From Actinomycetes bacterium (GTDB lineage Bacteria; Actinomycetota; Acidimicrobiia; Spongiisociales; UBA5794): a stretch of 64,000 nucleotides of DNA. The stretch lies in the NCBI GenBank assembly GCA_024638645.1, contig JAHEJX010000003.1, forward strand, positions 1,395-65,394, read 5' to 3'. Shown here piece by piece: positions 1 through 64,000 of this stretch (positions within the stretch are counted from its first letter, which is position 1; every line of letters begins with the position of its first letter). The notes under the pieces are model-generated. The model worked only from the letters and a program-made list of their open reading frames with translations. It had not been told where the DNA came from and searched no databases. Both the position numbers and the translations under genes were made by a program.

Positions 1-1382
1 AAGAGCAGATCGAGAAGTGGGCAATACCCATGATCGAGCGCCGCTGGGGCGGCACGATGGTCCTCACTGAGCCGGACGCCGGCTCAGACGTTGGCGCAGG
101 CACTACCGCGGCCACACATATCGATGGCGAGACATATCACCTGGAAGGGGTGAAGCGCTTCATCACATCTGGTGAGCAGGACTACCACGAGAACATCATC
201 CACCTCGTGCTGGCACGACGCGAAGGCGGCGAGCCCGGCACCCCGGGCCTCTCGATGTTCATCGTGCCGAAGTACCACGTCAACGAGGACGGCACGCTTG
301 GCGAGCGCAACGGCGCCGTCGTCACCAATATCGAAAAGAAGATGGGCATCAAGGGCTCGACGACATGTGAGCTCACGCTCGGCGCGGACAAGCCGTGTGT
401 CGGGTACTTGGTCGGCGGCGTGCATCAGGGAATCAAGCAGATGTTCAAGGTCATCGAAGACGCTCGCATGCTGATCGGCGCCAAATCCGCCGCGACACTT
501 TCGACCGGCTACCTCAATGCACTCGACTTCGCCAAGACCCGAGTGCAGAGCGCAGACCTCACCGAGATGCTCGACAAGTCGGCGCCGCGGGTCGAGATAA
601 TCAACCACCCGAACGTCCGTCGCATGCTGCTCACACAGAAGGCGCACGCCGAAGGGATGCGGGCACTGCTGTTCTACACCGCTTGGGGCATCGATCAGAT
701 GCAGCTCCATCCTGAAGACAAGCAGTGGAAGAAGCTCGTCGACCTGCTGCTGCCGATGCTCAAGGGCTATTCCTCGGAGAAGTCCTACGAGTTGCTCGGC
801 CAGGCGTTGCAGGTGTTCGGCGGGTCCGGCTTCCTGCAGGACTACCCGATGGAACAGTACATCCGCGATATCAAGATCGACTCGCTATACGAGGGCACGA
901 CCGGGATCCAGTCGCTCGACCTGTTCTTTCGGAAGATCGCCCGCGACCAGGGCGCCACGCTGGGCGCTCTGTCGGAGCAGATTCTCGAGTTGGTAAAGGG
1001 CGGACCCGACGAGCTCGCAGAAGAGCGTCGCATGCTCGGTGTCGCGATGGAGGACGCGCAGGCTCACATCGGTGTGCTGGTCGGCCACCTCATGAAGTCG
1101 ATGGGCGGTGAGAAGGAGGCGATCTACAAGACGGGTCTCCACACGAATGCCCTTCTGGAGAGCCTCAGCGAGATTGTCATTGGCTGGCTGCTGCTTCGTC
1201 ACGCAGAGATCGCGCTGGCGGCGGCTCCCGATGCGGAAGGCGATGATGTGACCTTCTATGAAGGCAAGATCGCCTCGGCCCGCTTCTTCGCTCGCCACGC
1301 CCTGCCCAAGGCACGGCTCCGTCGTGAAGCTGCCGAGCAAGAAGACGGCGCGATCATGGAGATGTCGGACGACGCCTTCTAA
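1..1382 (+). CDS. acyl-CoA dehydrogenase (large FadE-like), 5' end outside window
   Basis: The frame is open from base 3 (EQIEKWAIP precedes the listed Met at 30). TEPDAGSD, GVKRFITSGE and YEGTTGIQ motifs are typical of acyl-CoA dehydrogenases. Confidence 0.85.
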   Translation, partial: EQIEKWAIPMIERRWGGTMVLTEPDAGSDVGAGTTAATHIDGETYHLEGVKRFITSGEQDYHENIIHLVLARREGGEPGTPGLSMFIVPKYHVNEDGTLGERNGAVVTNIEKKMGIKGSTTCELTLGADKPCVGYLVGGVHQGIKQMFKVIEDARMLIGAKSAATLSTGYLNALDFAKTRVQSADLTEMLDKSAPRVEIINHPNVRRMLLTQKAHAEGMRALLFYTAWGIDQMQLHPEDKQWKKLVDLLLPMLKGYSSEKSYELLGQALQVFGGSGFLQDYPMEQYIRDIKIDSLYEGTTGIQSLDLFFRKIARDQGATLGALSEQILELVKGGPDELAEERRMLGVAMEDAQAHIGVLVGHLMKSMGGEKEAIYKTGLHTNALLESLSEIVIGWLLLRHAEIALAAAPDAEGDDVTFYEGKIASARFFARHALPKARLRREAAEQEDGAIMEMSDDAF

Positions 1383-1429
1383 AGGAGGCGCACCGCGATG
1401 GGCGAGCCGCACTAGTTACGCTCTCAGTC

Positions 1430-1855
1430 ATGGCATCTGTATTCACTCTGATCATCAACGGAGAACTACCGGGCCGCTTCGTGTGGAAGGACGAGCGGTG
1501 CGTTGCTTTCCTCACCATCAATCCGCTCACGCCGGGCCACACCCTTGTCGTGCCGCGCGAGGAGGTTGACGAATGGACAGACGCCGATCCCGAGCTCTGG
1601 ATACACCTGTCAGGGGTTGCTCAAACGATCGGTCGTGCGATCAAGGAAGTATTCGGAACTAGTCGCGTTGGCGTGGTCGTCGCCGGCTACGAGGTGCCGC
1701 ACACCCATATCCACGTCTTTGGCGCAGACAACATGGCGCAATTCGACTTCGCTAGTGCCGATCCGAGCCCCGACCCGGCCGAGCTCGACAGCGCGGCAGC
1801 GAATCTTCGGGCTGCCCTTCATGCCCTCGGCCATACGGAGCAGGTTGCCTCATAG
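1430..1855 (+). CDS. HIT (histidine triad) family protein
   Basis: 141 aa with the canonical HxHxHxx motif (VPHTHIHVFG) and PGHTLVVPR upstream of it. Confidence 0.85.
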   Translation: MASVFTLIINGELPGRFVWKDERCVAFLTINPLTPGHTLVVPREEVDEWTDADPELWIHLSGVAQTIGRAIKEVFGTSRVGVVVAGYEVPHTHIHVFGADNMAQFDFASADPSPDPAELDSAAANLRAALHALGHTEQVAS

Positions 1856-1894
1856 GAGAGCCGCCCAGGCTTCGGCACGACGGTCCGGCGTTTG

Positions 1895-2200
1895 CTACAG
1901 AAGCCCGACCGTGTAGTGGTTAGCGATTGTTGATCCGGCCAAGGCACCTCGGTCGAGCGCAACCTCGTCTATCACTCCGGCGAAGAACCAATCGTCTCCA
2001 CCGGCTTTGCCGCCGTCGTGGAACCGGGCTGAGTCATTGTTGGCGCCGATCGCGGCATCGCCGCCGTGGCTGGCAATTCGCCCGAGCCCGGTGGCGCGTG
2101 CGCGCGCCTGCGGAAAGCCGCCGACAGGAACCACCACCGTTGCAAGCTCCGTGCCCAGCGAACTCGGTTGCCCTCTTCGATTCTGTACGGCATTGCAGCG
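1895..2200 (-). pseudogene. orphan fragment resembling the C-terminal third of a LamG domain
   Basis: The translation GLGRIASHGGDAAIGANNDSARFHDGG..FFAGVIDEVALDRGALAGSTIANHY aligns with the last LamG domain of the adjacent gene (GVGAIFDHVGAIGVGARNGAVRYHDTA..YLEGVIDEIAIYNTALTPAQVQAHY). There is no N-terminal part and no signal peptide. Confidence 0.4.
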
Positions 2201-2234
2201 TCAACTCACACGCAATACGGAGTTTGCTGCGCTG

Positions 2235-5200
2235 TCAGTCCTGAGCCGCGCTGTAGTGCGCCTGTACCTGAGCGGGTGTCAGAGCGGTGTTGTAGATCGC
2301 AATTTCGTCGATAACGCCTTCGAGGTATGCGCCGGTTCCGTTTGAGGCAGCGGTGTCGTGGTAGCGCACGGCTCCGTTTCGTGCCCCGACGCCGATCGCC
2401 CCGACGTGGTCGAAGATCGCTCCGACGCCGGCCTTGGTACGAACCCTGACGCCGTTCATGAAGAGGCGCAGCTTGCCGTTCGCCGGATCGACCGTGACGA
2501 CGACGTGGTACGTGACATTGGCATCGAAGGCCTTGGTCGCGAAAACATCGTCTGCCCAAGCCGACGCCCCATTGCGGTTCCATGCGCCTGCCCACAGGTT
2601 GCCGCCCTTGAGGTAGACGGAGATGCCTCGCGCCCTGCCCCCTTCTTCCCAAAGCACGTGGCGGCCGGTTTCGTCGGGCGCCTTGAACCACAACTCGATG
2701 CTCCGTGCCGGATATGAGCTGCCGGTGTTGATGTCGACGTGGTTCTTGACTGTGATGATGTCATCGGCGCCGTCGAACGTTGCAGACTTACCGCCCTCTC
2801 CAATGAGCGGCTGAGTGCGGGTGGTCGTCCCGTTATAGCGGGCCTTGTGCATGCCATCTACAGAATCCTTGGCAAAAGCACCACCGTCGTTCAGCTTCCA
2901 GTACGCCACGGCCCCGTCGTTGAGCACCACTGTTGCGTAGTGGGCTTTGACTTCGACGCCGACTGTGGCCGTAGTCGTGTTACCCGTCGACTCGGTGGCT
3001 CGTACTTGGACTGTGATCGGCCCAGGATCGGTCTGCGTCGTGTCCCAGACGTATTCGTAGCGGCGGGCCGCTGCGTTGTACGTGGTGTTCATCCATGAGC
3101 CGCCGACCTTGACATCGACGTCGAGAGTGCCGGGATCATCGATCGCGCTTGTGGCGTTGACCTTTACCTTGACCGTCTTGGTGACGTCGCCGGAAGCAGG
3201 CTTGGCAATGCCCACAATCGGCTTGGCAGGCTCTGGTGCAGGAGGCGGCTGCGGAGTGGCGCTTGCCAGCGCCTGGGCTTCGTCATCGGTGAAGCCATGT
3301 TCGTAGATCCGAAAGTCATCGAAGATTGCGGCTGTGCCGTTGAACCAAGGTGTATCGCCTAGGTAGATGTCGCCGTCGTTGGCGATGGTGTCGCCAATCA
3401 GCGTCACCGAGTCGTCGAGCTCTCCGTTGAAGTACAGGGACAGCTTGTTGCCCCGCTTGACGTAAGCGATATGGGTCCATTGATCGACCGGCACTTGGCT
3501 GGTGCTGTCGGCGCCGACGTTCGAACTTTGGTCCGTCGAGATGCGGTAGTGAATGCGGTTGTCGAACGGACGCATCCACATCGCGAACGTGCGCTGGGAA
3601 CTGTTGTTGCCCTTTTGAGTGATTGAGCGCCAAGAATTGGTGAAACTGGATTGCAGGTTCATCCAAAATGACACCGTGAAGTCGTCGTCGTTGGCGCCGG
3701 GACGAAGGGCAGGGTTATCGGCGATTTGAACTTCATCTTTCGACGTGCCGTCGAATCCCAGTGCCTGGCCGTGGATGCCGGTGACGGTGTCTGTCCCCGT
3801 CACCACCCCGTTGAAGCCATTGCCGGACGCGTCGGCCGCGTCACCATCGAGCGGGTAGTACGCCCAGAGCGCGTCGGGAAAACTGGGCGAGGCGAGATCA
3901 GAAACCTGACCGGCCGACAGCGCCCCGCCGTGCACCTTGACATCATCGACGCGGGCAACGTCGCCCGTAAATGTCATCGCCCCCGAGCCCGACGAAGTGG
4001 AGCCGTTGAGCGCCCTGGACTTGTCCAGTACCCCATTCAGGTAGATCTTCATCGATCCGCCGTCACGAACGACGGCAACGTGGGTCCACTGCCCGACCGA
4101 CAACGAAGCATTTGAGAGTGCAGTCCGATCGCCACTTGAAGTCGCGATGGTTGCGATGACTTGGTTCGTGTCGGCGGCTGTTCCGAAGAAGGCAACGCCG
4201 TCCGCGGCGACGTTGGTTCGAACGGTCCCGGTCGGCCCGCTCTCGAGGCGCAGCCAGGTGCTTATGGTGAAATCACCGTTTTGGGCGCCGATTTGGAGGT
4301 TGCTGTTGGCAGCGATGCTGACCGCGTCACCGCCGGCAAGCTCCTGGGCATCGATCACGCGGCCCGGCGTGTTCTTCGTCCCGCTTGCGGTCCCATGGTT
4401 GCCGTTGCCCGACATATCGAGTGCCCCGCCGTCGAGCGGCCAGTGTCCGAGCACCGGCGGAACTACACCACCGGCTGCGATTGGATCGGAATAGTGCGAG
4501 CGGTTGCCCCAGGGGTCTACAGCCTGGATCGCGAGCGGGCCACCGGCAGGCAACTCAATCTCCGTGCGCCTGGTACGGGCTTCCTCGACGCCGTTTCGAT
4601 AGACGATGTAGGTAGCGACGTAGGTGTCGTCGTTGGAAGCATTCCACGACAACGTGATCTCGCTGCCGCTGCCTGTGGTGGACGGATTGAGCGGGCGCGT
4701 TGGTCTGTTTGCCTCGCTGATGTCCGGCGGCTCTTGGAGTGGCGGCCCGACAGGGGGGCCCTGCCCGGCGTCGTCGCACCAACGTACGATGCCGTTGCGC
4801 CATGCGTCGCCGACGGAGCGACGGTTCAAGTCTCCCCCAACCCAGAGGCAGCCGTCACCGCCACCGTTGACGGCCCAGCCGCCGATCTGCCCGAAGATGT
4901 CGGGAAGGAAGTTGGAGTTCCAATCGCCCGTTGTGCGGTCGAAACCGATGATCCCTTGCACTTCTCCCGAAATCGGAATCGTCTGTGCCTCAGTCAGCGT
5001 CTCGACCCAATTGGGCAACTCACGAATCACGCCCCAGCAGTGGCAGGTGGCGTAGATCTCGTCGTCGAGTATGCCGATGGCCTGGAAGTCGCCGCCGATG
5101 TGCCAGCCCGGCTCGAACCCAGTGAACCAGCGACGGTCCATTGATAGATCGGCGGCGTTCAGCTTGTGAACCACGTGTTGCGTGCCGACGACCCAAACGT

Positions 5201-6092
5201 TGTCTTCGTCCACCAGCACTTCGAACTGATGCGGCTGGGTCGGTGTCAGGATCGGGAATCGCTCGAGGTTGGTATACGGCTGGCCGGTGACGTCGCTGAC
5301 GGCTACGAAGTTGTCGGTTTCGGCGATGTTGTCAATCGACTGGAAGAAGCCGGCCAGATAGACACGATTGCGCGACTCATCCACGTCCATGCCCCACACG
5401 GAGCCGTCAAGCACCTTCGGTTTCCAGCCGGGGTCGGGTGTGCCGTTCGACGAGAGCCGTGCGGTCTTGTTGACACGGAGCCTGGAGTCGAGGTCGGGTC
5501 CGGTCACGAAGTTGAAGGATCCCCCGATGTAGACCCAGCTCGCAGTGGCCCGAATCGTCCGAACGACACCAGGAGTCGGGGAGCTGTTAGAGCCTTCGAT
5601 CTGGGCGGTGAAGGTCGTGTCGACACGAGCCGTTGTCGGATCGAGGGCAACGAGGCCCTGGGTGTCTCCGATGCCTTCGACATCGGTGAACTCGCCGCCG
5701 ACGTAGAGGCGCGACCCGTCTGGGGACGCTTCGAGAGCGAACACGGGCCCGTTGAGATCAGGCCGCCACCAGTCGATCCAGTCGCCGGTGGTTGCATCGA
5801 ACGCGGCGAGGAATCGCTGGTCGTGGTGAGGCTCATTGCGCTTGCGCACGACCTCGAGGAACTGGCCGCCTACGTAGATCGTGTTCCCGATCTGCTCAAT
5901 GGCCATAACCTCGGCCGGGGTGCTTGTCGTGAGTGAGTCATACAACCCGACAACGCCCCAGGTCTGATCAGGGAGCGCCGTCAGCTCGGCCGCAGCGGTT
6001 CCGGGCACAGCGGCGAGCAGTGTTGCTGCCAACGCAAACACGACAAGCCCACGCCGCGTTTTGCTCATCGATTCCGCAACGCCCGTCGGCAT
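2235..6092 (-). CDS. large secreted multidomain protein (beta-propeller repeats, FN3, Ig-like, four LamG/concanavalin-like domains)
   Basis: 1285 aa ORF with a Sec-type signal peptide (MSKTRRGLVVFALAATLLAAVPGTAAA; alternative start at 6068). It has repeated GGxF..V...L..LD..TG propeller-like units and an FN3-like segment (ITLSWNASNDD..YIVYRNG). The LamG signature recurs four times (W.H.A.V..G....LY.NG ... DD.RIY...L). Confidence 0.8.
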   Translation of the reverse strand: MPTGVAESMSKTRRGLVVFALAATLLAAVPGTAAAELTALPDQTWGVVGLYDSLTTSTPAEVMAIEQIGNTIYVGGQFLEVVRKRNEPHHDQRFLAAFDATTGDWIDWWRPDLNGPVFALEASPDGSRLYVGGEFTDVEGIGDTQGLVALDPTTARVDTTFTAQIEGSNSSPTPGVVRTIRATASWVYIGGSFNFVTGPDLDSRLRVNKTARLSSNGTPDPGWKPKVLDGSVWGMDVDESRNRVYLAGFFQSIDNIAETDNFVAVSDVTGQPYTNLERFPILTPTQPHQFEVLVDEDNVWVVGTQHVVHKLNAADLSMDRRWFTGFEPGWHIGGDFQAIGILDDEIYATCHCWGVIRELPNWVETLTEAQTIPISGEVQGIIGFDRTTGDWNSNFLPDIFGQIGGWAVNGGGDGCLWVGGDLNRRSVGDAWRNGIVRWCDDAGQGPPVGPPLQEPPDISEANRPTRPLNPSTTGSGSEITLSWNASNDDTYVATYIVYRNGVEEARTRRTEIELPAGGPLAIQAVDPWGNRSHYSDPIAAGGVVPPVLGHWPLDGGALDMSGNGNHGTASGTKNTPGRVIDAQELAGGDAVSIAANSNLQIGAQNGDFTISTWLRLESGPTGTVRTNVAADGVAFFGTAADTNQVIATIATSSGDRTALSNASLSVGQWTHVAVVRDGGSMKIYLNGVLDKSRALNGSTSSGSGAMTFTGDVARVDDVKVHGGALSAGQVSDLASPSFPDALWAYYPLDGDAADASGNGFNGVVTGTDTVTGIHGQALGFDGTSKDEVQIADNPALRPGANDDDFTVSFWMNLQSSFTNSWRSITQKGNNSSQRTFAMWMRPFDNRIHYRISTDQSSNVGADSTSQVPVDQWTHIAYVKRGNKLSLYFNGELDDSVTLIGDTIANDGDIYLGDTPWFNGTAAIFDDFRIYEHGFTDDEAQALASATPQPPPAPEPAKPIVGIAKPASGDVTKTVKVKVNATSAIDDPGTLDVDVKVGGSWMNTTYNAAARRYEYVWDTTQTDPGPITVQVRATESTGNTTTATVGVEVKAHYATVVLNDGAVAYWKLNDGGAFAKDSVDGMHKARYNGTTTRTQPLIGEGGKSATFDGADDIITVKNHVDINTGSSYPARSIELWFKAPDETGRHVLWEEGGRARGISVYLKGGNLWAGAWNRNGASAWADDVFATKAFDANVTYHVVVTVDPANGKLRLFMNGVRVRTKAGVGAIFDHVGAIGVGARNGAVRYHDTAASNGTGAYLEGVIDEIAIYNTALTPAQVQAHYSAAQD

Positions 6093-6222
6093 GCCTTCCC
6101 CATTTCGCCCAAAGACGAACCAGCCGTAGCCTGCCCGGCCACCCCGGCCGGGTTTACTGGTGAGACCCTATTTCCTCACGAATCTGTCAAAGCAGACAGA
6201 CACAATCGCCGTTCATGCCGAT

Positions 6223-6242
6223 GGACTAGTTACGACTAGTCC
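6223..6242. promoter_or_regulatory. perfect 8-4-8 palindrome GGACTAGT-TACG-ACTAGTCC in a divergent promoter region (operator candidate)
   Basis: Read directly. It sits in a locally AT-rich intergenic stretch between the LamG gene (-) and the nitroreductase gene (+), 35 nt upstream of the 6277 start. Confidence 0.35.
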
Positions 6243-6276
6243 GCAATTGGTTAGCCCACCGCAGTAGCCTCGCCGC

Positions 6277-6795
6277 ATGAACGCTAGCCCCGCCCCAGAG
6301 ATGTATGACCGGATTCTGAGATTGCGCGCATTGCGCAATTATGCCGATCATCCTGTTGACTCGCAGGATCTTTCCCAACTCATCGAGGCTGCCCGGTGGA
6401 CCGGCAGCTCAAAAAACCGCCAGAACTGGTCCTTCATAGTTGTGGACGATCCCGAGCAGAAGGAAGCCCTCGCGGCCGCCGGTGATTTCACCGATCCGAT
6501 GCGAAACGCGCCGATGGCCATTGCATTGGTTCAAGAGCCTGAAGGATATGAATTCGACACGGGCCGGCTTGCGCAGAACATCATGCTGGCTGCCGACGCC
6601 CTTGGTTTAGCCACTTGCCCGATCACGCTTCATCGCGATGAGGTCGCATCGGAAGTGTTGGCACTGCCGGAAGGTCGGCGCTGCCGCTACGCAGTCACGG
6701 TCGGCTATCCGGCAGAGTCCGCCGCCCCGGGAAAGATGGGCGGCCGCAAGCCGGTCGCAGAGCTGCTTTATCGCAACCGTTACGGCGCAACCTGA
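6277..6795 (+). CDS. nitroreductase family protein
   Basis: 172 aa. The pattern RALRNY....V....L..LIEAARWTGSSKNRQNWSFIVV is typical of the NADH oxidase/flavin nitroreductase fold. Confidence 0.8.
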   Translation: MNASPAPEMYDRILRLRALRNYADHPVDSQDLSQLIEAARWTGSSKNRQNWSFIVVDDPEQKEALAAAGDFTDPMRNAPMAIALVQEPEGYEFDTGRLAQNIMLAADALGLATCPITLHRDEVASEVLALPEGRRCRYAVTVGYPAESAAPGKMGGRKPVAELLYRNRYGAT

Positions 6796-7104
6796 CATAG
6801 TTGGTCCCATGGTTTGGCGAATGTTCGATCGGTTGGAGCCAAGGCTGCGGCGGGACCGTACATGGGCCGCGTGCAACGCGGCGAGCCGCCTCGAGTTGAA
6901 CGGGGTGGTGGGCGATTCCAGGTGAGTCAAAACCGTCGTCGACAAAGCGCAGGATCTGTTCAGATTCACCGCGGCGGGCAACAAAGACATGCCGGCCGGC
7001 GGGTGGCCTATGCGCGGTGGCCGCGAGGAACCGGATCGCTCATCAGGGCCACGGCCTCCGGGCCTGATGGCAGCCTCGAAACTGTTGAGTTCTGAACGCT
7101 GGGG

Positions 7105-7650
7105 CTAGCCGGGATCGAGCGCCGGCAGTCCGTCGATGCTTTTCGAGTTCTTCTCGGCCCAATACTTCAGCAAATCGTCATCATCACGGTTGTCAGCCCA
7201 ATCGCGTAACTTGCTGCGCTGCTCCACGTAGTCATAGCGGGGCACCGCGTAGCCACACGAGTCGGCGACTCTGTCCACCTTGATGCGGATCACCGACCGA
7301 GCACCGTGTTGGTCGCCGAAGGGTGCGGCGGCCGCGGCAAAACCGTCGTCTGTTGCTGCGATGTATGTGCCCTGTCCGTAGAGCCGCACGATGCGCGGCG
7401 GTCCCTCGAAGGCGCAGAACATCATGGTCACCCGGCCGTTGTCACGCAGATGAGCAATGGTTTCGGCGCCGCTCCCTGTCAGATCGAGATACTCGACGGT
7501 GTTGGGGCCGGAAATGCGCAATGTGTCGAGTCCCTTTGGTGACACGTTGATGTGTCCGCCGTCCGCCGGGGCAGTGGCGACGAAAAACATCTGCTGCTCG
7601 GTGATCCAGTTGGCGACGGCTTCGGTTATTTTGTCGTAGCTGCGTCCCAT
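7105..7650 (-). CDS. pyridoxamine 5'-phosphate oxidase family (FMN-binding split barrel) protein
   Basis: 181 aa. Shows QQMFFVATAP..GHINVSPKG ... RVTMMFCAFEGPPRIVRLYG, typical of PNPOx-like proteins. Confidence 0.75.
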   Translation of the reverse strand: MGRSYDKITEAVANWITEQQMFFVATAPADGGHINVSPKGLDTLRISGPNTVEYLDLTGSGAETIAHLRDNGRVTMMFCAFEGPPRIVRLYGQGTYIAATDDGFAAAAAPFGDQHGARSVIRIKVDRVADSCGYAVPRYDYVEQRSKLRDWADNRDDDDLLKYWAEKNSKSIDGLPALDPG

Positions 7651-7739
7651 AGCGTCGACGGTACTACGGCCGGAATCCTCTACCTACCCGGTGCCGATAG
7701 GCGGACGATCATGACAGGGCCAGAGATAGTGAAGGTGCA

Positions 7740-9146
7740 ATGAAGGTAGCCAGAGTCGTCGCCTTTGTCCTTGCCGTTGTGGTCGCGCTCGCGGCAATTG
7801 GGCTTCTCGTAGGCGGCGCCGCCCTGACTTGGGCGCATACAACGCAGCGCGATGCGGATGGGTTCCTGTCGAGCCCCTCCTACGAATTGGAGTCGGAGGC
7901 ATACGCAATTGTCTCGGAGGACATCGACTTGGCTTCGCGGCCTGGTGACTGGTGGCCGGGGCATATAGCGGATGTCAGGATCACAGCGAGCTCGTCGGCT
8001 GAGCTGTTTGTCGGGATTGGCCCGACGGCAGATGTCGACGTTTACCTGACCGGGGTGGGCCATGACCTTGTGACAGATCTGGGCGTTTCCGCATCCGACG
8101 TTGCATACCGATCTGTTGCAGGCTCCGCTCCAACCGAACTGCCGGTCGACCAGGACTTCTGGGTGGCGACGAGCTCAGCGGGGGAGGCGTTGACTTGGGA
8201 CCTTGCCCAAGGTGAGTGGACCGTCGTGCTGATGAACTCTGACGGATCTGTCGGAGTCGGGACTGTGGCCGTCGTCGGCGTCAATATCGGAGGCGTGCTG
8301 CTGGCCGTCGGTATCGGCCTGATGGTTGGCGGCCTCTTCGTAGGTGCGCTGGCCGCCGCAGTGATGATCTGGGCCAGCCATCGTCGGAGCGATGAAGAAG
8401 AGTACGCGGCGGTTTCGCCGCTTCCCGTCGGTGTATATCCGGCGCGTCTCGAGGGGGACCTCGATCCGAACCTGAGCAGAGGCCTGTGGTTGGTGAAGTG
8501 GTTCCTGGCGATACCGCACTTCATAGTGCTCGCGTTCCTATGGGTGGCCTTTGTTTTCGTGACGGTCTATGCGTTCTTCGCGATCGCCTTCACCGGGCGC
8601 TACCCACGCGGCGCCTTCGTCTTCAACGTCGGAGTGCTGCGCTGGACGTGGCGTGTCAGCTTCTATGCCACAAGCGCAATTGGCACCGATCAATACCCGC
8701 CCTTCACGCTTGCTGATGTCGATTACCCGGCACGGTTCGCAGTGGAGTATCCGGAAACCCTTTCGCGGGGTCTCGCTCTCGTGAAATGGTGGCTGCTGGC
8801 GATCCCGCACTACCTGATCATCGGTGTATTCACGACCGGCCTGATCTGGTGGACCACCGAGTTGGACGGCAGCACCGCCGCCCAGGTCGGCGGCGGGCTC
8901 ATAGGTTTGCTCGTCATCGTGGCGGGTGTCGCATTGCTCTTTACAGGCCGCTATCCGCAGGGGCTCTATGACCTGATCATGGGCCTCAATCGTTGGGTCT
9001 ATCGGGTGGCGGCATACGCCTCGCTGATGACCGATGAGTATCCGCCATTCCGGCTGGATACAGGAGGTAGTGAGCCCAAACCGGTGATGCCTCCGCCACC
9101 GGATCCAAAGGATGCTCCCGACAGGGAGCCGATGCTGACCGGCTGA
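7740..9146 (+). CDS. membrane protein with two DUF4389-like modules
   Basis: It has an N-terminal TM anchor plus an extracytoplasmic region. A module is then duplicated internally (LSRGLWLVKWFLAIPHFIVL...FTGRYPRG...YPPFTL and LSRGLALVKWWLLAIPHYLI...FTGRYPQG...YPPFRL), which I recognise as DUF4389-type. Confidence 0.7.
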   Translation: MKVARVVAFVLAVVVALAAIGLLVGGAALTWAHTTQRDADGFLSSPSYELESEAYAIVSEDIDLASRPGDWWPGHIADVRITASSSAELFVGIGPTADVDVYLTGVGHDLVTDLGVSASDVAYRSVAGSAPTELPVDQDFWVATSSAGEALTWDLAQGEWTVVLMNSDGSVGVGTVAVVGVNIGGVLLAVGIGLMVGGLFVGALAAAVMIWASHRRSDEEEYAAVSPLPVGVYPARLEGDLDPNLSRGLWLVKWFLAIPHFIVLAFLWVAFVFVTVYAFFAIAFTGRYPRGAFVFNVGVLRWTWRVSFYATSAIGTDQYPPFTLADVDYPARFAVEYPETLSRGLALVKWWLLAIPHYLIIGVFTTGLIWWTTELDGSTAAQVGGGLIGLLVIVAGVALLFTGRYPQGLYDLIMGLNRWVYRVAAYASLMTDEYPPFRLDTGGSEPKPVMPPPPDPKDAPDREPMLTG

Positions 9147-9152
9147 CGACAT

Positions 9153-9180
9153 GAAGGCGGGCGCTGCGGCGCCCGCCTTC
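9153..9180 (+). terminator. 12-bp perfect GC-rich hairpin (GAAGGCGGGCGC-TGCG-GCGCCCGCCTTC) after the DUF4389 gene
   Basis: Read directly, 7 nt after the stop codon. There is no U-tract, as in the tract-less terminators common in high-GC Gram-positives. Confidence 0.5.
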
Positions 9181-9201
9181 GACATCGCTTAGCCTCGATG
9201 C

Positions 9202-10332
9202 GTGGTCGAGATCACGCGCCAGCAGCTAACCGAAGATCCCCACCCGATCCATGCCGAGCTTCGCGCCGAATCTCCAGTCGCCTGGGTCGAGGCGCTCGGT
9301 GGTTGGGTTGTCCTTTCTCGTGAGCTTGCGGTCGAAGTGATGCGAGACGCCGCGACGTTCACCGTCGATCACCCCGGATTCACCACCGCCCAGGTTGTGG
9401 GACCTTCGATGCTGTCGCTAGATGGGCCCGAACATCGTCACCATCGCGATCCGTTCGTCAACTTCTTCCGGCTTGCCGGCCTGCGACGCCGGTTCGCCGA
9501 TTACCTCGCCGATACGGCAGCCGCCAGAGTGACGGAGCTTCGATCGCGTGGATTTGCCGAGCTGCGGATGGGTCTGGCCGGCCCGTTTGCTGTTGATGTT
9601 GTCGCCGAACTGCTCGGAATGATCGACGTCGACCCGCTCGAGCTGCTGACCTTGTATCGGGACATCGTCGGGGCCGTCACCGACCTGTCAGCCGGCAATG
9701 CCATGCCGTCCTCGGGTCCGGCCGCCGTGGCCGAGCTCAGGTCCCATGTCGCAAGGGCGGCCGCAGGCACTGGCATGTTGTCTGCGGTGGCGGAAACCCT
9801 CACGGGTGACGAAGTGCTCTCCAACGCGGCCGTAATGCTGTTTGGGGGAATCGAGACCAACGAAGGATTGAACGCTGCGGCCCTTTGGTATCTGCTCACC
9901 GAACCCGGTCTGCTCAGCATCGCGCTAGAGAATCGAGACGTGCTCGCGTCGCTCGTAGAAGAAGCCTTGCGGCTGGAACCGGCGGCGGCCCGCATTGACC
10001 GGTTCGCCACTCGTGATGTCGATATCGGGGGAGCGTCGGTCGCCAAAGACGATCTCGTGATTATCTCTCTCGCCGCCGCCAATCGGGACCCGGCGTCGTT
10101 TGCGGCGCCAGATGAGTTCCGGCTCGATCGTAGGGGAGACGCCCATGTGGCATTCGCCCTCGGGCCCCACGTCTGTATAGGTCAGCACCTGGCACGGATG
10201 GAGACGATTGCGTTGCTCGACGCCGTCCTGTCGGGATTGCCGGAAATCAGGCTCGACAGTCGGCGGTCGGTCGGCCCCACCGGACTTGTGTTTCGCAAGC
10301 CGGCGGCTGTGGCTGTCACCTGGCAGCCCTAG
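9202..10332 (+). CDS. cytochrome P450
   Basis: 376 aa with the heme-ligand loop FALGPHVCIGQHLAR (FxxGxxxCxG), the EEALRLEP (ExxR) motif and an I-helix-like LFGGIETNE. Confidence 0.9.
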   Translation: MVEITRQQLTEDPHPIHAELRAESPVAWVEALGGWVVLSRELAVEVMRDAATFTVDHPGFTTAQVVGPSMLSLDGPEHRHHRDPFVNFFRLAGLRRRFADYLADTAAARVTELRSRGFAELRMGLAGPFAVDVVAELLGMIDVDPLELLTLYRDIVGAVTDLSAGNAMPSSGPAAVAELRSHVARAAAGTGMLSAVAETLTGDEVLSNAAVMLFGGIETNEGLNAAALWYLLTEPGLLSIALENRDVLASLVEEALRLEPAAARIDRFATRDVDIGGASVAKDDLVIISLAAANRDPASFAAPDEFRLDRRGDAHVAFALGPHVCIGQHLARMETIALLDAVLSGLPEIRLDSRRSVGPTGLVFRKPAAVAVTWQP

Positions 10333-10377
10333 GTGACAGCTGGTTGTCGAGCTACCAGCTACGAGGTATCGGCTCTC

Positions 10378-11403
10378 CTATTCGCCGCAACCGATGCCGG
10401 CCTGCATGTATGTGATCTCGCCGCCGATCAGATCGTTGCTGATAGTTCCACTGATGCCGGTCGGGTTGTCGGCGACCACGAATCGCCAGAAGTTGAAAGG
10501 ATCGACCAGGAACACACTGACGACGTTGTAGAGCAGCTCTAGCTGGCCGCGTTTGTCTCCGACCCGCAGTCCTTGCGGTGTAGCCAGCTTCATGTCCTTG
10601 TAGCCTCCGAAGCCGCGCACCTGCCAGTGGAAGAAGCTGCCTTCACTGAGCCCGGTGCGGGTGAAGAACGTCAGCACGTTGCCCCAGCGCACCATTCGCA
10701 CCTCGTCGTTCGGGCAGACTCCCCATGGGCTGTTGCCGGCCTCGACCCAGCCGGAATCCTCGTCTGGGGCGCCCTCGAGATCGGGATCGCCCATCAGTGC
10801 CAGCTCCACCAACGCGAAGTCGGTCGGTGTGCCGAAGGGAATCTGGCCAATGCCGTTTGCCTTCAAGCGGAATGGGCCGTGTGGGCCCTCGCAGGACACT
10901 TTGGTTTCGGATGTGCACCAGTCTCGGTTTGCGCCTCCATGTGAGAAGTCGCCGGCTCCCGCTCCGCCTTCGAGGTGGTCGCCGCCGGCGCGCCCGCGCA
11001 GGGTGTCGTTGCCTTTGTTGCCGATCAAGACGTCACGGCCCCCGCCACCGATGATCTCGTCGCCGCCGCGGAGGCCGGCGAGCGCGTCCATGCCGTTCTG
11101 TCCCATGATCGTGTCGACACCCGGCCCGCCGAGGATCAGATCGTGGCCCGTGCCGCCCTCGATGGTGTCATTGCCTTTGCCGCCGCAAATGATGTCGTCC
11201 CCGCCGAGGCCGTCGATGGTGTCGCTTCCGCCGCCTCCCCATATGACGTCGGGGCCTGCCGTGCCCATCAAGATGTTGTTACCGCCGTCACCCATGATGT
11301 CGGGGGCTTCCCCGAAGCAACTCACCAACTCTTCGGCAGGCAGTGCTGGGCTGCTTGTCAGCACCAGCGCGGCGACGGATCCAATCAAAAACAGGCGGCG
11401 CAT
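10378..11403 (-). CDS. secreted calcium-binding protein with RTX-type GGxGxD nonapeptide repeats plus a C-terminal non-repeat domain
   Basis: I trimmed the ORF to the Met at 11403 (MRRLFLIGSVAALVLTSSPALPA signal peptide), which is preceded by GGGAGGA. It carries a run of GGGGSDTIDGLGGDDIICGGKGNDTIEGGTGHD.. repeats. Confidence 0.8.
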   Translation of the reverse strand: MRRLFLIGSVAALVLTSSPALPAEELVSCFGEAPDIMGDGGNNILMGTAGPDVIWGGGGSDTIDGLGGDDIICGGKGNDTIEGGTGHDLILGGPGVDTIMGQNGMDALAGLRGGDEIIGGGGRDVLIGNKGNDTLRGRAGGDHLEGGAGAGDFSHGGANRDWCTSETKVSCEGPHGPFRLKANGIGQIPFGTPTDFALVELALMGDPDLEGAPDEDSGWVEAGNSPWGVCPNDEVRMVRWGNVLTFFTRTGLSEGSFFHWQVRGFGGYKDMKLATPQGLRVGDKRGQLELLYNVVSVFLVDPFNFWRFVVADNPTGISGTISNDLIGGEITYMQAGIGCGE

Positions 11404-11506
11404 CGATTCCTCCCTCACGAGCACTCTGGGTGAGCCTATCGGCGTCGGCCGCAATTCCGGTGGCGCCTGGTGATTATCGTTGCGAATTCGCCGTGGGAGG
11501 AGAACC

Positions 11507-12664
11507 GTGACCGGTTCGATCGGTCGAGTCGAAACGCAGTTCTTCACGTTTGGGTCGCATGACGCTCCATTCGTCATGATGTGCGGCTCCATCCTTTCCG
11601 AGGTGACACTGGCCTACGAAACGTACGGCAACCTAAATGCCGAGGCATCGAACGCAGTGCTCGTCTTTCACGCGCTCACTGGCTCGCAACATGCCGCGGG
11701 ATTCAATCCTGAAGTGCCCGGCGTTGGCGAGCGGTGGACCGAGGACAACCACGTCGGATGGTGGGATGGCTTCATCGGTCCGGGCAAGCCCATCGACACC
11801 GACAGGTACTTCGTTGTCTGTGCCAACTACTTAGGAGGCTGCTACGGGTCGACCGGCCCTACCTCGATCAACCCGGAGACGGGCAAGCCTTACGGCAGTT
11901 CTTTTCCGAACGTCTGCTTCGCCGATATGGTGGACAGCCAACTGAAGTTGCTCGAACACCTCGGCATCGAGAAGCTGCACGCGGTGGCTGCCGGATCGAC
12001 GGGCGGCGTCATGGCGCTCTCCCTTGCGACCCGTTACCCCGACAAGGTGAACGTCGTGATTCCGTTCGCCAGCGGCGTCAAAACGACCGCACTGCAGCGG
12101 ATTCACAATTACGAGCAGATCAACGCCATCCAGACAGACCCGGCTTTCAATGGCGGCGATTATTACGAGGGCCCCGGACCGGTCGATGGGCTGTCGTTGG
12201 CGAGGATGATCAGCCATAAGACCTTCGTCTCGCTGAAGTCGCTACAGCTGCGGGCTCGTGACGAGGTCCTCGACATCGACGATGGGGCAGGGTTCTACGA
12301 CCTCACCCATCCGCTCGAGTCATATATGCGGCACCAGGGTGACAAATTCGTGAAGCGTTTTGACGCCAACTCCTATTTGCGCATCATGCATGCCTGGCAG
12401 ACCTATGACCTGGTGGCTGAGGCGGGCGTCGAGGATCTGTCAGAGCTGTTCGTTGCGTGCAAACACCAGCGATATATGGTCTTCACGATCGACTCGGACG
12501 TGTGTTTCTACCCCGACGAGCAGCAGGAGATGGTGCGCTATCTCGAGCTGGCCGATGTCCCGTATCGATGGATCACGGTACATTCGGACAAGGGCCACGA
12601 CTCGTTTTTGGTGGAGCCCGAGCTCTACGCGCCGCACCTGGTGGCGACGCTAGAGGGGTATTAG
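11507..12664 (+). CDS. metX: homoserine O-acetyltransferase
   Basis: Shows LAYETYG.LN....NAVLVFHALTGS.H, a nucleophile-elbow-like GSTGG and a C-terminal HSDKGHDSFL. The GTG at 11507 is preferred as start because GGAGG lies 6 nt upstream; the ORF track starts at 11480. Confidence 0.9.
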   Translation: MTGSIGRVETQFFTFGSHDAPFVMMCGSILSEVTLAYETYGNLNAEASNAVLVFHALTGSQHAAGFNPEVPGVGERWTEDNHVGWWDGFIGPGKPIDTDRYFVVCANYLGGCYGSTGPTSINPETGKPYGSSFPNVCFADMVDSQLKLLEHLGIEKLHAVAAGSTGGVMALSLATRYPDKVNVVIPFASGVKTTALQRIHNYEQINAIQTDPAFNGGDYYEGPGPVDGLSLARMISHKTFVSLKSLQLRARDEVLDIDDGAGFYDLTHPLESYMRHQGDKFVKRFDANSYLRIMHAWQTYDLVAEAGVEDLSELFVACKHQRYMVFTIDSDVCFYPDEQQEMVRYLELADVPYRWITVHSDKGHDSFLVEPELYAPHLVATLEGY

Positions 12665-12780
12665 GCCAAGCCGTGGGTTTGGCTGGTTTACCGAACCCGG
12701 CCTGTCTCGGTCCCGTACGTGATCGGGCGACTACGGGGACGGTCCGCTTGGGTAGCCGCTGGGTGGCATAACATCTCGTC

Positions 12781-13611
12781 ATGGAACTCGCCGACCGGCC
12801 GATTGGGGTTTTTGACTCCGGCGTTGGCGGGTTGTCGATACTCAGGGAGATGCACTCCCGACTGCCAGACGAAGACCTTGTTTATCTCGCCGACCAGGAG
12901 TGGGCTCCGTATGGCAGCAAAGGCCTCGACGAGGTTCGCAGCCGATCCGTCGCCGTAGCCGCCGAGCTGATTGGGCGAGGCGCCAAGATGGTCGTGGTGG
13001 CGTGCAACAGCGCCTCGGCAGCGGCGTTGCACTATCTGCGCGACGTCTTCCCTGAAACACCGTTCGTCGGCATGGAGCCTGCGCTGAAGCCGGCAGCCGC
13101 TCACACGGATAGGGGTGTCATTGGAGTCCTCGCCACCGAGACCACCTTCCAGGGTGCGCTTTACGCATCGGTGCTCGATCGCCACACGGAGGGAGTCGAG
13201 GTGATCGAGGTGGCCGGCACGCGCCTGGCGATGTTGGTCGAGGAAGGTCGGCTCGACGAGGCGAAATCCGACCTCGAGATTCTGCTCCGGCCCATGCTCG
13301 ACGCCGGCATCGACACTCTGGTTTTGGGCTGCACCCACTATCCGTTTCTGGATGAGCAGATCAGCGACGTGACCGGGCCCGATGTGCGCTTGGTGGATCC
13401 GGCGCCGGCCGTGGCCCGCCAGGTGCATCGAGTACTCGAGATAGGCGAGATCCTGAATCGATCAGGCGGCGGAATCTCCTATCTAACAAGCGGTGATCCC
13501 GGCCGCTTCGAGACACGGACCTTCGAGCTCGTTGGTTATGCAATCAACGCCATCCGAGTCGACATCGAAGACCAGGGAATCCGGTGGCGGGCCCCGACCA
13601 CCGCGGAGTAA
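12781..13611 (+). CDS. murI: glutamate racemase
   Basis: Shows IGVFDSGVGGLSILREM, the VVACNSASA catalytic Cys region and the LGCTHYPFL second Cys region. Confidence 0.9.
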   Translation: MELADRPIGVFDSGVGGLSILREMHSRLPDEDLVYLADQEWAPYGSKGLDEVRSRSVAVAAELIGRGAKMVVVACNSASAAALHYLRDVFPETPFVGMEPALKPAAAHTDRGVIGVLATETTFQGALYASVLDRHTEGVEVIEVAGTRLAMLVEEGRLDEAKSDLEILLRPMLDAGIDTLVLGCTHYPFLDEQISDVTGPDVRLVDPAPAVARQVHRVLEIGEILNRSGGGISYLTSGDPGRFETRTFELVGYAINAIRVDIEDQGIRWRAPTTAE

Positions 13612-13639
13612 CTTCAGTCCAACGCAAGGAGGAGCGCGC

Positions 13640-13999
13640 ATGGGTAACAAGATCGTTCACATCGAGTTCATGGGAGCCGATGGCGCAGGCCAGCAGAAGT
13701 TCTATTCGGACGTTTTCGGCTGGGCAACTGAGGAAGTCCCCGGTTTCAATCACTACTACATGGTGTCTCCCGACAGCGCTGGTGCACCGGGGGCGGCGAT
13801 CGGTCAGGGTCCCGAGGACTCACCCAACTATGTAGCGGTGTACGTCGAGGTTGACTCAATAGATGACCATCTCGCCAAGATCGGCGAAGCCGGTGGCCAG
13901 ACGGTGGTGCCACGAACTGTGATCCCGGATGTGGTGACATTCGCGATGTTCACGGATCCAGCAGGCAACGTCGTCGGGCTGACTGAGGCGGGCTCCTAG
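13640..13999 (+). CDS. VOC/glyoxalase-family protein
   Basis: Start set at MGNKIVHIEF, which has AAGGAGG upstream. About 119 aa; the pattern IVHIEF...D....FY..VFGW ... G..FA.F.DP.GN..GL is typical of the family. Confidence 0.75.
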   Translation: MGNKIVHIEFMGADGAGQQKFYSDVFGWATEEVPGFNHYYMVSPDSAGAPGAAIGQGPEDSPNYVAVYVEVDSIDDHLAKIGEAGGQTVVPRTVIPDVVTFAMFTDPAGNVVGLTEAGS

Positions 14000-14002
14000 C
14001 CG

Positions 14003-14536
14003 CTAGATCAGCCGAACTGCGCCGATCCAGGGCAGCGGTACGAACTGATCGGTCTCGCCGACAAGCATTAGGTGGTCGGGGCCCACGGCCTCGATCCGTC
14101 CGCTGGGACGGTGCTCTGAAGCCGTTAAGACCTCGACGCTGGCTTCGTTGATCTCGAGCTCTCTGAGCCTTGCGAGGAATGACTCGGGTCCGAATTGCTC
14201 TCGGGTGCGGCCGCCTGCCTGTGACCGCTCGACAACCTCGAGGATCACAGGGCCGGCGAGATTGAGGTGCGTGTTCGTCCCATCGGGCCCAGTCAGGGTT
14301 GCCAAGGTGCCGCGTGCGTGGCTGATCACCCCCCGCAAAGAGGCGGCGCCGATGACCACCCGCACGGTGTCTCCACGGCTCAGGAGCTCGTACGCCACTT
14401 GGGGCAGGTTGCGCGACCGCAGCGCCGACTTGCGAGCTGCATACTCGTCCCCTTCAGCGGTCCGGCGGAATTCGCCGGCAACGGCCTCACGCAGCTCCCT
14501 ATCGAGCTCTTCAAACGGATCCGGAGGCGTCGTCAT
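14003..14536 (-). CDS. hypothetical protein
   Basis: I trimmed the long ORF 14003-15043 to the Met at 14536 (MTTPPDPFEEL..), because its upstream part overlaps folB on the opposite strand. I recognise no family. Confidence 0.5.
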   Translation of the reverse strand: MTTPPDPFEELDRELREAVAGEFRRTAEGDEYAARKSALRSRNLPQVAYELLSRGDTVRVVIGAASLRGVISHARGTLATLTGPDGTNTHLNLAGPVILEVVERSQAGGRTREQFGPESFLARLRELEINEASVEVLTASEHRPSGRIEAVGPDHLMLVGETDQFVPLPWIGAVRLI

Positions 14537-14686
14537 AGGACGGGACGGTACTAGCGGGATTGCTTCGCAATCCCGTTCGAGTTTGCTGGCGAACTCGGGC
14601 TGGGGGCGGGTACGAGCTTGCTCCTCCCAGGCGCTGTCCGATTCACGGCGGCGATCTCGCCCGATGAGGTCTGTACGCTCATCCTC

Positions 14687-15058
14687 ATGGACGGCAATAG
14701 CCTCGACAAAGTTCGAATAACGGACCTGACGGTATTGGGCATCGTGGGCATCAACCCCGACGAGCGCACGACGCCGCAGGAGATCCGGGTCAACTGCACC
14801 ATGTGGGTGGACACCCGACCGGCTGCTGCCAGCGACGACATTGCAGACGCCGCCAATTACCGCACAGTTTCCAAAGCGCTCATTGCCCACCTCGAATCGG
14901 GTGAGCCCATGCTGGTGGAGCGCCTCGTCCAAGAACTCGCCGATATTGTTTTTGAAACCGAACCCCGGGTTCACTCCGTAGAAATGACAGTGGAGAAGCC
15001 CACGGCCCTTCGTCATGCAGGTTCTGTGGGAATCACAATCCACCGCTCGCGCGTTTAG
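14687..15058 (+). CDS. folB: dihydroneopterin aldolase
   Basis: VRITDLTVLGIVGINPDER...I.V...MW ... NYRTVSKA ... LVERL...A..VF ... V.VEKP matches the FolB fold signature. Start placed at the ATG at 14687. Confidence 0.85.
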   Translation: MDGNSLDKVRITDLTVLGIVGINPDERTTPQEIRVNCTMWVDTRPAAASDDIADAANYRTVSKALIAHLESGEPMLVERLVQELADIVFETEPRVHSVEMTVEKPTALRHAGSVGITIHRSRV

Positions 15059-15088
15059 AGCCTGTAACTACTTCTGGAGATACCAACC

Positions 15089-16207
15089 ATGGGCCCCCAC
15101 AACCGCACAGATGCCGTGATTTCCGTCGGCTCGAACATCGACCGTGAGAAGCACCTCCCCGAGGCCGTTCGCTTGTTGCGGCGTCATCGGGCCATCGACG
15201 TCGTCGACGTCAGCCGTGTGTTCGAGTCACCCTCCGTGGGCGGCGGGTCAGGCGCCCCCGACTTTTTCAACGCCGCCGTCCGGGTGTGCACCGGACTCGA
15301 ACCAGACGACCTGCGCGATGAGCTTCGCCACATCGAGGGGGTCCTGGGCCGGACCCGAACCGAGGACATCAATGCACCGCGGACGATCGACCTCGACATT
15401 GCCTACTACGAAGACGTCGCCGTTCGCAACAACGGATTGTCCATTCCGGCTCCAGATGTGCTGACCGCTCCCCATGTAGCAGTGCCGGTTGCCGACGTCG
15501 CTCCTGATTGGAAGCACCCTCAGACGAACCAAACAACTTACGAGATCGTCGCCGGCATGGACACTTCGTCCGTGAAGCCGGTGAAAGGCTTTCGGCTGTC
15601 TCCAGTACAGAAGGCGGACGACGATTGGGAGTCCGAGCGCACCGAGGTGTATTCGCCAAAGCTCGAGGGTCTCGTACGTGAGCAGCTCTTGGAGCTCGGC
15701 GAGGATCCAGGACGCGAAGGCCTTCTCAAAACGCCACTGCGAGTCGCCAAGGCAATGGACTACATCACGTCCGGCTACTCGACGTCACTCGACGAGGTCG
15801 TCAACAACGCAGTTTTTGATGCTGAGGGCGCCGACGAAATCGTCGTGGTGAAGGACATCGAGTTCTACTCGATGTGTGAGCACCACATGTTGCCGTTCTT
15901 CGGAAAGGCCGCCGTGGCTTATTTGCCGGACAAGCACATCATCGGCCTCTCCAAGCTGGCCCGCATCACCGATCTGTACGCCCGCCGCCTGCAGGTGCAA
16001 GAGCGGCTGACCAACCAGGTCGCCAATGCCGTCCAAGAGGTTCTCTCGCCTTACGGAGTCGCCGTGGTGATGTCCGGCCAGCACCTCTGCATGATGATGC
16101 GAGGCGTGCAGAAACAGGACAGCTTCACCGTCACCAGCGCCATGCTCGGTACGTTCAAGAACGATGCGAGGACGCGGGCTGAGCTGATGGATCTTCTGAA
16201 GCAGTAG
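15089..16207 (+). CDS. folK-folE: bifunctional HPPK (FolK) / GTP cyclohydrolase I (FolE) fusion protein
   Basis: The first ~158 aa are HPPK-like ([39 protein letters not shown]). The last ~185 aa are GCH-I ([44 protein letters not shown]). Confidence 0.85.
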
Positions 16208-16385
16208 CGCCGTTCGGCTCCGTATACGTAGTGATGGCGGCCAACGGGCCGCATTGCTCGACCCTGAAGGGTTTCAGATGAATCTGTTTCGCAAACTGTG
16301 GAATTCCTGTTCGAGCGGGTGGCACCAGGACGCCTTGAGCTCGATCGCAGCTATGTCTCGCACAGAATCGCGTTTCTGACTACTG

Positions 16386-16406
16386 GATACCGGATACCGA
16401 ATACCG
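16386..16406. repeat. three tandem heptamers GATACCG-GATACCG-AATACCG in the moaA leader
   Basis: Read directly. The array sits 30 nt upstream of the preferred moaA GTG start and belongs to the same motif family as the array at 43553-43594. Confidence 0.6.
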
Positions 16407-16435
16407 ACGCTTCTCCGTCTAGGTACCCTGTAAGG

Positions 16436-17440
16436 GTGAAAGACGTTTTCGACGCGCTCGGCAGGCCAATTAGGGATCTGCGGATCTCGGTGACCGACCG
16501 GTGCAATTTCCGCTGCACCTACTGCATGCCGAAGGAGATCTTCAATAGGGACTACGAGTTTCTGCCGCGTGCGGAATTGTTGACATTTGAAGAAATGGCG
16601 GAGGTCGCTCGCGTGTTCGCGGGGTTCGGTGTCAACAAGATCCGCCTGACCGGCGGCGAGCCGCTCATGCGCAAAGGCATCGACAAGCTCATCAGCGCCG
16701 TCAAGGTCATCGACGGCATTGCAGACGTCACGCTCACCACCAACGGCTCATTGCTGAAGCGCGATGCCGCCAAGCTGGTGGGAGCCGGCCTGGACCGAGT
16801 TACGGTCAGCCTCGATTCGCTGAATGACGAAACCTTCATGGCGATGAACGACGCCGGATACTCGGTCGGGCAAGTCCTCGAAGGCATCGAGGCGGCAGCA
16901 GACGCCGGACTGGCGCCGATCAAGATCAACGCCGTCGTGCAGAGGGGAGTCAACGATCACGAGGTTGTAGAAATGGCCGAGCACTTCAGGGGCACCGGCC
17001 ATGTGATGCGATTCATCGAATACATGGACGTCGGCACTACCAACGGATGGCGCCTCAACGATGTCGTCCCCGCCAAGGAAATTGTCGCGGCAATCCACGC
17101 CAAGTTCCCGCTGGAGCCCGCCGACCCGAACTACCGCGGCGAAGTGGCACAGCGTTATCGCTATAGGGACGGTGCCGGGGAGGTGGGAGTTATCAGCTCG
17201 GTGACCCAACCGTTCTGCCGTGATTGCACCAGAGCCCGCCTCTCCGCTGAGGGCATGCTGTACACCTGCCTCTTCGCGGGCGAAGGCACGGATCTACGCG
17301 CTGTCGTGCGCGACGACCCGAGCAGGCTCGCCGAAGTCGTTGCTGGTGTGTGGACGGCTCGCACCGATCGCTATAGCGAGCAGCGCTCAGAGGCCACACT
17401 GCCGTTCCCCAAGGTCGAGATGTCCTACATCGGCGGCTAG
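16436..17440 (+). CDS. moaA: GTP 3',8-cyclase (molybdenum cofactor biosynthesis protein A)
   Basis: Shows the radical-SAM CNFRCTYCMP motif, RLTGGEPL and the C-terminal FCRDCTRARLSAEG cluster. The GTG at 16436 is preferred as start; the ORF track starts at 16298, which would translate the heptamer repeat. Confidence 0.9.
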   Translation: MKDVFDALGRPIRDLRISVTDRCNFRCTYCMPKEIFNRDYEFLPRAELLTFEEMAEVARVFAGFGVNKIRLTGGEPLMRKGIDKLISAVKVIDGIADVTLTTNGSLLKRDAAKLVGAGLDRVTVSLDSLNDETFMAMNDAGYSVGQVLEGIEAAADAGLAPIKINAVVQRGVNDHEVVEMAEHFRGTGHVMRFIEYMDVGTTNGWRLNDVVPAKEIVAAIHAKFPLEPADPNYRGEVAQRYRYRDGAGEVGVISSVTQPFCRDCTRARLSAEGMLYTCLFAGEGTDLRAVVRDDPSRLAEVVAGVWTARTDRYSEQRSEATLPFPKVEMSYIGG

Positions 17441-18003
17441 AAACTGCAGCCGGCCGTCTTGAACTCGCTGGTGTCGGTCAACCATTCGAGAAGTCGGAGG
17501 CAACCGCTGTCCCCTTGCGCGTTTCCCGAATCGAACCAGCACGGCTGGGGTTCTCGCTCCGATGGTCGCTGTTGGGCCGCACTGCAGGCAGGCCAGTTCA
17601 TGGGTTCCTCCCCTGATCGTATGGGTCGGCTGGCCCGGCTGACATCACCCCAGAATCGAAAGCCAGATTCGCCGGGCGAACGAACGAGAACCGGGATGCC
17701 CTCCGCTGTGAACTCCATCCGGAACTGGCCGGTCGAGGTCCGAGTCGTGAAGGCAATGACCGCTTGGTGGTTGCGGGGTGTGACGTTGCGCCCGGTATCC
17801 GTTCCCGTCAGCTGCTGAAACGCCTCCTCTGGTTGCAGGTCCGGATCGAACCAAGGAAACAAAACGCCCGGCTCGCCACTCGCCCGCCGAGAACTGTCCT
17901 CGCCTGCGACCGTCGTGACTACGTGCATCGTCCAGTGAGACTCATTACACCCGAGGATCCAACCTGGTCTCTCGGTGCTGTCCTGGCTCCGAATTGAGTA
18001 CAT
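17437..18003 (-). CDS. Cys-rich extracytoplasmic protein, paralog of the next gene upstream (N-terminus uncertain)
   Basis: It shares FPWFDPDLQPEEA, MEF..EGIPV.VR.PG..G.RFW and a C-terminal T.A.CS. with 18162-18866. Homology and a TM helix continue 5' of the listed Met, up to about 18174, but no ATG/GTG/TTG occurs there. Confidence 0.55.
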   Translation of the reverse strand: MYSIRSQDSTERPGWILGCNESHWTMHVVTTVAGEDSSRRASGEPGVLFPWFDPDLQPEEAFQQLTGTDTGRNVTPRNHQAVIAFTTRTSTGQFRMEFTAEGIPVLVRSPGESGFRFWGDVSRASRPIRSGEEPMNWPACSAAQQRPSEREPQPCWFDSGNAQGDSGCLRLLEWLTDTSEFKTAGCSF

Positions 18004-18161
18004 GAAGGCGGGCCACTCGCCGGACTGACAGTTGGCTCCGGTGTCTTCCTGGTCCGGCGGACCGTCAAACGCTGTCGCTGTGGCGACTATGCCCGCAATA
18101 GCCAGCAGTGCCGCAGTAACCAGTAGATCATGTGTCGTCTTGGGCGCTTCATCCGTCGTGG

Positions 18162-18866
18162 CTACAGACTGCAGCTCGCGGTTACGAATGTCGACGTGTG
18201 GTCACTGAACGTCTTCGCACAACGTTCGCCTAGTAGCCGTCCGTAGAGCGACCAGCATGGCGCGTTGGTGATCGCATCCACACCGGCGTCTCCTTCGGAG
18301 TGGCACAGGGGATGATGCAACAGAGCGTCGTCGCTCATGATCGGCAGATTGGCTCTGTCAAGAGACGTTGCCCAGAACCTGACTCCGTCTGGACCCGGTG
18401 TTCGGACCCTGACCGGGATTCCTTCCTGTGAGAATTCCATGCGCATCGTGCCACTGTCGAGGACTGCCTTGAACGCGCTGCTGGCCAGGCCGTGGCCTGG
18501 GTTCACTGGGATGGGGTCAATTCCGGGAGCAATCTCTTCCCAAGCTTCGTGGGGGGTGAGGTCAGGGTCGAACCAACCAAAGATCGAGGAGCCTCGAGCA
18601 GGGCCGCGGTCCGCCGCAGGGAGAGTCGCCGCGCCCGTATCTGCCAAGACCCTCCACGATGTTGGCAGGCACCACATGATTCGCGCCGATGGTTCGTCCC
18701 GCTTGGTTGCTGCGTACGAGAGGGCGAAGGCCGGCCACTCGCCGTATCCGCACTCCTTGGGTGGTCTGAAGATCGAAGGTAGAAATGCGATCACCACGAG
18801 CCCCAGTACCACGCCGATAGCGATAGCACGGAACCGGATTCTCGGCCGTATTTGGTTCTCCTCCAC
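18162..18866 (-). CDS. membrane-anchored Cys-rich extracytoplasmic protein (paralog pair)
   Basis: 234 aa with an N-terminal TM helix (AIAIGVVLGLVVIAFL). The ectodomain has six conserved Cys shared with 17437-18003. Confidence 0.6.
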   Translation of the reverse strand: MEENQIRPRIRFRAIAIGVVLGLVVIAFLPSIFRPPKECGYGEWPAFALSYAATKRDEPSARIMWCLPTSWRVLADTGAATLPAADRGPARGSSIFGWFDPDLTPHEAWEEIAPGIDPIPVNPGHGLASSAFKAVLDSGTMRMEFSQEGIPVRVRTPGPDGVRFWATSLDRANLPIMSDDALLHHPLCHSEGDAGVDAITNAPCWSLYGRLLGERCAKTFSDHTSTFVTASCSL

Positions 18867-18995
18867 TCGGAACTCATCGGCCGAAAGGCATTCGGTAGAT
18901 AGCAGTTACCAGGGAGCCGCCAAGTGGCGCCCGGGCGGCGGTCGATCGCTGGCAACCCTATTGACCCTACCTGGCTATATCTCTACGTTCGCGAT

Positions 18996-19868
18996 ATGGA
19001 TACCGAAAGCGATCTACCCCAAGACTACGAACAGATTCCGTGGTCGCACCTCGTTCCGCCACAGAAGGATCGGTCGTTGCAGCTTGCTGCGATCGCCGTT
19101 GCCGTCATTGCCATATTCCTGGCAATCGTGTTCCTGATGCGACGAAGTCCACCTGTCACACCAATCGTGGCCTCCACGACGGCTGCACCGTCCGTTGTGG
19201 AGGCCCCGCTGCCCGAAGCGCCGGTTGCCGTGTCGCCGGCGCCAACAACGCTCCTCGCCGGGCCCCGCATCTACTCCGAGGCCGACCTGATGGCCGTGCT
19301 ACCGCCGCCGGGGTCGGATGATCGCCTGCTTGCCATTGCACGTGCCGAATGGTTCGTCACGGACTACTTCACAGTGGATGGCGATGGTTCGCTTGCCGAC
19401 GGCGTGAACGCGGTCCTTCCTGATGTCGTCGACATCCCGACGACGGATGGTTCGGCGATCTCGTATGTCGAGTGGGCGAGAGCTGTTGAGGTCACGGACC
19501 ATCGTGACGGCTCGTTCGATGTGATTGTGTGGTTCCGCACCTTGGTGGGCGATGTGGAAGGTGGGTTTGCTCGTACCGATGTCCGCGCAGTTCACGTGAA
19601 GCTTGTCACCGACGAGATGGGGCGGCTTGCCATTGCCGACGTGCCGGCTGTCGCCGGCTTCGAACCACACGGGGTTGCCCCATCTTGGCCAGTGGATCAG
19701 ATCCCACCGAGTGAGGTGGCGACGCAGGCGATGTCCGCGACGGAAGTGTTTGGCGAGGATGCGAAGCTGCATTCTGCCGGCGAAACAGCCGAGGGTTGGC
19801 GGCTGGTCTTTTTGGTCGGAGATGCCTCTGGCCTGCGGTTTCCCGTCGCGGTCCACATCGCTCCTTGA
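18996..19868 (+). CDS. hypothetical single-pass membrane protein with a Pro/Ala-rich linker
   Basis: Start set at MDTESD (18996). It has a TM helix (LQLAAIAVAVIAIFLAIVFL), a PAPS-rich linker and a ~200 aa ectodomain. I recognise no family with confidence. Confidence 0.5.
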   Translation: MDTESDLPQDYEQIPWSHLVPPQKDRSLQLAAIAVAVIAIFLAIVFLMRRSPPVTPIVASTTAAPSVVEAPLPEAPVAVSPAPTTLLAGPRIYSEADLMAVLPPPGSDDRLLAIARAEWFVTDYFTVDGDGSLADGVNAVLPDVVDIPTTDGSAISYVEWARAVEVTDHRDGSFDVIVWFRTLVGDVEGGFARTDVRAVHVKLVTDEMGRLAIADVPAVAGFEPHGVAPSWPVDQIPPSEVATQAMSATEVFGEDAKLHSAGETAEGWRLVFLVGDASGLRFPVAVHIAP

Positions 19869-19910
19869 CTACATCGTCATCCTGTGCTTTATTCACCCGC
19901 TACATAACGC

Positions 19911-19997
19911 GCTCATCCAGAGCGGTGGAGGGACAGGCCCTGTGAAGCCGCGGCAACCAACGAGTGATCGTGGGTGCCAATGCCTGATCGATGAGAT
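19911..19997 (+). promoter_or_regulatory. SAM-I (S-box) riboswitch aptamer
   Basis: GCTCATCCAGAGCGGTGGAGGGACAGGCCCTGTGAAGCCGCGGCAACC..GGTGCCAATGCC..GATCGATGAG matches the conserved S-box core (UAUCaAGAG.GG.GGAGGGA.GGCCC..UGAAGCC.GGCAACC ... GGUGC.AA..CC ... GAUgAG). P1 is closed by CTCATC/GATGAG. Confidence 0.8.
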
Positions 19998-20071
19998 CGA
20001 CCGTTAGCGGGACTCCCGCTCGCGGCGCTCACAAAAGAGCGCGTCAAGCGAGAAGGAGGGAGTCCTTTCCA

Positions 20072-20170
20072 ATGCAGGTTCAGCTCAACAGACCGCACGG
20101 CACCTCTGGTGCCACTTCCGCGATGTGTATGCGCTCTCGGGTGGCTCGCCCCAGCGCGATGCGCGCATAG
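20072..20170 (+). CDS. candidate 32-codon leader ORF (MQVQLNRPHGTSGATSAMCMRSRVARPSAMRA)
   Basis: The only strong SD in the leader (AAGGAGG, 20053-20059) precedes this ATG. The ORF is too short for the ORF track and is unverified. Confidence 0.25.
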   Translation: MQVQLNRPHGTSGATSAMCMRSRVARPSAMRA

Positions 20171-20267
20171 CGCTACACGCTCCGACGAACGCCACCACCC
20201 GAGAGGCCTTAGTGCCGGCGTTCGGTTCTTCCGGTGATCCGTGGATCCATCACATCAAGGAGATGAC

Positions 20268-22102
<1,835 letters not shown>

Positions 22103-22115
22103 GCAAGCGGATCGT

Positions 22116-22145
22116 GGGCCGGGGCGGGCGGTTCCGTCCCGGCCC
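22116..22145 (+). terminator. GC-rich hairpin (GGGCCGGG...CCCGGCCC) between the two metY genes
   Basis: Read directly, 14 nt after the metY-1 stop. There is no U-tract, so it could be an intercistronic stabiliser or attenuator rather than a full terminator. Confidence 0.3.
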
Positions 22146-22229
22146 GATCCGAGCGACTCCGATAGACGACCGTGCCGGGTTGCTTTTGGTTCTGTTTCAG
22201 CCGCCGGCGGGAAGTGCCAGGATGACGCT

Positions 22230-23525
22230 ATGAGCGACGCCCACGAATTCGGGTTCGACACGAGGGCCATCCATGCCGGACAGCCACCCGACCCTGAGAC
22301 TGGGTCGCGGGCTTTGCCCATCTACGCTTCAACGGCCTTCGTCTTCGAGGACGCCCAACACGCTGCCGACCTCTTTGCGCTGCAGACCTACGGCAACATC
22401 TACAGCCGGATCGGTAACCCGACGACCGCGGCGTTCGAAGAGCGCATGGCTTCACTCGAAGGCGGACTCGGTGGTTTGGCCGTGGCATCGGGCCAATCCG
22501 CTCAGCTGATAGCGATCCTTGCCATCGCGGCCAAAGGGGACCACATCGTTGCGTCCAAAGCGCTCTACGGCGGCACTTACACCCAACTCGACGTGACCCT
22601 GCGGCGAATGGGCGTCGATGTGACGTTCGTCGACTTCTCGGATCCGAAGGCGGCTGTGGCCGCCATCAGCCCGAACACCAAGGCGCTCTACGGTGAGACC
22701 ATCGGCAATCCGGGCTGCGACATCCTCGACATCGCAACTTATGCCGAGATCGCCCACGACTCCGGCGTCCCACTCATCGTCGACAACACCTTTGCCACGC
22801 CGTACCTGTGCCGCCCGATCGAGCACGGCGCCGACATCGTGGTGCACTCGGCGACCAAGTTCATCGGTGGTCACGGGGCTGTACTCGGCGGCGTGATCGT
22901 CGAAGCCGGCACATTCCCATATGACAACGGCAAGTTTCCGCTGCTCGTCGAACCGTCGCCGGCCTACCACGACCTGACGTTCTGGGAGAATTTCCGGGAG
23001 TACGCGTACTTGACCCGAGCCCGCGTCGAGCTGCTGCGCGACGTTGGCGCCGCGCTCAGCCCATTCAATAGCTACCTGCTCATGCTCGGCCTCGAGACTC
23101 TGCCGTTGCGCATGGCACGGCATGTCGAGAACGCCGCCGCCGTTGCTCGCTTCCTGCGAGAACATGACGCCGTATCGTGGATCAAGTTCCCGATCTTCTC
23201 CGACAATCCATGGACCGGGCTGGCCGAGAAATACACGCCCGAGGGTCCGGGAGCCATCTTCACTTTCGGCGTGGCGGGCGGATACGACGCCGGTGTGAAG
23301 CTCATCGAAGGCTTGGAGTTGATCTCTCACGTTGCCAACGTCGGCGATGCCAAGACCCTGATCATTCACCCTGCCTCGACCACTCATCAACAGGTGCCGG
23401 AGGAGGAGCGCCTCGCTGCCGGGGTCGGCTCAGACACAATCAGGATTTCGGTCGGCATCGAGACTCTCGGCGACATTCTGTGGGACTTGGAGAATGCCTT
23501 GAACGCTACGTTGCAACGCTCATGA
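22230..23525 (+). CDS. metY: second O-acetylhomoserine sulfhydrylase paralog
   Basis: Start set at [18 protein letters not shown] (22230). It carries the same motif set as 20795-22102 ([38 protein letters not shown]). Confidence 0.9.
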
Positions 23526-24007
23526 CACTCGCTGCCGTTCCTGAGGCGACTGCCAAGGAGCGCCTCCGCCTGATTCGTGATGCAGAGTCGATTGCATTGG
23601 TGGGGGTGTCGGCCAATCCGCTGCGGTCCTCCAACTTCGTTGCCACCTATCTCGTCCGCACGCCGTATCGCGTGTACTGCGTCAACCCGGCATATGACGA
23701 AGTCCTCGGGCTGAAGTCCTACGGCTCACTTGCCGACCTTCCCGAGGTGCCCGACATCGTCGACATCTTCCGGCGCCCTGATGCGATCGCTGCCGTAGTC
23801 GACGAAGCGATCGAGGTCGGTGCCCCCACGGTGTGGTTTCAGCTCGGGCTACGTCACGATGAGGCCGCTCGCGAAGCGATCGCCGCCGGGCTCAATGTCG
23901 TCCAGGACCGCTGCCTCAAGATCGAGCACGCCCGCTTCTCCGGGAAGCTGCACCTCGGGGGATTCGACACTGGGGTGATCTCGAGCAAGCGGCGCCGTCC
24001 GGTCTAG
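23522..24007 (+). CDS. CoA-binding domain protein (YccU/YneT-like)
   Basis: Its start overlaps the metY-2 stop (ATGA). ESIALVGVSANP.R.SN.V..YL......V..VNP...E.LG...Y.SL.D.P...DIVDIFRR is typical of the CoA_binding_2 fold. Confidence 0.8.
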   Translation: MTLAAVPEATAKERLRLIRDAESIALVGVSANPLRSSNFVATYLVRTPYRVYCVNPAYDEVLGLKSYGSLADLPEVPDIVDIFRRPDAIAAVVDEAIEVGAPTVWFQLGLRHDEAAREAIAAGLNVVQDRCLKIEHARFSGKLHLGGFDTGVISSKRRRPV

Positions 24008-24098
24008 GCGCAACTGCGGCCGGCCGGCAGAAACGCGCGGCCGAAGGTCCCTGGCGCTCGCATGCATCGTGGCGCACAGTGATGGTGGAGGTGATTGC

Positions 24099-24341
24099 AT
24101 GAACACTGCACCCACACCGCATCACACTCCCACTCAACTGTGGCTCGCCGGCGGCGCAGTCGCCGTGATGACCGTCCTCTTTCTGCTCTTTGAGCACGGC
24201 TTCATGTGGCTTGCCGTGCCCCTCGTGATTGTGACGTTGCTGCCGCTATCCAGAAACGACTGGACGGCACACAGCGTGTATTGGCGAGCAGGAACCGCCG
24301 GCCTTGTCCTCGTGGCCGCGGTCCTGATCTGGCTCACATAG
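24099..24341 (+). CDS. small two-TM membrane protein (hypothetical)
   Basis: The ATG at 24099 is preceded by GGTGGAGG, and there are two hydrophobic helices. I recognise no family. Confidence 0.4.
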   Translation: MNTAPTPHHTPTQLWLAGGAVAVMTVLFLLFEHGFMWLAVPLVIVTLLPLSRNDWTAHSVYWRAGTAGLVLVAAVLIWLT

Positions 24342-24438
24342 TGCTCTAAGATCCGCCGGTCGAACGAACGAGAGACATGCGCTAACCCGCAGCCCCAATC
24401 CATCTGCCCGCACCGGGCCCGCCTCATGGAGCTGTGCA

Positions 24439-25926
24439 GTGCCGTCCGTTCACCTCAACAACGTTTCGTTTCGCTATACGTCGGCCGCCGACATCGTCAC
24501 CGACGCATCTTTCGACCTTGGTCAGGGATGGACTGGTGTCGTCGGTGCCAACGGTATGGGCAAATCGACCCTGCTACGCCTAATCAGTGGTCAATTGGTA
24601 CCGGCTGTCGGCAAGGTGAATGTCGATCCCAAAACCCCACCCACCTATTGCCCACAAGATATCGGCGGCATCGACGACGGCGTTCGATCTCTTGCCGCCG
24701 CTTCCGACGGCGTCAGGAGAAGAATCGCGGGTCAGCTTCTGCTCGATGCGGAACAGCTCGATCGTTGGGCGACCCTCTCGCCGGGAGAGCGCAAGCGTTG
24801 GCAGATAGGTGCCGCCCTCGCCGCTGAACCTTCGATCCTCCTCCTCGATGAGCCGACCAATCACCTTGATGCCGAAGCCCGCGATCTGCTGGTAAAAGCT
24901 TTGAGCCGCTTCAAGGGCGTCGGCCTTGTCGTCTCACACGACCGGACATTCCTCAACGATCTGACCACCCGCACCATCCATGTCGACCATGGCCGAGTTG
25001 AACTCTGGAATGGCAACTACGAGACGGCACGCACCGCATGGGAGATGGCCGCCAATACACATCAGGCAGCCTTCGACAAGGCGAAAGGAGAGCAGCGCAA
25101 GCTGCAGAGGCGAGTGGCGGACCAACGGCGGGCCACCGAAACGAAGCGGGCTCAGCACAAGCGCAGGGTGCGGAATGCAGGTTTCAAAGACTCGGACGCC
25201 CGGTCGATGGAGAAGAAGGGGAGAGCTCAGGCGGGCGAATCTTCCGGGGCTCGCCGACTCGAAGTAACGCAGGCCGCTGCCGACCGCGCGGCCGAGTCGC
25301 TCGACACTTTCGAGATGCGCCGCGCCATCGGACGCTCGTTTTTCTTCGACTACGAGCCGGCTCGGCGCCAAACGCTGCTCACGTTCCAAGGTGATCTAAC
25401 GATTGCGGGCCGTCTGCTCGCACCCGGGCTCGACCTTGTCTTGGATCGCGACGACCGCGTCTGGCTGCGTGGCCCCAACGGCGCGGGCAAGACGACCCTG
25501 CTGCGCCGTCTTGCTGAATCTCACTCGTTGCCGCCGGAACGGGTCATGTACCTCCCACAGGAGTTGGCACCAGGCGAGGGTGAGGAGATGCTCGCCGACC
25601 TGCACGCCCTGACGCCGGATGTGCGCGGCCAGGTGCTGAACCTCGTCGCCGCTCTCGGTGTCGATCCTGATCGGCTGCTGCACACCGATGTCCCATCACC
25701 TGGCGAGGCTCGCAAGCTGGCGATGGCCATGGGGATGGGCCGCAGCGCCTGGTGCCTAATCCTCGATGAGCCGACGAACCATCTCGATCTGCCATCCATC
25801 GAACGTCTTGAGGAGGCCATAGCCGGCTACCCCGGAGCGGTTCTCCTGGTGACTCACGATGATGAGTTCGCGGTGGCTACGACCACCGGTGCTTGGGCTT
25901 TCGAGGGTGGTCTTGTGGAGTCCTGA
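24439..25926 (+). CDS. ABC-F type ATPase (two ABC domains, no TM domain)
   Basis: Walker A occurs twice (GANGMGKST, GPNGAGKTT), as do the signature-like motifs (LSPGERKR, PSPGEARK) and Walker B (LLLDEPTNHLD, LILDEPTNHLD). A charged linker lies between the two domains. Confidence 0.85.
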   Translation: MPSVHLNNVSFRYTSAADIVTDASFDLGQGWTGVVGANGMGKSTLLRLISGQLVPAVGKVNVDPKTPPTYCPQDIGGIDDGVRSLAAASDGVRRRIAGQLLLDAEQLDRWATLSPGERKRWQIGAALAAEPSILLLDEPTNHLDAEARDLLVKALSRFKGVGLVVSHDRTFLNDLTTRTIHVDHGRVELWNGNYETARTAWEMAANTHQAAFDKAKGEQRKLQRRVADQRRATETKRAQHKRRVRNAGFKDSDARSMEKKGRAQAGESSGARRLEVTQAAADRAAESLDTFEMRRAIGRSFFFDYEPARRQTLLTFQGDLTIAGRLLAPGLDLVLDRDDRVWLRGPNGAGKTTLLRRLAESHSLPPERVMYLPQELAPGEGEEMLADLHALTPDVRGQVLNLVAALGVDPDRLLHTDVPSPGEARKLAMAMGMGRSAWCLILDEPTNHLDLPSIERLEEAIAGYPGAVLLVTHDDEFAVATTTGAWAFEGGLVES

Positions 25927-26028
25927 CCAGCAGCTGTGTGCCACGGCTCCGGGGGACTGGTTTCCGAATCGGCCTAGCGTTCGTAGCTGAGGATGTCGCC
26001 AGGTTGGCAATCGAGCAGCCCGAGCGCC

Positions 26029-26283
26029 TCAATCGAAGTAGCGTTCCAGGATGTCCGTCGCTGCCGCCGCAATCGTGTCCCAAGACGCGTCCGGTGTCTT
26101 GGACAGCGTGATGAAGTCCGCCGTGCCGAACATCGAGGTCACCCCGTCGATGCCGAGCAATTCGGCTGCCATCGGATCATCGGGGTCACTGCCGGCTGCA
26201 TGGGTGACGGGACCGCCGACATCGACCCCCACCGAGAACTTGAGGGCATTCGGGTTGGGCGTGTTGCTGACGGTGACCGGCAT
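26029..26283 (-). CDS. stand-alone Nfu/NifU N-terminal-like domain protein
   Basis: Trimmed to MPVTVSNTPNPNALKF (84 aa). TPNPNALKF followed by G...V....DFITL.K is the hallmark of the Nfu_N domain. Confidence 0.65.
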   Translation of the reverse strand: MPVTVSNTPNPNALKFSVGVDVGGPVTHAAGSDPDDPMAAELLGIDGVTSMFGTADFITLSKTPDASWDTIAAAATDILERYFD

Positions 26284-26316
26284 GGGACCTCTCGGCTCGA
26301 CTGGTGAGAATCGTAG

Positions 26317-28239
26317 TTGGGGGCAGCAGTGAGCTCGGCGGGTGTCGATGTTGGTGGAACTTTCACCGACCTCGTTGCCTGGGATGGCCGAACTCTCCTC
26401 GTTGCCAAGGTGCCGAGTACGCCAGACGATCAGAGCCGGGGTGTGGTCGCTGCGCTCGAACGCGCCACTGAGCAACCGGACGGTGTGCTTCACGGCACGA
26501 CCGTTGCCACCAACGCATTGCTCGAACGTCGCGGCGCACGCACTGCGCTAGTCACGACGTCCGGGTTCGAGGACGTGCTGGCGATCGGTCGGCAGCATCG
26601 ACCCTCCCTATACGACTCCATGGTCGACCGGCCCGAGCCGCTGGCACAGCGACGAGTCGGAGTCGACAGAGCGAGTCCCGGTTCCGGCGCGGTCGCCGAC
26701 CTCGACGATCCTGAATCCATTGCAGTGTCGTTGCTCTACGGCTACCGCATGCACGAGATGGAGCGGTCGATCGCCGAGCGAGTTTCGCAGGCATACCCCG
26801 GAGTGCCTGTGTCGTTATCGAGCGAGGTAGTTGCGGAGTTCCGGGAGTTCGAGCGCACCTCAACCACCGTTCTCAACGCATACCTGCGGCCCGCAATGAG
26901 CCGCTACCTGGAACGGCTCGAGCGCGCACTCAGCTCCCGGGGCGTTGCTGAAGTTGCGGTCATGCGATCGAGCGGAGGCCTGATGTCGCTGACCGATGCC
27001 GGGCAGCTACCTGCGGCTGCATTGCTTTCTGGTCCAGCCGGGGGAGTCGTGGCTGCAGCGGAACTCAGCAGAGCGATGGGGTTCGAGCGCGCCATCAGCT
27101 TTGACATGGGCGGCACCTCGACCGACGTCTCCCGAATCGAAGGCGGCGCTGCGCAGCTCACCTTCGAGCGGCCGGTTGCCGGCTACCCGTGCCGGATGCC
27201 TTCCGTCGACATTCACACTGTGGGTGCAGGTGGTGGGTCCATCGGCTGGCGAGACTCAGGCGGATCTCTTCGTGTCGGGCCGCAGAGTTCCGGAGCCATG
27301 CCTGGACCGGCGGCGTATGGGCGCGGTGGAACGTTGCCGACGGTGACCGACGCCAACGTGATGCTGGGGCGTATTGGTGCGCTCGGCCGGTCTCTGAGTC
27401 TCGATGGCAGTGCAGCTGAGCGAGCTCTGGCCGACCTCGGCGATCAGATCGGGCTCTCCCCCGCAGCCACGGCACGGGGAATCGTCACGGTCGTAGAAGA
27501 GACGATGGCCGGTGCAATCAGGAAGGTATCTGTCGAGGAGGGGGTCGATCCACGCGGAGCCGTTTTGATCGCGTTCGGTGGTGCCGGCGGCCTGCACGCC
27601 GCGGCATTGGCGCGCCGCCTCGATATGGAGGCGGCCGTCATCCCTCGGCTCGCCGGTGTTTTCTCCGCACTCGGACTCTTGCTGAGTCCGCCAAGGATCG
27701 ACGTGGCTCAGTCGATCAACGATCTGAACGAGCTTGCCTGGGCTGCCGAGTCGACCCACGACGCCGCTCTCGACGGCCTAGTGGCAGCGACCGGGGGTAC
27801 TGGTCCTGTCGACCAGCTGGTAGACCTGCGCTACGTAGGTCAATCCCACGAGTTGACCGTTGCGGCTCGTCCTGGTGACGCTGTCGACGACCTCGCCGCA
27901 CGATTTCACATGTTGCACCGGTCTCGCAACGGATTCGCCCGGCCCGACGATCCTGTCGAGATCGTCACAGTGCGCGCGGCTGCGATCGGTGAACCTGCGC
28001 TGCGTTGGGATGACGTTCCGCCCATCGCCACCGGCGAACCATCGAAACCACAAGAGCGCACCATCGTTGCCGCGGACGGCTCTCGACACGCCGCCGCCGT
28101 GCACCAGCGGGGGAGCCTCGCCACGGGTAACGAGATCTTCGGTCCCGCGGTGATCGAGGACGGCGAGTCCACCACGTACCTCGACCCCGGCGACCGAGCA
28201 ACAGTGGCAGCCAACGGGTCGTTGGTAATCGAATGGTGA
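26317..28239 (+). CDS. hydantoinase/oxoprolinase family protein, A subunit type
   Basis: Shows GVDVGGTFTDLV near the N-terminus and later FDMGGTSTDV and GAGGGSI, typical of HyuA/OplA-like ATPases. Confidence 0.85.
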   Translation: MGAAVSSAGVDVGGTFTDLVAWDGRTLLVAKVPSTPDDQSRGVVAALERATEQPDGVLHGTTVATNALLERRGARTALVTTSGFEDVLAIGRQHRPSLYDSMVDRPEPLAQRRVGVDRASPGSGAVADLDDPESIAVSLLYGYRMHEMERSIAERVSQAYPGVPVSLSSEVVAEFREFERTSTTVLNAYLRPAMSRYLERLERALSSRGVAEVAVMRSSGGLMSLTDAGQLPAAALLSGPAGGVVAAAELSRAMGFERAISFDMGGTSTDVSRIEGGAAQLTFERPVAGYPCRMPSVDIHTVGAGGGSIGWRDSGGSLRVGPQSSGAMPGPAAYGRGGTLPTVTDANVMLGRIGALGRSLSLDGSAAERALADLGDQIGLSPAATARGIVTVVEETMAGAIRKVSVEEGVDPRGAVLIAFGGAGGLHAAALARRLDMEAAVIPRLAGVFSALGLLLSPPRIDVAQSINDLNELAWAAESTHDAALDGLVAATGGTGPVDQLVDLRYVGQSHELTVAARPGDAVDDLAARFHMLHRSRNGFARPDDPVEIVTVRAAAIGEPALRWDDVPPIATGEPSKPQERTIVAADGSRHAAAVHQRGSLATGNEIFGPAVIEDGESTTYLDPGDRATVAANGSLVIEW

Positions 28240-29777
28240 GCTACGACCCGATCGCTCTGGAAGTCGCCCGCAACAGGATGGCGGCGGTCGCCGACGAGAT
28301 GGGCGTGGTACTGCGGCGCACCGCCTACTCGCCAAACATCAAGGAGCGAGCGGACTGCTCAGCGGCGGTGTTCATGCCCGATGGCGAAATGCTCGCCCAG
28401 GCAGAACACATTCCCGTGCACCTTGGCTCCATGCCGGCTTCGGTGGATGCTGTGCTCGACTCCGTCGGCGGCGTCATCGAGCCGGGGGTTCAGTACGCCG
28501 TCAACGATCCTTACGCGGGCGGCACCCACCTCAACGATCTGACATTGGTTCGCGGCGTCTTCGTCGATGGGCAGCTCGCCGCCTTCGTCGCCAATCGCGC
28601 CCACCATGCCGACGTTGGGGGAGAAGCGCCCGGTTCCATGCCGGCTCATGCGACCCGGCTCGAACAAGAGGGCCATATCGTGTCGCCACAGGTCGCCGTC
28701 CGCAACGGCGAGTGGGAACCCGCGTTTCTGGACCCGTTTCTCGAGGCCACTCGCACACCCGACGAGCGGCTCGGCGATCTGTCTGCCCAGCTCGGCGCCA
28801 ATGAGGCAGGCGCCCTGCGGGCCAGAGAGGCGATCGGCGGCCAACTCCATGAACATCTCGCCGTGGCGGACGCCCTTCTCGACTATGGCGAGCGCCGTAT
28901 GTCTGGCGCTATAGCGTCGCTTCCCGATGGCCGCTATGAATTCATCGACCATATGGAGTGGGGCGAGCACGACGTCGCAATCGCGGTAACGGTGTCAATC
29001 GACGGCGGCAGGCTCCACGCAGACTTCGCGGGAAGCGCTCCCCAGGTCGAGGCCAACTTCAATGCCGTTGCAGCGGTCACGAGGTCGTGCCTCTATTACG
29101 CAGTACGGGTCGCCGCCGACCCCACCGTCCCCGCCAACGGCGGAAGCTACCGGCCGATCAGCCTCAGCGCACCCAACGATTCGATCGTCAACGCATCACC
29201 TCCGGCGGCCGTAGCCGCCGGCAACGTAGAGACCAGTCAGCGAATTGCCGACGTGGTGTTGGGTGCATTGGCTCAGGCCGCCCCCGACGCAGTTCCGGCC
29301 GCGAGTCAGGGCACCATGAACAACGTCCTGATCGGCAACGATCACTTCGCCTACTACGAGACCATCGCGGGAGGCCAGGGCGGCCGCCCCGGCAAACCGG
29401 GCCAGTCGGGCATCCAGACAGGGATGACGAACACAAAGAACACCCCGATCGAGTCGCTCGAGACTCACTACCCGTTCCGCGTCCTCCGCTACGCGCTGCG
29501 CACCGGGTCAGGGGGCGTTGGTGAGTACCCGGGCGGGGAAGGAATCGAGCGCGAGATCGAGTTCCTGGAGGCCGCCACAGTGTCATTGATGGGAGAGCGC
29601 CGTCGCAACGCCCCGTGGGGTTTGGCCGGTGGAGAGCCCGGAGCCTGCGGTGAGGACTGGCTGATCCGAGTGGATGGAACACGACAAAGGCTGCCGGGCA
29701 AGACAACCTTCGACGTTCAACCGGGCGATCGCCTGCTCGTCCTCACTCCCGGCGGTGGTGGCTGGGGTGCAACTTGA
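28233..29777 (+). CDS. hydantoinase B/oxoprolinase family protein
   Basis: Overlaps the A subunit by 7 nt. It shows DPIALEV..NR........M, S.NIKER.D.S.A.F, NDPY.GGTHLND and G.GG.G near the C-terminus. Confidence 0.85.
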   Translation: MVSYDPIALEVARNRMAAVADEMGVVLRRTAYSPNIKERADCSAAVFMPDGEMLAQAEHIPVHLGSMPASVDAVLDSVGGVIEPGVQYAVNDPYAGGTHLNDLTLVRGVFVDGQLAAFVANRAHHADVGGEAPGSMPAHATRLEQEGHIVSPQVAVRNGEWEPAFLDPFLEATRTPDERLGDLSAQLGANEAGALRAREAIGGQLHEHLAVADALLDYGERRMSGAIASLPDGRYEFIDHMEWGEHDVAIAVTVSIDGGRLHADFAGSAPQVEANFNAVAAVTRSCLYYAVRVAADPTVPANGGSYRPISLSAPNDSIVNASPPAAVAAGNVETSQRIADVVLGALAQAAPDAVPAASQGTMNNVLIGNDHFAYYETIAGGQGGRPGKPGQSGIQTGMTNTKNTPIESLETHYPFRVLRYALRTGSGGVGEYPGGEGIEREIEFLEAATVSLMGERRRNAPWGLAGGEPGACGEDWLIRVDGTRQRLPGKTTFDVQPGDRLLVLTPGGGGWGAT

Positions 29778-29822
29778 TAGATCCCACTCGCGATGCCCAC
29801 TGTGACCCGGCGCGTTCCTGTT

Positions 29823-29999
29823 GGTTCCCCTGTAGCGAGTTTGCTACGCAAACGTCGGGGAACCGACGAGCGTAGGCCGTTGGCGATGGGCGTGTTAGGG
29901 GTGGCGTGGGCACGCTGTTCGCGTCTGCTGAGACCTCCGCTACGAGCTCGGGTGGGCTGCGCCCGTTCGCTACGGGGGAGCCGACACAGCCCCTAACAT
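29823..29999 (+). other. structured 5' leader candidate upstream of glcD
   Basis: There is a nested hairpin, GGTTCCCC(29823-30)...GGGGAACC(29857-64), with inner GTAGC/GCTAC and GTTTGC/GCAAAC stems. A 10-bp long-range helix, GTGTTAGGGG(29892-901)/CCCCTAACAT(29990-99), encloses ~90 nt. Confidence 0.3.
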
Positions 30000-30006
30000 C
30001 GCTTGC

Positions 30007-31428
30007 ATGAGTTTCGCCGCAGACCTTCGCGCCGTTCTCGCTGACGATCAGGTTCTCGACCATCCGCTTGACCTACATGTCTACGCGAAGGATGCCGGGG
30101 TGACGCCGGGCATCGTGGCTGCGGTTGTCTTTCCGGAGTCCTCCGAACAGGTTGCCGCAGCCGTCAAGATCGCGGCAAAGCACGAGGTCCCGATCGTCGC
30201 CCGTGGAGCCGGTACCGGCCTCTCTGGCGGCGCGGTGCCCACTAGACCCGGGCTGATCGTCGCTCTCACCCGGCTCAATCAGATCGAGGAGGTCGACGAA
30301 GCAGCTCGAACTGCGTGGGTTGGGCCGGGAGTAATCAACCTCGACCTGTCCGCTCACACCATGCCGCTCGGTCTCCACTATGCACCGGACCCGTCATCGC
30401 AGTCCGCGTGCACCATTGGCGGCAATGTGGGCACCAATGCCGGAGGCCCCCATTGCCTTGCAGAGGGGACGACCGTCTCGCACATTCTGGCTTTGGAACT
30501 GATAACGGCGGAGGGTGAGATCGTGATGCTGGGCGGGGCCGAGCCGGACCCACTCGGCCTCGACCTGGTGGGCGTCGTCGTCGGATCCGAGGGCACGATG
30601 GGTCTCGTCACGCGGATTCTCGTGAAGCTCACAGAAAACCCGCCCGAAGTGCGCACGCTATTGCTTGCGTTCGACTCGATCGAGGCGGCCGCTGCGGCCG
30701 TCTCTGCAGTCATTGCAGCCGGCGTAGTCCCGGCCGCGATGGAGCTCATGGATCAACCGATGATCGAAGCTGTCGAGAACTTCAAATCATGCGGCTTTCC
30801 GATCACCGCCGCCGTACTCATTGCCGAAGTCGCGGGCCACCCGGCTGCCGTTGACTCAGAGGCTGCAGTCGTCGCTCAGGCCGGGCGAGACGCCGGTGCC
30901 ACCGAGATTCGCATCGCCGCCACCGAGATCGAGCGCGACCTCATATGGCTCGGCCGCAAGTCGGCATTCGGCGCAGTGGCTTACGCCGCGCCCGATTATT
31001 ACCTGCACGACACCGTCGTTCCGCGCACTCGGCTGGTCGAGACGATGTCGGCCATTTACGAGATCGGAGCGCGCCATGGCATCCAAATGCTCAACGTGTT
31101 CCACGCCGGAGACGGCAACCTCCATCCGCTCGTCGCTTTCGACGCCAAAGAGCCCGGCATGCTCGAACGGGTCAAGGCTGCCGCAGACGAGATGGTCAGA
31201 GTGTCGATCGGAGTGGGGGGCGCCCTCAGCGGCGAACATGGAGTTGGTTTGGAGAAGCGAGATCTCATGGGGGAGGTGTTCTCTCCGATGGACCTCGACG
31301 CCCAGGCCCGTCTCAGGGAAGCGTTCGACCCAAAAGGCCTTCTCAATCCCGACAAGATTCTGCCCGAGGGCTCCCGTTGCTATGACTTTGGACTGGTCGC
31401 CAATCTCGAGCCGGACTCCCTTAAATGA
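30007..31428 (+). CDS. glcD: FAD-linked oxidase, glycolate oxidase subunit GlcD-like
   Basis: It has an FAD_binding_4 N-terminal region (VVFPESSEQV..V...A....PIVARGAGTGLSGGA) and a C-terminal GGALSGEHGVG motif. Confidence 0.85.
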   Translation: MSFAADLRAVLADDQVLDHPLDLHVYAKDAGVTPGIVAAVVFPESSEQVAAAVKIAAKHEVPIVARGAGTGLSGGAVPTRPGLIVALTRLNQIEEVDEAARTAWVGPGVINLDLSAHTMPLGLHYAPDPSSQSACTIGGNVGTNAGGPHCLAEGTTVSHILALELITAEGEIVMLGGAEPDPLGLDLVGVVVGSEGTMGLVTRILVKLTENPPEVRTLLLAFDSIEAAAAAVSAVIAAGVVPAAMELMDQPMIEAVENFKSCGFPITAAVLIAEVAGHPAAVDSEAAVVAQAGRDAGATEIRIAATEIERDLIWLGRKSAFGAVAYAAPDYYLHDTVVPRTRLVETMSAIYEIGARHGIQMLNVFHAGDGNLHPLVAFDAKEPGMLERVKAAADEMVRVSIGVGGALSGEHGVGLEKRDLMGEVFSPMDLDAQARLREAFDPKGLLNPDKILPEGSRCYDFGLVANLEPDSLK

Positions 31429-32522
31429 CGGCACGGGCAATAGAGGACTGGCAGGTCACGGCACCGGAGGGCGCTGCTTCGGAGGTATTGGCACTCGCTC
31501 CGCCGGATCTGGATTCGGTGGCCCGGGTACTCGAATGGGCCAGCCTCGAGGGCCGCCCGGTCATTCCGTGGGGCGGTGGCACTCACATGGGTCCGCCAAC
31601 GGGCGCTCCGCCTGAAATCCTGTTGTTGACCAGCGAGCTGAATCGGGTCGTTGACTACCAGCCGGACGATCTGACGCTGGTAGTCGAAGCCGGGGCCCTT
31701 GTGACTGACGTAGAAGCGTTGCTGGCAGAACGCAGGCAGAGTGCCGTGCTTGCCGAGCATGCCGCCGGCTCGACGATCGGCGGAATGATCGCCTCGGGCG
31801 TGAGCGGCTATCGGCGTTTGCGCTACGGCCCGACTCGGGAGCGAATTCTCGAGGTGACCGTGGCCACCGGAGACGGGAGGGTGATCACGGCCGGGGGCAG
31901 GGTCGTCAAGAACGTCACCGGCTACGACATCCCCCGGCTCATGTCCGGGTCGCAGGGCGCTCTAGGCGTGATCGGTCAGGTGTGTCTCAAGCTATGGCCG
32001 GTGCCGGAGGCGTCGGCCAGCCTGTCGATGGAAGTAGCCGCCTTCCGCTCGCTGTATCGGCCGCTGGCTTTGCTCGAAACGGAGCGCGGCGCCACGGCTT
32101 ACCTTGCCGGCACAGCCGAAGAAGTCGCAGGCCAGGCTCAAGCAGTCGGTGCAGAGGCGCGGGCGGGTCTTGATTGGCCCGAGCCGCTGACGCAAAGCAC
32201 CCAAATCGAGCTCCGGGTTCCCGCACCGCTGGTCGCGGCCGCTGTAGAGCAGGTCAGAGCAGCCGACGCCGAATCGTTCCGCGCCCAGCACCGCGTCGGC
32301 GTCGTTGCCGCCGGCTTTGCCGAGTGGTCGGACGACCGATTGGCCGCCCTGCGCTCCTGGGCAGAGGGTCAGGGGGGCGCAGCCGTTGTTGCGGCGGCAA
32401 GCAAACAGGATGTGGACCGTTGGGGTGCTCCGCCGGCATCCGTCGAGCTGCAGCGCAGAGTGAAGGAAGCCTTCGATCCGCGCCGGATCTTGGTTCCAGG
32501 CCGACTTCCCGGAGGTGTGTGA
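31425..32522 (+). CDS. glcE: FAD-binding subunit GlcE-like
   Basis: Overlaps glcD by 4 nt. GGGTH......P...L....L.RVVDYQP.DLT..VEAG and VKNVTGYD motifs are present. Confidence 0.75.
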   Translation: MTARAIEDWQVTAPEGAASEVLALAPPDLDSVARVLEWASLEGRPVIPWGGGTHMGPPTGAPPEILLLTSELNRVVDYQPDDLTLVVEAGALVTDVEALLAERRQSAVLAEHAAGSTIGGMIASGVSGYRRLRYGPTRERILEVTVATGDGRVITAGGRVVKNVTGYDIPRLMSGSQGALGVIGQVCLKLWPVPEASASLSMEVAAFRSLYRPLALLETERGATAYLAGTAEEVAGQAQAVGAEARAGLDWPEPLTQSTQIELRVPAPLVAAAVEQVRAADAESFRAQHRVGVVAAGFAEWSDDRLAALRSWAEGQGGAAVVAAASKQDVDRWGAPPASVELQRRVKEAFDPRRILVPGRLPGGV

Positions 32523-33760
32523 TGCCATGGGAGACCAGCCACGCCCCACGTCAGCATGAGCTCGACGCTTGTGTGACGTGCGGGCTGTGCCTGCCGAAGT
32601 GCCCGACCTTCCGGTTGACGGGCAGCGAATCGGCATCCCCGCGGGGCAGGCTGGCTGCGATGTCGGCGGTTGCCTCCGACATCGCAATTGTCGACTCGCG
32701 TTTCGACGAGATCATGAGTTTCTGTCTCCAGTGCAGGGCCTGTGAACCGGTGTGTCCGTCGGTCGTTCCATTTGGGCGTGCCATGGAAGGCGCCCGCGCC
32801 GAGACAGCGGCACAGCTGCCCCATCGGGCCAGGAAGCTGCGCGCACTGCTGCTCGGTCCGAATGGTCTCGGATCTCGGGCTGCGGTCCGGGTGGCGACGC
32901 TCCTGGCTGCGGTCGGGCAGCGCCTGCGCCTCGACAAGCTTCCCGTTCGACTGATGACACGAATCTCCGGCTTGCGGCGAATCCCTCTCGCTCCGCAATC
33001 CCACCTCGGAGTCCTCCGTTCGTCGGTCGGTGAACGCATCGGCAGTATCGGGCTTCTCGCCGGATGTGTTCAGGATTCCTGGTTCGGTGGAGTCAATGAC
33101 GCTGCCGTCGAACTGCTCGCCCGAGCCGGATACGACGTCCACGTGCCAACCGGCCAGACGTGCTGCGGCGCACTTGCCGCCCATGATGGTGCGGTTGCCG
33201 GCGCCGAATCGCTGGCAGCGATCAACGCGGCGGCCTTCAGCGAATACGACCTGGTGGTGGCAACTGCGGCCGGCTGCAGCGCTCACTTGGCCGGCTATTC
33301 GGAATGGACCCAAAGCGGCGCGGCGGTCGAGGACCGGGCTCGGGACATCACGGTCGTGATCGCCGACGCCATCGCGGCCGGCCGTCTGCCCACCTTGCCG
33401 CCGCGTAATCAAGAGGTGGCGATTCAGGACCCATGCCACTTGCGTCATGCACAACGCATCATCAATGAGCCACGGGCGATAGTCCGTGCCGCCGGGTACG
33501 TGCCGGTCGAAATCGATCCTGACGGCATGTGCTGCGGGGCAGCTGGGATATATGTGCTCACCAACCCGGAGACGTCAGACGAGCTAGGCAACAAGAAGGC
33601 CGACCAGGTCCGAGCCAGCGGCGCCACACTGGTGGCGAGTGCCAACCCAGGCTGTGAAATGCAGCTACGCACGAATCTGGGAACTGCCTACGAAGTCAAG
33701 CACCCCATCGAGATCTACGCGGATGCGTTGAGGAGTTCGTATCGGGCTGCCGGTGCCTAG
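32522..33760 (+). CDS. glcF: glycolate oxidase iron-sulfur subunit GlcF-like
   Basis: Start set at MPWETS, overlapping the glcE stop. It has two ferredoxin-type clusters (CVTCGLCLPKCP and CLQCRACEPVCP) plus two CCG domains (..CCGA). Confidence 0.8.
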   Translation: MPWETSHAPRQHELDACVTCGLCLPKCPTFRLTGSESASPRGRLAAMSAVASDIAIVDSRFDEIMSFCLQCRACEPVCPSVVPFGRAMEGARAETAAQLPHRARKLRALLLGPNGLGSRAAVRVATLLAAVGQRLRLDKLPVRLMTRISGLRRIPLAPQSHLGVLRSSVGERIGSIGLLAGCVQDSWFGGVNDAAVELLARAGYDVHVPTGQTCCGALAAHDGAVAGAESLAAINAAAFSEYDLVVATAAGCSAHLAGYSEWTQSGAAVEDRARDITVVIADAIAAGRLPTLPPRNQEVAIQDPCHLRHAQRIINEPRAIVRAAGYVPVEIDPDGMCCGAAGIYVLTNPETSDELGNKKADQVRASGATLVASANPGCEMQLRTNLGTAYEVKHPIEIYADALRSSYRAAGA

Positions 33761-33791
33761 GAGCGCCCTCCAGATTCGAGATGCCGGATAA

Positions 33792-34649
33792 CTACAACGC
33801 CTTTTCGTAGAGGAAGAGACTCTCCAGCTCGAAGCCGGCTCGGGTGGCAGCTTCCTCGAGCCACGGCACCGCAGGTGCCATGATCTCCAGTGCACTGGCA
33901 CGCTCTACTCCGGCTACTCCCAACAGCGCAGCCAGATGCTCTTGGGCCCGGTCCGGCGTAGTTTGGATCCACCCAACCTCGAGGTAGCTGTCCCTGGGGG
34001 CAGCAATAGCCCATCCGGTAGGCCCGGCAAACAGCGCGCCGTGGTCGGCGGCGCGCTCGAGGTCCTCAGGATGCAGTCGCCGCCATTGCCAATTCACCGA
34101 CATCATGCGACGGGACAGTCGGCTCAGCTCGCCCGCTGACCAGGCGTAGAAGGCCGGCCCGGCTTCGGCGAGCCCGACCCTCTGCAGCGGATCCGGCGGC
34201 CGGACCTTTGCGGCATCGCGCCGTCCGGAGTGTTCAGTCGTCTGGAAAGCGCGCAGCCACTGGGCCGTCTGGCGAAAGCCGATGCGAGTGACTTGCCCGC
34301 GGGCGGCTTGGTTCCAGTCCTCGATCATGAGCTGGGCGACCTTGGCACCTTGTGATGCACCCCATTCTTGGAGTGCTTGCCCGAGCTTGGATGCTATGCC
34401 TTTGCGCCGCCATTTCGGGTGCACGCGCACCCCTTGCAGCCACAGCTCGTCGAGGCTCAGCAATATGCCACGGGCGACTGCGACCGGTTCATCAGTGCTG
34501 TCGGCCGCGACGAGAACTTGTGACTGTGGATGCGTCAGCCAGTCGTCGAATGAATCGACCACGTAGTCGCCCCAGGCAAACGTGTGTGACGTCCATGGAA
34601 CGAGAAGCTCCTTGTCGGCGGCGCGCGCCTGTCGCAGCAGATAGTCCAT
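33792..34649 (-). CDS. GNAT family N-acetyltransferase (two-lobed)
   Basis: Start set at MDYLLRQA. It has the acetyl-CoA binding motif VHPKWRRKGIASKLGQAL (Q/RxxGxG/A-like). Confidence 0.7.
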   Translation of the reverse strand: MDYLLRQARAADKELLVPWTSHTFAWGDYVVDSFDDWLTHPQSQVLVAADSTDEPVAVARGILLSLDELWLQGVRVHPKWRRKGIASKLGQALQEWGASQGAKVAQLMIEDWNQAARGQVTRIGFRQTAQWLRAFQTTEHSGRRDAAKVRPPDPLQRVGLAEAGPAFYAWSAGELSRLSRRMMSVNWQWRRLHPEDLERAADHGALFAGPTGWAIAAPRDSYLEVGWIQTTPDRAQEHLAALLGVAGVERASALEIMAPAVPWLEEAATRAGFELESLFLYEKAL

Positions 34650-34745
34650 CGCCGTCAGGATATTCGCCCATTGCCGTTCGTTTTGCCGACGTTGTGTGCA
34701 ACTAGTTCTAACCTTTCGGTAGCTAACAAGGGGACTTGGCAACCA

Positions 34746-36887
34746 GTGACCGTCACACCGTTGGAACCGGCGCCTGCCACGTCGTTCGACGATCTCTATT
34801 CGGTCGCGCGAGGCGACCTATATCGCGCCCTTGCGGCGATCACGGACGATCGTGATCTCGCCACGGAGGCGGTAGATATCGGCTTTACCCGGTGGCGCCG
34901 CCGACTCCGCAAGCCATCTGCTGTGCAGCCTGCCGCCGGAGTGATGGCCGGGGCATTCAAGTTCGCTTCGAAGCAGGCGGCGAATGTATCTGGAATGAGC
35001 GGATTTCGTTTGCAGTCCGATACTGCGGCCGATGACGAGCCTTACCTGGATCGCTTCAAGAAGTTGAGCATCGACGAGCGAGCAATCCTCGTGATGCGAG
35101 ACGTTCTGGGCTGGAATGCCGAGTCGATCAGCCACGCAATCGGTGCAGAAGGTGTGACTCGAATTGTTGCATCGATCGATGACCGGATGACGAACAACGG
35201 AATCGATCCCGCCCGCATGGCCGAGGCGCTGCGCGCCCTGTCTGCCACCCATCGCGAGCCTTTGAGTCGTCTAGACGCGGTAAAGGCCAAGGGCGGACTC
35301 CAGAAGGTCGGCGCTTTCGTCGGCGGAGCTGCGATCGTCGTGGCGGCCGTCGCAGGTGGGGTGGCGGTGGTGAACAGCATTGGTTCCACCGGTACAAATC
35401 CGATAGCGAGCGGCGCTCCATCGACGACCGGCTCCGAGGCTTCGGGCCCCGCGTTGACTGGGGAAAACGCCGTGTGGCAGCGGGTGCCGGTTCCTGTCAA
35501 GAGCGACAACATCATGACGCTGGCGCACAACGGTGAGAAGTTCTTCATGCTGGCCAGCGACGAGCGGGGCCGTCCCGCCATGCTCGAATCGGAAAACGGC
35601 CTCGACTGGGCTCAGATTCCGGCCCCACCGGCCGGGCAGAACATGTGGTTCCAACAGATGGTGGCGACACGCAACCAGTTGGTCCTCGTCGGCCAGGGTT
35701 TCGATGAGATCAGAGGTAACGATTCGACGGTGGTCTTCATCAGCACCGACGACGGGGGGTGGGTCCAGGCCGACCTGCCGATCGAGGACAGCGTCGAGAT
35801 AGACGGACAAGTGCTCGACCTATACACGTGGGTCAGCAATGTCAGCGTGACAGACGAAGGCATGACGATCGTGGGCAACCAGGGCGCTGAGTTCGATGTG
35901 GATCGCATCCTCCGGGAGAAGGTCGACCCCGAACTGCTCAATCGCGGCTGGGGTTTCGATGCCAACGGAATGCAGTTCTATGACGACTCCGGGAACGTTA
36001 CCGAAACCAACACTTGGGAAGAGCTCGGCATCAGCCCGGAACTGGGAGCTTTGCTTGGCGGCAACCGCCCAATCATTTGGACCAGCACCGACGGCGTCGA
36101 GTGGAATGCAAGCGTCTCAGACATGCCGGCCGGAACGCAAGGTGTGGGGGGGTACGCCACGATCGGTGCGGCCGACGCCATATTGGCGTGGGGGCAACGA
36201 GGCCAATCTGTCTGGGTCAAGGTCGCCGACGGTGAGTGGCAGCGTCCGGCAATCGAAGCCTCGCTCAACGCTCTGACCTCGTGGAACGGCAAGCTCGTCG
36301 TGTCAGGTCATGACAACAGCACCGGCAGGCCTTCCGTGTGGTCGTCTTCCGACGGGGTCGCCTGGGAACGCAGCGAGTTGCCGGTGGCTATCCAGCAGTT
36401 CTATCCCTCGGCGGATAGCTTGGTCGGTTTCGGAATCGAGAATGAGTTTGCGGTGATCGGCCCAGCCGAAATCCAGGTCGGCGATCTGACGGTGCGCAAC
36501 TCCACGGACAGCCGCTTCACCGTTCTGGACGCCGACGGCAATGTGATTGTTGATGTGTTCGAGGAGGACATCGTGCGCGGCGAGCTCATCACGATCAACG
36601 ATCCGGAAACCGGCGAGCAAGTAGTCCAGTTCTCAAATCGCGATCTCGAGGGCGCTTGGCAGCGTCTCTATCAGGAGCTCGAAGGCAACAACCAGGGCCC
36701 GCCTCGCATGTCCATCGCCTTGTCGGACGATGGCATCAACTGGACCATTCTCCAGCCTGAGGAGCCGAACTTCTACCCACAAGCGGTCGCGTATGGCAAC
36801 AACAGCGCCCTGATGGCCGGGTGGGTCGAAGGCGACTTCTTCGGCGTCGGCGGTGGAATGCGACTGCTGCTCGTGACAGCCGGGTGA
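34746..36887 (+). CDS. ECF-sigma-like N-terminal domain fused through one TM helix to an Asp-box (BNR) repeat ectodomain
   Basis: The N-terminal ~160 aa has sigma region-2/4-like segments (LSIDERAILVMRDVLGWNAESISHAIG..GVTRI). A TM helix lies at about 35307-35372. Five SxDxGxxW Asp-boxes follow (SENGLDW, STDDGGW, STDGVEW, SSDGVAW, SDDGINW). The GTG at 34746 is preferred as start; the ORF track starts at 34671. Confidence 0.65.
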   Translation: MTVTPLEPAPATSFDDLYSVARGDLYRALAAITDDRDLATEAVDIGFTRWRRRLRKPSAVQPAAGVMAGAFKFASKQAANVSGMSGFRLQSDTAADDEPYLDRFKKLSIDERAILVMRDVLGWNAESISHAIGAEGVTRIVASIDDRMTNNGIDPARMAEALRALSATHREPLSRLDAVKAKGGLQKVGAFVGGAAIVVAAVAGGVAVVNSIGSTGTNPIASGAPSTTGSEASGPALTGENAVWQRVPVPVKSDNIMTLAHNGEKFFMLASDERGRPAMLESENGLDWAQIPAPPAGQNMWFQQMVATRNQLVLVGQGFDEIRGNDSTVVFISTDDGGWVQADLPIEDSVEIDGQVLDLYTWVSNVSVTDEGMTIVGNQGAEFDVDRILREKVDPELLNRGWGFDANGMQFYDDSGNVTETNTWEELGISPELGALLGGNRPIIWTSTDGVEWNASVSDMPAGTQGVGGYATIGAADAILAWGQRGQSVWVKVADGEWQRPAIEASLNALTSWNGKLVVSGHDNSTGRPSVWSSSDGVAWERSELPVAIQQFYPSADSLVGFGIENEFAVIGPAEIQVGDLTVRNSTDSRFTVLDADGNVIVDVFEEDIVRGELITINDPETGEQVVQFSNRDLEGAWQRLYQELEGNNQGPPRMSIALSDDGINWTILQPEEPNFYPQAVAYGNNSALMAGWVEGDFFGVGGGMRLLLVTAG

Positions 36888-36980
36888 CGGGCGGGATCCC
36901 TGTGAGTAACACGTATTGCGTAAGAGGTACCACGGCGGCGAGCTAGCCGGTCGTGACACCTAGTACGTAGTGCGCAGGCT

Positions 36981-39011
36981 CTAGTACCTCGCCAGCCTGG
37001 CAGCCCGTTCCACAATTCCCTCGACGCTGGGCATGATCTGGCTCTCCAGGCCACCGGCGAATGGGAAGGCGGGAACCTCAGGGGCGGCGTATCGCTGGAT
37101 CGGTGCATCGAGCCAGTCGAACGACTTCTCGGCGATCTGGGCCGCCACTTCGGCACCGAAGCCGAGGAACTCGTTGTCCTCGTGGACGATCAACACCTTG
37201 CCGGTGTGCGCAACCGCGTGCTGGATCGATGGCCAGTCGAGCGGTCGTAACGACCGGAGGTCGAGGATGCGAGCGTCAACTCCCATTGCTGAGAGCCGGT
37301 CCGCAGCTTCGAGGGCACGGAACGACATGGTGCCGTATGCGATGATCGTCACGTCGTCGCCTTTTCGTCGCAGCGCGGCTTTGCCGAGCGGGACCGCCCA
37401 GTCCGGATCCTCGGGGAGCGGTCCGGTGGCAAGTCGATACAGCTTCTTTGGCTCGAGGAACATGACAGGATCTGGGTCCTCGACCGCCGTGCGCATGAGA
37501 CCGAGCACGTCTGCCGGGGTTGATGGCACTACGACCTTCAGCCCCGGCACATGTGCGTAGAACGCCTCGATCGACTGTGAGTGGTAGAGGGCGCCGTGAA
37601 CTCCGCCTCCATACGGCACTCTTATGACCATGGGGCACGTCCAACGGCCGTTGGAGCGGTAGTGAATTCGGGCTGCCTCCGACACGATCTGGTCGAAGGC
37701 GGGGTGAATGAAGTCGGCGAATTGGATCTCGGCGATCGGCTTGCCACCGGCTGCGGCCATGCCTATGGCTGCACCGATGATCAGAGACTCGGCAAGGGGC
37801 GCATTGAATGCTCGATCCACCCCGTACTCGTCCGTCAGGCCCTTGGTCGCTTTGAAAACACCACCTTTCGGGTCGGCAACGTCTTCGCCGAATACCCGCA
37901 CCTCAGGTGACCTATTCATGGCGTCGTGCAGTGCCCGATTGACGGCAGTGATCAGGTTCACCTCCGGCCCATCCGGGACCTCTTCGATCTCCGTCACCGC
38001 AACAGAAGGGACCACCGGATTGGCGTAGACAGAGCTGAGGGCATCTGCCGGCTCGGGTGCGGCATCGGCAGTTGCCACCGCTCTTGTTACAGCGCCGTCC
38101 ACATCTTCAGCGATCTCATCCTCGAGCTCCTCACCGAGGAGCCGGGCCTCGATGAGGTACTGACGCATGATCTCGATTGGATCGCGCCGGCGCCACAGCT
38201 CGACCTCCTCTGCGCTGCGATAGAGCTTGTCGTCATCGTCCGAGGTGTGCGCATGGAAGCGATACGTCTTGGCCTCGATGAGCGTCGGCCCTTCGCCGCC
38301 GCGCGCCCGGTCGACTGCGGCTCTCATCACGCCGTACACGGCAAGGGGGTCGTTGCCGTCAACTTCGATGCCTTTGATGCCGTAGCCGGCAGCCCGTTCC
38401 GCGACTGAGCCTGCAACCTCTTGCTCGTATGGCACGGAGATGGCGTAGAGGTTGTTCTGGATCAAGAAGATCACGGGCAAGTCGTGGATGCCGGCGAAGT
38501 TCATGGCTTCGTGCCAGTCGCCCTCCGAGGTGGCGCCCTCACCAGACATGACGGCGACGACGCCGTCCGAACCCGAGACCTTGAGCCGGTAGGCAATCCC
38601 GCATGCGTGCGGGAATTGGGTGGCAATCACAGATGAGTGGGTGAAGACGTTGCGGTCGGGTTCTGACCAGTGGTTCGGCATTTGCCGACCTCCACTCGCA
38701 GGGTCTCCCTCCTTGGCAAACACCGATAGGAAGAAGTCCTCGGGAGTAAGGCCCAGTGCGAGGTTGAAGGCAATGTCGCGGTAGTAGGGCAGCGACCAAT
38801 CCTTGGTGGAATCCAGGGCGAACGCGGCGCCCACTTGCACACCCTCGTGGCCGGCCACCGACACGACGAAGGGCACCCGGCCTTGGCGATTCAACGCCCA
38901 CATTCGGTCGTCGACGCGCCTGGCGAGCACCATGGCTCGGTAGATGTCAACTGCCTGTTCGTCGCTCAGGCCAAGTGCTTGGTGGCTCATCGAGTTGTCG
39001 ATGTCCAGCAT
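36981..39011 (-). CDS. 2-oxoacid dehydrogenase E1 component, alpha and beta subunits fused in one polypeptide
   Basis: The N-terminal half is E1-alpha (TPP motif GEGATSEGDWHEAMNFAG....PVIF..QNN.YAIS). The C-terminal half is E1-beta (VFGEDV.DPKGGVFK.T.GL......RAFN.PL.E, then a transketolase C-like region). Confidence 0.85.
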   Translation of the reverse strand: MLDIDNSMSHQALGLSDEQAVDIYRAMVLARRVDDRMWALNRQGRVPFVVSVAGHEGVQVGAAFALDSTKDWSLPYYRDIAFNLALGLTPEDFFLSVFAKEGDPASGGRQMPNHWSEPDRNVFTHSSVIATQFPHACGIAYRLKVSGSDGVVAVMSGEGATSEGDWHEAMNFAGIHDLPVIFLIQNNLYAISVPYEQEVAGSVAERAAGYGIKGIEVDGNDPLAVYGVMRAAVDRARGGEGPTLIEAKTYRFHAHTSDDDDKLYRSAEEVELWRRRDPIEIMRQYLIEARLLGEELEDEIAEDVDGAVTRAVATADAAPEPADALSSVYANPVVPSVAVTEIEEVPDGPEVNLITAVNRALHDAMNRSPEVRVFGEDVADPKGGVFKATKGLTDEYGVDRAFNAPLAESLIIGAAIGMAAAGGKPIAEIQFADFIHPAFDQIVSEAARIHYRSNGRWTCPMVIRVPYGGGVHGALYHSQSIEAFYAHVPGLKVVVPSTPADVLGLMRTAVEDPDPVMFLEPKKLYRLATGPLPEDPDWAVPLGKAALRRKGDDVTIIAYGTMSFRALEAADRLSAMGVDARILDLRSLRPLDWPSIQHAVAHTGKVLIVHEDNEFLGFGAEVAAQIAEKSFDWLDAPIQRYAAPEVPAFPFAGGLESQIMPSVEGIVERAARLARY

Positions 39012-39013
39012 TC

Positions 39014-40093
39014 CTACAGATCACCTCCCGGGCTCAGTCTCGTTTTGAGCCCTCCAACCTCTTCAATCCTGTACTCGGCGAGATGCACGGCTGCCGTTGC
39101 TGCGTCGACATCTTCCCGGTCTGCAATCTCGAACACCTTCTTCACGTTCTCGGCAATGGCGTCCACTGCGGCCGCCGCCTTCTGCCAGTCGTAGCCGTTC
39201 GTCTCCTGAGAGATGTTGATGACACCCCCTGCGTTGACGATGAAGTCGGGTGCGTAGGTGATGGCTCTATCTCGAAGGCGGGCCGCGTCCAACGGGGTAG
39301 CAAGCTGGTTGTTGGCCGAGCCGACGACTGCCTGACATTTCAGTCGCGGGATTGTCCGTTCATTCAACGCACCGCCCATTGCACACGGCGAGAAGACATC
39401 GCAGGCGAGGTCGAAGATCTCGTCGGGAGCCACCACCGTCGCACCAAACTCGCGACGACAGTGATCTAACGCAGCGTCGTTCACATCCGTAACGGTCAGC
39501 GTTGCCCCGGCTTTGGACAGCCGTTCCACCAGACTCGACCCAACCTTGCCAACGCCCTGCACAGCGAAGTGTTTGCCGGACAGTTCGGCGTCGCCCCACA
39601 GTCGGGTCGCAACGGCCCCGATTGCCGCCATCACTCCGCGCGCGGTTGCAGGCGACGGATCGCCCGAGCCGTTGTGTGTGACGGGAAGGCCGACAACGTG
39701 GCGAGTTTCGCGCTGGATGACGGCCATATCATCGGTCGTGGTGCCAACATCTTCTGCGGTTATGTAACGGCCGTTGAGGCTGTCGACGACACGGGCGTAC
39801 GCTCGCAGCAATCGTTCCCCTTTGATCTTGTTGGGGTCGCCAATGATCACCGCCTTGCCACCCCCATAGTCGAGGCCGGCAGCCGCAGACTTGTGGCTCA
39901 TACCTTTGGAAAGGCGCAGCACATCACGCAGTGCTGCCTCCTCATCGGCATAGGCAAAAAAACGGGTCCCGCCGAGAGCGGGACCTAGTGCCGTTGAGTG
40001 GATGGCGATGATGGTCTTCAGCCCAGAGGCCGGATCATGGCCAAACACCACTTCTTCGTGGGTGTCGGCGCCTATCGCTTCGAATACTCCCAA
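39014..40093 (-). CDS. Leu/Phe/Val dehydrogenase family (leucine dehydrogenase-like)
   Basis: Shows GPALGGTRF..Y....A..D.LRLS.GM..K.A.AGL.YGGGKAVI and the Rossmann motif AVQGVGKVG. It ends 2 nt before the E1 start, so the two look like one operon. Confidence 0.85.
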   Translation of the reverse strand: MGVFEAIGADTHEEVVFGHDPASGLKTIIAIHSTALGPALGGTRFFAYADEEAALRDVLRLSKGMSHKSAAAGLDYGGGKAVIIGDPNKIKGERLLRAYARVVDSLNGRYITAEDVGTTTDDMAVIQRETRHVVGLPVTHNGSGDPSPATARGVMAAIGAVATRLWGDAELSGKHFAVQGVGKVGSSLVERLSKAGATLTVTDVNDAALDHCRREFGATVVAPDEIFDLACDVFSPCAMGGALNERTIPRLKCQAVVGSANNQLATPLDAARLRDRAITYAPDFIVNAGGVINISQETNGYDWQKAAAAVDAIAENVKKVFEIADREDVDAATAAVHLAEYRIEEVGGLKTRLSPGGDL

Positions 40094-40222
40094 CTGGGAT
40101 ACTCCTTCGGACTCGTGGGCTCACCGCATCACACGGGGCCGATGCCTTGGCCCGATTGTAGTTGGTATGACGCATCTCTTCCCGGGCCAAACGGCCCTCT
40201 GGCGAGTTACCATTCTGATTCA

Positions 40223-40972
40223 ATGATCCGCGCTGCATATCTCCGTATCTACTCGCCGAGCCGGCACGCTGAATCGCGGCTGCCCGCAGCGGGGCCGTGG
40301 GGCCGCAACGTGGTGCGCGCCGACGGTCATTTCATGTGGGCCGAACCGGACACAGATGATGTCTTCACCGTCTCCTGGAAAGGCGAACGCCTGATTTGCC
40401 CGCGCAACGGCAGGCTACGAATGCTCGAGGGGATCCTGGCTTTCTCCAACTCCAACCCAGGCGCACCGCTGCTGCCGTCCGCAACTGTGCAACGCGCCGC
40501 AGATGAGCTTGCCCGCCTCAGGTCGAGGTCGGAGAAGAGTCACATCCTGACTTCGCCATGGCACGTGCCGCTGCGTTGGTTTGCCGCGTTCGATCCCGAG
40601 CAGCGCGACATCTACGACATCGGGTCCGAGGTCTCGGTTCGTTATCGCACCGACCTTGCGGACGCCGTCGAACGGGTCGCAGAAGCGGTCACAATCATCG
40701 ACAATGCCGGCTTCGACGCCAGCATCGTCGAGCAGGTGGAGGACCTCGAGCGATGGCTGCGGGGCTTTCCCCGGGGTTCGATGCTCGAACTCGACTACGC
40801 CACGGTTGCTGAGCTCTTCACTGCAGTGGAGCTGGCGTTCGACGATTCAGTTCAGCAGGTCCGAGAATCACTCGAAGCCCTCGACGAGCTCGACTACGAA
40901 ACAGCGGGCCAGCGGTACGCGGCCGTTGCTTCTCGTTGGGCCTATGCGCAGGCACTCAGCTACGTGAACTGA
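40223..40972 (+). CDS. hypothetical protein
   Basis: Trimmed to MIRAAYLRIYSP, because the upstream part of the ORF overlaps the leucine dehydrogenase 5' end. I recognise no family. Confidence 0.5.
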   Translation: MIRAAYLRIYSPSRHAESRLPAAGPWGRNVVRADGHFMWAEPDTDDVFTVSWKGERLICPRNGRLRMLEGILAFSNSNPGAPLLPSATVQRAADELARLRSRSEKSHILTSPWHVPLRWFAAFDPEQRDIYDIGSEVSVRYRTDLADAVERVAEAVTIIDNAGFDASIVEQVEDLERWLRGFPRGSMLELDYATVAELFTAVELAFDDSVQQVRESLEALDELDYETAGQRYAAVASRWAYAQALSYVN

Positions 40973-40975
40973 AGT

Positions 40976-42094
40976 TCACTCGACGACTCTTCGTTCAATC
41001 GTGGCCGCGGCGAGGTGGTTCTTGTCTACGTCCACACCAATCCCTGGCCCATCAGGGACTGCGATATGTCCCGCGACCATTTCGATTGGTTCGGTGAGCA
41101 GATCTTGCTTCCAGTAGACCTTGCTCGGCGACATGTCGCCGGGAAAGTCGAAGCCGGGCAGGGAGGCCAGAGCCAGGTTGTGGGCGCGCCCGATCCCGGT
41201 TTCGAGCATGCCACCGATCCACACTGTGAGGCCGGCCGCTTTCGCTTTGCGATACGCCTGCAGTGCTGCTCCGTACCCGCCGAGGCGTCCCGGCTTGATA
41301 GAAATCCCAGCGGCCGCATGCATGTCGGTTATGCGGTCGATGGCGTTGAGGCTGTTCACCGACTCGTCGAGAGCTATCTGCGTCACCAGCGTGTCCCGCA
41401 ATTCGCTGGCTGCTCGCAGGGATGCAGCAGGGTAAGGCTGCTCGATCCAGGCGAGGTTCACGGCGTCGAGCTCGCGCAATTTCTGCACTTCGAGCGGCGA
41501 GAAGCTTCCGTTGGCGTCGGCGACAACCGGAATCCCCCCTGCCGCCTGCACGGCCTCTGACGCCAGGCTCAAAGCCCGTGACGGTTCGATCTTGATCTTG
41601 ATGCGCTGGTATCCGCTGCGGCGGGCTTCTTCGACCATGCCGGCGAGCCGTTCTCCCGCAGGAGGCAGCCCGAGGGTCCTGCCCGCCGGCACATTGGACC
41701 GGATTCCACCGAAGAAGTTCGACAGGGAGCGACCCTGCCTTCTAGCGATCATGTCCCAGGCGGCCATCTCCACGGCTGCGGCGGCCACCGGCGTTTGCCT
41801 CATCGCAACGGCCAGATATGCGGAGAGTTTGTCAGGGTTCTCGAACTCGCGGCTCATAGCTGCCGGGATGACACCGGCATGGAGCGCCTTCCAAGCTGAA
41901 TCGACGGTCTCGGAGAGATAACCAGGTTTGGACTGGGCGATGCACTCACCCCAGCCATAGTTGCCGTCGGCGTCCCAGACCCGCACGATCACGATCGGCC
42001 GTTCCCCGATTGTCCCGTGAGCTGCGACGAATGGCCCCACCGGTTGCAGAGCCACCTTGTACATCTCGACTCGTTTGAGCTTGATGTTGTTCAT
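40976..42094 (-). CDS. enolase-superfamily enzyme, o-succinylbenzoate synthase / N-succinylamino-acid racemase subgroup
   Basis: Shows the KxK motif (IKIKI), the metal ligands DANG / EQP / DES, the second catalytic Lys in SIKPGR, and MLETGIGRA. Confidence 0.8.
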   Translation of the reverse strand: MNNIKLKRVEMYKVALQPVGPFVAAHGTIGERPIVIVRVWDADGNYGWGECIAQSKPGYLSETVDSAWKALHAGVIPAAMSREFENPDKLSAYLAVAMRQTPVAAAAVEMAAWDMIARRQGRSLSNFFGGIRSNVPAGRTLGLPPAGERLAGMVEEARRSGYQRIKIKIEPSRALSLASEAVQAAGGIPVVADANGSFSPLEVQKLRELDAVNLAWIEQPYPAASLRAASELRDTLVTQIALDESVNSLNAIDRITDMHAAAGISIKPGRLGGYGAALQAYRKAKAAGLTVWIGGMLETGIGRAHNLALASLPGFDFPGDMSPSKVYWKQDLLTEPIEMVAGHIAVPDGPGIGVDVDKNHLAAATIERRVVE

Positions 42095-42133
42095 GAGTGT
42101 CCGGGAGTATCGCGGATACGGAAAGAGGGCTCC

Positions 42134-42159
42134 GGTTCCCCGGAGCCCTCCATCACTTC
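42134..42159 (-). terminator. 11-bp perfect hairpin (GAGGGCTCCGG-TTCC-CCGGAGCCCTC) after the RTX gene
   Basis: Read directly, 14 nt downstream of the 42173 stop on the minus strand and followed by TTT. Confidence 0.5.
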
Positions 42160-42172
42160 TGCTTGCGAGGTG

Positions 42173-43330
42173 CTAGCCCTCGCAGTTGCTGACGTTTTCG
42201 CCGTCGGAACAGACATCGGTGTCGTCGCCACCGTCGAGTGTGTCAGTGCCCTGACCGCCGTCGAGAATGTCGTTGCCGGCGTCACCGTTGAGCGTGTCGT
42301 TGCCGGTGTTGCCCTGCATCTCGTCGTTGCCGGGGCCCCCGCTCAGGACGTCGTCTCCGGTAGCGCCCGTCATGAAGTCGTCGCCTGCGTCACCCATGCT
42401 GGTGTCGTTGCCGCCATGGCCATTGATCGTGTCGTTGCCGGCGCCGCCACTGAGCAAGTCGTTGCCGTCACGGCCCTTGAGCAGGTCGTCGCCGTCCCCA
42501 CCATTGATGTTGTCGGAACCAAGCTCACCGTCGAGCGTATCGTCGCCGCCCCCACCGTCGATGAAGTCGTCGCCGTCGCTGCCGAGGATCTTGTTCTTTC
42601 CGTCACTCCCGACCAAGTTGTCGTCGAAATCGGAACCTTCGATGTTCTCAACTCCGGTCAGCGTATCTGCGCCACCGCCGCCCGCGGCGACACCACCAGC
42701 GAGGTTGACATCAACCATTGCAGTGGCGTTGCCGTAGGTGACGACGTCTTGCACGCCGGCACCTCCGGTGATCGAGTCATTGCCGGGGCCGCCGTTGAGA
42801 CGGTCGGCGCCCTTGCCACCGGTGATCGTGTCGTTGTTGCCGGAGCCGAAGATCGTGTCGTTGGCCCTGCCACCGTTCAAAACGTCGTCGCCGCCGCCAC
42901 CAGACAAGGTGTCCTTGCCGTTGTTGCCGAAGATCGTGTCGTGCCCGAGACCACCCTTGAGATCGTCTGCGCCAACGCCGCCGCGGATCACGTCTTCGCC
43001 TGTGCCGCCCTGGACGGTGTCACTGTCGGACTTCTTGCCCTTCTGCGGCCCTGCCTGCACCCAGTCGTCACCGGCGCCGGCATCTATGTTGTCGTCGCCG
43101 AACCCGCCACAAATGACGTCGTTCCCACCGAGCCCGGTGATCGTGTCATTGCCGCCGAGGCCGCTGATTACGTCGGCGAATTCGGTGCCCATGAGCACGT
43201 CGTCGCCTGCCGTTCCAGGGATTGTCACCTCTAGTCCGTTACAGGTCGCCGCAGCGGACGCGATCGCAGGCATTGCCCACAGCGCGAGCAGCATCGCAGC
43301 GAGAACGCTAGCCATACGAGATTTGGCCAT
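42173..43330 (-). CDS. secreted calcium-binding protein built almost entirely of RTX-type GGxGxD repeats
   Basis: Trimmed to MAKSRMASVLAAMLLALWAMPAIASA (signal peptide). It has more than 30 nonapeptide repeats (GLGGNDTITGLGGNDVICGGFGDDNIDAGAGDD...). Confidence 0.8.
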   Translation of the reverse strand: MAKSRMASVLAAMLLALWAMPAIASAAATCNGLEVTIPGTAGDDVLMGTEFADVISGLGGNDTITGLGGNDVICGGFGDDNIDAGAGDDWVQAGPQKGKKSDSDTVQGGTGEDVIRGGVGADDLKGGLGHDTIFGNNGKDTLSGGGGDDVLNGGRANDTIFGSGNNDTITGGKGADRLNGGPGNDSITGGAGVQDVVTYGNATAMVDVNLAGGVAAGGGGADTLTGVENIEGSDFDDNLVGSDGKNKILGSDGDDFIDGGGGDDTLDGELGSDNINGGDGDDLLKGRDGNDLLSGGAGNDTINGHGGNDTSMGDAGDDFMTGATGDDVLSGGPGNDEMQGNTGNDTLNGDAGNDILDGGQGTDTLDGGDDTDVCSDGENVSNCEG

Positions 43331-43552
43331 TCTTCCTACTTCCCCTTGATTCCTATCGCACCGACCCCCCAAAAACACGGGTCATAGGTCTCTGCGAATC
43401 CTTTTCCTACCTGGATCGAGCGCCCGCGCCCGTCCGACACTCACTGTACAGAACCTGACTTGTTATGGGGGTGGCATAAACCGCGCACAAGGATGGGCTA
43501 GTTACCTGTGCGTATCCGGTATCGCGCATCCGGACCATCGTGGGGTTGCATG

Positions 43553-43594
43553 TACCGGATACCGGATACCGGATACCAGATACCAGATACCGGG
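43553..43594. repeat. six tandem heptamers (TACCGGA x3, TACCAGA x2, TACCGGG)
   Basis: Read directly. An inverted copy (ATCCGGTAT) lies at 43513-43521. The array is about 40 nt upstream of the putative tRNA promoter and about 220 nt upstream of the RTX gene start. Confidence 0.7.
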
Positions 43595-43634
43595 GCGCGA
43601 AGTGCCGCCTATACTTCTCAAGCCGGTTCGGCGG

Positions 43635-43662
43635 TCGACCGACGACGGGCAAGGGTTAATAT
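43635..43662 (+). promoter_or_regulatory. candidate sigma-70-type promoter of the tRNA cluster (TCGACC -16 nt- TAATAT)
   Basis: The hexamers were read directly, and the -10 lies about 30 nt upstream of tRNA-Glu. Each hexamer matches consensus at 4 of 6 positions, so this is tentative. Confidence 0.3.
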
Positions 43663-43690
43663 CCCGGCCACCATTCATTGGATGGTGTCA

Positions 43691-43763
43691 GCCCCCATCG
43701 TCTAGTGGCCTAGGACTCCGCCCTTTCAAGGCGGCAACAGGGATTCGAATTCCCTTGGGGGCA
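43691..43763 (+). tRNA. tRNA-Glu (anticodon TTC)
   Basis: A cloverleaf can be folded by hand: acceptor GCCCCCA/TGGGGGC, anticodon arm CCGCC-CTTTCAA-GGCGG, T-arm AGGGA-TTCGAAT-TCCCT. CCA is not encoded. Confidence 0.9.
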
Positions 43764-43806
43764 CAAAAGAACATGGTTCTACTGCGATGACAGGCGGTGG
43801 ACTCAT

Positions 43807-43884
43807 GGGGGCGTGGTGAAGTCTGGAGTTCACGCCGGCCTGTCAAGCCGGAGGTCGCGGGTTCAAATCCCGTCGCTCCCGCCA
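43807..43884 (+). tRNA. tRNA-Asp (anticodon GTC)
   Basis: Acceptor GGGGGCG/CGCTCCC, anticodon arm CCGGC-CTGTCAA-GCCGG, T-arm GCGGG-TTCAAAT-CCCGT. The 3' CCA is encoded. Confidence 0.9.
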
Positions 43885-43938
43885 AACACCCGGGCCAATG
43901 GTCTGGGTGTTGGCTTTCGGGGCCACATCCCCGATTGC

Positions 43939-44011
43939 GGTCAGGTAGCTCAGTTGGTAGAGCGCCGGTCTGAAAAACCGGAGGTCGACGGATCGACGCC
44001 GTCCCTGACCA
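43939..44011 (+). tRNA. tRNA-Phe (anticodon GAA)
   Basis: Acceptor GGTCAGG/CCTGACC, D-arm GCTC-AGTTGGTA-GAGC, anticodon arm CCGGT-CTGAAAA-ACCGG, T-arm GACGG-ATCGACG-CCGTC. Position 54 is A instead of T. Confidence 0.85.
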
Positions 44012-44014
44012 CGC

Positions 44015-44059
44015 GGACCTCTTGTGTGGAGGCGCACGGCGCCTCCACACAAGAGGTCC
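44015..44059 (+). terminator. 21-bp perfect palindrome (GGACCTCTTGTGTGGAGGCGC-ACG-GCGCCTCCACACAAGAGGTCC) right after tRNA-Phe
   Basis: Read directly, starting 4 nt after the tRNA-Phe discriminator base. It is the likely terminator or processing hairpin of the tRNA operon. Confidence 0.55.
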
Positions 44060-44275
44060 GTTCGCAGGTTTTGCTGGCGCAAAACTGCGGCGGACGTGGC
44101 GCGACCTCGTCTACGGGTCTGGAAAAAGCGGATGTTGTCCTTCGAGTCCGTTCGCGGGTTTTGCTGACGCAAAACTGCGGCGGACGTGGCGGATTTTGTC
44201 CTTCGAGTCCGTTCGCAGGTTTTGCTGGCGCAAAACTGCGGCGGACGTGGCGGGTTTTGTCCTTCGAGTCCGTTC
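44056..44275 (+). repeat. tandem array of a 61-nt hairpin-containing unit (3 full copies plus a partial fourth; copy 1 carries a 29-nt insertion)
   Basis: Units start at 44056, 44146, 44207 and 44268. The consensus is GTCCGTTCGCAGGTTTTGCTGGCGCAAAACTGCGGCGGACGTGGCGGGTTTTGTCCTTCGA. Each unit folds as GTCCG-CGC-GTTTTGC / GCAAAAC-GCG-CGGAC. Confidence 0.85.
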
Positions 44276-44290
44276 CTACAGTGGCGGGCC

Positions 44291-45421
44291 ATGTTTGCTC
44301 CGACAAGAAGCATCCTTGCGGTGCGCCCGAGTTCGACGCCTGCACTTCTTGTCGCCGCGTCCTCGATCGCGCTGCACTTCGCGGCAACACCATTTCTCAT
44401 TCCCGCCATCGCATCCGAGTTCAGCGTTGGGCTCGGAGCAGCTGGTCTCATCTCTGTAGCGCAGGTTGGCGGCTTCACCCTCTCGAATCTCGTCGCCGGG
44501 CGCAGGCTTGTTCCGCAGAGGCGATTGCTGGTCGGCGCGGCTCTGGTCGGAGCGGCGGCCAACCTTGGCTCGGCAATAGCCGGGTCGCTCGCGGTGCTGC
44601 TGGCCCTACGCGTAGTCGCCGGAGTCGCCGCCGGACTCATCACATGGCTGGCCTGGGCCGAAGCCATGAAGAAGCCTGCCGCGCTGAAGGACATAGCGGG
44701 GGTGGGCCCGCTGACGGCGCTTGTGGGGTCGCCTTTCGTGGCTTGGGTTGTGTCGGCTGGGGATACGACTGCCGCCTTCACGTTGATCGCCATCTCGTGT
44801 CTACCTGCAGCCTTTCTGCCTGCCAGCTTCGATGACATTCGACTGGCCAGCCGTCGTCGAATGAGTCCCTCTCGATCCAATATTCTGCTTCTTGTAGCTC
44901 TGGGCCTGATGACAGGGGCGGGCTCCAGCCTCTTTGTCTTTGCCGGGGCGATCGGCGCAGACAGAGTGGGCTTGGAAGCGGTCGCGGTCTCGTTGGCTTT
45001 CAGCGTCAATGCGGGAGCGGGGCTGCTGGCAGCGCGCAGGGGGCGCGGCTCGAGCGCTCCTTGGCTATGGCTGTTCACAATCGCCGCTTGTGTCGCCGTC
45101 GTCGCACTGGCGACCAATCCGGTCGCCTTCTATGGGGCGCTCGCCGTATGGGGTTTTGCGTTCTGGAGAGCGGTCCCGGCTGTGTTGACCGGAATAGCTG
45201 ATTGGTCACTTGCGCCCGAAGAACGTACGGGAGACGCTCAAGCCATCATGGCCGGTGGACGCACACTGGGTCCCCTTGTTGGAGCGGGCCTGCTCACCGT
45301 GGGCGGCTTCACAGCAGTCGGGGCTGTTGCCGCACTGCTCGTTCTCCTGGCGGCGACCCTGGTGTGGGCCGTGAGCCACTATCGCGCACAGCATCCGGAT
45401 CGGCGCCCGCTGGTTGCTTGA
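44291..45421 (+). CDS. MFS-type transporter (12 predicted TM helices)
   Basis: Start set at MFAPTRS, after the repeat array. It is highly hydrophobic with regularly spaced helices and an RR/K-rich central loop (ASRRRMSPSRS). The family assignment rests on architecture only. Confidence 0.65.
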   Translation: MFAPTRSILAVRPSSTPALLVAASSIALHFAATPFLIPAIASEFSVGLGAAGLISVAQVGGFTLSNLVAGRRLVPQRRLLVGAALVGAAANLGSAIAGSLAVLLALRVVAGVAAGLITWLAWAEAMKKPAALKDIAGVGPLTALVGSPFVAWVVSAGDTTAAFTLIAISCLPAAFLPASFDDIRLASRRRMSPSRSNILLLVALGLMTGAGSSLFVFAGAIGADRVGLEAVAVSLAFSVNAGAGLLAARRGRGSSAPWLWLFTIAACVAVVALATNPVAFYGALAVWGFAFWRAVPAVLTGIADWSLAPEERTGDAQAIMAGGRTLGPLVGAGLLTVGGFTAVGAVAALLVLLAATLVWAVSHYRAQHPDRRPLVA

Positions 45422-45471
45422 ATGCGCAGCAACGCGTCGGTCGCGGTCCCGTTCGAGTTACCGTCGCGCTG

Positions 45472-46044
45472 ATGGGATTTACTCGCGAGGAGTTGGAGAG
45501 CTTTCGAGATGCCACGGTGCCGGATCTGATCGGGCCGGGTCTTCGGTTGCTCTTCGTTGGGATCAATCCGGGTCTATGGACCGCGGCAACGCAGACCCAC
45601 TTCGCTCATCCAGGGAATCGCTTCTATCCGGCTCTCTTGAAAGCCGGCGTCATCGGCTGGGAAATCGATCGCAGCGGCGGATTCACCGAACACGATCGCA
45701 ACCGATTGATCGCGAGGGGAATCGGTATCACGAATCTCGTTGAGCGGGCCACTGCTCGCGCCGGCGAGCTGGCTCCTGCCGAGTTTCGAGCCGGTCGGCA
45801 TAGACTCGAGACGCTCGTCGCGCAGCGATCCCCGGTCGTCGTGGCGGTCGCCGGTGTCACGGCATACCGCAGCGCATTCAGCCGACCGAATGCCAAGCTC
45901 GGCCGTCAGGCCGAAGGGCTCGGCGAGGCCGAACTGTGGGCCGTGCCCAACCCGAGCGGTCTCAACGCCCACGAGACGACAGACAGTCTTGCCCGCTGGT
46001 ATCGCAAGGTCGGACGGGCGGCGGGGCTCGTACCTCGCACTTGA
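45472..46044 (+). CDS. mug: G/U mismatch-specific uracil-DNA glycosylase (family 2 UDG)
   Basis: Start set at MGFTREEL. Shows the GINPG motif (LLFVGINPGLW), HFAHPGNRFY and NPSGLNAH. Confidence 0.85.
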   Translation: MGFTREELESFRDATVPDLIGPGLRLLFVGINPGLWTAATQTHFAHPGNRFYPALLKAGVIGWEIDRSGGFTEHDRNRLIARGIGITNLVERATARAGELAPAEFRAGRHRLETLVAQRSPVVVAVAGVTAYRSAFSRPNAKLGRQAEGLGEAELWAVPNPSGLNAHETTDSLARWYRKVGRAAGLVPRT

Positions 46045-46071
46045 GCGTCGCCAACCTGGCAGACTGCTGCG

Positions 46072-46608
46072 ATGAGTGGGGCCAACTCCAAGAGAGATGT
46101 CATCGGTTGGCGCGAGTGGGTGACGTTGCCTGGTTTATGTGAGACGCCGATGAAGGTGAAGGTCGACACCGGAGCGGCTACGTCGGCACTCCATGCCTTC
46201 GACCTGTCCATTGAGGATCGTGATGGGCAGCGCTGGGCCGAGTTCGAAGTTCATCCTTCGCAACGGACCAAGCGCAATGCGGTTGCGGTCAGCGTCCCTA
46301 TCGTTGGGTACCGGAGAATCCGCTCCTCGTCAGGGCATTCTGAACGCCGTCCCGTCGTCTCGGTACCCGTTCGCATCGGCAGCGGGGAGTTTGAGACGGA
46401 AGTAACACTCACCGCTAGGGACGAAATGGGATTTCGGATGTTGCTGGGACGAGCCGCAATCCGGCGCCGCTACGTCGTCGATGTTGCTCGCTCATATGTC
46501 CAGTCCACTGCGCCACCGCGAAAGGAACAGACGCCCCGAAAGGCGAAGACACCGCGAAAGGCGAAGACACCGCAAAAGGCGAAGACACCCCGAAAGGTAA
46601 AGAAATGA
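46072..46608 (+). CDS. retropepsin-like protease (RimB / 'ATP-dependent zinc protease' DUF785 type) with a Lys-rich C-terminal repeat tail
   Basis: IGWREWV.LP.L....MK.KVDTGA.TSALHA is the hallmark of the RimK-associated family. The tail is PRKEQTPRKAKTPRKAKTPQKAKTPRKVKK. Confidence 0.75.
   Translation: MSGANSKRDVIGWREWVTLPGLCETPMKVKVDTGAATSALHAFDLSIEDRDGQRWAEFEVHPSQRTKRNAVAVSVPIVGYRRIRSSSGHSERRPVVSVPVRIGSGEFETEVTLTARDEMGFRMLLGRAAIRRRYVVDVARSYVQSTAPPRKEQTPRKAKTPRKAKTPQKAKTPRKVKK
46516..46605 (+). repeat. five tandem 18-nt repeats (CCGCGAAAGGCGAAGACA consensus) encoding the (P/T)RKAKT tail
   Basis: Read directly, inside the 3' end of the 46072-46608 CDS. The array runs into the rimK start codon. 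Confidence 0.8.
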
Positions 46609-47789
46609 AGCTGGCGATCCTGTCACGGTCCCCGCGTATATACAGCACCCAGCGCCTCAAGACCGCAGCCCAGGAACGAGGCCACTCCGTGCGGGTGCTC
46701 GACACCCTGCGCTTCTCCATCGATCTTGCCGGGGACGAGCCAGATCTGCAATATCGCGGCAAGCAGCTCAGCCACTATGACGCTGTACTGCCCCGGATTG
46801 GAGCATCGATAACGTTCTACGGCATGGCCGTAGTGCGCCAGTTTGAGCAGATGGACGTATACACACCCAATACGTCCAATGGCATTGCAAACTCGAGAGA
46901 CAAGCTTCGAGCGATCCAGATCTTGTCGCGGCACAACATAGGAATCCCGGCGACCACCTTCGTCAGAGATCGCGCCGACGTACTGCCCGCAATCGAGCGG
47001 GTCGGGGGTTCACCCGTTGTGATCAAACTCCTCGAGGGGACGCAGGGCATCGGTGTGATTCTGGCCCCTGACGTGAAGGTGGCGGAGGCGGTGATCGAGA
47101 CGTTGCAGAGCACGCGTCAGAATGTTCTGATCCAGCGATTCGTCGCAGAAAGCAAGGGGCAAGACATTCGAGCTTTCGTCGTTGGTGACAGGGTCGTCGC
47201 CGCGATGAGGCGCAAGGCCTCGGGCGACGAGTTTCGCTCCAATCTGCATCGCGGCGGCACCTCTGAGGTCGTGCACCTCGATCCGGAGTTTGAACGAGTC
47301 GCCGTCCAGTCGGCGCAGATCATGGGACTTCGCGTCGCCGGCGTCGACATGCTCGAAAGCGAGGATGGGCCCTTGGTGATGGAGGTGAACTCTTCCCCGG
47401 GGCTGGAGGGAATAGAGACGGCGACCGACCTCGATATTGCAGGAGCCATTGTCGACTACATCGCGAACCAGGTTGCATTCCCGGAATTGGACATACGGCA
47501 ACGGCTCACGGTCAGTACGGGCTACGGCGTTGCCGAGCTTCAAGTGGGCCAGAAGTCTGATCTCGTCGGTAAAGCAATCGGAGATACCGGTCTGCGGGAG
47601 CGAGACATCACGGTGCTCACGCTGACCCGAGGCACCACTGTCATCCCCAATCCGCGCGGAGTTCGCGAGCTCGAGGTCGACGACAGATTGCTCTGTTTTG
47701 GCAGGCTGGAATCGATGCGCGACCTCGTGCCCGAGCGCAAGCGGCGGCGTGCCCGCCCGAAGATCAAGCCATTGCCTCATGACGACTGA
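46605..47789 (+). CDS. rimK: RimK-family alpha-L-glutamate ligase (ATP-grasp) with a C-terminal TrkA-C/RCK_C-like domain
   Basis: MKLAILSR..R.YST.RL..AA..RGH.V..LD plus ATP-grasp motifs (VVIKLLEGTQGIGV, EVNSSPGLEGIE). The extra ~95 aa (VAELQVGQKSDLVGKAIGDTGLRERDITVLTLTRG..VIPNP...L...D.LL.FG) looks like TrkA-C. Confidence 0.85.
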   Translation: MKLAILSRSPRIYSTQRLKTAAQERGHSVRVLDTLRFSIDLAGDEPDLQYRGKQLSHYDAVLPRIGASITFYGMAVVRQFEQMDVYTPNTSNGIANSRDKLRAIQILSRHNIGIPATTFVRDRADVLPAIERVGGSPVVIKLLEGTQGIGVILAPDVKVAEAVIETLQSTRQNVLIQRFVAESKGQDIRAFVVGDRVVAAMRRKASGDEFRSNLHRGGTSEVVHLDPEFERVAVQSAQIMGLRVAGVDMLESEDGPLVMEVNSSPGLEGIETATDLDIAGAIVDYIANQVAFPELDIRQRLTVSTGYGVAELQVGQKSDLVGKAIGDTGLRERDITVLTLTRGTTVIPNPRGVRELEVDDRLLCFGRLESMRDLVPERKRRRARPKIKPLPHDD

Positions 47790-48726
47790 GTCATTTGCGA
47801 TCGCAGGCGAATCGGTGAAACCGGGCCAACAAGCTCAATTCGAGCTGCCGATTGCGAAGTTGATGAGTGGCACCCCTGTTGCACTTCCTGTGATCGTTGT
47901 ACATGGCAAGCAACCCGGCCCCGTCGTATGGGTCAGTGCCGCCGTTCACGGCGACGAGATCAACGGGGTCGAGATCGTGCGCCGCGTGTTGTCGCAGATT
48001 TCGGCTCGCGAGTTGGCGGGCACCCTGATTGCAGTTCCGGTGGTGAACGTTCACGGATTCAACTCAGGTGATCGTTATCTGCCAGATCGGCGTGACCTCA
48101 ACCGGTCATTTCCAGGGTCGCTGCGCGGCTCGCTTGCCAGCCAGATCGCCCATCTGTTTGTGACGGAAGTCGTCTCGCGATGCAGCGTCGGAATCGATCT
48201 GCACACGGGATCGGACCACAGGATCAACTTGCCACAGATTCGAGCAGACCTCGACGACCCTGAGACGCTGGCGCTAGCCAGGGCATTTGGGCCACCGATC
48301 GCGATTCATTCGGCCACAAGGGACGGATCACTCCGCCAGGTGGCTGCGGACATGGGTACCAGAGTGCTGCTGTTCGAGGGGGGTGAGGCCAACAGGTTCG
48401 ACGAAGCCTCCATCCAGGCCGGCACGGCGGGCGTGCGCAGGGTCATGGCAGCCCGTGGCATGCTGGCCGACGTCGCCGGTCCCCCTGGCGAGTGCGCCCT
48501 ATCGCGCAAGAGTCGCTGGATGCGCGCCACCCGCAGCGGCATTCTCAGCCTCAATGTTGAGAGTGGTGATGGGGTGATTGTCGGTGAGCCGATCGCCGCC
48601 ATTCACGACCCTTTCGGAAAACGACTCGGCACGGTGAAGTCTCGTGCGCAGGGCATTGTCATCGGCCACACCCAGCACCCTCTGGTCAACAAGGGCGACG
48701 CCGTAGCGCACGTAGCCGAGGTCTGA
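47779..48726 (+). CDS. succinylglutamate desuccinylase/aspartoacylase (AstE-AspA, M14-like) family protein
   Basis: Start set at MTTESF, overlapping rimK by 11 nt. Shows LPVIVVHG..PGP.VW.SAAVHGDEING.E and NRSFPGS motifs. Confidence 0.8.
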   Translation: MTTESFAIAGESVKPGQQAQFELPIAKLMSGTPVALPVIVVHGKQPGPVVWVSAAVHGDEINGVEIVRRVLSQISARELAGTLIAVPVVNVHGFNSGDRYLPDRRDLNRSFPGSLRGSLASQIAHLFVTEVVSRCSVGIDLHTGSDHRINLPQIRADLDDPETLALARAFGPPIAIHSATRDGSLRQVAADMGTRVLLFEGGEANRFDEASIQAGTAGVRRVMAARGMLADVAGPPGECALSRKSRWMRATRSGILSLNVESGDGVIVGEPIAAIHDPFGKRLGTVKSRAQGIVIGHTQHPLVNKGDAVAHVAEV

Positions 48727-48816
48727 CTCGACATTCTGCGTGTCACCCGAATCGCTCCGCAGATCGTCTGTCTTATGAGTGGCCGAGATCCGACCACTCG
48801 GGAAGGTACAGGCGAG

Positions 48817-49224
48817 ATGAAGAACTCGAGATGGTGGGTCTGGTCCGCCTCACTGGTAGCCGTGCTCATGGTGGTCTTCGCCGTAGGCAACCTCATCGAC
48901 GACGACGGGGGCCCGTTGTACGGACAGCTCATCTTGGCTGCGATCTTCGTGGGTGGCGCGGCAGCCGTTGTCTTCGGAATACGAAAGCGATCCATCGATA
49001 CCACCAGTGGCAATCGGATGATCGGGCTCGGTGTGCTGCCGGGCGTGGCCGGCCTCGCCCTTTTCTGGTTTCCGCCAGCGGTTGCCGTTGGGGTGCTTGC
49101 GGCTGTGACGTCCGTCGCTGCCTTGCGCGATACCAAGGCTCTGCCCTCGGCCGTGCGCGCCACAGGCTACGGGGCTGCCCTCCTGGTATTGGTCTTGACC
49201 GTGATTAGCGTCGGTGTGGCGTGA
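48817..49224 (+). CDS. hypothetical four-TM membrane protein
   Basis: The start at MKNSRWW has GGGAAGG upstream; the ORF track starts at 48775. Support is hydrophobic helices only. Confidence 0.4.
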   Translation: MKNSRWWVWSASLVAVLMVVFAVGNLIDDDGGPLYGQLILAAIFVGGAAAVVFGIRKRSIDTTSGNRMIGLGVLPGVAGLALFWFPPAVAVGVLAAVTSVAALRDTKALPSAVRATGYGAALLVLVLTVISVGVA

Positions 49225-49273
49225 CGAACACGGCGGCACCCCGATCTGACATGATTGGTCCGAGGAGGATCAC

Positions 49274-49672
49274 ATGAAATGGTGGGTACTCGAGCTCATC
49301 ACCGTCGGGGTGCTCGTCCTGGCGCTTGCGCTGCTGGGGCCTTTGATCAAACGCTTCGGCCGCAGCTACGCAGCCGACGTGTTCCGCGCCAACCCGCGCA
49401 CCGGCAAGAGCTACATCATTTTGATGGACGTCGCCTACTACTTGATCTTCACGGCGTACATCCTCTTCACGACAGTCTTCGAGCAGCAGTCGGGCTGGGC
49501 CGACACGGTGAACGCGGACCAGATGCGCTCCGAGACGGTGCGTATCGGGGGCATGTTGCTCATCATGGGAATCCTCCACGGCGCCAACGTGCTCAGCCTT
49601 CCGATCATCGGTCGGTTGCTGGGGCTCGGACGCCGCCTCGATGAGGATGCTCGCGAACCGCGCGCAGCCTGA
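49274..49672 (+). CDS. small three-TM membrane protein, paralogous to the C-terminal module of 50256-51008
   Basis: LGPLIKRFGRSY..D.F...P..G......DVAYYLIFTAYI ... GMLLIMGILHGA...LPIIG aligns with VGPAIRRFGEHY..D.F...P..G......DLAYYLIFGAFI ... GLLLLMGLLHVA...LPIAG. Confidence 0.5.
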   Translation: MKWWVLELITVGVLVLALALLGPLIKRFGRSYAADVFRANPRTGKSYIILMDVAYYLIFTAYILFTTVFEQQSGWADTVNADQMRSETVRIGGMLLIMGILHGANVLSLPIIGRLLGLGRRLDEDAREPRAA

Positions 49673-50259
49673 TGCTCGCTCTGCCGCTGCGTCCGGCGCG
49701 GCTCCGATTCGGCCTATGGCTCATGACAACCGTCGATCGTGTGGTTGCCGCTGTCGTCTCGATCGATCGTGATGCGCTCGTCGCCGACCTGTTTGCCGCG
49801 GAAGGAGCTCGCCTGGTGCGAATGGCCCGCCTTTTCACGGACGACCGGAACGCGGCAGAGGACCTGGTGCAGGAGGCATTCATCCGGCTGCACCGGGCCG
49901 CCCATCGCATCGATGACCCGGCCAAAGCTGCCCCGTACCTGCGGTCCATCGTGATCAACCTGGCTCGCGATCACAATCGGCGTGGGCTCATGTCGCTGCG
50001 CCATCAAGAGGCTTTGCCGGCGGGCAGTACACCCGAAGCTCCGGAGGATGAGCTCGAACTCGACGAGCGCAGGCGGCGCGTGGTTGCCGAGGTGCGCGAG
50101 CTGCCGCCGCGCCAGCGCGACTGCCTCCTCCTGCGCTTCTACCTGGAGCTGACGGAGGTCGAAACGGCCGAGGTTCTCGGAATCTCCAAGAACACTGTCA
50201 AGACGCACTTGCGGCGCGGCATGGACACGTTACGCCGGCGTCTAGAGGGGGAGACATGA
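49672..50259 (+). CDS. ECF-type RNA polymerase sigma factor
   Basis: Region 2 (AEDLVQEAFIRLHR, YLRSIVINLARDHNRR) and region 4 (LPPRQRDCLLLRFYLELTEVETAEVLGISKNTVKTHLRRG) are both present. An alternative start lies at 49723. Confidence 0.85.
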   Translation: MLALPLRPARLRFGLWLMTTVDRVVAAVVSIDRDALVADLFAAEGARLVRMARLFTDDRNAAEDLVQEAFIRLHRAAHRIDDPAKAAPYLRSIVINLARDHNRRGLMSLRHQEALPAGSTPEAPEDELELDERRRRVVAEVRELPPRQRDCLLLRFYLELTEVETAEVLGISKNTVKTHLRRGMDTLRRRLEGET

Positions 50260-51008
50260 CGATCGAACAACTCGTTGGCGACGCCCTTCGCGCAGCCGAT
50301 ACTTATGAGCCGAGCCCAGATTTGTTCGCCAAAGTGCAGCGGTCCATTGACGATGACGCTGCCCACCGGAGGCGTGTCCGGCGTGCTCTGACCTGGGTCG
50401 GCATCGGGTTGATGGTGACGGCGGTCTATTTGCTGGCGACGGTGGACGTTGTTGATGGCACTGTGTCCATGTCGTTCACAGCGTTGGAGGTATTGACCAC
50501 CGTCGTGATGATTCTGATCGTTGTCTTGGTGGGCCCTGCGATTCGCCGGTTCGGCGAGCACTACGAAAAGGACGCCTTCGGGAGCGATCCGGAGGTCGGA
50601 GCCCACGTCTTGAGATTGCTCGACCTCGCCTACTACCTGATCTTCGGCGCCTTCATCGTGATCACCCTTGTTTTCGACCCGGCACTCGTGTTTGAAGAAC
50701 GGTTCGCCGTGTTACGCGACGGTTGGTTGGCAGTGTGGATACGCGGTGAGCTGGTGAGGGTCGCCGGGTTGCTGTTGCTCATGGGATTACTGCATGTCGC
50801 GCTGCTTGTGGCGCTCCCAATCGCGGGCCTGGTACACAGTGCCAATGAGCGCCGGCGGCGCATCATGGCGGGCGCCGTTTCCGGCGATGCGCTGGCCGAT
50901 CGTGTCGATCGAACCATCACCGTCGCGGCCTGGGTGGTGGCACTGCTTGTGACAGTCGTACTCCTTTTCGCGGTGTTCTTGCTGGTGGTTGGAGGGATCT
51001 CAGGATGA
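50256..51008 (+). CDS. putative anti-sigma factor (short cytoplasmic N-domain plus multi-TM module)
   Basis: It overlaps the sigma gene by 4 nt, in the position typical of a cognate anti-sigma. It has an N-terminal soluble ~50 aa followed by TM helices. Confidence 0.5.
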   Translation: MTIEQLVGDALRAADTYEPSPDLFAKVQRSIDDDAAHRRRVRRALTWVGIGLMVTAVYLLATVDVVDGTVSMSFTALEVLTTVVMILIVVLVGPAIRRFGEHYEKDAFGSDPEVGAHVLRLLDLAYYLIFGAFIVITLVFDPALVFEERFAVLRDGWLAVWIRGELVRVAGLLLLMGLLHVALLVALPIAGLVHSANERRRRIMAGAVSGDALADRVDRTITVAAWVVALLVTVVLLFAVFLLVVGGISG

Positions 51009-51796
51009 CTACCGCAGCGCCGCCGCGAGCGCCGAGCGGTTCCGCGCCGATCGTGCGTGAGATCGCACGTGGCGGCCTGGCAGGGCTGCTGACGGGCATC
51101 GTCATGGGCGGCGGGGGCGGAAGACTGGCGATGCGCGTCTCTTCGCTCCTCGATCCTGCCGCAAGGGGAGCCCGCACGGAAGCAGGTGCAACCGTCGGCG
51201 AGTTCACGCTGGAAGGCACGGTCAGCTTTGTCATCTTCGTGGGACTTTTTTCGGGAATCGCCCTTGCGGTCATCTGGGTGATTGCACAGCGCTGGCTCCC
51301 GAGTCGGGGCGTGGCACGCTACGCGGCTGCCTCGCTGCTCGGCATCGCAATGGGGGCGCGGTTTGCCATCGAGGGCCGCAACATCGATTTCCTCATTCTG
51401 GATCCCAAGGCTGCCCAGGTGGCGGTCTTCGTCGTCCTGGCGGCGGCCACTGGGGCTGTCGTCGTTGGTGTCGATCGTTGGCTCGAGCGTCGCCTCCCGG
51501 CACCGTCCGATGCGGCTCTGCAGTGGTACCGGGCGATCACTGTGGTTGGAGTCCTCCTTGCCATCCCCGCAATCCTGGGCCTCTTCAATTCCAATGAGTG
51601 CTCATGCGTCAGTCCTCCGCGACTACCTGGGGCGTTTCTGGTTGTGCTCGGGGGCACCTCGGTCTCCGCCTGGTTGCATCAGAAGAAGGGCTCAGTGGCG
51701 CCGGGATGGTTGCGCCGTGGCGGGCAGTTATCGCTGGCAGCAACGATCGTTGCTGGTTTCCTGCACCTCGCAGGCGAGGTGGCTTACTTCATCTGA
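51005..51796 (+). CDS. hypothetical polytopic membrane protein
   Basis: It overlaps the previous gene by 4 nt and has multiple hydrophobic helices. I recognise no family. Confidence 0.45.
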   Translation: MTTAAPPRAPSGSAPIVREIARGGLAGLLTGIVMGGGGGRLAMRVSSLLDPAARGARTEAGATVGEFTLEGTVSFVIFVGLFSGIALAVIWVIAQRWLPSRGVARYAAASLLGIAMGARFAIEGRNIDFLILDPKAAQVAVFVVLAAATGAVVVGVDRWLERRLPAPSDAALQWYRAITVVGVLLAIPAILGLFNSNECSCVSPPRLPGAFLVVLGGTSVSAWLHQKKGSVAPGWLRRGGQLSLAATIVAGFLHLAGEVAYFI

Positions 51797-51826
51797 GGCG
51801 CCCAATCATGGGCGTCGGGCCCGTGT

Positions 51827-52252
51827 TCAGTCCGGCAGGACGTAGCTTGTCGTTGCATGCCCGACCAGCCGATCGGGTGCGCCGTCCATATAGAGGTCCG
51901 CCGTGCCATAGGCCACTCGCCGCCCCACCTTGAGCACCTCGGCCTTGCAGATCACGTCGCCGCCGATCGCAGGGCGGAGGAAGTTGTACTTCAGCTCGTT
52001 TGTCACGGCAAGCGGCACGATGCCGATCTTGGTGAACAGCGCCCAGTAGAAGGTTGCGTCTGCCATCGCCATCAGGATTGGGCCGGCTATGAAGTCGACT
52101 GGCCGGGTCCAACGTGCCTCATGAGTGAACCGGCTCACCGCAACGCCGTCGCCTATCGACTCGAGATGGATGTTCATCTCGGCGCAGAACGGCACCATCT
52201 CAGCGTTGAACTCCCGGATCTGTTCCAGAGTGACTGGAAGGGCGCTATCCAT
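51827..52252 (-). CDS. PaaI/hotdog-fold thioesterase family protein
   Basis: Trimmed to MDSALPVT (141 aa). The layout G...G.....A.......A...........T..L...FLRPA..G.....A.V...GRR is typical of PaaI-like thioesterases. Confidence 0.7.
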   Translation of the reverse strand: MDSALPVTLEQIREFNAEMVPFCAEMNIHLESIGDGVAVSRFTHEARWTRPVDFIAGPILMAMADATFYWALFTKIGIVPLAVTNELKYNFLRPAIGGDVICKAEVLKVGRRVAYGTADLYMDGAPDRLVGHATTSYVLPD

Positions 52253-52361
52253 GGCGTCGACTCTATGCCACCTGCCGCACGATGGCGGCCAAGTGCGAGC
52301 CGCCTCGCAGCTTTTACCAGTCGGGGCTATCGTCACCGTGTCCTACCTGAGGCGGTTCCCC

Positions 52362-53510
52362 TTGCGAATTCTGATCCTTGGCGGCGACGGGTATCTGGGA
52401 TGGCCAACCGCCATGCACCTGTCGGCTGCCGGTCATGACGTCGCCGTGGTCGACGACTTCACACGGCGCAGCATGCACCAGGAACGCGGCACGTCGAGCC
52501 TCACGCCGATTGCTCCGCTGCCAGACCGTGTCTCAGCCTGGCGTGAGATAACCGGTCGAGACGTCGAGATGCACGTCGCTGACATCACCGACTACGCCTC
52601 TCTGCGTTCGATCTTTGAGCAAACTCGACCGGAAGGAATTGTTCACTACGGCGAGATCCCGTCCGCCCCCTATTCGATGATCGACAGAGATCACGCCGCC
52701 TACGTGCAACAGAACAACGTCATCGGCACTCTCAACGTGTTGTGGGCAATGCGCGAGGTGGCTCCCGATTCACATCTGGTGAAGTTGGGCACGATGGGTG
52801 AATACGGAACTCCCAACATCGACATCGAAGAGGGCTACATCGAAATCGCGCACAAGGGCCGCTCTGACACGATGCTGTTCCCCAAGCAGCCCGGCAGCTT
52901 CTATCACCTGACCAAGGTGCACGATTCGAACAACATCCACTTCGCCTGCCGCATGTGGGGGTTGCGGGCTACCGACCTCAACCAGGGCGTCGTTTACGGC
53001 ATGCACACGGACGAGACGCAATTGGACGACCGGTTGCTGACCCGCTTCGACTACGACGAGCTGTTCGGAACCGCGCTGAACCGATTCGCTGTGCAGGCGG
53101 TGCTCGGCTATCCGTTGACCGTCTACGGCGCAGGACATCAGACACGAGGATTCCTTGACATCCGGGACACCATGCAGTGCATCGCCCTGGCGCTTGCCAA
53201 CCCAGCGCAATCCGGCGAGATGCGTGTGTACAACCAGTTCACGGAGACCTTCAGCGTCATGGAGCTCGCCGAGGTGGTGAAGGAAGCCGCGGTGCATCTC
53301 GGATACGAAGTCGAGATCGACCATCTCGACAATCCGAGAATCGAGGCAGAAGAGCACTACTTCAATCCGGTTCACACCAAGCTGCTAGATCTTGGCCTCA
53401 AGCCGCACCTGCTGTCAGAAACCCTTGTCGAATCTATGATCTCGGGCGTTGCCGACTATGCAGATCGCATCCAGATCGACTCCATTGCTCCAAAGACGAA
53501 GTGGCGGTGA
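52362..53510 (+). CDS. sqdB: UDP-sulfoquinovose synthase
   Basis: It is near-colinear with my recollection of plant SQD1/bacterial SqdB: GGDGYLGW, SLTPIA, SAPYSMID, NNVIGTLNVL, HLVKLGTMGEYGTPNIDIEEGY, FPKQPGSFYHLTKVHDS, ATDLNQGVVYG, FGTALNRF.VQA, LTVYG.G.QTRGFLDIRDT, NPR.EAEEHY. The TTG at 52362 (MRILILGG) is preferred as start, with GAGG upstream. Confidence 0.9.
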   Translation: MRILILGGDGYLGWPTAMHLSAAGHDVAVVDDFTRRSMHQERGTSSLTPIAPLPDRVSAWREITGRDVEMHVADITDYASLRSIFEQTRPEGIVHYGEIPSAPYSMIDRDHAAYVQQNNVIGTLNVLWAMREVAPDSHLVKLGTMGEYGTPNIDIEEGYIEIAHKGRSDTMLFPKQPGSFYHLTKVHDSNNIHFACRMWGLRATDLNQGVVYGMHTDETQLDDRLLTRFDYDELFGTALNRFAVQAVLGYPLTVYGAGHQTRGFLDIRDTMQCIALALANPAQSGEMRVYNQFTETFSVMELAEVVKEAAVHLGYEVEIDHLDNPRIEAEEHYFNPVHTKLLDLGLKPHLLSETLVESMISGVADYADRIQIDSIAPKTKWR

Positions 53511-54433
53511 GCGGGCGCGTCCTTATCACGGGAGGTTGCGGCTTTGTTGGTGTCAACCTCGGTCGTTTGCTGATAGATCGTGGCTGGACGGTCGTTGCAT
53601 ACGACTCTCTCGTCGCGGGCTCTCGGTCTGACGCCGAACGCGTCGGCATGGCGGTCGTCGAAGGTGACGTCCGGGACGCCGAGACGTTGGCTGCAGCCGC
53701 CGGACATGCCGATTTGGTCGTTCATCTAGCGGCGCACACCAGCGTCATCGATTCGATCGAGCAGCCCGCTCTGGACCTCGATGTGAATGTGACCGGCACC
53801 CTCAATGCATTGGTGGCGGCTCGCGACGCCGGCGCACGCCACTTCGTCTTCGCTTCCTCGAACGCGCCTCTTGGCTCTGCCCCAGCCCCCTCCCGTGAGG
53901 ATGTGCTGCCACAGCCGCTCTCGCCGTACGGCGCTTCCAAGCTTGCGGGGGAGGCGCTTTGTTCGGCGTTCCGTGCGTCCTACGGGTTGCCCGCGACCGT
54001 TCTCCGGTTCTCGAATGTGTACGGGCCATACAGCTATCACAAAGGCAGCGTCGTCGCACTGTTCATGCGGCGGCTGCTGCGGGGGGATGGTCTCACCATC
54101 TACGGCGACGGCGAGCAAACAAGAGACTTCGTTCACGTGACCGACCTATGTCAGGGTATCTTCGCCGCTCTCGGTTTGGATAGTGCAGGCGATACCTACC
54201 ACCTCGCCTCGGGCACCGAAACGACGGTTAACTCTTTGGCATCCGCAATGTTCGAGCTGTTCCCGGACCATCCCGGGCAGATCGAATACGTGCAGGCTCG
54301 GCCCGGCGAAGTACTGCGCAGCTATTCCGATATTTCGAAGGCTCGAGCCGATCTGCGGTTCACGCCGACAATCGACCTGCCATCGGGCCTTGCCGAAACC
54401 AAGCTCTGGTTCTTGGAGGAGTACGGCGAATGA
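53507..54433 (+). CDS. NAD-dependent epimerase/dehydratase (extended SDR, UDP-hexose 4-epimerase-like)
   Basis: The GTG start overlaps the sqdB stop (GTGA). Shows TGGCGFVG, the YGASK catalytic dyad, and DGEQTRDFVHV. Confidence 0.85.
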   Translation: MSGRVLITGGCGFVGVNLGRLLIDRGWTVVAYDSLVAGSRSDAERVGMAVVEGDVRDAETLAAAAGHADLVVHLAAHTSVIDSIEQPALDLDVNVTGTLNALVAARDAGARHFVFASSNAPLGSAPAPSREDVLPQPLSPYGASKLAGEALCSAFRASYGLPATVLRFSNVYGPYSYHKGSVVALFMRRLLRGDGLTIYGDGEQTRDFVHVTDLCQGIFAALGLDSAGDTYHLASGTETTVNSLASAMFELFPDHPGQIEYVQARPGEVLRSYSDISKARADLRFTPTIDLPSGLAETKLWFLEEYGE

Positions 54434-55458
54434 CCTTGCGACTCGCCGGGCTCGTAGTCGGCTTACTCTTGGCCGGTATTGGGATCCTCGGTAGAAGGCG
54501 CGGCAACTTCAGTCGCGGCGACCTACTCCTTTGGCTCTCGTTCGGCCTTGCCATTTCTCTGCTGTCTGTGGTTCCAGGCACCGCAGACGCACTACTCGAC
54601 GTGTTGCGTCTAGAGAACCGCTTGTTCGCCGTTCTCGTAGTCAGCACCGGAGCTCTAACCATCTTGACGCTGCGTCAGCGGACCCGATTTCATCGGCTCG
54701 AGGCCAAGTTCGGCAATCTGGTTCGGAATCTGGCCGTGCGTGACTTCGGCGTTGAGGCGACCTCGGGCAACGGTCAGCCGACCGTTGGGATCGTCATCGC
54801 GGCATTCAATGAAGAACAGGCCATCGGGGGCGTTCTCAACGAGCTGCCAGAGACGATTGGCGACTTCGCTGTTGACGCGATCGTCGTCGTCGACGGCGGT
54901 GAGGACGACACCGAAGGTGTTGTGCGGCGTGCTGGGTACTCGGTTGCGACGCATCCGGTGAACCGGGGACAAGGAGACGCGCTCCGGACAGGCTTCGCGA
55001 TTGCACTGCGGCGCGGGGATGAGATCATCGTGACGATGGATGCTGACGGTCAGCATGCCCCTGAAGAGCTGCCGCTGCTGATCGATCCGATCGCCGCGGA
55101 CGAGGCCGACTACGTGCAAGGTTCACGATTCCTCGGCGAATATGACGACGCGGGTGGTGCCCGTCATTTCGGGATCCGTATGTTCACAAAGCTGATCAAC
55201 CTGCTGGCCGGAACCGAGATCACCGATTGCACCAACGGATACAGGGCAATCAAAGCAAAACAGCTTGCCCGTCTTCGTCTCGAAGAGGATCGATTCTCGG
55301 CGGCCGAGATCATCATGGAAGGGGCGGCAAAGAAGCTCCGGATGAAAGAGGTTCCCGTCCACATCCGTACGCGCTCGCACGGAGTGAGCCGCAAGCCACC
55401 GCGACTTGGCTATCCGCTCGGCTTCCTGCGGGTAGTCGTCAGCGTCTGGCTCAGGTAA
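54430..55458 (+). CDS. family-2 glycosyltransferase (polyprenyl-phosphate sugar synthase-like) with an N-terminal multi-TM DUF2304-like extension
   Basis: The GT-A core is VGIVIAAFNEE..I, VVDGGEDDT, TMDADGQH (DxD) and QGSRF. The first ~105 aa form 3-4 TM helices followed by RQRTRFHRLEAKFGNLVRNLA, resembling the small DUF2304 proteins usually encoded next to such GT2s. Confidence 0.8.
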   Translation: MTLRLAGLVVGLLLAGIGILGRRRGNFSRGDLLLWLSFGLAISLLSVVPGTADALLDVLRLENRLFAVLVVSTGALTILTLRQRTRFHRLEAKFGNLVRNLAVRDFGVEATSGNGQPTVGIVIAAFNEEQAIGGVLNELPETIGDFAVDAIVVVDGGEDDTEGVVRRAGYSVATHPVNRGQGDALRTGFAIALRRGDEIIVTMDADGQHAPEELPLLIDPIAADEADYVQGSRFLGEYDDAGGARHFGIRMFTKLINLLAGTEITDCTNGYRAIKAKQLARLRLEEDRFSAAEIIMEGAAKKLRMKEVPVHIRTRSHGVSRKPPRLGYPLGFLRVVVSVWLR

Positions 55459-55462
55459 GCGC

Positions 55463-56395
55463 GTGAGGCGATCGCTGCAACTGCTGAACCTGGCGGTGGC
55501 TGCCGGCCTGATCGCTGTCGTCGTAGCCGTATACCGGCCGTGGGAAGTGTGGAGCTTCGAGATCAGCTTTTTCGGTGCCCTCGCCACGGCGCTGGTGTTG
55601 GAAGTCTTGCTTGTCCTTGTTTGGGCGAACCGCCACTCTTTGGTTTTGCGCGAGGCGGGAGCCGCCATCCCGGCTCGGAAACTGCTCTGGCTGGTGACCT
55701 TCTCGGGCACGGCCAACAGCCTCACTCCGGCGGCCACGGGTGAAGTTGCCCGAGCGTGGCTGCTGCACCGAAACTTCGGCGTTGCCGTGGAACAGTCTGC
55801 CGGCGCCATCCTGTTCGAACGGGTCTTCATGTTCGGGTTCATGGCGCTGACCGCGCTCTCCGCCGGATTGATCGCTTCTGGAGGAACCGGCTGGCTCAGT
55901 GCCCTCGGTGGCGGTGCAGTCATCGTATACGTGGTCGGCACGCCCTCGCTCGTCGGCCTGTTGGCACCACGGCAACCGACGAGTGATGAGAGCAGCGTGC
56001 GGAACCGGATTCGCTCGGTGCTCGCCAGAGCGTCCGATGTCTGGTCGAATCGGCGCGCCACGCTGCTCACGGCCCTGTGGAGTGCGGCTGCATTCGCCAT
56101 CATGGGCACGATCTTCAAGATCGCCGCAGATAGGGTCGGTCTCGAACTCGACGCCATGACTGTGTGGGCGCTGGTCGGTGGAGCCACCGCGGCCGGCGTG
56201 TTGTCGGCCCTCCCTTTCGGTCTCGGTGCCGCCGAATTGTCCGCAGTTGGGATCGGCGCCCTGATCGGCCTGGACACCCAGGCTGTGGCCGCAGCCTTCG
56301 TCATGTATCGGATCTTGTTCACACTCCCGATCGCCGTGGCCGGCAGCGTGGCTTATGGACGCCTCATGCTGTCCGACGGGTCGAGCTCAACGTGA
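55463..56395 (+). CDS. polytopic membrane protein, flippase-like (UPF0104 / LPG-synthase-TM type, tentative)
   Basis: 310 aa with about 8 TM helices, positioned directly after the GT2. The family call rests on architecture and context, not on a strong motif. Confidence 0.45.
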   Translation: MRRSLQLLNLAVAAGLIAVVVAVYRPWEVWSFEISFFGALATALVLEVLLVLVWANRHSLVLREAGAAIPARKLLWLVTFSGTANSLTPAATGEVARAWLLHRNFGVAVEQSAGAILFERVFMFGFMALTALSAGLIASGGTGWLSALGGGAVIVYVVGTPSLVGLLAPRQPTSDESSVRNRIRSVLARASDVWSNRRATLLTALWSAAAFAIMGTIFKIAADRVGLELDAMTVWALVGGATAAGVLSALPFGLGAAELSAVGIGALIGLDTQAVAAAFVMYRILFTLPIAVAGSVAYGRLMLSDGSSST

Positions 56396-58352
56396 CCGTC
56401 CACCGGCAGTCGTGGCGGGCACGGTGAGCGTGCATCTCGTCTTGGGCTTGGTCTTCCTTGTCTCACTGTTCGTTGCGCCGTCAATTGCGATCTACGCGTA
56501 TCTGGTGAGCCGGCCCAACCGGGCGGCGCATCGTGAAGGCGATCTGCTCGCCGCGGTCGTGCTCGTGGCGGCAACGGTGGTTCTGGGGTTACTGGCGCTC
56601 GCCCGCCTAGGCGCCATCTCGTTGGTGTCGGTTTGGCTCATTGCCGCCGGGGCTCTTGTGGGGAGCGTCTTTGTTCTCAGGCGACAGGCCGTCGAATCAG
56701 CTCCTTTGTCGACGATTTCTCAGATGCGGACGGGACTGCTCTTTGCGGGAGGCGTCGTGATCATTGCGGCGCCCGCTTTGTGGACGATCTTCGGTCGGCT
56801 TGACAGCTTGAATCGAATCTCGGCCTGGTTCTATTGGCAGCAGATTCAACAGTTCATATCCGTCGGTGGCTTCTCCGGCTCGAGTTTCGAATGGGGCGTT
56901 GTCACCGCGGCCTTCGAGCACCACCTCGCCTTCACTGCGCTCGGAGCTGCCACAGCCGAGGCCTCCGGTGCGGCCTCTTCTCTCGCCGGCGCCCAGGCGA
57001 TCCGAATCGTTGCAGGCCTGGCCATGCCCGGTTCCGCCTATCTCGCCGTGCGTTCGTGGCGAGGCGGGCGCTGGGCCGCCGTGGGTGCTGCGCTCCTGGT
57101 TGCGGCGATAAGCGTCACCGCCACCAAACCGATCGGGTTCGTGCCTGAGGGCCTTGGGCACATCCTGGCGATGCTGACTGTGGGGCTCGTCTATCCAGCA
57201 CTCATCGAACGGTCGCGAGCTGCACAAGCTGCGCTCCTGGTCGGCATGGTTGCCACGACCCAAGTGCACGGAATCGCAGCGACGTTCCTATACCTAGTCG
57301 TCGCTGCCGCTCTTCTCGCTTTTGTGGCACTGCCGGACACGGGCCGGAGTAGCAGAGTGAGACTTGTGTTCGCGTTGGGAGCTCTCTCAATAATCGGCGC
57401 TCTACTCGTCGGTCAGACCCTGGGGGCCAGGGCGTCTGATGCTGCCATCCTCAGCGATGCGGCAGAGCTCGACGCCGACGGGTCGGACCCCACTTGGGAG
57501 TTCGTTCTGTGGGCCAACACCCGAGGCAGGCTGAGCGAAGCCGAGCTCGCAACGACTCCGCCCGACAACGGCGAGCTGCTCCGCAACTCGTTCACCCGTG
57601 TCTTCATCAGGGCGGACGGTTGGTGGATAGAAGCGGGGTTTTTCCTGGCGCTCGCCGCGGCCGGCGTCTACGGCGCGGCTCGGCACGGCAATCGGTCGCT
57701 ATTCCCTCTGTTGACGGCGCTGCTCGCCGTCCTTTTTGTCGTGATTGCAGGGGCCGCACTCTCGTTGCCTTATGACACGTACGTCCCTCGCCGAACCGGG
57801 CTGCAGCGACTTGTTCAACTGTGGCCAATCTCTGCCGCCGTGCTTGGCCCGCTGCTCGTTGATCGGCTCCGCAAGAAGGAACCCCTGACCGCGCTGCTGA
57901 CGGCTGCGGTCTTGCTGTGGCTGGTGGCTGCGGGCGGCGTCACCAGCTTGAACCGCAACCATGCCACCCGCGAGCAGGTGCGCGAGCTGGCAGCCCTGCC
58001 CGTTCCGGATGGCGCCCTGATTCTGACCAACGGGTGGACCCAGGGGGCCATCGCCGGAATGACCTCGGGGGGCATCGGTCTCCTTGACGGGCAGGCGCCC
58101 TACCTCAATCCCGAGCTGTTGCCACTCAGCCTCGAAATGCTCGCCGATATACGTGAGTTCTTCATCAGGCCGAGAGGCAACTCCGACATTCCGGGGAAGT
58201 ATGGAGCGGACTTCGTGTTGGTGGCGCAGCGCTCGAATGCGTTTGGCGGAGCCAGGGTCTATAGCGCAAGCGACGATCGCCTCGACCTGACCAGGACGCT
58301 GCAGGCGCTATATCGCAGCGACAACTACACCCTCTATTCCGTCACGGATTGA
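56355..58352 (+). CDS. large polytopic membrane protein (GT-C-like glycosyltransferase candidate)
   Basis: 665 aa with more than 12 TM helices and a soluble C-terminal ~130 aa. The start is uncertain: an ATG at 56355 overlaps the previous gene by 41 nt, and in-frame GTGs occur at 56412 and 56424. Confidence 0.5.
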   Translation: MDASCCPTGRAQRDRPPAVVAGTVSVHLVLGLVFLVSLFVAPSIAIYAYLVSRPNRAAHREGDLLAAVVLVAATVVLGLLALARLGAISLVSVWLIAAGALVGSVFVLRRQAVESAPLSTISQMRTGLLFAGGVVIIAAPALWTIFGRLDSLNRISAWFYWQQIQQFISVGGFSGSSFEWGVVTAAFEHHLAFTALGAATAEASGAASSLAGAQAIRIVAGLAMPGSAYLAVRSWRGGRWAAVGAALLVAAISVTATKPIGFVPEGLGHILAMLTVGLVYPALIERSRAAQAALLVGMVATTQVHGIAATFLYLVVAAALLAFVALPDTGRSSRVRLVFALGALSIIGALLVGQTLGARASDAAILSDAAELDADGSDPTWEFVLWANTRGRLSEAELATTPPDNGELLRNSFTRVFIRADGWWIEAGFFLALAAAGVYGAARHGNRSLFPLLTALLAVLFVVIAGAALSLPYDTYVPRRTGLQRLVQLWPISAAVLGPLLVDRLRKKEPLTALLTAAVLLWLVAAGGVTSLNRNHATREQVRELAALPVPDGALILTNGWTQGAIAGMTSGGIGLLDGQAPYLNPELLPLSLEMLADIREFFIRPRGNSDIPGKYGADFVLVAQRSNAFGGARVYSASDDRLDLTRTLQALYRSDNYTLYSVTD

Positions 58353-59074
58353 TCAGTCTGCCGAGCTATTGTTACGCACCTTTCCGCCCTCCATCACACA
58401 GGACCACCATGACCAATCGGAAACAGGCGCGGGTTCGGCAGCTGAGCCGCGCCTCACTGGTGATCAACTTTCTGACCTTCCCGTTTCGAGCGCTATTCAT
58501 TCGCCAGAGCGACGCCCGCCTGATGACTTCGCTTCGCAGCGAGAGGATGCACTACTCGGCACAGCACGTTCGTGGCGAGACTCTCGACATTGGGTGCGGC
58601 CCTCACAACGTGTTCGTTGATCAGTGGCTCGCCGGCAACGGGAAGGGCGTGGATGTGCATCTGTATGACGGCTTAGAGGCCTCCCACATCGCAGATATGA
58701 CGGACCTGCCACTTTCAGATTCCGCTTTCGACACGGTGACGATGATCGCGACCATCAACCACATACCTGCTCCAGAACGCGAACAGCAGCTGGCCGAGGC
58801 GTTTCGGGTGCTGCGATCCGGCGGCAACATCGTGGTGACTCAACCCAATCCAGTCGCCGGGTACCTCGTGCACAAACTCGTGCACTTCTACTCGGACCTC
58901 GGTACCCACGACAGCATGGATCACGAGCGGGGCATGGAGGATGAAGAGGACCTGTACATGCGCGACCGCCAAATCCGGGCTTTGCTCACAGGCGCAGGCT
59001 TCACGAACCTGCGCAAAACCTATTTCTGGTCCCAGTGGGGCCTCAACCATCTGATCAGCGCAGACAAGGCATGA
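58349..59074 (+). CDS. class I SAM-dependent methyltransferase
   Basis: Motif I is TLDIGCGPHN, and the post-I/II region is AFDTVTMIATINHI ... LRSGGNIVV. The TTG start overlaps the previous stop; an alternative ATG lies at 58409. Confidence 0.75.
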   Translation: MISLPSYCYAPFRPPSHRTTMTNRKQARVRQLSRASLVINFLTFPFRALFIRQSDARLMTSLRSERMHYSAQHVRGETLDIGCGPHNVFVDQWLAGNGKGVDVHLYDGLEASHIADMTDLPLSDSAFDTVTMIATINHIPAPEREQQLAEAFRVLRSGGNIVVTQPNPVAGYLVHKLVHFYSDLGTHDSMDHERGMEDEEDLYMRDRQIRALLTGAGFTNLRKTYFWSQWGLNHLISADKA

Positions 59075-59138
59075 CTGCGGACACCAGCGCTCTCCCAGGC
59101 GGATCGGGCACCTGTTGCGTGGCTAGTCTCGCCGCACA

Positions 59139-60950
59139 GTGACCGATTTCATTACCGGGCTCCTGGCGCTCGCCGCCCTCTATTGGTTGCCTGGAGCAGT
59201 CTTTCTGCGTCGCGCGCAGATTGATCTGCCGAGCCGTCTCGTAGGTTCTGTCGTGGTTTCCTATCCAGCTGTGACCGCTCTCACGGTTCTACTCGGAGCG
59301 GCCGGTGTGCTCTCTCAGCTCACGCTGCTGCTCGTTCCGGTGGTTCTCGTCGGAGCTGCTGCCGCGTTCCCGCTTGGCGCCGAAGTGCTCGATGGGCAGC
59401 AGGCCGACGGTCTGAAGGCTCCGCTGTGGGCCGCCGCCGCCGTTGGTGGGCTGGCGATGGTCCAGGCGCTGCGCCCAAGGTTGTATCGGCTCTTCGACGC
59501 CATGACGACGTGGGCTCCGTGGTCTCGAGAGATCGCCGATTCGGGTGACCTCGCACCGGCATTCATTCAGACATCTGTGGAGGGATTCCCCCCTTCCGTT
59601 GCTCTCATTGCGGGTACGGGATCGCTCCTCACCGGTGGATATGTCGAGACGCACACCTTCCTCGTCCACCCGCTCTTCACCGGGCTCACTTTGGTGACGG
59701 TGGTGCTGCTTGGCGGGTACTTCGCCGGGCGCAGCGGAGGTTGGATTGCACTGCTCGTTGTAGCCGCCACACCCTTACTGGAGCGCGGGATGATGTTCCA
59801 TGACGACCTCGTCGTGAGTTTTTTCACGTCGGCAGCCGTGCTGCTGGCAATTCGAGCAACCAGACCTGCCGGCTGGGCGCTGGCGGGAGCAGCCGCCGGC
59901 GCGGCACTCGCCGTCAAACACCTCGGCGTCGTCGCCGTCTTGCTTGGTGCCGTGGTGCTCTTCACGAGGCGTCCGTCGTGGCAGAGCTGGCTGGCCGCGG
60001 CGGCGGCCTGGCTGGTGGGCCTTCCCTGGTATCTCTGGAACGTCGCCCGTTTCGGCAACCCGGTCTATCCCATGTTCTCCGGGTTCTTCGGTGAGTCGCC
60101 CGAGGTTGTCAGGGTTGTGACGGCGAGAGACGCCAACTTGCAAGCCGTCGGGCGGGGCGCGCTCAGCGAGATCGGACTTCTTGCCCTTGCCGCCGTACTG
60201 ACGGGGGTCGTAGCGGCATTTCTGCGAGCCAAGCGGGAGCGGAATCCCATAATGCTCAGATTCAGTAGTTCCCTGGCGGCAGCCGTTGCCCTGTACCTGG
60301 TGGTCTGGGAGACATCCGGATACGCCACGCGTCATGTGTTGATAGTGCTGCCCGCTGTCGCGGCACTTGCTGGATACGGCTTGGGCGGCCAGTCACGCGA
60401 CACCGATCCATTTTGGCGAAGACATCTTGCGCCTCTGGTTGGGATCGCTGTACTCGCCGTATTCACGGTGTCGAGCATATTGGTTGATGTCGCCGGCGAC
60501 GACGAGCCCGGCGAGGCGTTGCAGACCGGCGTATACACGCTGCTGGCCGGCAAATCCGGACTCGAGGAGATCGTCTCTCCTCCAACTGAGTTGTCGGAGA
60601 TGTACGGGAACTCAGGTGTGGCCTGGGAACTGCTCACAAACTCTGACCCTGAACCGCTCGTGCTCTCCGTCGACGGACGCACGTACTACTACCCCCAACA
60701 GACCTTGGTCGGCCTCGACGTCCGCGCCCTTGCCATATTCGACGGCGCCAATCCCGTATCGCGACACGCCGCAGCTATTGAGGCCGGCGTCGGTTACGTG
60801 ATCGACAACCGCTTACTTCGCTCCCGGCGGTCCGACGACCTGCTGGCTGCGAACGCCTTTTGGAGGGATGTGCGAAGGAGGCCCCTGCTGTACGAGGAGA
60901 TCTTCGCAGGGGGCAGCATCGTCCTATACCGTGTCCTTCCGCCCAACTAG
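59139..60950 (+). CDS. large polytopic membrane protein (ArnT/PMT-like GT-C candidate)
   Basis: 603 aa with about 12 TM helices in the first 400 aa, then a soluble C-terminal domain. The call rests on architecture only. Confidence 0.5.
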   Translation: MTDFITGLLALAALYWLPGAVFLRRAQIDLPSRLVGSVVVSYPAVTALTVLLGAAGVLSQLTLLLVPVVLVGAAAAFPLGAEVLDGQQADGLKAPLWAAAAVGGLAMVQALRPRLYRLFDAMTTWAPWSREIADSGDLAPAFIQTSVEGFPPSVALIAGTGSLLTGGYVETHTFLVHPLFTGLTLVTVVLLGGYFAGRSGGWIALLVVAATPLLERGMMFHDDLVVSFFTSAAVLLAIRATRPAGWALAGAAAGAALAVKHLGVVAVLLGAVVLFTRRPSWQSWLAAAAAWLVGLPWYLWNVARFGNPVYPMFSGFFGESPEVVRVVTARDANLQAVGRGALSEIGLLALAAVLTGVVAAFLRAKRERNPIMLRFSSSLAAAVALYLVVWETSGYATRHVLIVLPAVAALAGYGLGGQSRDTDPFWRRHLAPLVGIAVLAVFTVSSILVDVAGDDEPGEALQTGVYTLLAGKSGLEEIVSPPTELSEMYGNSGVAWELLTNSDPEPLVLSVDGRTYYYPQQTLVGLDVRALAIFDGANPVSRHAAAIEAGVGYVIDNRLLRSRRSDDLLAANAFWRDVRRRPLLYEEIFAGGSIVLYRVLPPN

Positions 60951-60999
60951 TGGCGGTTACGGCATCGGCGCCAGCGGGGAACCGGAGATTCTGACAACT

Positions 61000-61596
61000 A
61001 TGACAGGTGAGCAACGTGCTGCGGCAGATGGATTCCCGTCCGCCGGCTGGATCTTCCTCGGGATCTTCATAGTTGCGTTCTATGGTCTCGTAGCGTACGC
61101 CGGCCAGGACAGCATCGCCGCCGGGCTTCTGATTGCGGGATTCGCATCGCTCCTAGTGCTCGGGGCGCTCGCACTGTGGCAACGCTCTCAGGAGAAACAC
61201 CCGGTGCCGGCAGCTGAATACCTAGCCGTGGTGTGGCTGCTGTCATACGTAGCTTTGGGCACACTCGATGCCGTTGTCGACGGGCAGGCTCCGTCTTGGG
61301 ACTGGTTGGTGCTGGCACCTCCCGTGAGCTTCGTCCCGCCACTGCTGCGGCGGCTGCTTGGGGACGACGGAGATCCCCGCGGCAGGGCGCGCACCGCGAC
61401 GTACTTCGCCCACCAGGCGCTCGGCATCCTGTTCTGTGGGCTCGGTGTGCTCTTCATCATCTCGGTGCTGCTGATCATCGCGGCGCCGATCCCGCTGGTA
61501 CCGGGAATCATGCATCTGCGGGCGGGATACCTCTATCGCCGGCAGCGTAACCCGCCGCCCGAAAAGGACCCTCGCCGCGGCTTCATGGACTCCTAG
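61000..61596 (+). CDS. hypothetical membrane protein
   Basis: Trimmed to MTGEQRAAADGF. It has 5-6 TM helices and I recognise no family. Confidence 0.4.
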   Translation: MTGEQRAAADGFPSAGWIFLGIFIVAFYGLVAYAGQDSIAAGLLIAGFASLLVLGALALWQRSQEKHPVPAAEYLAVVWLLSYVALGTLDAVVDGQAPSWDWLVLAPPVSFVPPLLRRLLGDDGDPRGRARTATYFAHQALGILFCGLGVLFIISVLLIIAAPIPLVPGIMHLRAGYLYRRQRNPPPEKDPRRGFMDS

Positions 61597-61723
61597 CGGC
61601 CGATACCGGCGATCAGGTTTTCGGAGCTTCTGCGGATCCAGCAGGAAATCCTGTGTCTCTCACAGAATATCCGAGTCGGTTCAATCCTTGAATCTGCGCC
61701 AAACGCAGGATACACTGCAATAA

Positions 61724-62089
61724 GTGCAGGATATTACGCCTCTATTGCGTACGGCAACGTTGAAAGAGCTACTGATTGAGCTGTTCTTCCTCTCTGACAA
61801 GCCGCGAACCCTCTCAGATTTGGCGAGGGCCATCGATGTGGATCAGACGACCGTAATGAGAGAGGTCAACCGCCTTCTCGAGACCGGAGTTGTGGTCGAG
61901 GAACGGGTCGGAAGGTCCCGAACCATCGCCATCGACCCCTCGAGTCCCATCGCCGGGCCACTACGGCGCCTCGTTCGGCTGGCCCATGAGCCCCCGGAAG
62001 CCGCGTCAGGACGTACCGAAGGGTTCAGCCCGATGCACGCCGAGCGTGCCGAGCGGCGACCTCTGCCCTCCTCCCGGAGGAGGAACTAG
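61724..62089 (+). CDS. winged-helix transcriptional regulator (ArsR/MarR-like)
   Basis: RTLSDLARAIDVDQTTVMREVNRLLETGVVVEERVGRSR is an HTH plus wing. It has a GTG start, and its stop abuts the rpiB ATG. Confidence 0.6.
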   Translation: MQDITPLLRTATLKELLIELFFLSDKPRTLSDLARAIDVDQTTVMREVNRLLETGVVVEERVGRSRTIAIDPSSPIAGPLRRLVRLAHEPPEAASGRTEGFSPMHAERAERRPLPSSRRRN

Positions 62090-62686
62090 ATGCCACTTCC
62101 GACCGAGGCAGATGTGCGGGCGCTTGTGAGCCAGATCGTTGCCGGCCTGCAGCCGGAGCAGGACGCTCCGCCAGGCGGCGCTCCAACTTCTGCACCTACT
62201 GCAGCAAGTCCGGCGCCAGGCACCAGGATTGCCATCGCGATCGGCGCAGATCACGGCGGATACCCGCTCAAGGAGCGCATCGGGTTTCACCTGCGCGAGC
62301 TGGGCCATGAAGTCATCGACTGCGGAACCGACAGCGGCGATTCCGTCGACTACCCGGACTTTGCCCACGCCGTGGCACAGCGGGTGTCGAGCGGCGCGGC
62401 CGCATGTGGTGTGATCGTCGACGGGGCCGGGATCGGTTCCTCAATGGTCGCCAACAAAGTGCCCGGCATAAGAGCCGCGCTCTGTTACGACATCTCGAGT
62501 GCACGCAACAGCCGCGAGCACAATCACGCCAACGTCCTGACCCTCGGCGCCGGACTCATCGGCAACGGGCTCGCCCTCCAGATTCTCGACGCCTGGCTCG
62601 CTACGCCGTGGGCCGAGGGGCGCCATGCACGTCGCGTCGACAAGATCAACGACGTTGAGCGCCAATATCTGAGGAGCGCTTCATGA
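62090..62686 (+). CDS. rpiB: ribose-5-phosphate isomerase B (RpiB/LacA/LacB family) with a 44-aa N-terminal extension
   Basis: The core is [14 protein letters not shown]...L...[37 protein letters not shown] and REHN.ANVL.LG. The extension is an amphipathic helix ([15 protein letters not shown]) plus a Pro/Ala linker. Confidence 0.85.
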
Positions 62687-63531
62687 CCAACGAAGCCCTC
62701 GTCGAAGCCGTCACCAAGGAGGTGCTTGCGGCACTGCGGACCACCGACCCGTGTGCAGACTGTCACGGATCATGCGCGGCGCACTCGCCGGACAAGGTGC
62801 GCAGCGTTGTCGCCAATGGGGCCGACCGGGTCAGCTTCAACGGGCACGCCTCCGATGTCCCGAGTGATCTCGCCAAATACATCGACCACACCCTTCTCAA
62901 ACCGGACGCCACCGAGGCGGACATCGACGAGCTTTGCGCTGAAGCTGTCGAATACGGATTCGCCTCGGTGTGCGTCAACCCGACATGGGTGAAGCGAGCT
63001 GCTCAAAACGTGCGGGGCAGCGCGGTTCGAGTCGCCAGCGTGATTGGCTTTCCCTTCGGCGCCACCCCGCCGGAAATCAAAGCAATGGAGGCAAGGCGCG
63101 CGATTCGTGACGGGGCTCGTGAGATCGACATGGTCATCAACGTCGGGGCGCTCAAGTCGGGTGATCACGATCTGGTTCGCAATGACATCGCCAAGGTTTC
63201 CGATGCTTGTCACGAGGCGGGAGCCTTGAACAAGGTCATCATCGAGACATCGCTGCTGAGCGATGAAGAGAAGGTCATGGCCAGCCATCTGGCGCAGCTC
63301 GCCAAGGCCGATTTCGTAAAGACATCGACTGGTTTCGCCGGGGGAGGCGCCACGGTTCATGACGTGCTGCTGATGCGCGAGACAATCGGCCCCAAGATGG
63401 GTATCAAGGCATCGGGCGGAGTACGCAGTAGAGAAGACGCCGAGGAAATGATCGCTGCCGGGGCTACTCGGATCGGCGCCTCGGCCGGAATTGCCATCGT
63501 CACGGGAGGCACATCCAGTGAGCAATATTGA
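62683..63531 (+). CDS. deoC: deoxyribose-phosphate aldolase with a ~60-aa N-terminal extension
   Basis: The core is [41 protein letters not shown] (Schiff-base Lys), GIKASGG and RIGAS. The extension has an amphipathic helix ([15 protein letters not shown]) and CADCHGSC. Confidence 0.9.
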
Positions 63532-64000
63532 GTTGCGGTCGTTTGTCTTTCTAGACAGCCTCCAGCCGCAGTACGCCGCATTCATCGGCACGACGGCCTC
63601 GGGCTTCCTGCCCCTGGCGTACGAGACTTCGTTGTTCGTCGAGATCTCACCCGGCATCGAGATCAACCGGCTCACGGACATCGCCCTCAAGTCGAATTCG
63701 GTCAAGCCAGGAATGCAGATCGTTGAGCGTGTTTTCGGGCTGCTCGAGGTGCACTCTCCCGATCAGGCCGAGACTCGGGGAGCGGGGCAGGCAATTCTCG
63801 ATGCAATCGGGTTGAAAGAGGCCGACCGCCTCAAACCGAAGATCCTCTCCAGCCAGATCGTCCGCAACATCGACGATCACCAGGCGCAGCTGATAAACCG
63901 CATGCGCCACGGGCAGATGATCACGCCGGGTCAGACGCTTTACGTGCTCGAGTGCCTTCCGGCGGCCTACGCCGCGTTGGCCGCCAACGAAGCTGAAAAG
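63518..64000 (+). CDS. bacterial microcompartment shell protein, tandem BMC-domain type (3' end outside window)
   Basis: It is not in the ORF track because there is no stop within the window. The GTG at 63518 has GGGAGG 8 nt upstream, and the frame is open to base 64000. My translation is [60 protein letters not shown], then [21 protein letters not shown]. It aligns with the BMC-H pattern ([26 protein letters not shown]..G....G....V.V.GDV.AV..A). Confidence 0.7.

Follow-up and report, generated by a model that had tools for sequence, protein, structure and literature searches.

A UDP-sulfoquinovose synthase gene heads a candidate lipid-carrier glycosylation operon in an uncultured actinobacterium

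Within the 64-kb window, the whole stretch of DNA that was analyzed, positions 52362–61596 hold eight genes, all on the forward strand and overlapping or at most ~64 nt apart; the extent given to the cluster by an earlier sequence-only reading thus stands. The first gene, sqdB, overlaps the downstream SDR gene by a GTGA (53507–53510), and the SDR gene overlaps the GT2 gene by an ATGA (54430–54433). Four nucleotides separate the GT2 gene from that of a flippase-like protein, and at every other junction the genes overlap or lie no more than ~64 nt apart, the exact value varying with start codon choice. A 4HBT thioesterase gene (51827–52255, minus strand) lies upstream and is divergent, and sqdB is therefore the first gene of the unit. 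Because no sigma-70 consensus is found in the thioesterase–sqdB spacer (52256–52361), the operon promoter is only presumed to reside in this divergent intergenic region. No convincing terminator was detected inside the operon, with 12 terminator-like sites as compared to 9.6 ± 2.9 expected from shuffled sequences. A MarR-like gene (61724–62089) follows the operon, and then rpiB and deoC. Judged from gene spacing, the eight genes are probably co-transcribed.

The 382-residue SqdB (52362–53510; TTG start at 52362, alternative GTG at 52338) aligns along its full length, residues 2–382, with the Arabidopsis SQD1 enzyme (1QRR; phmmer E 5.7e-158). Equivalents of the UDP-sulfoquinovose synthase catalytic residues (PMC4388408), Thr145, Tyr182, His183, and Lys186, are retained within the GTMGEYG and FYHLTKVHD stretches. 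The match to NCBIfam NF041015, at 492 bits, falls under the equivalog cut-off of 575. With the catalytic Thr/Tyr/Lys in place, the very strong initial assignment holds, and the identity of SqdB as a genuine UDP-sulfoquinovose synthase is strongly supported. The sequence-only reading had also pointed out that no SqdX-type GT4 follows sqdB; a tblastn query with the sqdB-adjacent GT4 of Alicyclobacillus found no SqdX-like GT4 anywhere in the 64-kb window either. An SqdX or SqdD could be encoded elsewhere in the genome.

The second gene (53507–54433) encodes a 308-residue extended-SDR, nucleotide-sugar epimerase-like enzyme (PF01370, 189 bits). Its best solved relatives are the UDP-glucose 4-epimerase 4ZRM (5e-48), WbpP, and WbgU, together with dTDP-glucose dehydratases. 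The active site stretch reads ASSNAPLG...YGASK, without the Thr-Asp-Glu typical of 4,6-dehydratases. The enzyme is a candidate UDP-sulfoquinovose 4-epimerase or UDP-Glc/Gal epimerase. Homologs reside beside sqdB or the GT2 gene in loci from Acidimicrobiia, Nocardioides, Anaerolineales, and Gaiellales, and none was present in the sampled Solirubrobacterales loci.

The third gene product (54430–55458, 342 residues) is a membrane-anchored GT2 in which an N-terminal DUF2304/GacJ-like domain with three transmembrane segments (residues 3–104, 46.8 bits) is fused to a GT-A catalytic domain (residues ~117–321; Glycos_transf_2, PF00535, 78.6 bits). Proteins of the DUF2304 family (GacJ/Rv3632) activate GacI and PpgS, the Und-P-GlcNAc and polyprenyl-P-GalNAc synthases (bioRxiv 10.1101/180810). 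The best NCBIfam matches of the window GT2 are PpgS (98.6 bits), AglJ, Dol-P-hexose transferase, and ArnC, all under their equivalog cut-offs; ArnC, DPMS, and GpgS are matched in the PDB. The DADGQHAPEE stretch aligns with DADLQNPPEE of ArnC (motif DADxQxxPEE). The DUF2304 fusion and the likeness to PpgS, AglJ, ArnC, and DPMS agree with the polyprenyl-phosphate-sugar synthase type proposed at the outset, and we predict that the GT2 is a polyprenyl-phosphate sulfoquinovose (or derivative) synthase. The fourth product (55463–56395, 310 residues) is an LPG_synthase_TM, flippase-like polytopic protein of the MprF type (PF03706, 98.6 bits, cut-off 33.4; TIGR00374 flippase-like domain, 70.7 bits) with at least six transmembrane-like segments. 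Homologs are 54% identical in the cluster of the closest relative (L002) and ~30% identical in Chloroflexia loci. It is a candidate for flipping a lipid-linked sugar.

Two large polytopic proteins are encoded further downstream, each with at least nine hydrophobic segments and a soluble C-terminal region. The first, Mem665 (56355–58352), spans 665 residues from an ATG at 56355; its entry in the public protein set has 642 residues and starts at a GTG at 56424. The second, Mem603 (59139–60950), has 603 residues. Mem665 itself has no significant Pfam match (DUF6541 comes up at E 0.59) and Mem603 has no direct one; profile searches with both against PDB sequences returned nothing, and their AlphaFold models are of very low pLDDT, 38 and 35. 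Within the Mem665 family, members score 47.0 and 40.3 bits against DUF6541, whose cut-off is 29, and 30.0 bits against GtrII, for which it is 30; the family HMM located homologs at 27 of 80 loci sampled through the GT2, mostly immediately downstream of it. For Mem603, phmmer was run exhaustively against 1.84 billion representatives and retrieved seven close relatives (six full-length, one partial) and ~100 distant ones matching residues ~150–320; among 69 matches scanned, PMT_2 was present in 52 and PMT in 24. The nearest homolog, P0125, comes after a GT2 gene and amino-sugar genes. Conserved in Mem603 are FDA (D120), FHDD (221–223), and K260. An alignment of the two families (hhalign probability 96.8%, E 3e-10, 573 columns) indicates that they are homologous over their full length. 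The GT-C architecture that the sequence-only reading had ascribed to both proteins finds support in the PMT_2, DUF6541, and GtrII domains of their relatives, but not in direct Pfam or NCBIfam matches. From these relatives' domains, both are candidate distant members of the GT-C group, Mem665 being DUF6541/GtrII-like and Mem603 distantly PMT_2/ArnT-like.

Between the two lies a class I SAM-dependent methyltransferase gene (58349–59074; Methyltransf_11/25/23/31; probable start at ATG 58409, ~221 residues), whose best named NCBIfam match, weak and partial, is the mycofactocin oligosaccharide methyltransferase MftM. In distantly related lineages (L033, L048, L050, L060), genes for homologs of 33–38% identity adjoin those of GT2 relatives, and the enzyme is a candidate sugar O-methyltransferase. 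The operon ends with a small membrane protein of four transmembrane-like segments (60868–61596; 242 residues from ATG 60868, ~198 from ATG 61000), for which neither a Pfam or NCBIfam match nor a homolog at related loci was found. The methyltransferase, Mem603, and this last protein are considered accessory, because none was seen with sqdB among the sampled loci.

To map the conservation of the operon, we compared two samples of loci, 80 collected through the GT2 and 80 through SqdB. A full sqdB lies within 10 kb in 53 of the 80 GT2-sampled loci, with a frameshifted copy in two more, and in 34 of the 43 whose flanks reach 5 kb or more in each direction; the distance is within 2.5 kb at 45 loci and within 300 bp at 23. 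Conversely, 56 of the 80 SqdB-sampled loci possess the GT2 within 7 kb. The two genes often overlap or nearly abut, and their pairing recurs across phyla whichever gene is used for sampling; going by record titles, it occurs in Acidimicrobiia, Nocardioidaceae, Gaiellales, Solirubrobacterales, Anaerolineales, and Chloroflexia, and further in Desulfobacterales, Planctomycetaceae, Myxococcota, Legionellaceae, Magnetococcales, and Bacillota. This linkage, together with the finding that a close SqdX-like GT4 occurs among sampled sqdB loci in Alicyclobacillus only (L156, where it follows sqdB in the classical order), argues against an explanation in which the adjacency carries no functional meaning, SqdB serving SQDG synthesis through an SqdX or SqdD encoded elsewhere and the GT2 and GT-C proteins using UDP-Glc or UDP-Gal from a GalE-like SDR. 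While the search for sqdX covered 64 kb of the genome, the best solved relative of the SDR is a UDP-glucose 4-epimerase, and sqdB is missing from the 10 kb around some GT2 relatives, such as those of haloarchaea and some Desulfobacterota, we hold this explanation to be very improbable. In locus L083, a PAPS-reductase gene is immediately 3' of sqdB, a placement consistent with a dedicated sulfite supply.

GT-C genes are embedded in sqdB–GT2 clusters of Acidimicrobiia, Nocardioides, Gaiellales, Chloroflexia, and Solirubrobacterales. The gene order is sqdB–PMT_2–SDR–GT2 in L082 and L004; in L003, L005, and L006, sister loci from Acidimicrobiia, the GT2 is followed by a Mem665 homolog; YfhO and TMEM260_N genes adjoin the GT2 in L084; and in L117, two PMT_2 genes precede the GT2 (GT2<-PMT_2<-PMT_2), divergent from sqdB. 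This recurrence in separate lineages bears on whether the GT2 might instead make a terminal β-linked sulfoquinovosyl lipid (diacylglycerol, hopanoid, carotenoid, or other), which the LPG_synthase_TM protein would flip to the outer leaflet while the large proteins serve other roles. GT2 and LPG_synthase_TM pairs do occur in lipid modification, as in hopanoid hpnI/hpnL; only sqdB and the GT2 gene form the core pair conserved across phyla, and the large proteins lack direct family matches. The GT-C genes speak against such a lipid product, however, as do the polyprenyl- and dolichyl-phosphate sugar synthases that are the nearest named GT2 families and the GacJ-type DUF2304 module, and we consider it unlikely.

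Taken together, a model for the operon emerges, to which we assign a probability of roughly 0.6: three-component lipid-carrier glycosylation of the Gtr, GacIJKL, PpgS–Rv3779, or ArnC–ArnT type, with a sugar that is sulfoquinovose or one of its epimerised or methylated forms. The lipid-carrier logic (Gtr-, ArnT-, or PMT-like) had been proposed in the sequence-only reading; the GT2 type, the GT-C relatives, and the recurrent sqdB–GT2 synteny lend it support, and every computational test that we ran agrees with it. [quoted passage not shown] Judging by the family it belongs to, its motif, its fusion partner, and the conserved gene order around it, the DUF2304-GT2, a presumed inverting GT-A enzyme, would probably transfer the sulfosugar to polyprenyl phosphate at the cytoplasmic face, furnishing β-sulfoquinovosyl-phosphopolyprenol. 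Movement of this lipid-linked product to the outer leaflet would fall to the LPG_synthase_TM protein, and the two GT-C-like proteins may then hand the sugar on outside the membrane, to one acceptor or two (a cell-wall glycopolymer, a lipoglycan, or proteins). O-methylation of the sugar by the methyltransferase is a further, speculative step.

A lipid-linked oligosaccharide offers another route, in which sulfoquinovose is added directly from UDP-sulfoquinovose at the cytoplasmic face, as has been proposed for Sulfolobus Agl1, and the polytopic proteins are polymerases, ligases, or oligosaccharyltransferases. A membrane-bound glycosyltransferase beside Sulfolobus agl3 is proposed to move sulfoquinovose from UDP-sulfoquinovose onto the N-glycan (PMC4388408), and one PMT_2 protein of L117 matches STT3 weakly. 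This route is nonetheless quite unlikely: the operon encodes neither an initiating phosphoglycosyltransferase nor further glycosyltransferases, and the DUF2304-GT2 type has been characterised solely as a monosaccharide-P-polyprenol synthase (bioRxiv 10.1101/180810). Should the lipid-carrier model be correct, the cell envelope would gain a permanently anionic, sulfonated decoration, a use of sulfoquinovose previously undescribed in bacteria, here in an uncultured actinobacterium of the class Acidimicrobiia, with the same gene module found again in many non-photosynthetic phyla. A literature search found no paper on such a sulfoquinovose system.

Among known systems, the classical SQDG operons (sqdB–sqdX of cyanobacteria; sqdBDC of Rhodobacter and Sinorhizobium) share SqdB and its product UDP-sulfoquinovose with the window, but continue with a retaining GT4 (SqdX/SQD2) or GT8 (SqdD), which the operon lacks, and yield a diacylglycerol lipid. 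The Agl1–Agl4 proteins of Sulfolobus acidocaldarius (PMC4388408) and the S-layer oligosaccharide of Haloferax volcanii (PMC9263693) place sulfoquinovose on an envelope glycoconjugate and not in SQDG; these systems are archaeal, with sulfoquinovose proposed, for Sulfolobus, to pass from UDP-sulfoquinovose to a dolichol-linked oligosaccharide that AglB transfers, and no Dol-P-sulfoquinovose intermediate is known. Haloarchaea also encode full-length homologs of the window GT2 (L012, L027, L056), with sqdB not within 10 kb. The GtrA/GtrB/Gtr(type), CsbB/GtcA/YfhO, and ArnC/ArnT systems have the three-component logic in common with the model proposed here; relatives of Mem665 match the GtrII family, and the window GT2 aligns with ArnC, including DADxQxxPEE. 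Their sugars are Glc, GlcNAc, and L-Ara4N, a small flippase GtrA/GtcA is used, and the window proteins are distant relatives. In Mycobacterium tuberculosis, PpgS (Rv3631), which contributes the galactosamine of arabinogalactan, is an actinobacterial GT2 that forms a polyprenyl-P-sugar, as predicted for the window enzyme, and it is stimulated by Rv3632, a protein of the DUF2304 family. The GT-C transferase Rv3779 acts after it. Of the NCBIfam models, PpgS matches the window GT2 best, at 98.6 bits relative to an equivalog cut-off of 370; the sugar there is GalNAc, and unlike the window, that system has no sulfosugar synthase. The GacI/GacJ/GacK/GacL system of Streptococcus pyogenes, by which the group A carbohydrate acquires its GlcNAc side chain (bioRxiv 10.1101/180810), resembles the proposed pathway: sugar-P-undecaprenol is made by a GT2 with a DUF2304 activator, and a flippase and a GT-C enzyme act alongside. 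GlcNAc-P-Und builds up in a gacL mutant. GacJ is a separate protein, whereas DUF2304 is fused to the GT2 in the window; the donor is UDP-GlcNAc, as compared to the proposed UDP-sulfoquinovose; and a Wzx-like flippase and one GT-C enzyme, the latter with polyrhamnose as its known acceptor, stand in place of an LPG_synthase_TM protein and two candidate GT-C enzymes.

The eight genes of the cluster all lie on the plus strand, at window positions 52362–61596. The first and second genes share 4 bp at their stop and start codons (GTGA), as do the second and third (ATGA); a 4-nt gap separates the GT2 and LPG_synthase_TM genes at the third junction, and the remaining genes overlap or stand no more than ~64 nt apart. 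No convincing terminator was found inside the eight-gene run. The unit is taken to start at sqdB because a divergent 4HBT thioesterase gene precedes it (51827–52255, −); downstream, a MarR-like gene is followed by rpiB and deoC. The closest relatives of the cluster proteins belong to Acidimicrobiia MAGs, which makes an uncultured member of this actinobacterial class the most likely source of the window. GC content is 0.61–0.65 across the cluster and around it alike, so that base composition gives no sign of recent horizontal acquisition. Further upstream, an ECF sigma-70 factor gene (49672–50259, +) is followed by two overlapping ORFs (50256–51008, +, with a weak Rv2743c-family match, and 51005–51796, +). 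The three genes at 49672–51796 could constitute a sigma/anti-sigma module for envelope stress, ~0.5 kb ahead of sqdB.

The leading gene, sqdB (52362–53510, +), encodes a protein whose residues 2–382 align end to end with the crystallised Arabidopsis SQD1 (1QRR, E 5.7e-158). The equivalents of SQD1 Thr145, Tyr182 and Lys186, catalytic residues as defined previously (PMC4388408), are retained together with the neighbouring His183, within the stretches GTMGEYG and FYHLTKVHD. The NCBIfam model NF041015 aligns over residues 1–382 against model positions 1–384 at 492.3 bits, under its 575-bit equivalog cut-off; given the identity to SQD1, we judged this shortfall not significant. The prediction that SqdB makes UDP-α-sulfoquinovose (UDP-α-SQ) is strongly supported. 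The second gene (53507–54433, +) encodes an extended SDR, the best solved relatives of which are UDP-hexose and UDP-HexNAc 4-epimerases and dTDP-glucose dehydratases. Its active-site stretch reads ASSNAPLG...YGASK; the Thr-Asp-Glu motif of the dehydratases is absent, which rules out a 4,6-dehydratase and leaves a protein that looks like an epimerase. Both assignments bear out the sequence-only reading, which had made a very strong SqdB call and placed an extended-SDR epimerase directly behind it.

If the cluster served sulfolipid (SQDG) synthesis, a GT4 (SqdX) or GT8 (SqdD) glycosyltransferase would be the classical partner of SqdB; that layout is seen in Alicyclobacillus, where sqdB is followed by a GT4 gene. 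The sequence-only reading had noted that no such partner stands beside sqdB, and the searches agree: Pfam detected neither a GT4 nor a GT8 domain in the operon, the Alicyclobacillus sqdB-linked GT4 used as a tblastn query had no match in the 64-kb window, and the top 25 Pfam families listed for the other long ORFs of the window include no GT4 or GT8.

In place of a classical partner, the third gene (54430–55458, +) encodes a GT2 enzyme with a PF00535 GT-A domain (78.6 bits), preceded by an N-terminal DUF2304 domain (46.8 bits; cut-off 25.5) with three TM-like segments. Its DxD-containing DADxQ motif, TMDADGQHAPEE, aligns with DADLQNPPEE of ArnC. The best named NCBIfam matches of the catalytic domain are PpgS, AglJ, a haloarchaeal Dol-P-hexose transferase and ArnC, each scoring under its equivalog cut-off. 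The GT2 is related to PpgS, AglJ and ArnC but lies outside all three named equivalogs (98.6, 91.4 and 38.3 bits against cut-offs of 370, 325 and 529, respectively), as expected if its donor sugar is different. PDB matches comprise ArnC, with DADGQHAPEE aligned to the same ArnC motif, DPMS and GpgS, the top match being 3CKJ (2e-7). A soluble enzyme of the GpgS type was ruled out on two grounds: i) the PpgS model scores 3e-28 versus 3e-9 for GpgS, and ii) the catalytic domain is fused to DUF2304. GacJ and Rv3632, which both belong to the DUF2304 family, are small membrane proteins that bind and strongly activate GacI, which makes Und-P-GlcNAc, and PpgS, which makes polyprenyl-P-GalNAc, respectively; natural GacI-GacJ fusions are also on record (bioRxiv 10.1101/180810). 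A membrane-anchored GT2 of the polyprenyl-phosphate-sugar synthase type, as proposed from the sequence alone, is thus retained.

Comparative genomics, one of the checks that had been proposed for the cluster, provides the strongest evidence for the predicted pathway and upholds the pairing of the two genes. Among 80 loci sampled from species-representative genomes by means of the GT2, 53 had a full-length homolog of sqdB (44% identity or more), and two more had a frameshifted copy; where at least 5 kb of sequence was available on both sides, 34 of 43 loci had sqdB. The GT2-sqdB distance was within 2.5 kb in 45 of the 80 loci and within 300 bp in 23. Sampling by SqdB instead, we found a DUF2304-GT2 homolog no more than 7 kb from sqdB at 56/80 loci, these GT2-bearing loci sharing ~11 contigs with the GT2-sampled set. 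In ~24 of the 80 loci sampled by SqdB, including L135, L123, L150 and other loci from Acidobacteriota and Chloroflexi, neither a DUF2304-GT2 nor a detectable SqdX-like GT4 stood beside sqdB. As judged from record titles, the pairing is present in Acidimicrobiia, Nocardioidaceae, Gaiellales, Solirubrobacterales/Thermoleophilia, Anaerolineales, Chloroflexia, Desulfobacterales, strain NaphS2, Planctomycetaceae, Myxococcota, Ectothiorhodospiraceae, Legionellaceae, Magnetococcales and Bacillota.

Gene order varies around this pair. Two Acidimicrobiia loci (L082 and L004) have the order sqdB-PMT_2-SDR-GT2, three sister Acidimicrobiia loci (L003, L005 and L006) carry a homolog of Mem665, the first of the two large polytopic proteins of the cluster, after the GT2, and Nocardioides has sqdB-SDR-GT2-Mem665. 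In Solirubrobacterales (L117), a GT2<-PMT_2<-PMT_2 run diverges from sqdB, and one Chloroflexota locus has YfhO and TMEM260_N genes beside the GT2. A Mem665-family HMM matches 27 of the 80 GT2-sampled loci. Adjacent PMT_2, TMEM260_N, YfhO or DUF6541/GtrII-like genes amount to a pairing of the GT2 homologs with GT-C-type transferases. The SDR is conserved in some lineages only, and at the sampled loci sqdB was not found together with homologs of the methyltransferase, of Mem603 (the second large polytopic protein) or of the last membrane protein. At a metagenomic locus (L083, 4455–6418), a PAPS reductase gene lies directly 3' of sqdB, which suggests a dedicated sulfite source for UDP-SQ synthesis; this cluster additionally holds two SDRs, two GT2s and a sulfatase/phosphodiesterase-family membrane enzyme.

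The two large proteins, Mem665 (665 or 642 aa; 56355 or 56424 to 58352, +) and Mem603 (603 aa; 59139–60950, +), each possess at least nine hydrophobic segments and end in a soluble stretch of roughly 100–150 aa. Pfam gave no match for Mem603 and none for the window Mem665 save DUF6541 at E 0.59; NCBIfam returned for Mem603 a weak LIC_10190 match only (22.5 bits). Searched against PDB sequences, the Mem603-family profile came back empty and the Mem665-family profile yielded no meaningful match. AlphaFold2 models built from 3- and 2-sequence alignments had mean pLDDT values of 38.3 and 35.3, too poor for fold comparison. A word-indexed search found only two relatives for Mem665 and one for Mem603; the families were therefore assembled from related loci, which supplied 17 Mem665 members, and from an exhaustive representative search.

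For Mem603, the exhaustive phmmer search over 1.84 billion representatives identified seven close relatives (six full-length, one partial) and ~100 distant ones matching residues ~150–320, with E values of 7e-9 to 1e-3. PMT_2 was detected in 52 and PMT in 24 of the 69 matches scanned, and GT87, DUF2142, Glyco_transf_22 and STT3, all GT-C families, in one match each. Individual members of the Mem665 family match DUF6541, with scores of 47.0 and 40.3 bits against a cut-off of 29, and the Shigella-phage GtrII family, with 30.0 bits (cut-off 30); GtrII and DUF6541 are members of the GT-C clan. An hhalign comparison of the Mem665 and Mem603 families returned a probability of 96.8% (E 3e-10) over 573 columns. 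The Mem603 family conserves an aspartate after the first helices (Asp120, in FDA), an FHDD motif and K260. All seven family members in which the N-terminus is present have Asp120, as do at least 90% of the sequences in the alignment of 69; the loop that holds this residue, the first large one after the N-terminal TM helices, would face the cell exterior. The assignment of Mem665 and Mem603 as putative GT-C enzymes is well supported by transitive homology and genomic context. The GT-C architecture ascribed to them in the sequence-only reading stands on this indirect footing, direct Pfam matches having failed to appear.

P0125, the closest homolog of Mem603, is encoded directly after a GT2 (L081, 6121–13727), as expected of a lipid-linked-sugar transferase. 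Neighbouring genes for a DegT aminotransferase, a GFO/IDH/MocA oxidoreductase and a hexapeptide acetyltransferase constitute an acetamido-sugar pathway, and a second paralog lies on the opposite strand; the rare Mem603 family thus also occurs beside a GT2 within another sugar pathway. Clusters in which two GT-C-type genes accompany sqdB recur elsewhere (L117, 2820–8143; L004, 6178–10780; L082, 5276–10023), as two PMT_2 genes in L117 and as PMT_2 plus a Mem665-type gene in the Acidimicrobiia loci L003, L005 and L006. The Mem665/Mem603 pair mirrors this pattern, a hint that there may be two acceptors or that two transfers occur in sequence.

Of the remaining genes, the fourth (55463–56395, +) clearly encodes an MprF-type LPG_synthase_TM/flippase-like domain protein (PF03706, 98.6 bits, cut-off 33.4; TIGR00374, 70.7 bits, cut-off 43.2), with a predicted flipping role. 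The methyltransferase (58349 or 58409 to 59074, +) is a class I SAM enzyme of generic type, homologs of which adjoin relatives of the GT2 in a few distantly related lineages. The presence of a flippase-like polytopic protein and a SAM methyltransferase had both been anticipated. A small membrane protein (60868 or 61000 to 61596, +) completes the run.

Taken together, a model for lipid-carrier glycosylation of the cell envelope with SQ emerges, to which we assign a probability of roughly 0.6. SqdB would convert UDP-glucose and sulfite to UDP-α-SQ. GT2 enzymes are inverting, and the product of the DUF2304-GT2 fusion would therefore be β-SQ-P-polyprenol, by analogy with β-GlcNAc-P-Und. The flippase-like protein would expose the lipid-linked sugar on the outside, where the GT-C-like proteins, also inverting, would place α-linked SQ on one or two acceptors; the SDR and the methyltransferase might perhaps alter the sugar. 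For bacteria at large, the balance tips slightly towards many non-photosynthetic species making polyprenyl-phosphate-SQ and using GT-C enzymes to attach SQ to cell-wall polymers or surface proteins. Notable among these species would be Actinomycetota of soils and sediments (Acidimicrobiia, Thermoleophilia, Nocardioidaceae), along with Chloroflexota and some Desulfobacterota.

Elsewhere in the window, a 1285-aa protein (2235–6092, −) carries three Laminin_G_3/concanavalin-like domains, a bacterial Ig domain and a clostridial-neurotoxin receptor-binding-like region, and a 401-aa protein (42173–43378, −) is built of nine RTX calcium-binding repeats. Each is probably a secreted protein of the cell surface and might conceivably serve as a target of glycosylation. 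Three genes at 46072–48726 (+), encoding a putative ATP-dependent zinc protease (PF05618), a RimK-type ATP-grasp ligase with TrkA_C and a succinylglutamate desuccinylase/aspartoacylase-like enzyme, resemble a poly-glutamate tailing and trimming module.

SQ has been treated almost entirely as the SQDG head group of phototrophs, a view shared by a review of SQ cycling from 2026 (PMC13436972). Outside lipids, it is described only from Sulfolobus N-glycans (PMC4388408) and a Haloferax S-layer oligosaccharide (PMC9263693). Full-length DUF2304-GT2 homologs (41–45% identity, DUF2304 part included) occur in the haloarchaea Halorhabdus salina, a Haloarculaceae MAG and Halocatena pleomorpha (L012, L027 and L056), with no sqdB within 10 kb; these could be candidates for the S-layer SQ-oligosaccharide pathway of Haloferax volcanii (PMC9263693). 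The sequence-only reading knew of no equivalent bacterial system, and full-text literature searches likewise found no bacterial polyprenyl- or undecaprenyl-linked SQ pathway. If correct, the model would add a new class of bacterial envelope modification and a new lipid-linked sugar donor. The decoration would be strongly anionic and phosphate-free, with a bearing on phosphate limitation, cation binding, and phage and antimicrobial interactions. It would also explain the sqdB genes of non-photosynthetic bacteria, noted in 2015 without explanation (PMC4388408), and imply an unrecognised non-phototrophic, heterotroph-derived SQ pool in soils and the environmental sulfur cycle. The logic of the cluster is common to GtrABX, GacIJKL, PpgS/Rv3632/Rv3779, CsbB/GtcA/YfhO and ArnC/ArnT; what would be new in it is the sugar.

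Follow-up and report, generated by a model that had tools for sequence, protein, structure and literature searches.

We read positions 61694-64000, at the end of the 64,000-nucleotide stretch of DNA analysed here (the window), as the promoter-proximal part of an SPU3-type sugar-phosphate-utilising (SPU) metabolosome operon from an uncultured sediment Acidimicrobiia bacterium, and assign this reading a probability of roughly 0.88. Genes for a regulator, an RpiB-type protein (RPI), a DeoC-type deoxyribose-5-phosphate aldolase (DERA) and a tandem BMC shell protein (BMC-Tdp) follow one another on the forward strand over the last 2.3 kb (61724-64000) and are tightly or translationally coupled. All four were found where the original prediction had placed them, and its assignment of the region to the start of an SPU-class locus holds; RpiB and DeoC both carry extensions, and a CcmP-like shell gene adjoins them. 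Metabolosomes of the SPU class rank with the most widespread ones, and their supposed role is to recover deoxyribose from DNA in the environment; no one has yet isolated a native SPU organelle or connected one with a growth phenotype. The locus is an ordinary further member of this known class and is already covered by its published features: the window adds an Acidimicrobiia sediment member to SPU3 and raises no question beyond the more than 280 loci already catalogued. Two testable by-products bear on the class or clade, namely a Cys cluster in the putative targeting extension of the signature enzyme and a regulator-operator pair. The features are summarized in Table 1.

Table 1. Features of the SPU locus at the end of the window, with the evidence for each.
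Feature	Position	Strand	Basis
Likely operator and promoter	61694..61729	.	two 15-bp palindromes, -10-like hexamer
Winged-helix-turn-helix regulator, ArsR/MarR type, 121 aa	61724..62089	+	MarR_2, HTH_20
SPU-type RpiB/RPI, 198 aa	62090..62686	+	Pfam LacAB_rpiB, NCBIfam RpiB
RpiB N-terminal helix, putative encapsulation peptide, residues 5-20	62102..62149	+	motif conservation
RpiB Pro/Ala/Ser-rich linker, residues 21-47	62150..62230	+	varies in length and sequence (L001-L026)
SPU-type deoxyribose-5-phosphate aldolase (DERA/DeoC), 282 aa	62683..63531	+	TIGR00126
DERA N-terminal helix, encapsulation-peptide-like, residues 3-18	62689..62736	+	conserved across phyla; AlphaFold2
Cys/His cluster C24-A-D-C27-H28-G-S-C31-A-A-H34, putative metal site	62752..62784	+	local version of C-x2-C-x3-C-x3-C(P)
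Conserved segment between Cys cluster and aldolase barrel, residues 38-51	62794..62835	+	alignments
CcmP-like BMC-Tdp, residues 1-161 of ~208, cut by window edge	63518..64000	+	NCBIfam, PDB

SPU3 is characterized by an aldehyde dehydrogenase, a pfam01791 DERA and a pfam02502 RPI, with RPI upstream of DERA (Sutter 2021, Nat Commun 12:3809). In the window the pfam01791 DERA is clustered with shell genes, the 3' end of its gene overlapping the GTG start of BMC-Tdp by 14 nt, and the pfam02502 protein lies directly beside it, the RpiB stop codon overlapping the DeoC ATG (ATGA). Family models, solved structures and relatives agree that the DERA carries an N-terminal extension missing from non-BMC DERAs. 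Alignment to E. coli RpiB reveals that Asp substitutes for the catalytic Cys of the RPI and that His99 is kept, and comparison with relatives (L001-L026) reveals a putative encapsulation peptide followed by a poorly conserved linker. The shell protein is a CcmP-like BMC-Tdp, a gated shell trimer, as judged by the best family model and the best structure match, both of them CcmP. The DERA extension has been described before, as have the encapsulation peptide and linker of the RPI (Dwyer 2024, PMC11585597; Sutter 2021). Exact-sequence look-up of the DeoC and RpiB of the window returned no identical record.

The Pfam model LacAB_rpiB (5e-54) covers only residues 49-186 of RpiB, and the Pfam and NCBIfam matches together span residues 48-191. 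The N-terminal extension amounts to ~47 residues, and the alignments with solved RpiB structures all begin at residue 36-49 or later. Within the domain, Cys66 of E. coli RpiB is replaced by Asp111 (codon 62420-62422), a substitution reported in all SPU RPIs (Dwyer 2024, PMC11585597), and His99 corresponds to His144; the Asp-His pair in GADHGG and Arg178, His179 and Arg182 are also kept. In the extension, most of L001-L026 begin with the helix motif P-[ST]-E-x-E-[VI]-R-x-[LV]-V-x-[RQ]-[IV]-V, and the part that follows it varies. This comparison agrees with the original prediction, which had described the RpiB extension as a helix followed by a Pro/Ala-rich linker, the classic form of an encapsulation peptide. 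The helix is only moderately amphipathic, with a hydrophobic moment of 0.41 that is reached by 12% of shuffles.

DeoC is matched by TIGR00126 over residues 63-273 (7e-83; 277 bits against a cut-off of 117). Its catalytic residues Asp149, Lys213 and Lys242, which correspond to D102, K167 and K201 of E. coli DeoC in the alignment, are intact, and the barrel is modelled confidently by AlphaFold2. The ~62 residues that precede the barrel are an extension that none of 37 solved DERA sequences covers, the alignments beginning at residue 55-66; this agrees with the claim that housekeeping versions of both enzymes lack such extensions. AlphaFold2 predicts the N-terminal helix at a pLDDT of only 50-58, and its hydrophobic moment of 0.53 is equalled by 3% of shuffles. 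The hydrophobic moments of the extension helices as a whole are moderate (0.41-0.56; 3-12% of shuffles as high) and support the helices only weakly, so that conservation is the stronger argument for them.

The original prediction had also called the DeoC extension a classic encapsulation peptide. The helix is encapsulation-peptide-like; a loose linker does not follow it, and in its place stand a conserved Cys/His cluster and the segment VRxVVxxGAxR. Among 68 anchor-aligned loci the Cys residues occupy fixed positions at -22/-21, -19, -15 and -11 from the conserved GAxR, and 54 of 69 loci have at least three Cys in the extension; the Cys segment is lost in one Acidimicrobiia clade (L015-L026). 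In the segment that follows, 60 homologues show no variation at V39, R40, V43, G46, A47 and R49, and over the 68 loci, which come from many phyla, its G, A and R reach a conservation of at least 97%. AlphaFold2, run with a shallow alignment of 60 sequences, gave a pLDDT below 60 for the extension and below 50 for residues 38-51; the model neither confirmed the published "two strands" nor showed clustering of the Cys residues. A phmmer search of the 62-residue extension against 1.84 billion cluster representatives returned 37 matches, mostly N-terminal fragments, and none on another enzyme.

The Cys/His cluster is a putative metal site. The occurrence of C-x2-C-x3-C-x3-C(P) in the DERA extension of many phyla appears to be undescribed, and it is unmentioned in the main text of Sutter 2021 and Dwyer 2024. 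We tentatively suggest, at somewhat less than even odds, that the SPU DERA extension comprises a helix and a metal module (Zn or Fe-S), the module being ancestral in the form C-x2-C-x3-C-x3-C-P, present in at least 10 phyla and secondarily lost in the one Acidimicrobiia clade. The same tentative reading holds, separately, that an undescribed winged-helix regulator binds a double CTGCR-N5-YGCAG operator at a leaderless promoter. If the metal module exists, the aggregation or encapsulation of cargo could depend through it on metal or redox state, and it might explain why full-length SPU6 DERA was insoluble in E. coli.

The shell gene has no stop codon within the window and was absent from the list of open reading frames, as had been pointed out before, and the motif proposed to open a second BMC domain does sit at the start of that domain. 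The fragment 63518-64000 matches the NCBIfam model for CcmP (NF053796) at 3.8e-80, with 268 bits against an equivalog cut-off of 340, and its best PDB match is CcmP 4ht5 (8.5e-66), with further matches to Haliangium BMC-T, CsoS1D and RMM MSM0275. The Glu-Arg pair of CcmP, which reportedly gates the pore (Cai et al. 2013), has its counterpart here in Glu70-Arg71 (63725-63730). The proposed check with the BMC HMM gave a divided result: PF00936 does not match the fragment even at E=10, and the NCBIfam CcmP model and the PDB sequences do. In a full-length relative PF00936 likewise sees only residues 143-199, below threshold, so the miss reflects a limit of the model and is not evidence against a shell protein. 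With the complete L004 protein (208 aa) the fragment shares 86% identity, and the L081 orthologue, also full-length, reaches 321 bits with the CcmP model, again under the cut-off of 340. The equivalog level of more than 340 bits together with a carboxysome context is therefore not reached by this protein, whose neighbours are DERA, RPI and aldehyde dehydrogenase, the last in relatives. A warning for annotation follows, in that the Pfam BMC model misses a CcmP-like shell protein and the best NCBIfam match is a carboxysome protein just below its cut-off. We also note that automatic annotation would probably label the gene 'beta-carboxysome protein CcmP'.

More than 25 syntenic relatives (L001-L026, L081), with DeoC 66-92% identical to that of the window, share the nine-gene order RPI-DERA-Tdp-H-P-AldDH-Ts-P-P; the flanking genes outside this core are not conserved among them. 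A CoA-acylating aldehyde dehydrogenase (Pfam Aldedh) is encoded in every syntenic relative with enough sequence. It is of the EutE type (NF011927, 611 bits), and the match begins at residue 25, after a 24-aa extension whose N-terminus reads xSExEIQAIIxRV. The BMC-Ts of L004 contains no cysteine and its BMC-H has the KAAK and RPH motifs. L004, L081 and the other relatives each carry three EutN_CcmL genes. From these relatives we infer that the operon continues past base 64000 with BMC-H, BMC-P, an EutE-type aldehyde dehydrogenase bearing an N-terminal helix, a Cys-free BMC-Ts and two more BMC-P, and that it would lack PTAC, alcohol dehydrogenase and PduS. The earlier expectation of an aldehyde dehydrogenase, BMC-H and BMC-P downstream thus finds support in the relatives, and the PduL-type phosphotransacylase that was expected with them does not: the relatives have no PduL/PTAC in their core operon, and in L081, the 92%-identical locus, neither PTAC nor PduS appears over 6 kb downstream. 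The absence of PTAC from these stretches fits SPU3, which lacks it. Homologues of E. coli DeoA and DeoB were not found near the Acidimicrobiia loci, the only DeoA match being at L045. Contigs from the source sediment runs are only short, low-depth fragments that reach at most ~100 bp past the window edge, and an exact 51-mer from the end of the window had no match in metagenome contigs.

Other readings of the locus have to be weighed against that of an SPU3 operon. It could be held that the two enzymes belong to ordinary cytosolic deoxyribose and pentose-phosphate metabolism beside a shell gene and that their extensions are mis-called starts, a concern raised with the original prediction itself; start mis-calls are frequent in high-GC genomes, and Pfam BMC finds no match on the partial shell fragment. 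We consider this very improbable. Shine-Dalgarno sequences precede the long starts (GGAGGAGGA before ATG 62090 and GAGGAG before ATG 62683, with GGGAGG before GTG 63518 of the shell gene), and the domain boundaries have no in-frame start close to them: the last start codon is codon 13 in RpiB and codon 39 in DeoC, and because later ones are lacking some extension remains with any choice of start. The extensions are, moreover, conserved as protein in dozens of relatives across phyla, the genes overlap one another and the shell gene, and the RPI has the SPU-specific change from Cys to Asp. Together with the CcmP match of the shell fragment (8.5e-66), these features led us to reject a housekeeping identity. 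That the shell gene marks a carboxysome is suggested by CcmP ranking first among NCBIfam models and PDB matches alike, and yet it is next to inconceivable and was rejected as well: even the full-length L081 protein falls short of the equivalog cut-off (321 against 340 bits), the neighbours are the catabolic DERA, RPI and EutE-type aldehyde dehydrogenase, neither RuBisCO nor carbonic anhydrase occurs among the operon genes or the L081 downstream genes, and a CcmP-like BMC-Tdp is a stated feature of SPU2 and SPU3. There is a slim chance that the locus is a remnant or another SPU subtype, in which aldehyde dehydrogenase or shell genes are missing or rearranged, or PTAC or PduS is present. The window does end inside a shell gene, the L006 aldehyde dehydrogenase gene has a frame break, and accessory enzymes differ among SPU subtypes. 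This is countered by the nine-gene order and the absence of PTAC in all sufficiently sequenced relatives, including L001 and L081 with 90-92% identical DeoC, and by the four window genes being intact and translationally coupled, the shell gene as far as the window edge.

The role of the RPI leaves more room for an alternative. As an active isomerase on another sugar phosphate, with Asp111 as the base, it could supply or remove a second substrate of the compartment. Promiscuity is known among RpiB enzymes, and that of M. tuberculosis uses a carboxylate base; all the RpiB residues checked against E. coli are retained except Cys66, and the domain is under strong purifying selection, with 60-85% identity among relatives. 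We nevertheless regard an active isomerase as rather unlikely, at about three chances in ten, given that SPU6 RPI has negligible ribose-5-phosphate isomerase activity alone or with DERA, that no enzyme of the locus connects an RPI product to DERA or aldehyde dehydrogenase, and that SPU5 operates without RPI.

The mechanism proposed for the SPU3 operon follows Dwyer 2024 (PMC11585597). Deoxyribose 5-phosphate from the breakdown of DNA or nucleosides would enter the shell, where DERA would cleave it, yielding glyceraldehyde 3-phosphate plus acetaldehyde, and the acetaldehyde would be held by the shell until the aldehyde dehydrogenase makes acetyl-CoA and NADH from it. Since the operon of the relatives encodes no cofactor-recycling enzyme, acetyl-CoA, CoA and NAD(H) would, hypothetically, probably pass through the large gated pore of BMC-Tdp. 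RPI is probably a non-catalytic adaptor that would bind DERA; acting with the helices of DERA and aldehyde dehydrogenase, it would drive aggregation and encapsulation of the cargo. The earlier statement that SPU function had been inferred only bioinformatically is outdated, as deoxyribose-5-phosphate aldolase activity was measured in vitro for SPU6 DERA, and its complex with an essentially inactive RPI was shown (Dwyer, Sutter & Kerfeld 2024, PMC11585597).

Comparison with SPU3 as catalogued (Sutter 2021, Supplementary Data 2) reveals putative N-terminal encapsulation peptides on DERA and on aldehyde dehydrogenase, the latter here taken from relatives. The CcmP-like BMC-Tdp is also shared, as would be, on the pattern of the relatives, a single standard BMC-H, three BMC-P, a BMC-Ts without pore cysteine, and the lack of PduS and PTAC, and Actinobacteria are among the listed host phyla. 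RPI and DERA are separate here, in contrast to the 12-20 SPU3 loci in which they are fused, and a small winged-helix regulator with a palindromic site is predicted here that the catalogue text consulted does not mention. The SPU6 locus of Chloroflexi bacterium GWB2_54_36 (Dwyer 2024, Commun Biol 7:1562) has a DERA extension of 60-70 residues that likewise begins with an amphipathic helix, an RPI with N-terminal helix, linker and Asp for the catalytic Cys, conserved DERA catalytic residues, and the order regulator, RPI, DERA. It differs in its GntR/UTRA regulator, in an aldehyde dehydrogenase whose encapsulation peptide is C-terminal, and in a BMC-Tdp of another clade. The window DeoC is only 55-60% identical to those of Chloroflexota loci, and the biochemistry is that of the SPU6 protein.

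The Haliangium ochraceum (HO) shell (PDB 5v74, 5v76, 6n07), built of BMC-H, three BMC-T and three BMC-P, includes BMC-T proteins that the window fragment matches at 1e-55 to 1e-59. In phylogenies the HO aldehyde dehydrogenase neighbours SPU5 and SPU7, and the HO BMC-Tdp neighbours SPU2, SPU3 and SPU5. The main HO loci, however, lack DERA and RPI, and an HO-type identity was rejected. With CcmP and CsoS1D (PDB 4ht5, 5lsr, 3f56) the likeness amounts to ~60% identity to CcmP over 159 residues, the Glu-Arg pore pair included; the differences lie in the sub-threshold equivalog score and in a context of catabolism, not of carbon fixation. Such proteins have been proposed to let large phosphorylated metabolites through. 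Like Pdu/Eut encapsulation peptides (Fan et al. 2010; Aussignargues et al. 2015), the extensions open with a short helix in which acidic-x-x-hydrophobic-hydrophobic-x-x-hydrophobic-hydrophobic is the pattern, and in RpiB a linker of low conservation comes after it; we take the window helices to resemble the encapsulation peptides of PduP and PduD. The DERA helix differs in leading into the conserved Cys/His cluster and the conserved segment, and its targeting role is putative.

The regulator gives weak winged-HTH matches at threshold in Pfam (MarR_2, 9e-07; HTH_20, 3e-06), and its NCBIfam subfamily matches are weak. Its stop codon TAG abuts the RpiB ATG. A regulator 48-82% identical lies directly 5' of RpiB in L001-L003, L005, L007 and L009 also, and other clades have different regulators in this position. 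Upstream, the palindromes CTGCG-N5-CGCAG (61694-61708) and CTGCA-N5-TGCAG (61715-61729) flank a -10-like TACACT (61711-61716). As this hexamer ends only 7 nt before the regulator GTG at 61724, and no Shine-Dalgarno sequence precedes that codon, the regulator mRNA may be leaderless. A scan for consensus promoters and terminators returned nothing meaningful.

The composite double-palindrome pattern occurs once in the window, and none of 100 shuffles matches it. The core bases of the palindromes are invariant in an intergenic alignment of seven loci that is otherwise unalignable. In regulator-encoding loci a palindrome is found at the regulator start or a short way upstream of it, and loci without this regulator have no copy near the operon. 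This distribution suggests that the regulator probably binds the double palindrome (CTGCR-N5-YGCAG, twice), which overlaps its own promoter and start codon; a double palindrome in this position appears to be undescribed. The predicted regulator-operator pair is a possible handle for finding the inducing metabolite. A third copy of the palindrome, CTGCACCTACTGCAG, lies at 62190-62204 inside the coding region of the RpiB linker, and L001 carries one at the corresponding position, +115 from the start of RpiB.

From 61724 onward, four genes follow one another on the plus strand up to the end of the window, with no intergenic space. The TAG of the regulator directly adjoins the ATG of RpiB, the RpiB stop and DeoC start overlap as ATGA, and the 3′ end of DeoC overlaps the shell gene by 14 nt. 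The shell gene is missing from the ORF list because its frame from 63518 runs past the window end. The original prediction of the start of a sugar-phosphate-utilising (SPU) microcompartment operon at 61724-64000 is confirmed as an observation and is essentially right as an interpretation. The SPU class, to which the locus belongs, goes back to Axen et al. 2014, who first defined it, and has since grown to >280 loci in 26 phyla (Sutter et al. 2021). The class is well catalogued and in part characterised; the present member comes from an uncultured host, and its first quarter alone lies inside the window.

Features of the operon start and its upstream end
Feature	Position	Strand	Remarks
Winged-helix regulator, 121 aa	61724-62089	+	Weak MarR_2/HTH_20 matches
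RpiB-family protein (RPI)	62090-62686	+	Pfam RpiB model match
DeoC aldolase (DERA)	62683-63531	+	TIGR00126 (deoC) match
BMC-Tdp shell gene, open frame from GTG 63518	63518-window end	+	CcmP-like matches
Cys cluster of DERA	62752-62784	+	Cys24, Cys27, His28, Cys31, His34; fourth Cys position is Ser
Double palindrome, CTGCG-N5-CGCAG and CTGCA-N5-TGCAG (general form CTGCR-N5-YGCAG)	61694-61729		Upstream end of operon
Third palindrome copy	62190-62204		Within RpiB linker coding region

The 161-residue shell fragment finds no match in Pfam, which formally speaks against the predicted BMC domain, but shell proteins match it along its full length. These include NCBIfam CcmP (3.8e-80), solved CcmP structures (8.5e-66), Haliangium ochraceum BMC-T proteins (about 1e-55 to 1e-59), CsoS1D and RMM shell proteins. 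The Pfam miss arises because PF00936 sees only residues 143-199, with a score below threshold, even in a full-length relative. The same region places the motif that had been read as the opening of a second BMC domain, and this reading holds. The protein is of the double-stacking, tandem permuted type (BMC-Tdp). A carboxysomal identity was ruled out, since even a full-length orthologue scores 321 bits against the CcmP equivalog cut-off of 340 bits; the protein is CcmP-like rather than carboxysomal.

The Pfam model spans residues 49-186 of RpiB, and TIGR00126 spans residues 63-273 of DeoC. The 22 solved RpiB/LacAB sequences begin to align at residue 36-49 of the former at the earliest, and the 37 solved DERA sequences at residue 55-66 of the latter. 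Mis-called starts would be the alternative to genuine N-terminal extensions. The Shine-Dalgarno (SD) sites GGAGGAGGA, GAGGAG and GGGAGG lie 5-8 nt 5′ of the called RpiB, DeoC and shell-gene starts, respectively. No in-frame start codon occurs past codon 13 in RpiB or past codon 39 in DeoC; therefore an extension persists in both whichever start is chosen. Of the 120 top database homologues of DeoC, nearly all are 281-291 aa long, with query coverage of 96-100%, and six-frame reading of 80 related loci recovers, at the N-termini, the helix motifs P-[ST]-E-x-E-[VI]-R-x-[LV]-V-x-x-[IV]-V for RpiB and L-[IV]-E-A-[VI]-T-x-E-V-L for DeoC. The extensions are thus real. After the RpiB helix comes a Pro/Ala/Ser stretch of variable length and sequence, a predicted textbook encapsulation-peptide arrangement. 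The helices are moderately amphipathic (hydrophobic moments 0.41-0.56), and the helix that AlphaFold2 places at DeoC residues 3-18 is a low-confidence prediction; the argument for the extensions rests on conservation rather than on amphipathicity or the model. Every SPU DERA was reported to carry an N-terminal extension, often missed in automatic annotation, and SPU RPIs to carry a typical encapsulation peptide and linker (Dwyer, Sutter & Kerfeld 2024).

The genes past the window edge were read from relatives rather than from the source genome itself, namely the 80 loci (L001-L080) obtained by scanning a genome collection with DeoC and a 92%-identical locus (L081) from a protein search. The closest relatives in the scan are Acidimicrobiia MAGs. 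The order RPI, DERA, BMC-Tdp (208 aa), BMC-H (about 95 aa), BMC-P, aldehyde dehydrogenase (486 aa), BMC-Ts, BMC-P, BMC-P is invariant in L001-L026 and L081, and the flanks outside this nine-gene core are not conserved. The aldehyde dehydrogenase matches the EutE-type subfamily NF011927 from residue 25 onward, and its extra N-terminus forms a further conserved helix, xSExEIQAIIxRV. The expectation of PduL downstream is unsupported: neither the core nor, in L081, the 6 kb downstream of it contains a phosphotransacylase (PTAC), PduS or alcohol dehydrogenase. With these genes added, the published description of SPU3 appears to fit the locus point by point. That description combines aldehyde dehydrogenase with pfam01791 and pfam02502, and both aldehyde dehydrogenase and DERA bear an encapsulation peptide at the N-terminus. 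Its shell has a single BMC-H of the standard kind, three BMC-P, a BMC-Tdp resembling CcmP, and a BMC-Ts without PduS or pore cysteine; SPU3 hosts there include Actinobacteria, in agreement with the host of the window. The BMC-Ts of L004 contains no cysteine.

We also note several departures among the relatives. In L006 (12098-13554) the aldehyde dehydrogenase match is split between frames, with query residues 1-311 in one and 308-486 in another, owing either to a frameshift or to misassembly. RPI and DERA form a single continuous frame in L028, L032-L034, L036, L037, L045, L054, L058 and L076; this is SPU3's known RPI-DERA fusion, and the helix and Cys cluster of DERA sit between the two domains. 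An extra domain of ~200 residues, with its own encapsulation-peptide-like helix at the start, precedes the DERA frame in L035, L040, L043, L044, L057 and L062 (Myxococcales, Riflebacteria, Ozemobacter-type). This domain may correspond to the flavoprotein-like fusion that has been described from compartments of Hodarchaeales.

The function of the class had been taken as only inferred, a view now outdated: deoxyribose 5-phosphate activity was measured for an SPU6 DERA, which forms a complex with an RPI of negligible isomerase activity, and the catalytic Cys is replaced by Asp in all SPU RPIs (Dwyer, Sutter & Kerfeld 2024). By alignment, the window RPI has Asp111 at the position of E. coli RpiB Cys66 and retains His144, while D149, K213 and K242 of the window DERA correspond to D102, K167 and K201 of E. 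coli DeoC, all conserved. At the sequence level, the operon architecture, intact DERA catalytic residues, cargo helices and a gated-type shell trimer are evident, as is an RPI that lacks the usual catalytic base. Judging from the characterised SPU6 homologues and from metabolosome logic, deoxyribose 5-phosphate would enter the shell and be cleaved by DERA into glyceraldehyde 3-phosphate plus acetaldehyde, and the trapped acetaldehyde would be converted to acetyl-CoA by aldehyde dehydrogenase. Because an internal PTAC and an NAD-recycling enzyme would be absent, acetyl-CoA, CoA and NAD(H) would have to be exchanged via the BMC-Tdp pore; PTAC-less SPU subtypes tend toward having BMC-Tdp (Dwyer, Sutter & Kerfeld 2024). 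The main role of RPI would be that of an adaptor, binding DERA and supplying a canonical encapsulation peptide.

Behind the helix of the SPU DERA extension lies a Cys cluster, its positions fixed relative to a VRxVVxxGAxR segment that is almost invariant. The majority form, C-x2-C-x3-C-x3-C, often with Pro next, occurs across many phyla; variants include C-x-C-H-x6-C-C-P-D-R. Of 69 loci, drawn from many phyla, 54 have at least three Cys in the extension, and the segment is deleted in one Acidimicrobiia clade (L015-L026). A metal site, Zn or Fe-S, would be the natural guess. Dwyer, Sutter & Kerfeld 2024 mention cysteine for RPI and in the methods only, not for the DERA extension, the Asgard SPU preprint mentions cysteines nowhere, and the SPU catalogue entries consulted (Sutter et al. 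2021) note no Cys motif. The cluster is a modest lead for the SPU class rather than for the window alone.

The double palindrome is unique in the window (matched in 0 of 100 shuffles) and invariant among seven loci. The regulator GTG sits within its second half and has no SD before it, and a -10-like TACACT lies between the two palindromes, the hexamer ending 7 nt 5′ of the regulator start. Loci encoding this winged-helix regulator carry the palindrome at or just 5′ of the regulator start, and loci lacking the regulator have no copy near the operon. In L001, a relative of this kind, the double palindrome (7824-7859) is accompanied by an extra copy (8340-8354) at the equivalent place in the RpiB linker. 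Together, these features point to autoregulation, with the transcript leaderless. The arrangement is not described in the SPU literature searched and is a modest lead for the clade rather than for the window alone. Regulators differ by clade: the gene 5′ of RpiB encodes a GntR-like regulator in L010, L011, L013 and L014, a divergently transcribed MerR/excisionase-like HTH protein in L012, L015, L017-L019 and L022, and an EamA-family transporter in L004 and L006. Control of the common nine-gene core appears to have been repeatedly swapped.

Upstream, large polytopic membrane proteins of 665 and 603 aa (56355-58352 and 59139-60950), neither with a Pfam match, stand on either side of a methyltransferase gene (58349-59074). 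The pair was not found beside the operon in relatives, and all three genes appear unrelated to it. Sequence near-identical to the window, whose G+C is 62.7%, is contained in sediment metagenome runs. Word depth there reaches ~80-108 at 62491-62571 (RPI) and 63625-63705 (BMC-Tdp) versus 4-6 elsewhere, a 10-20x excess. These peaks are the most conserved parts of the two genes, with variant sequences at loose ends, and the sediment community probably harbours several related SPU loci.
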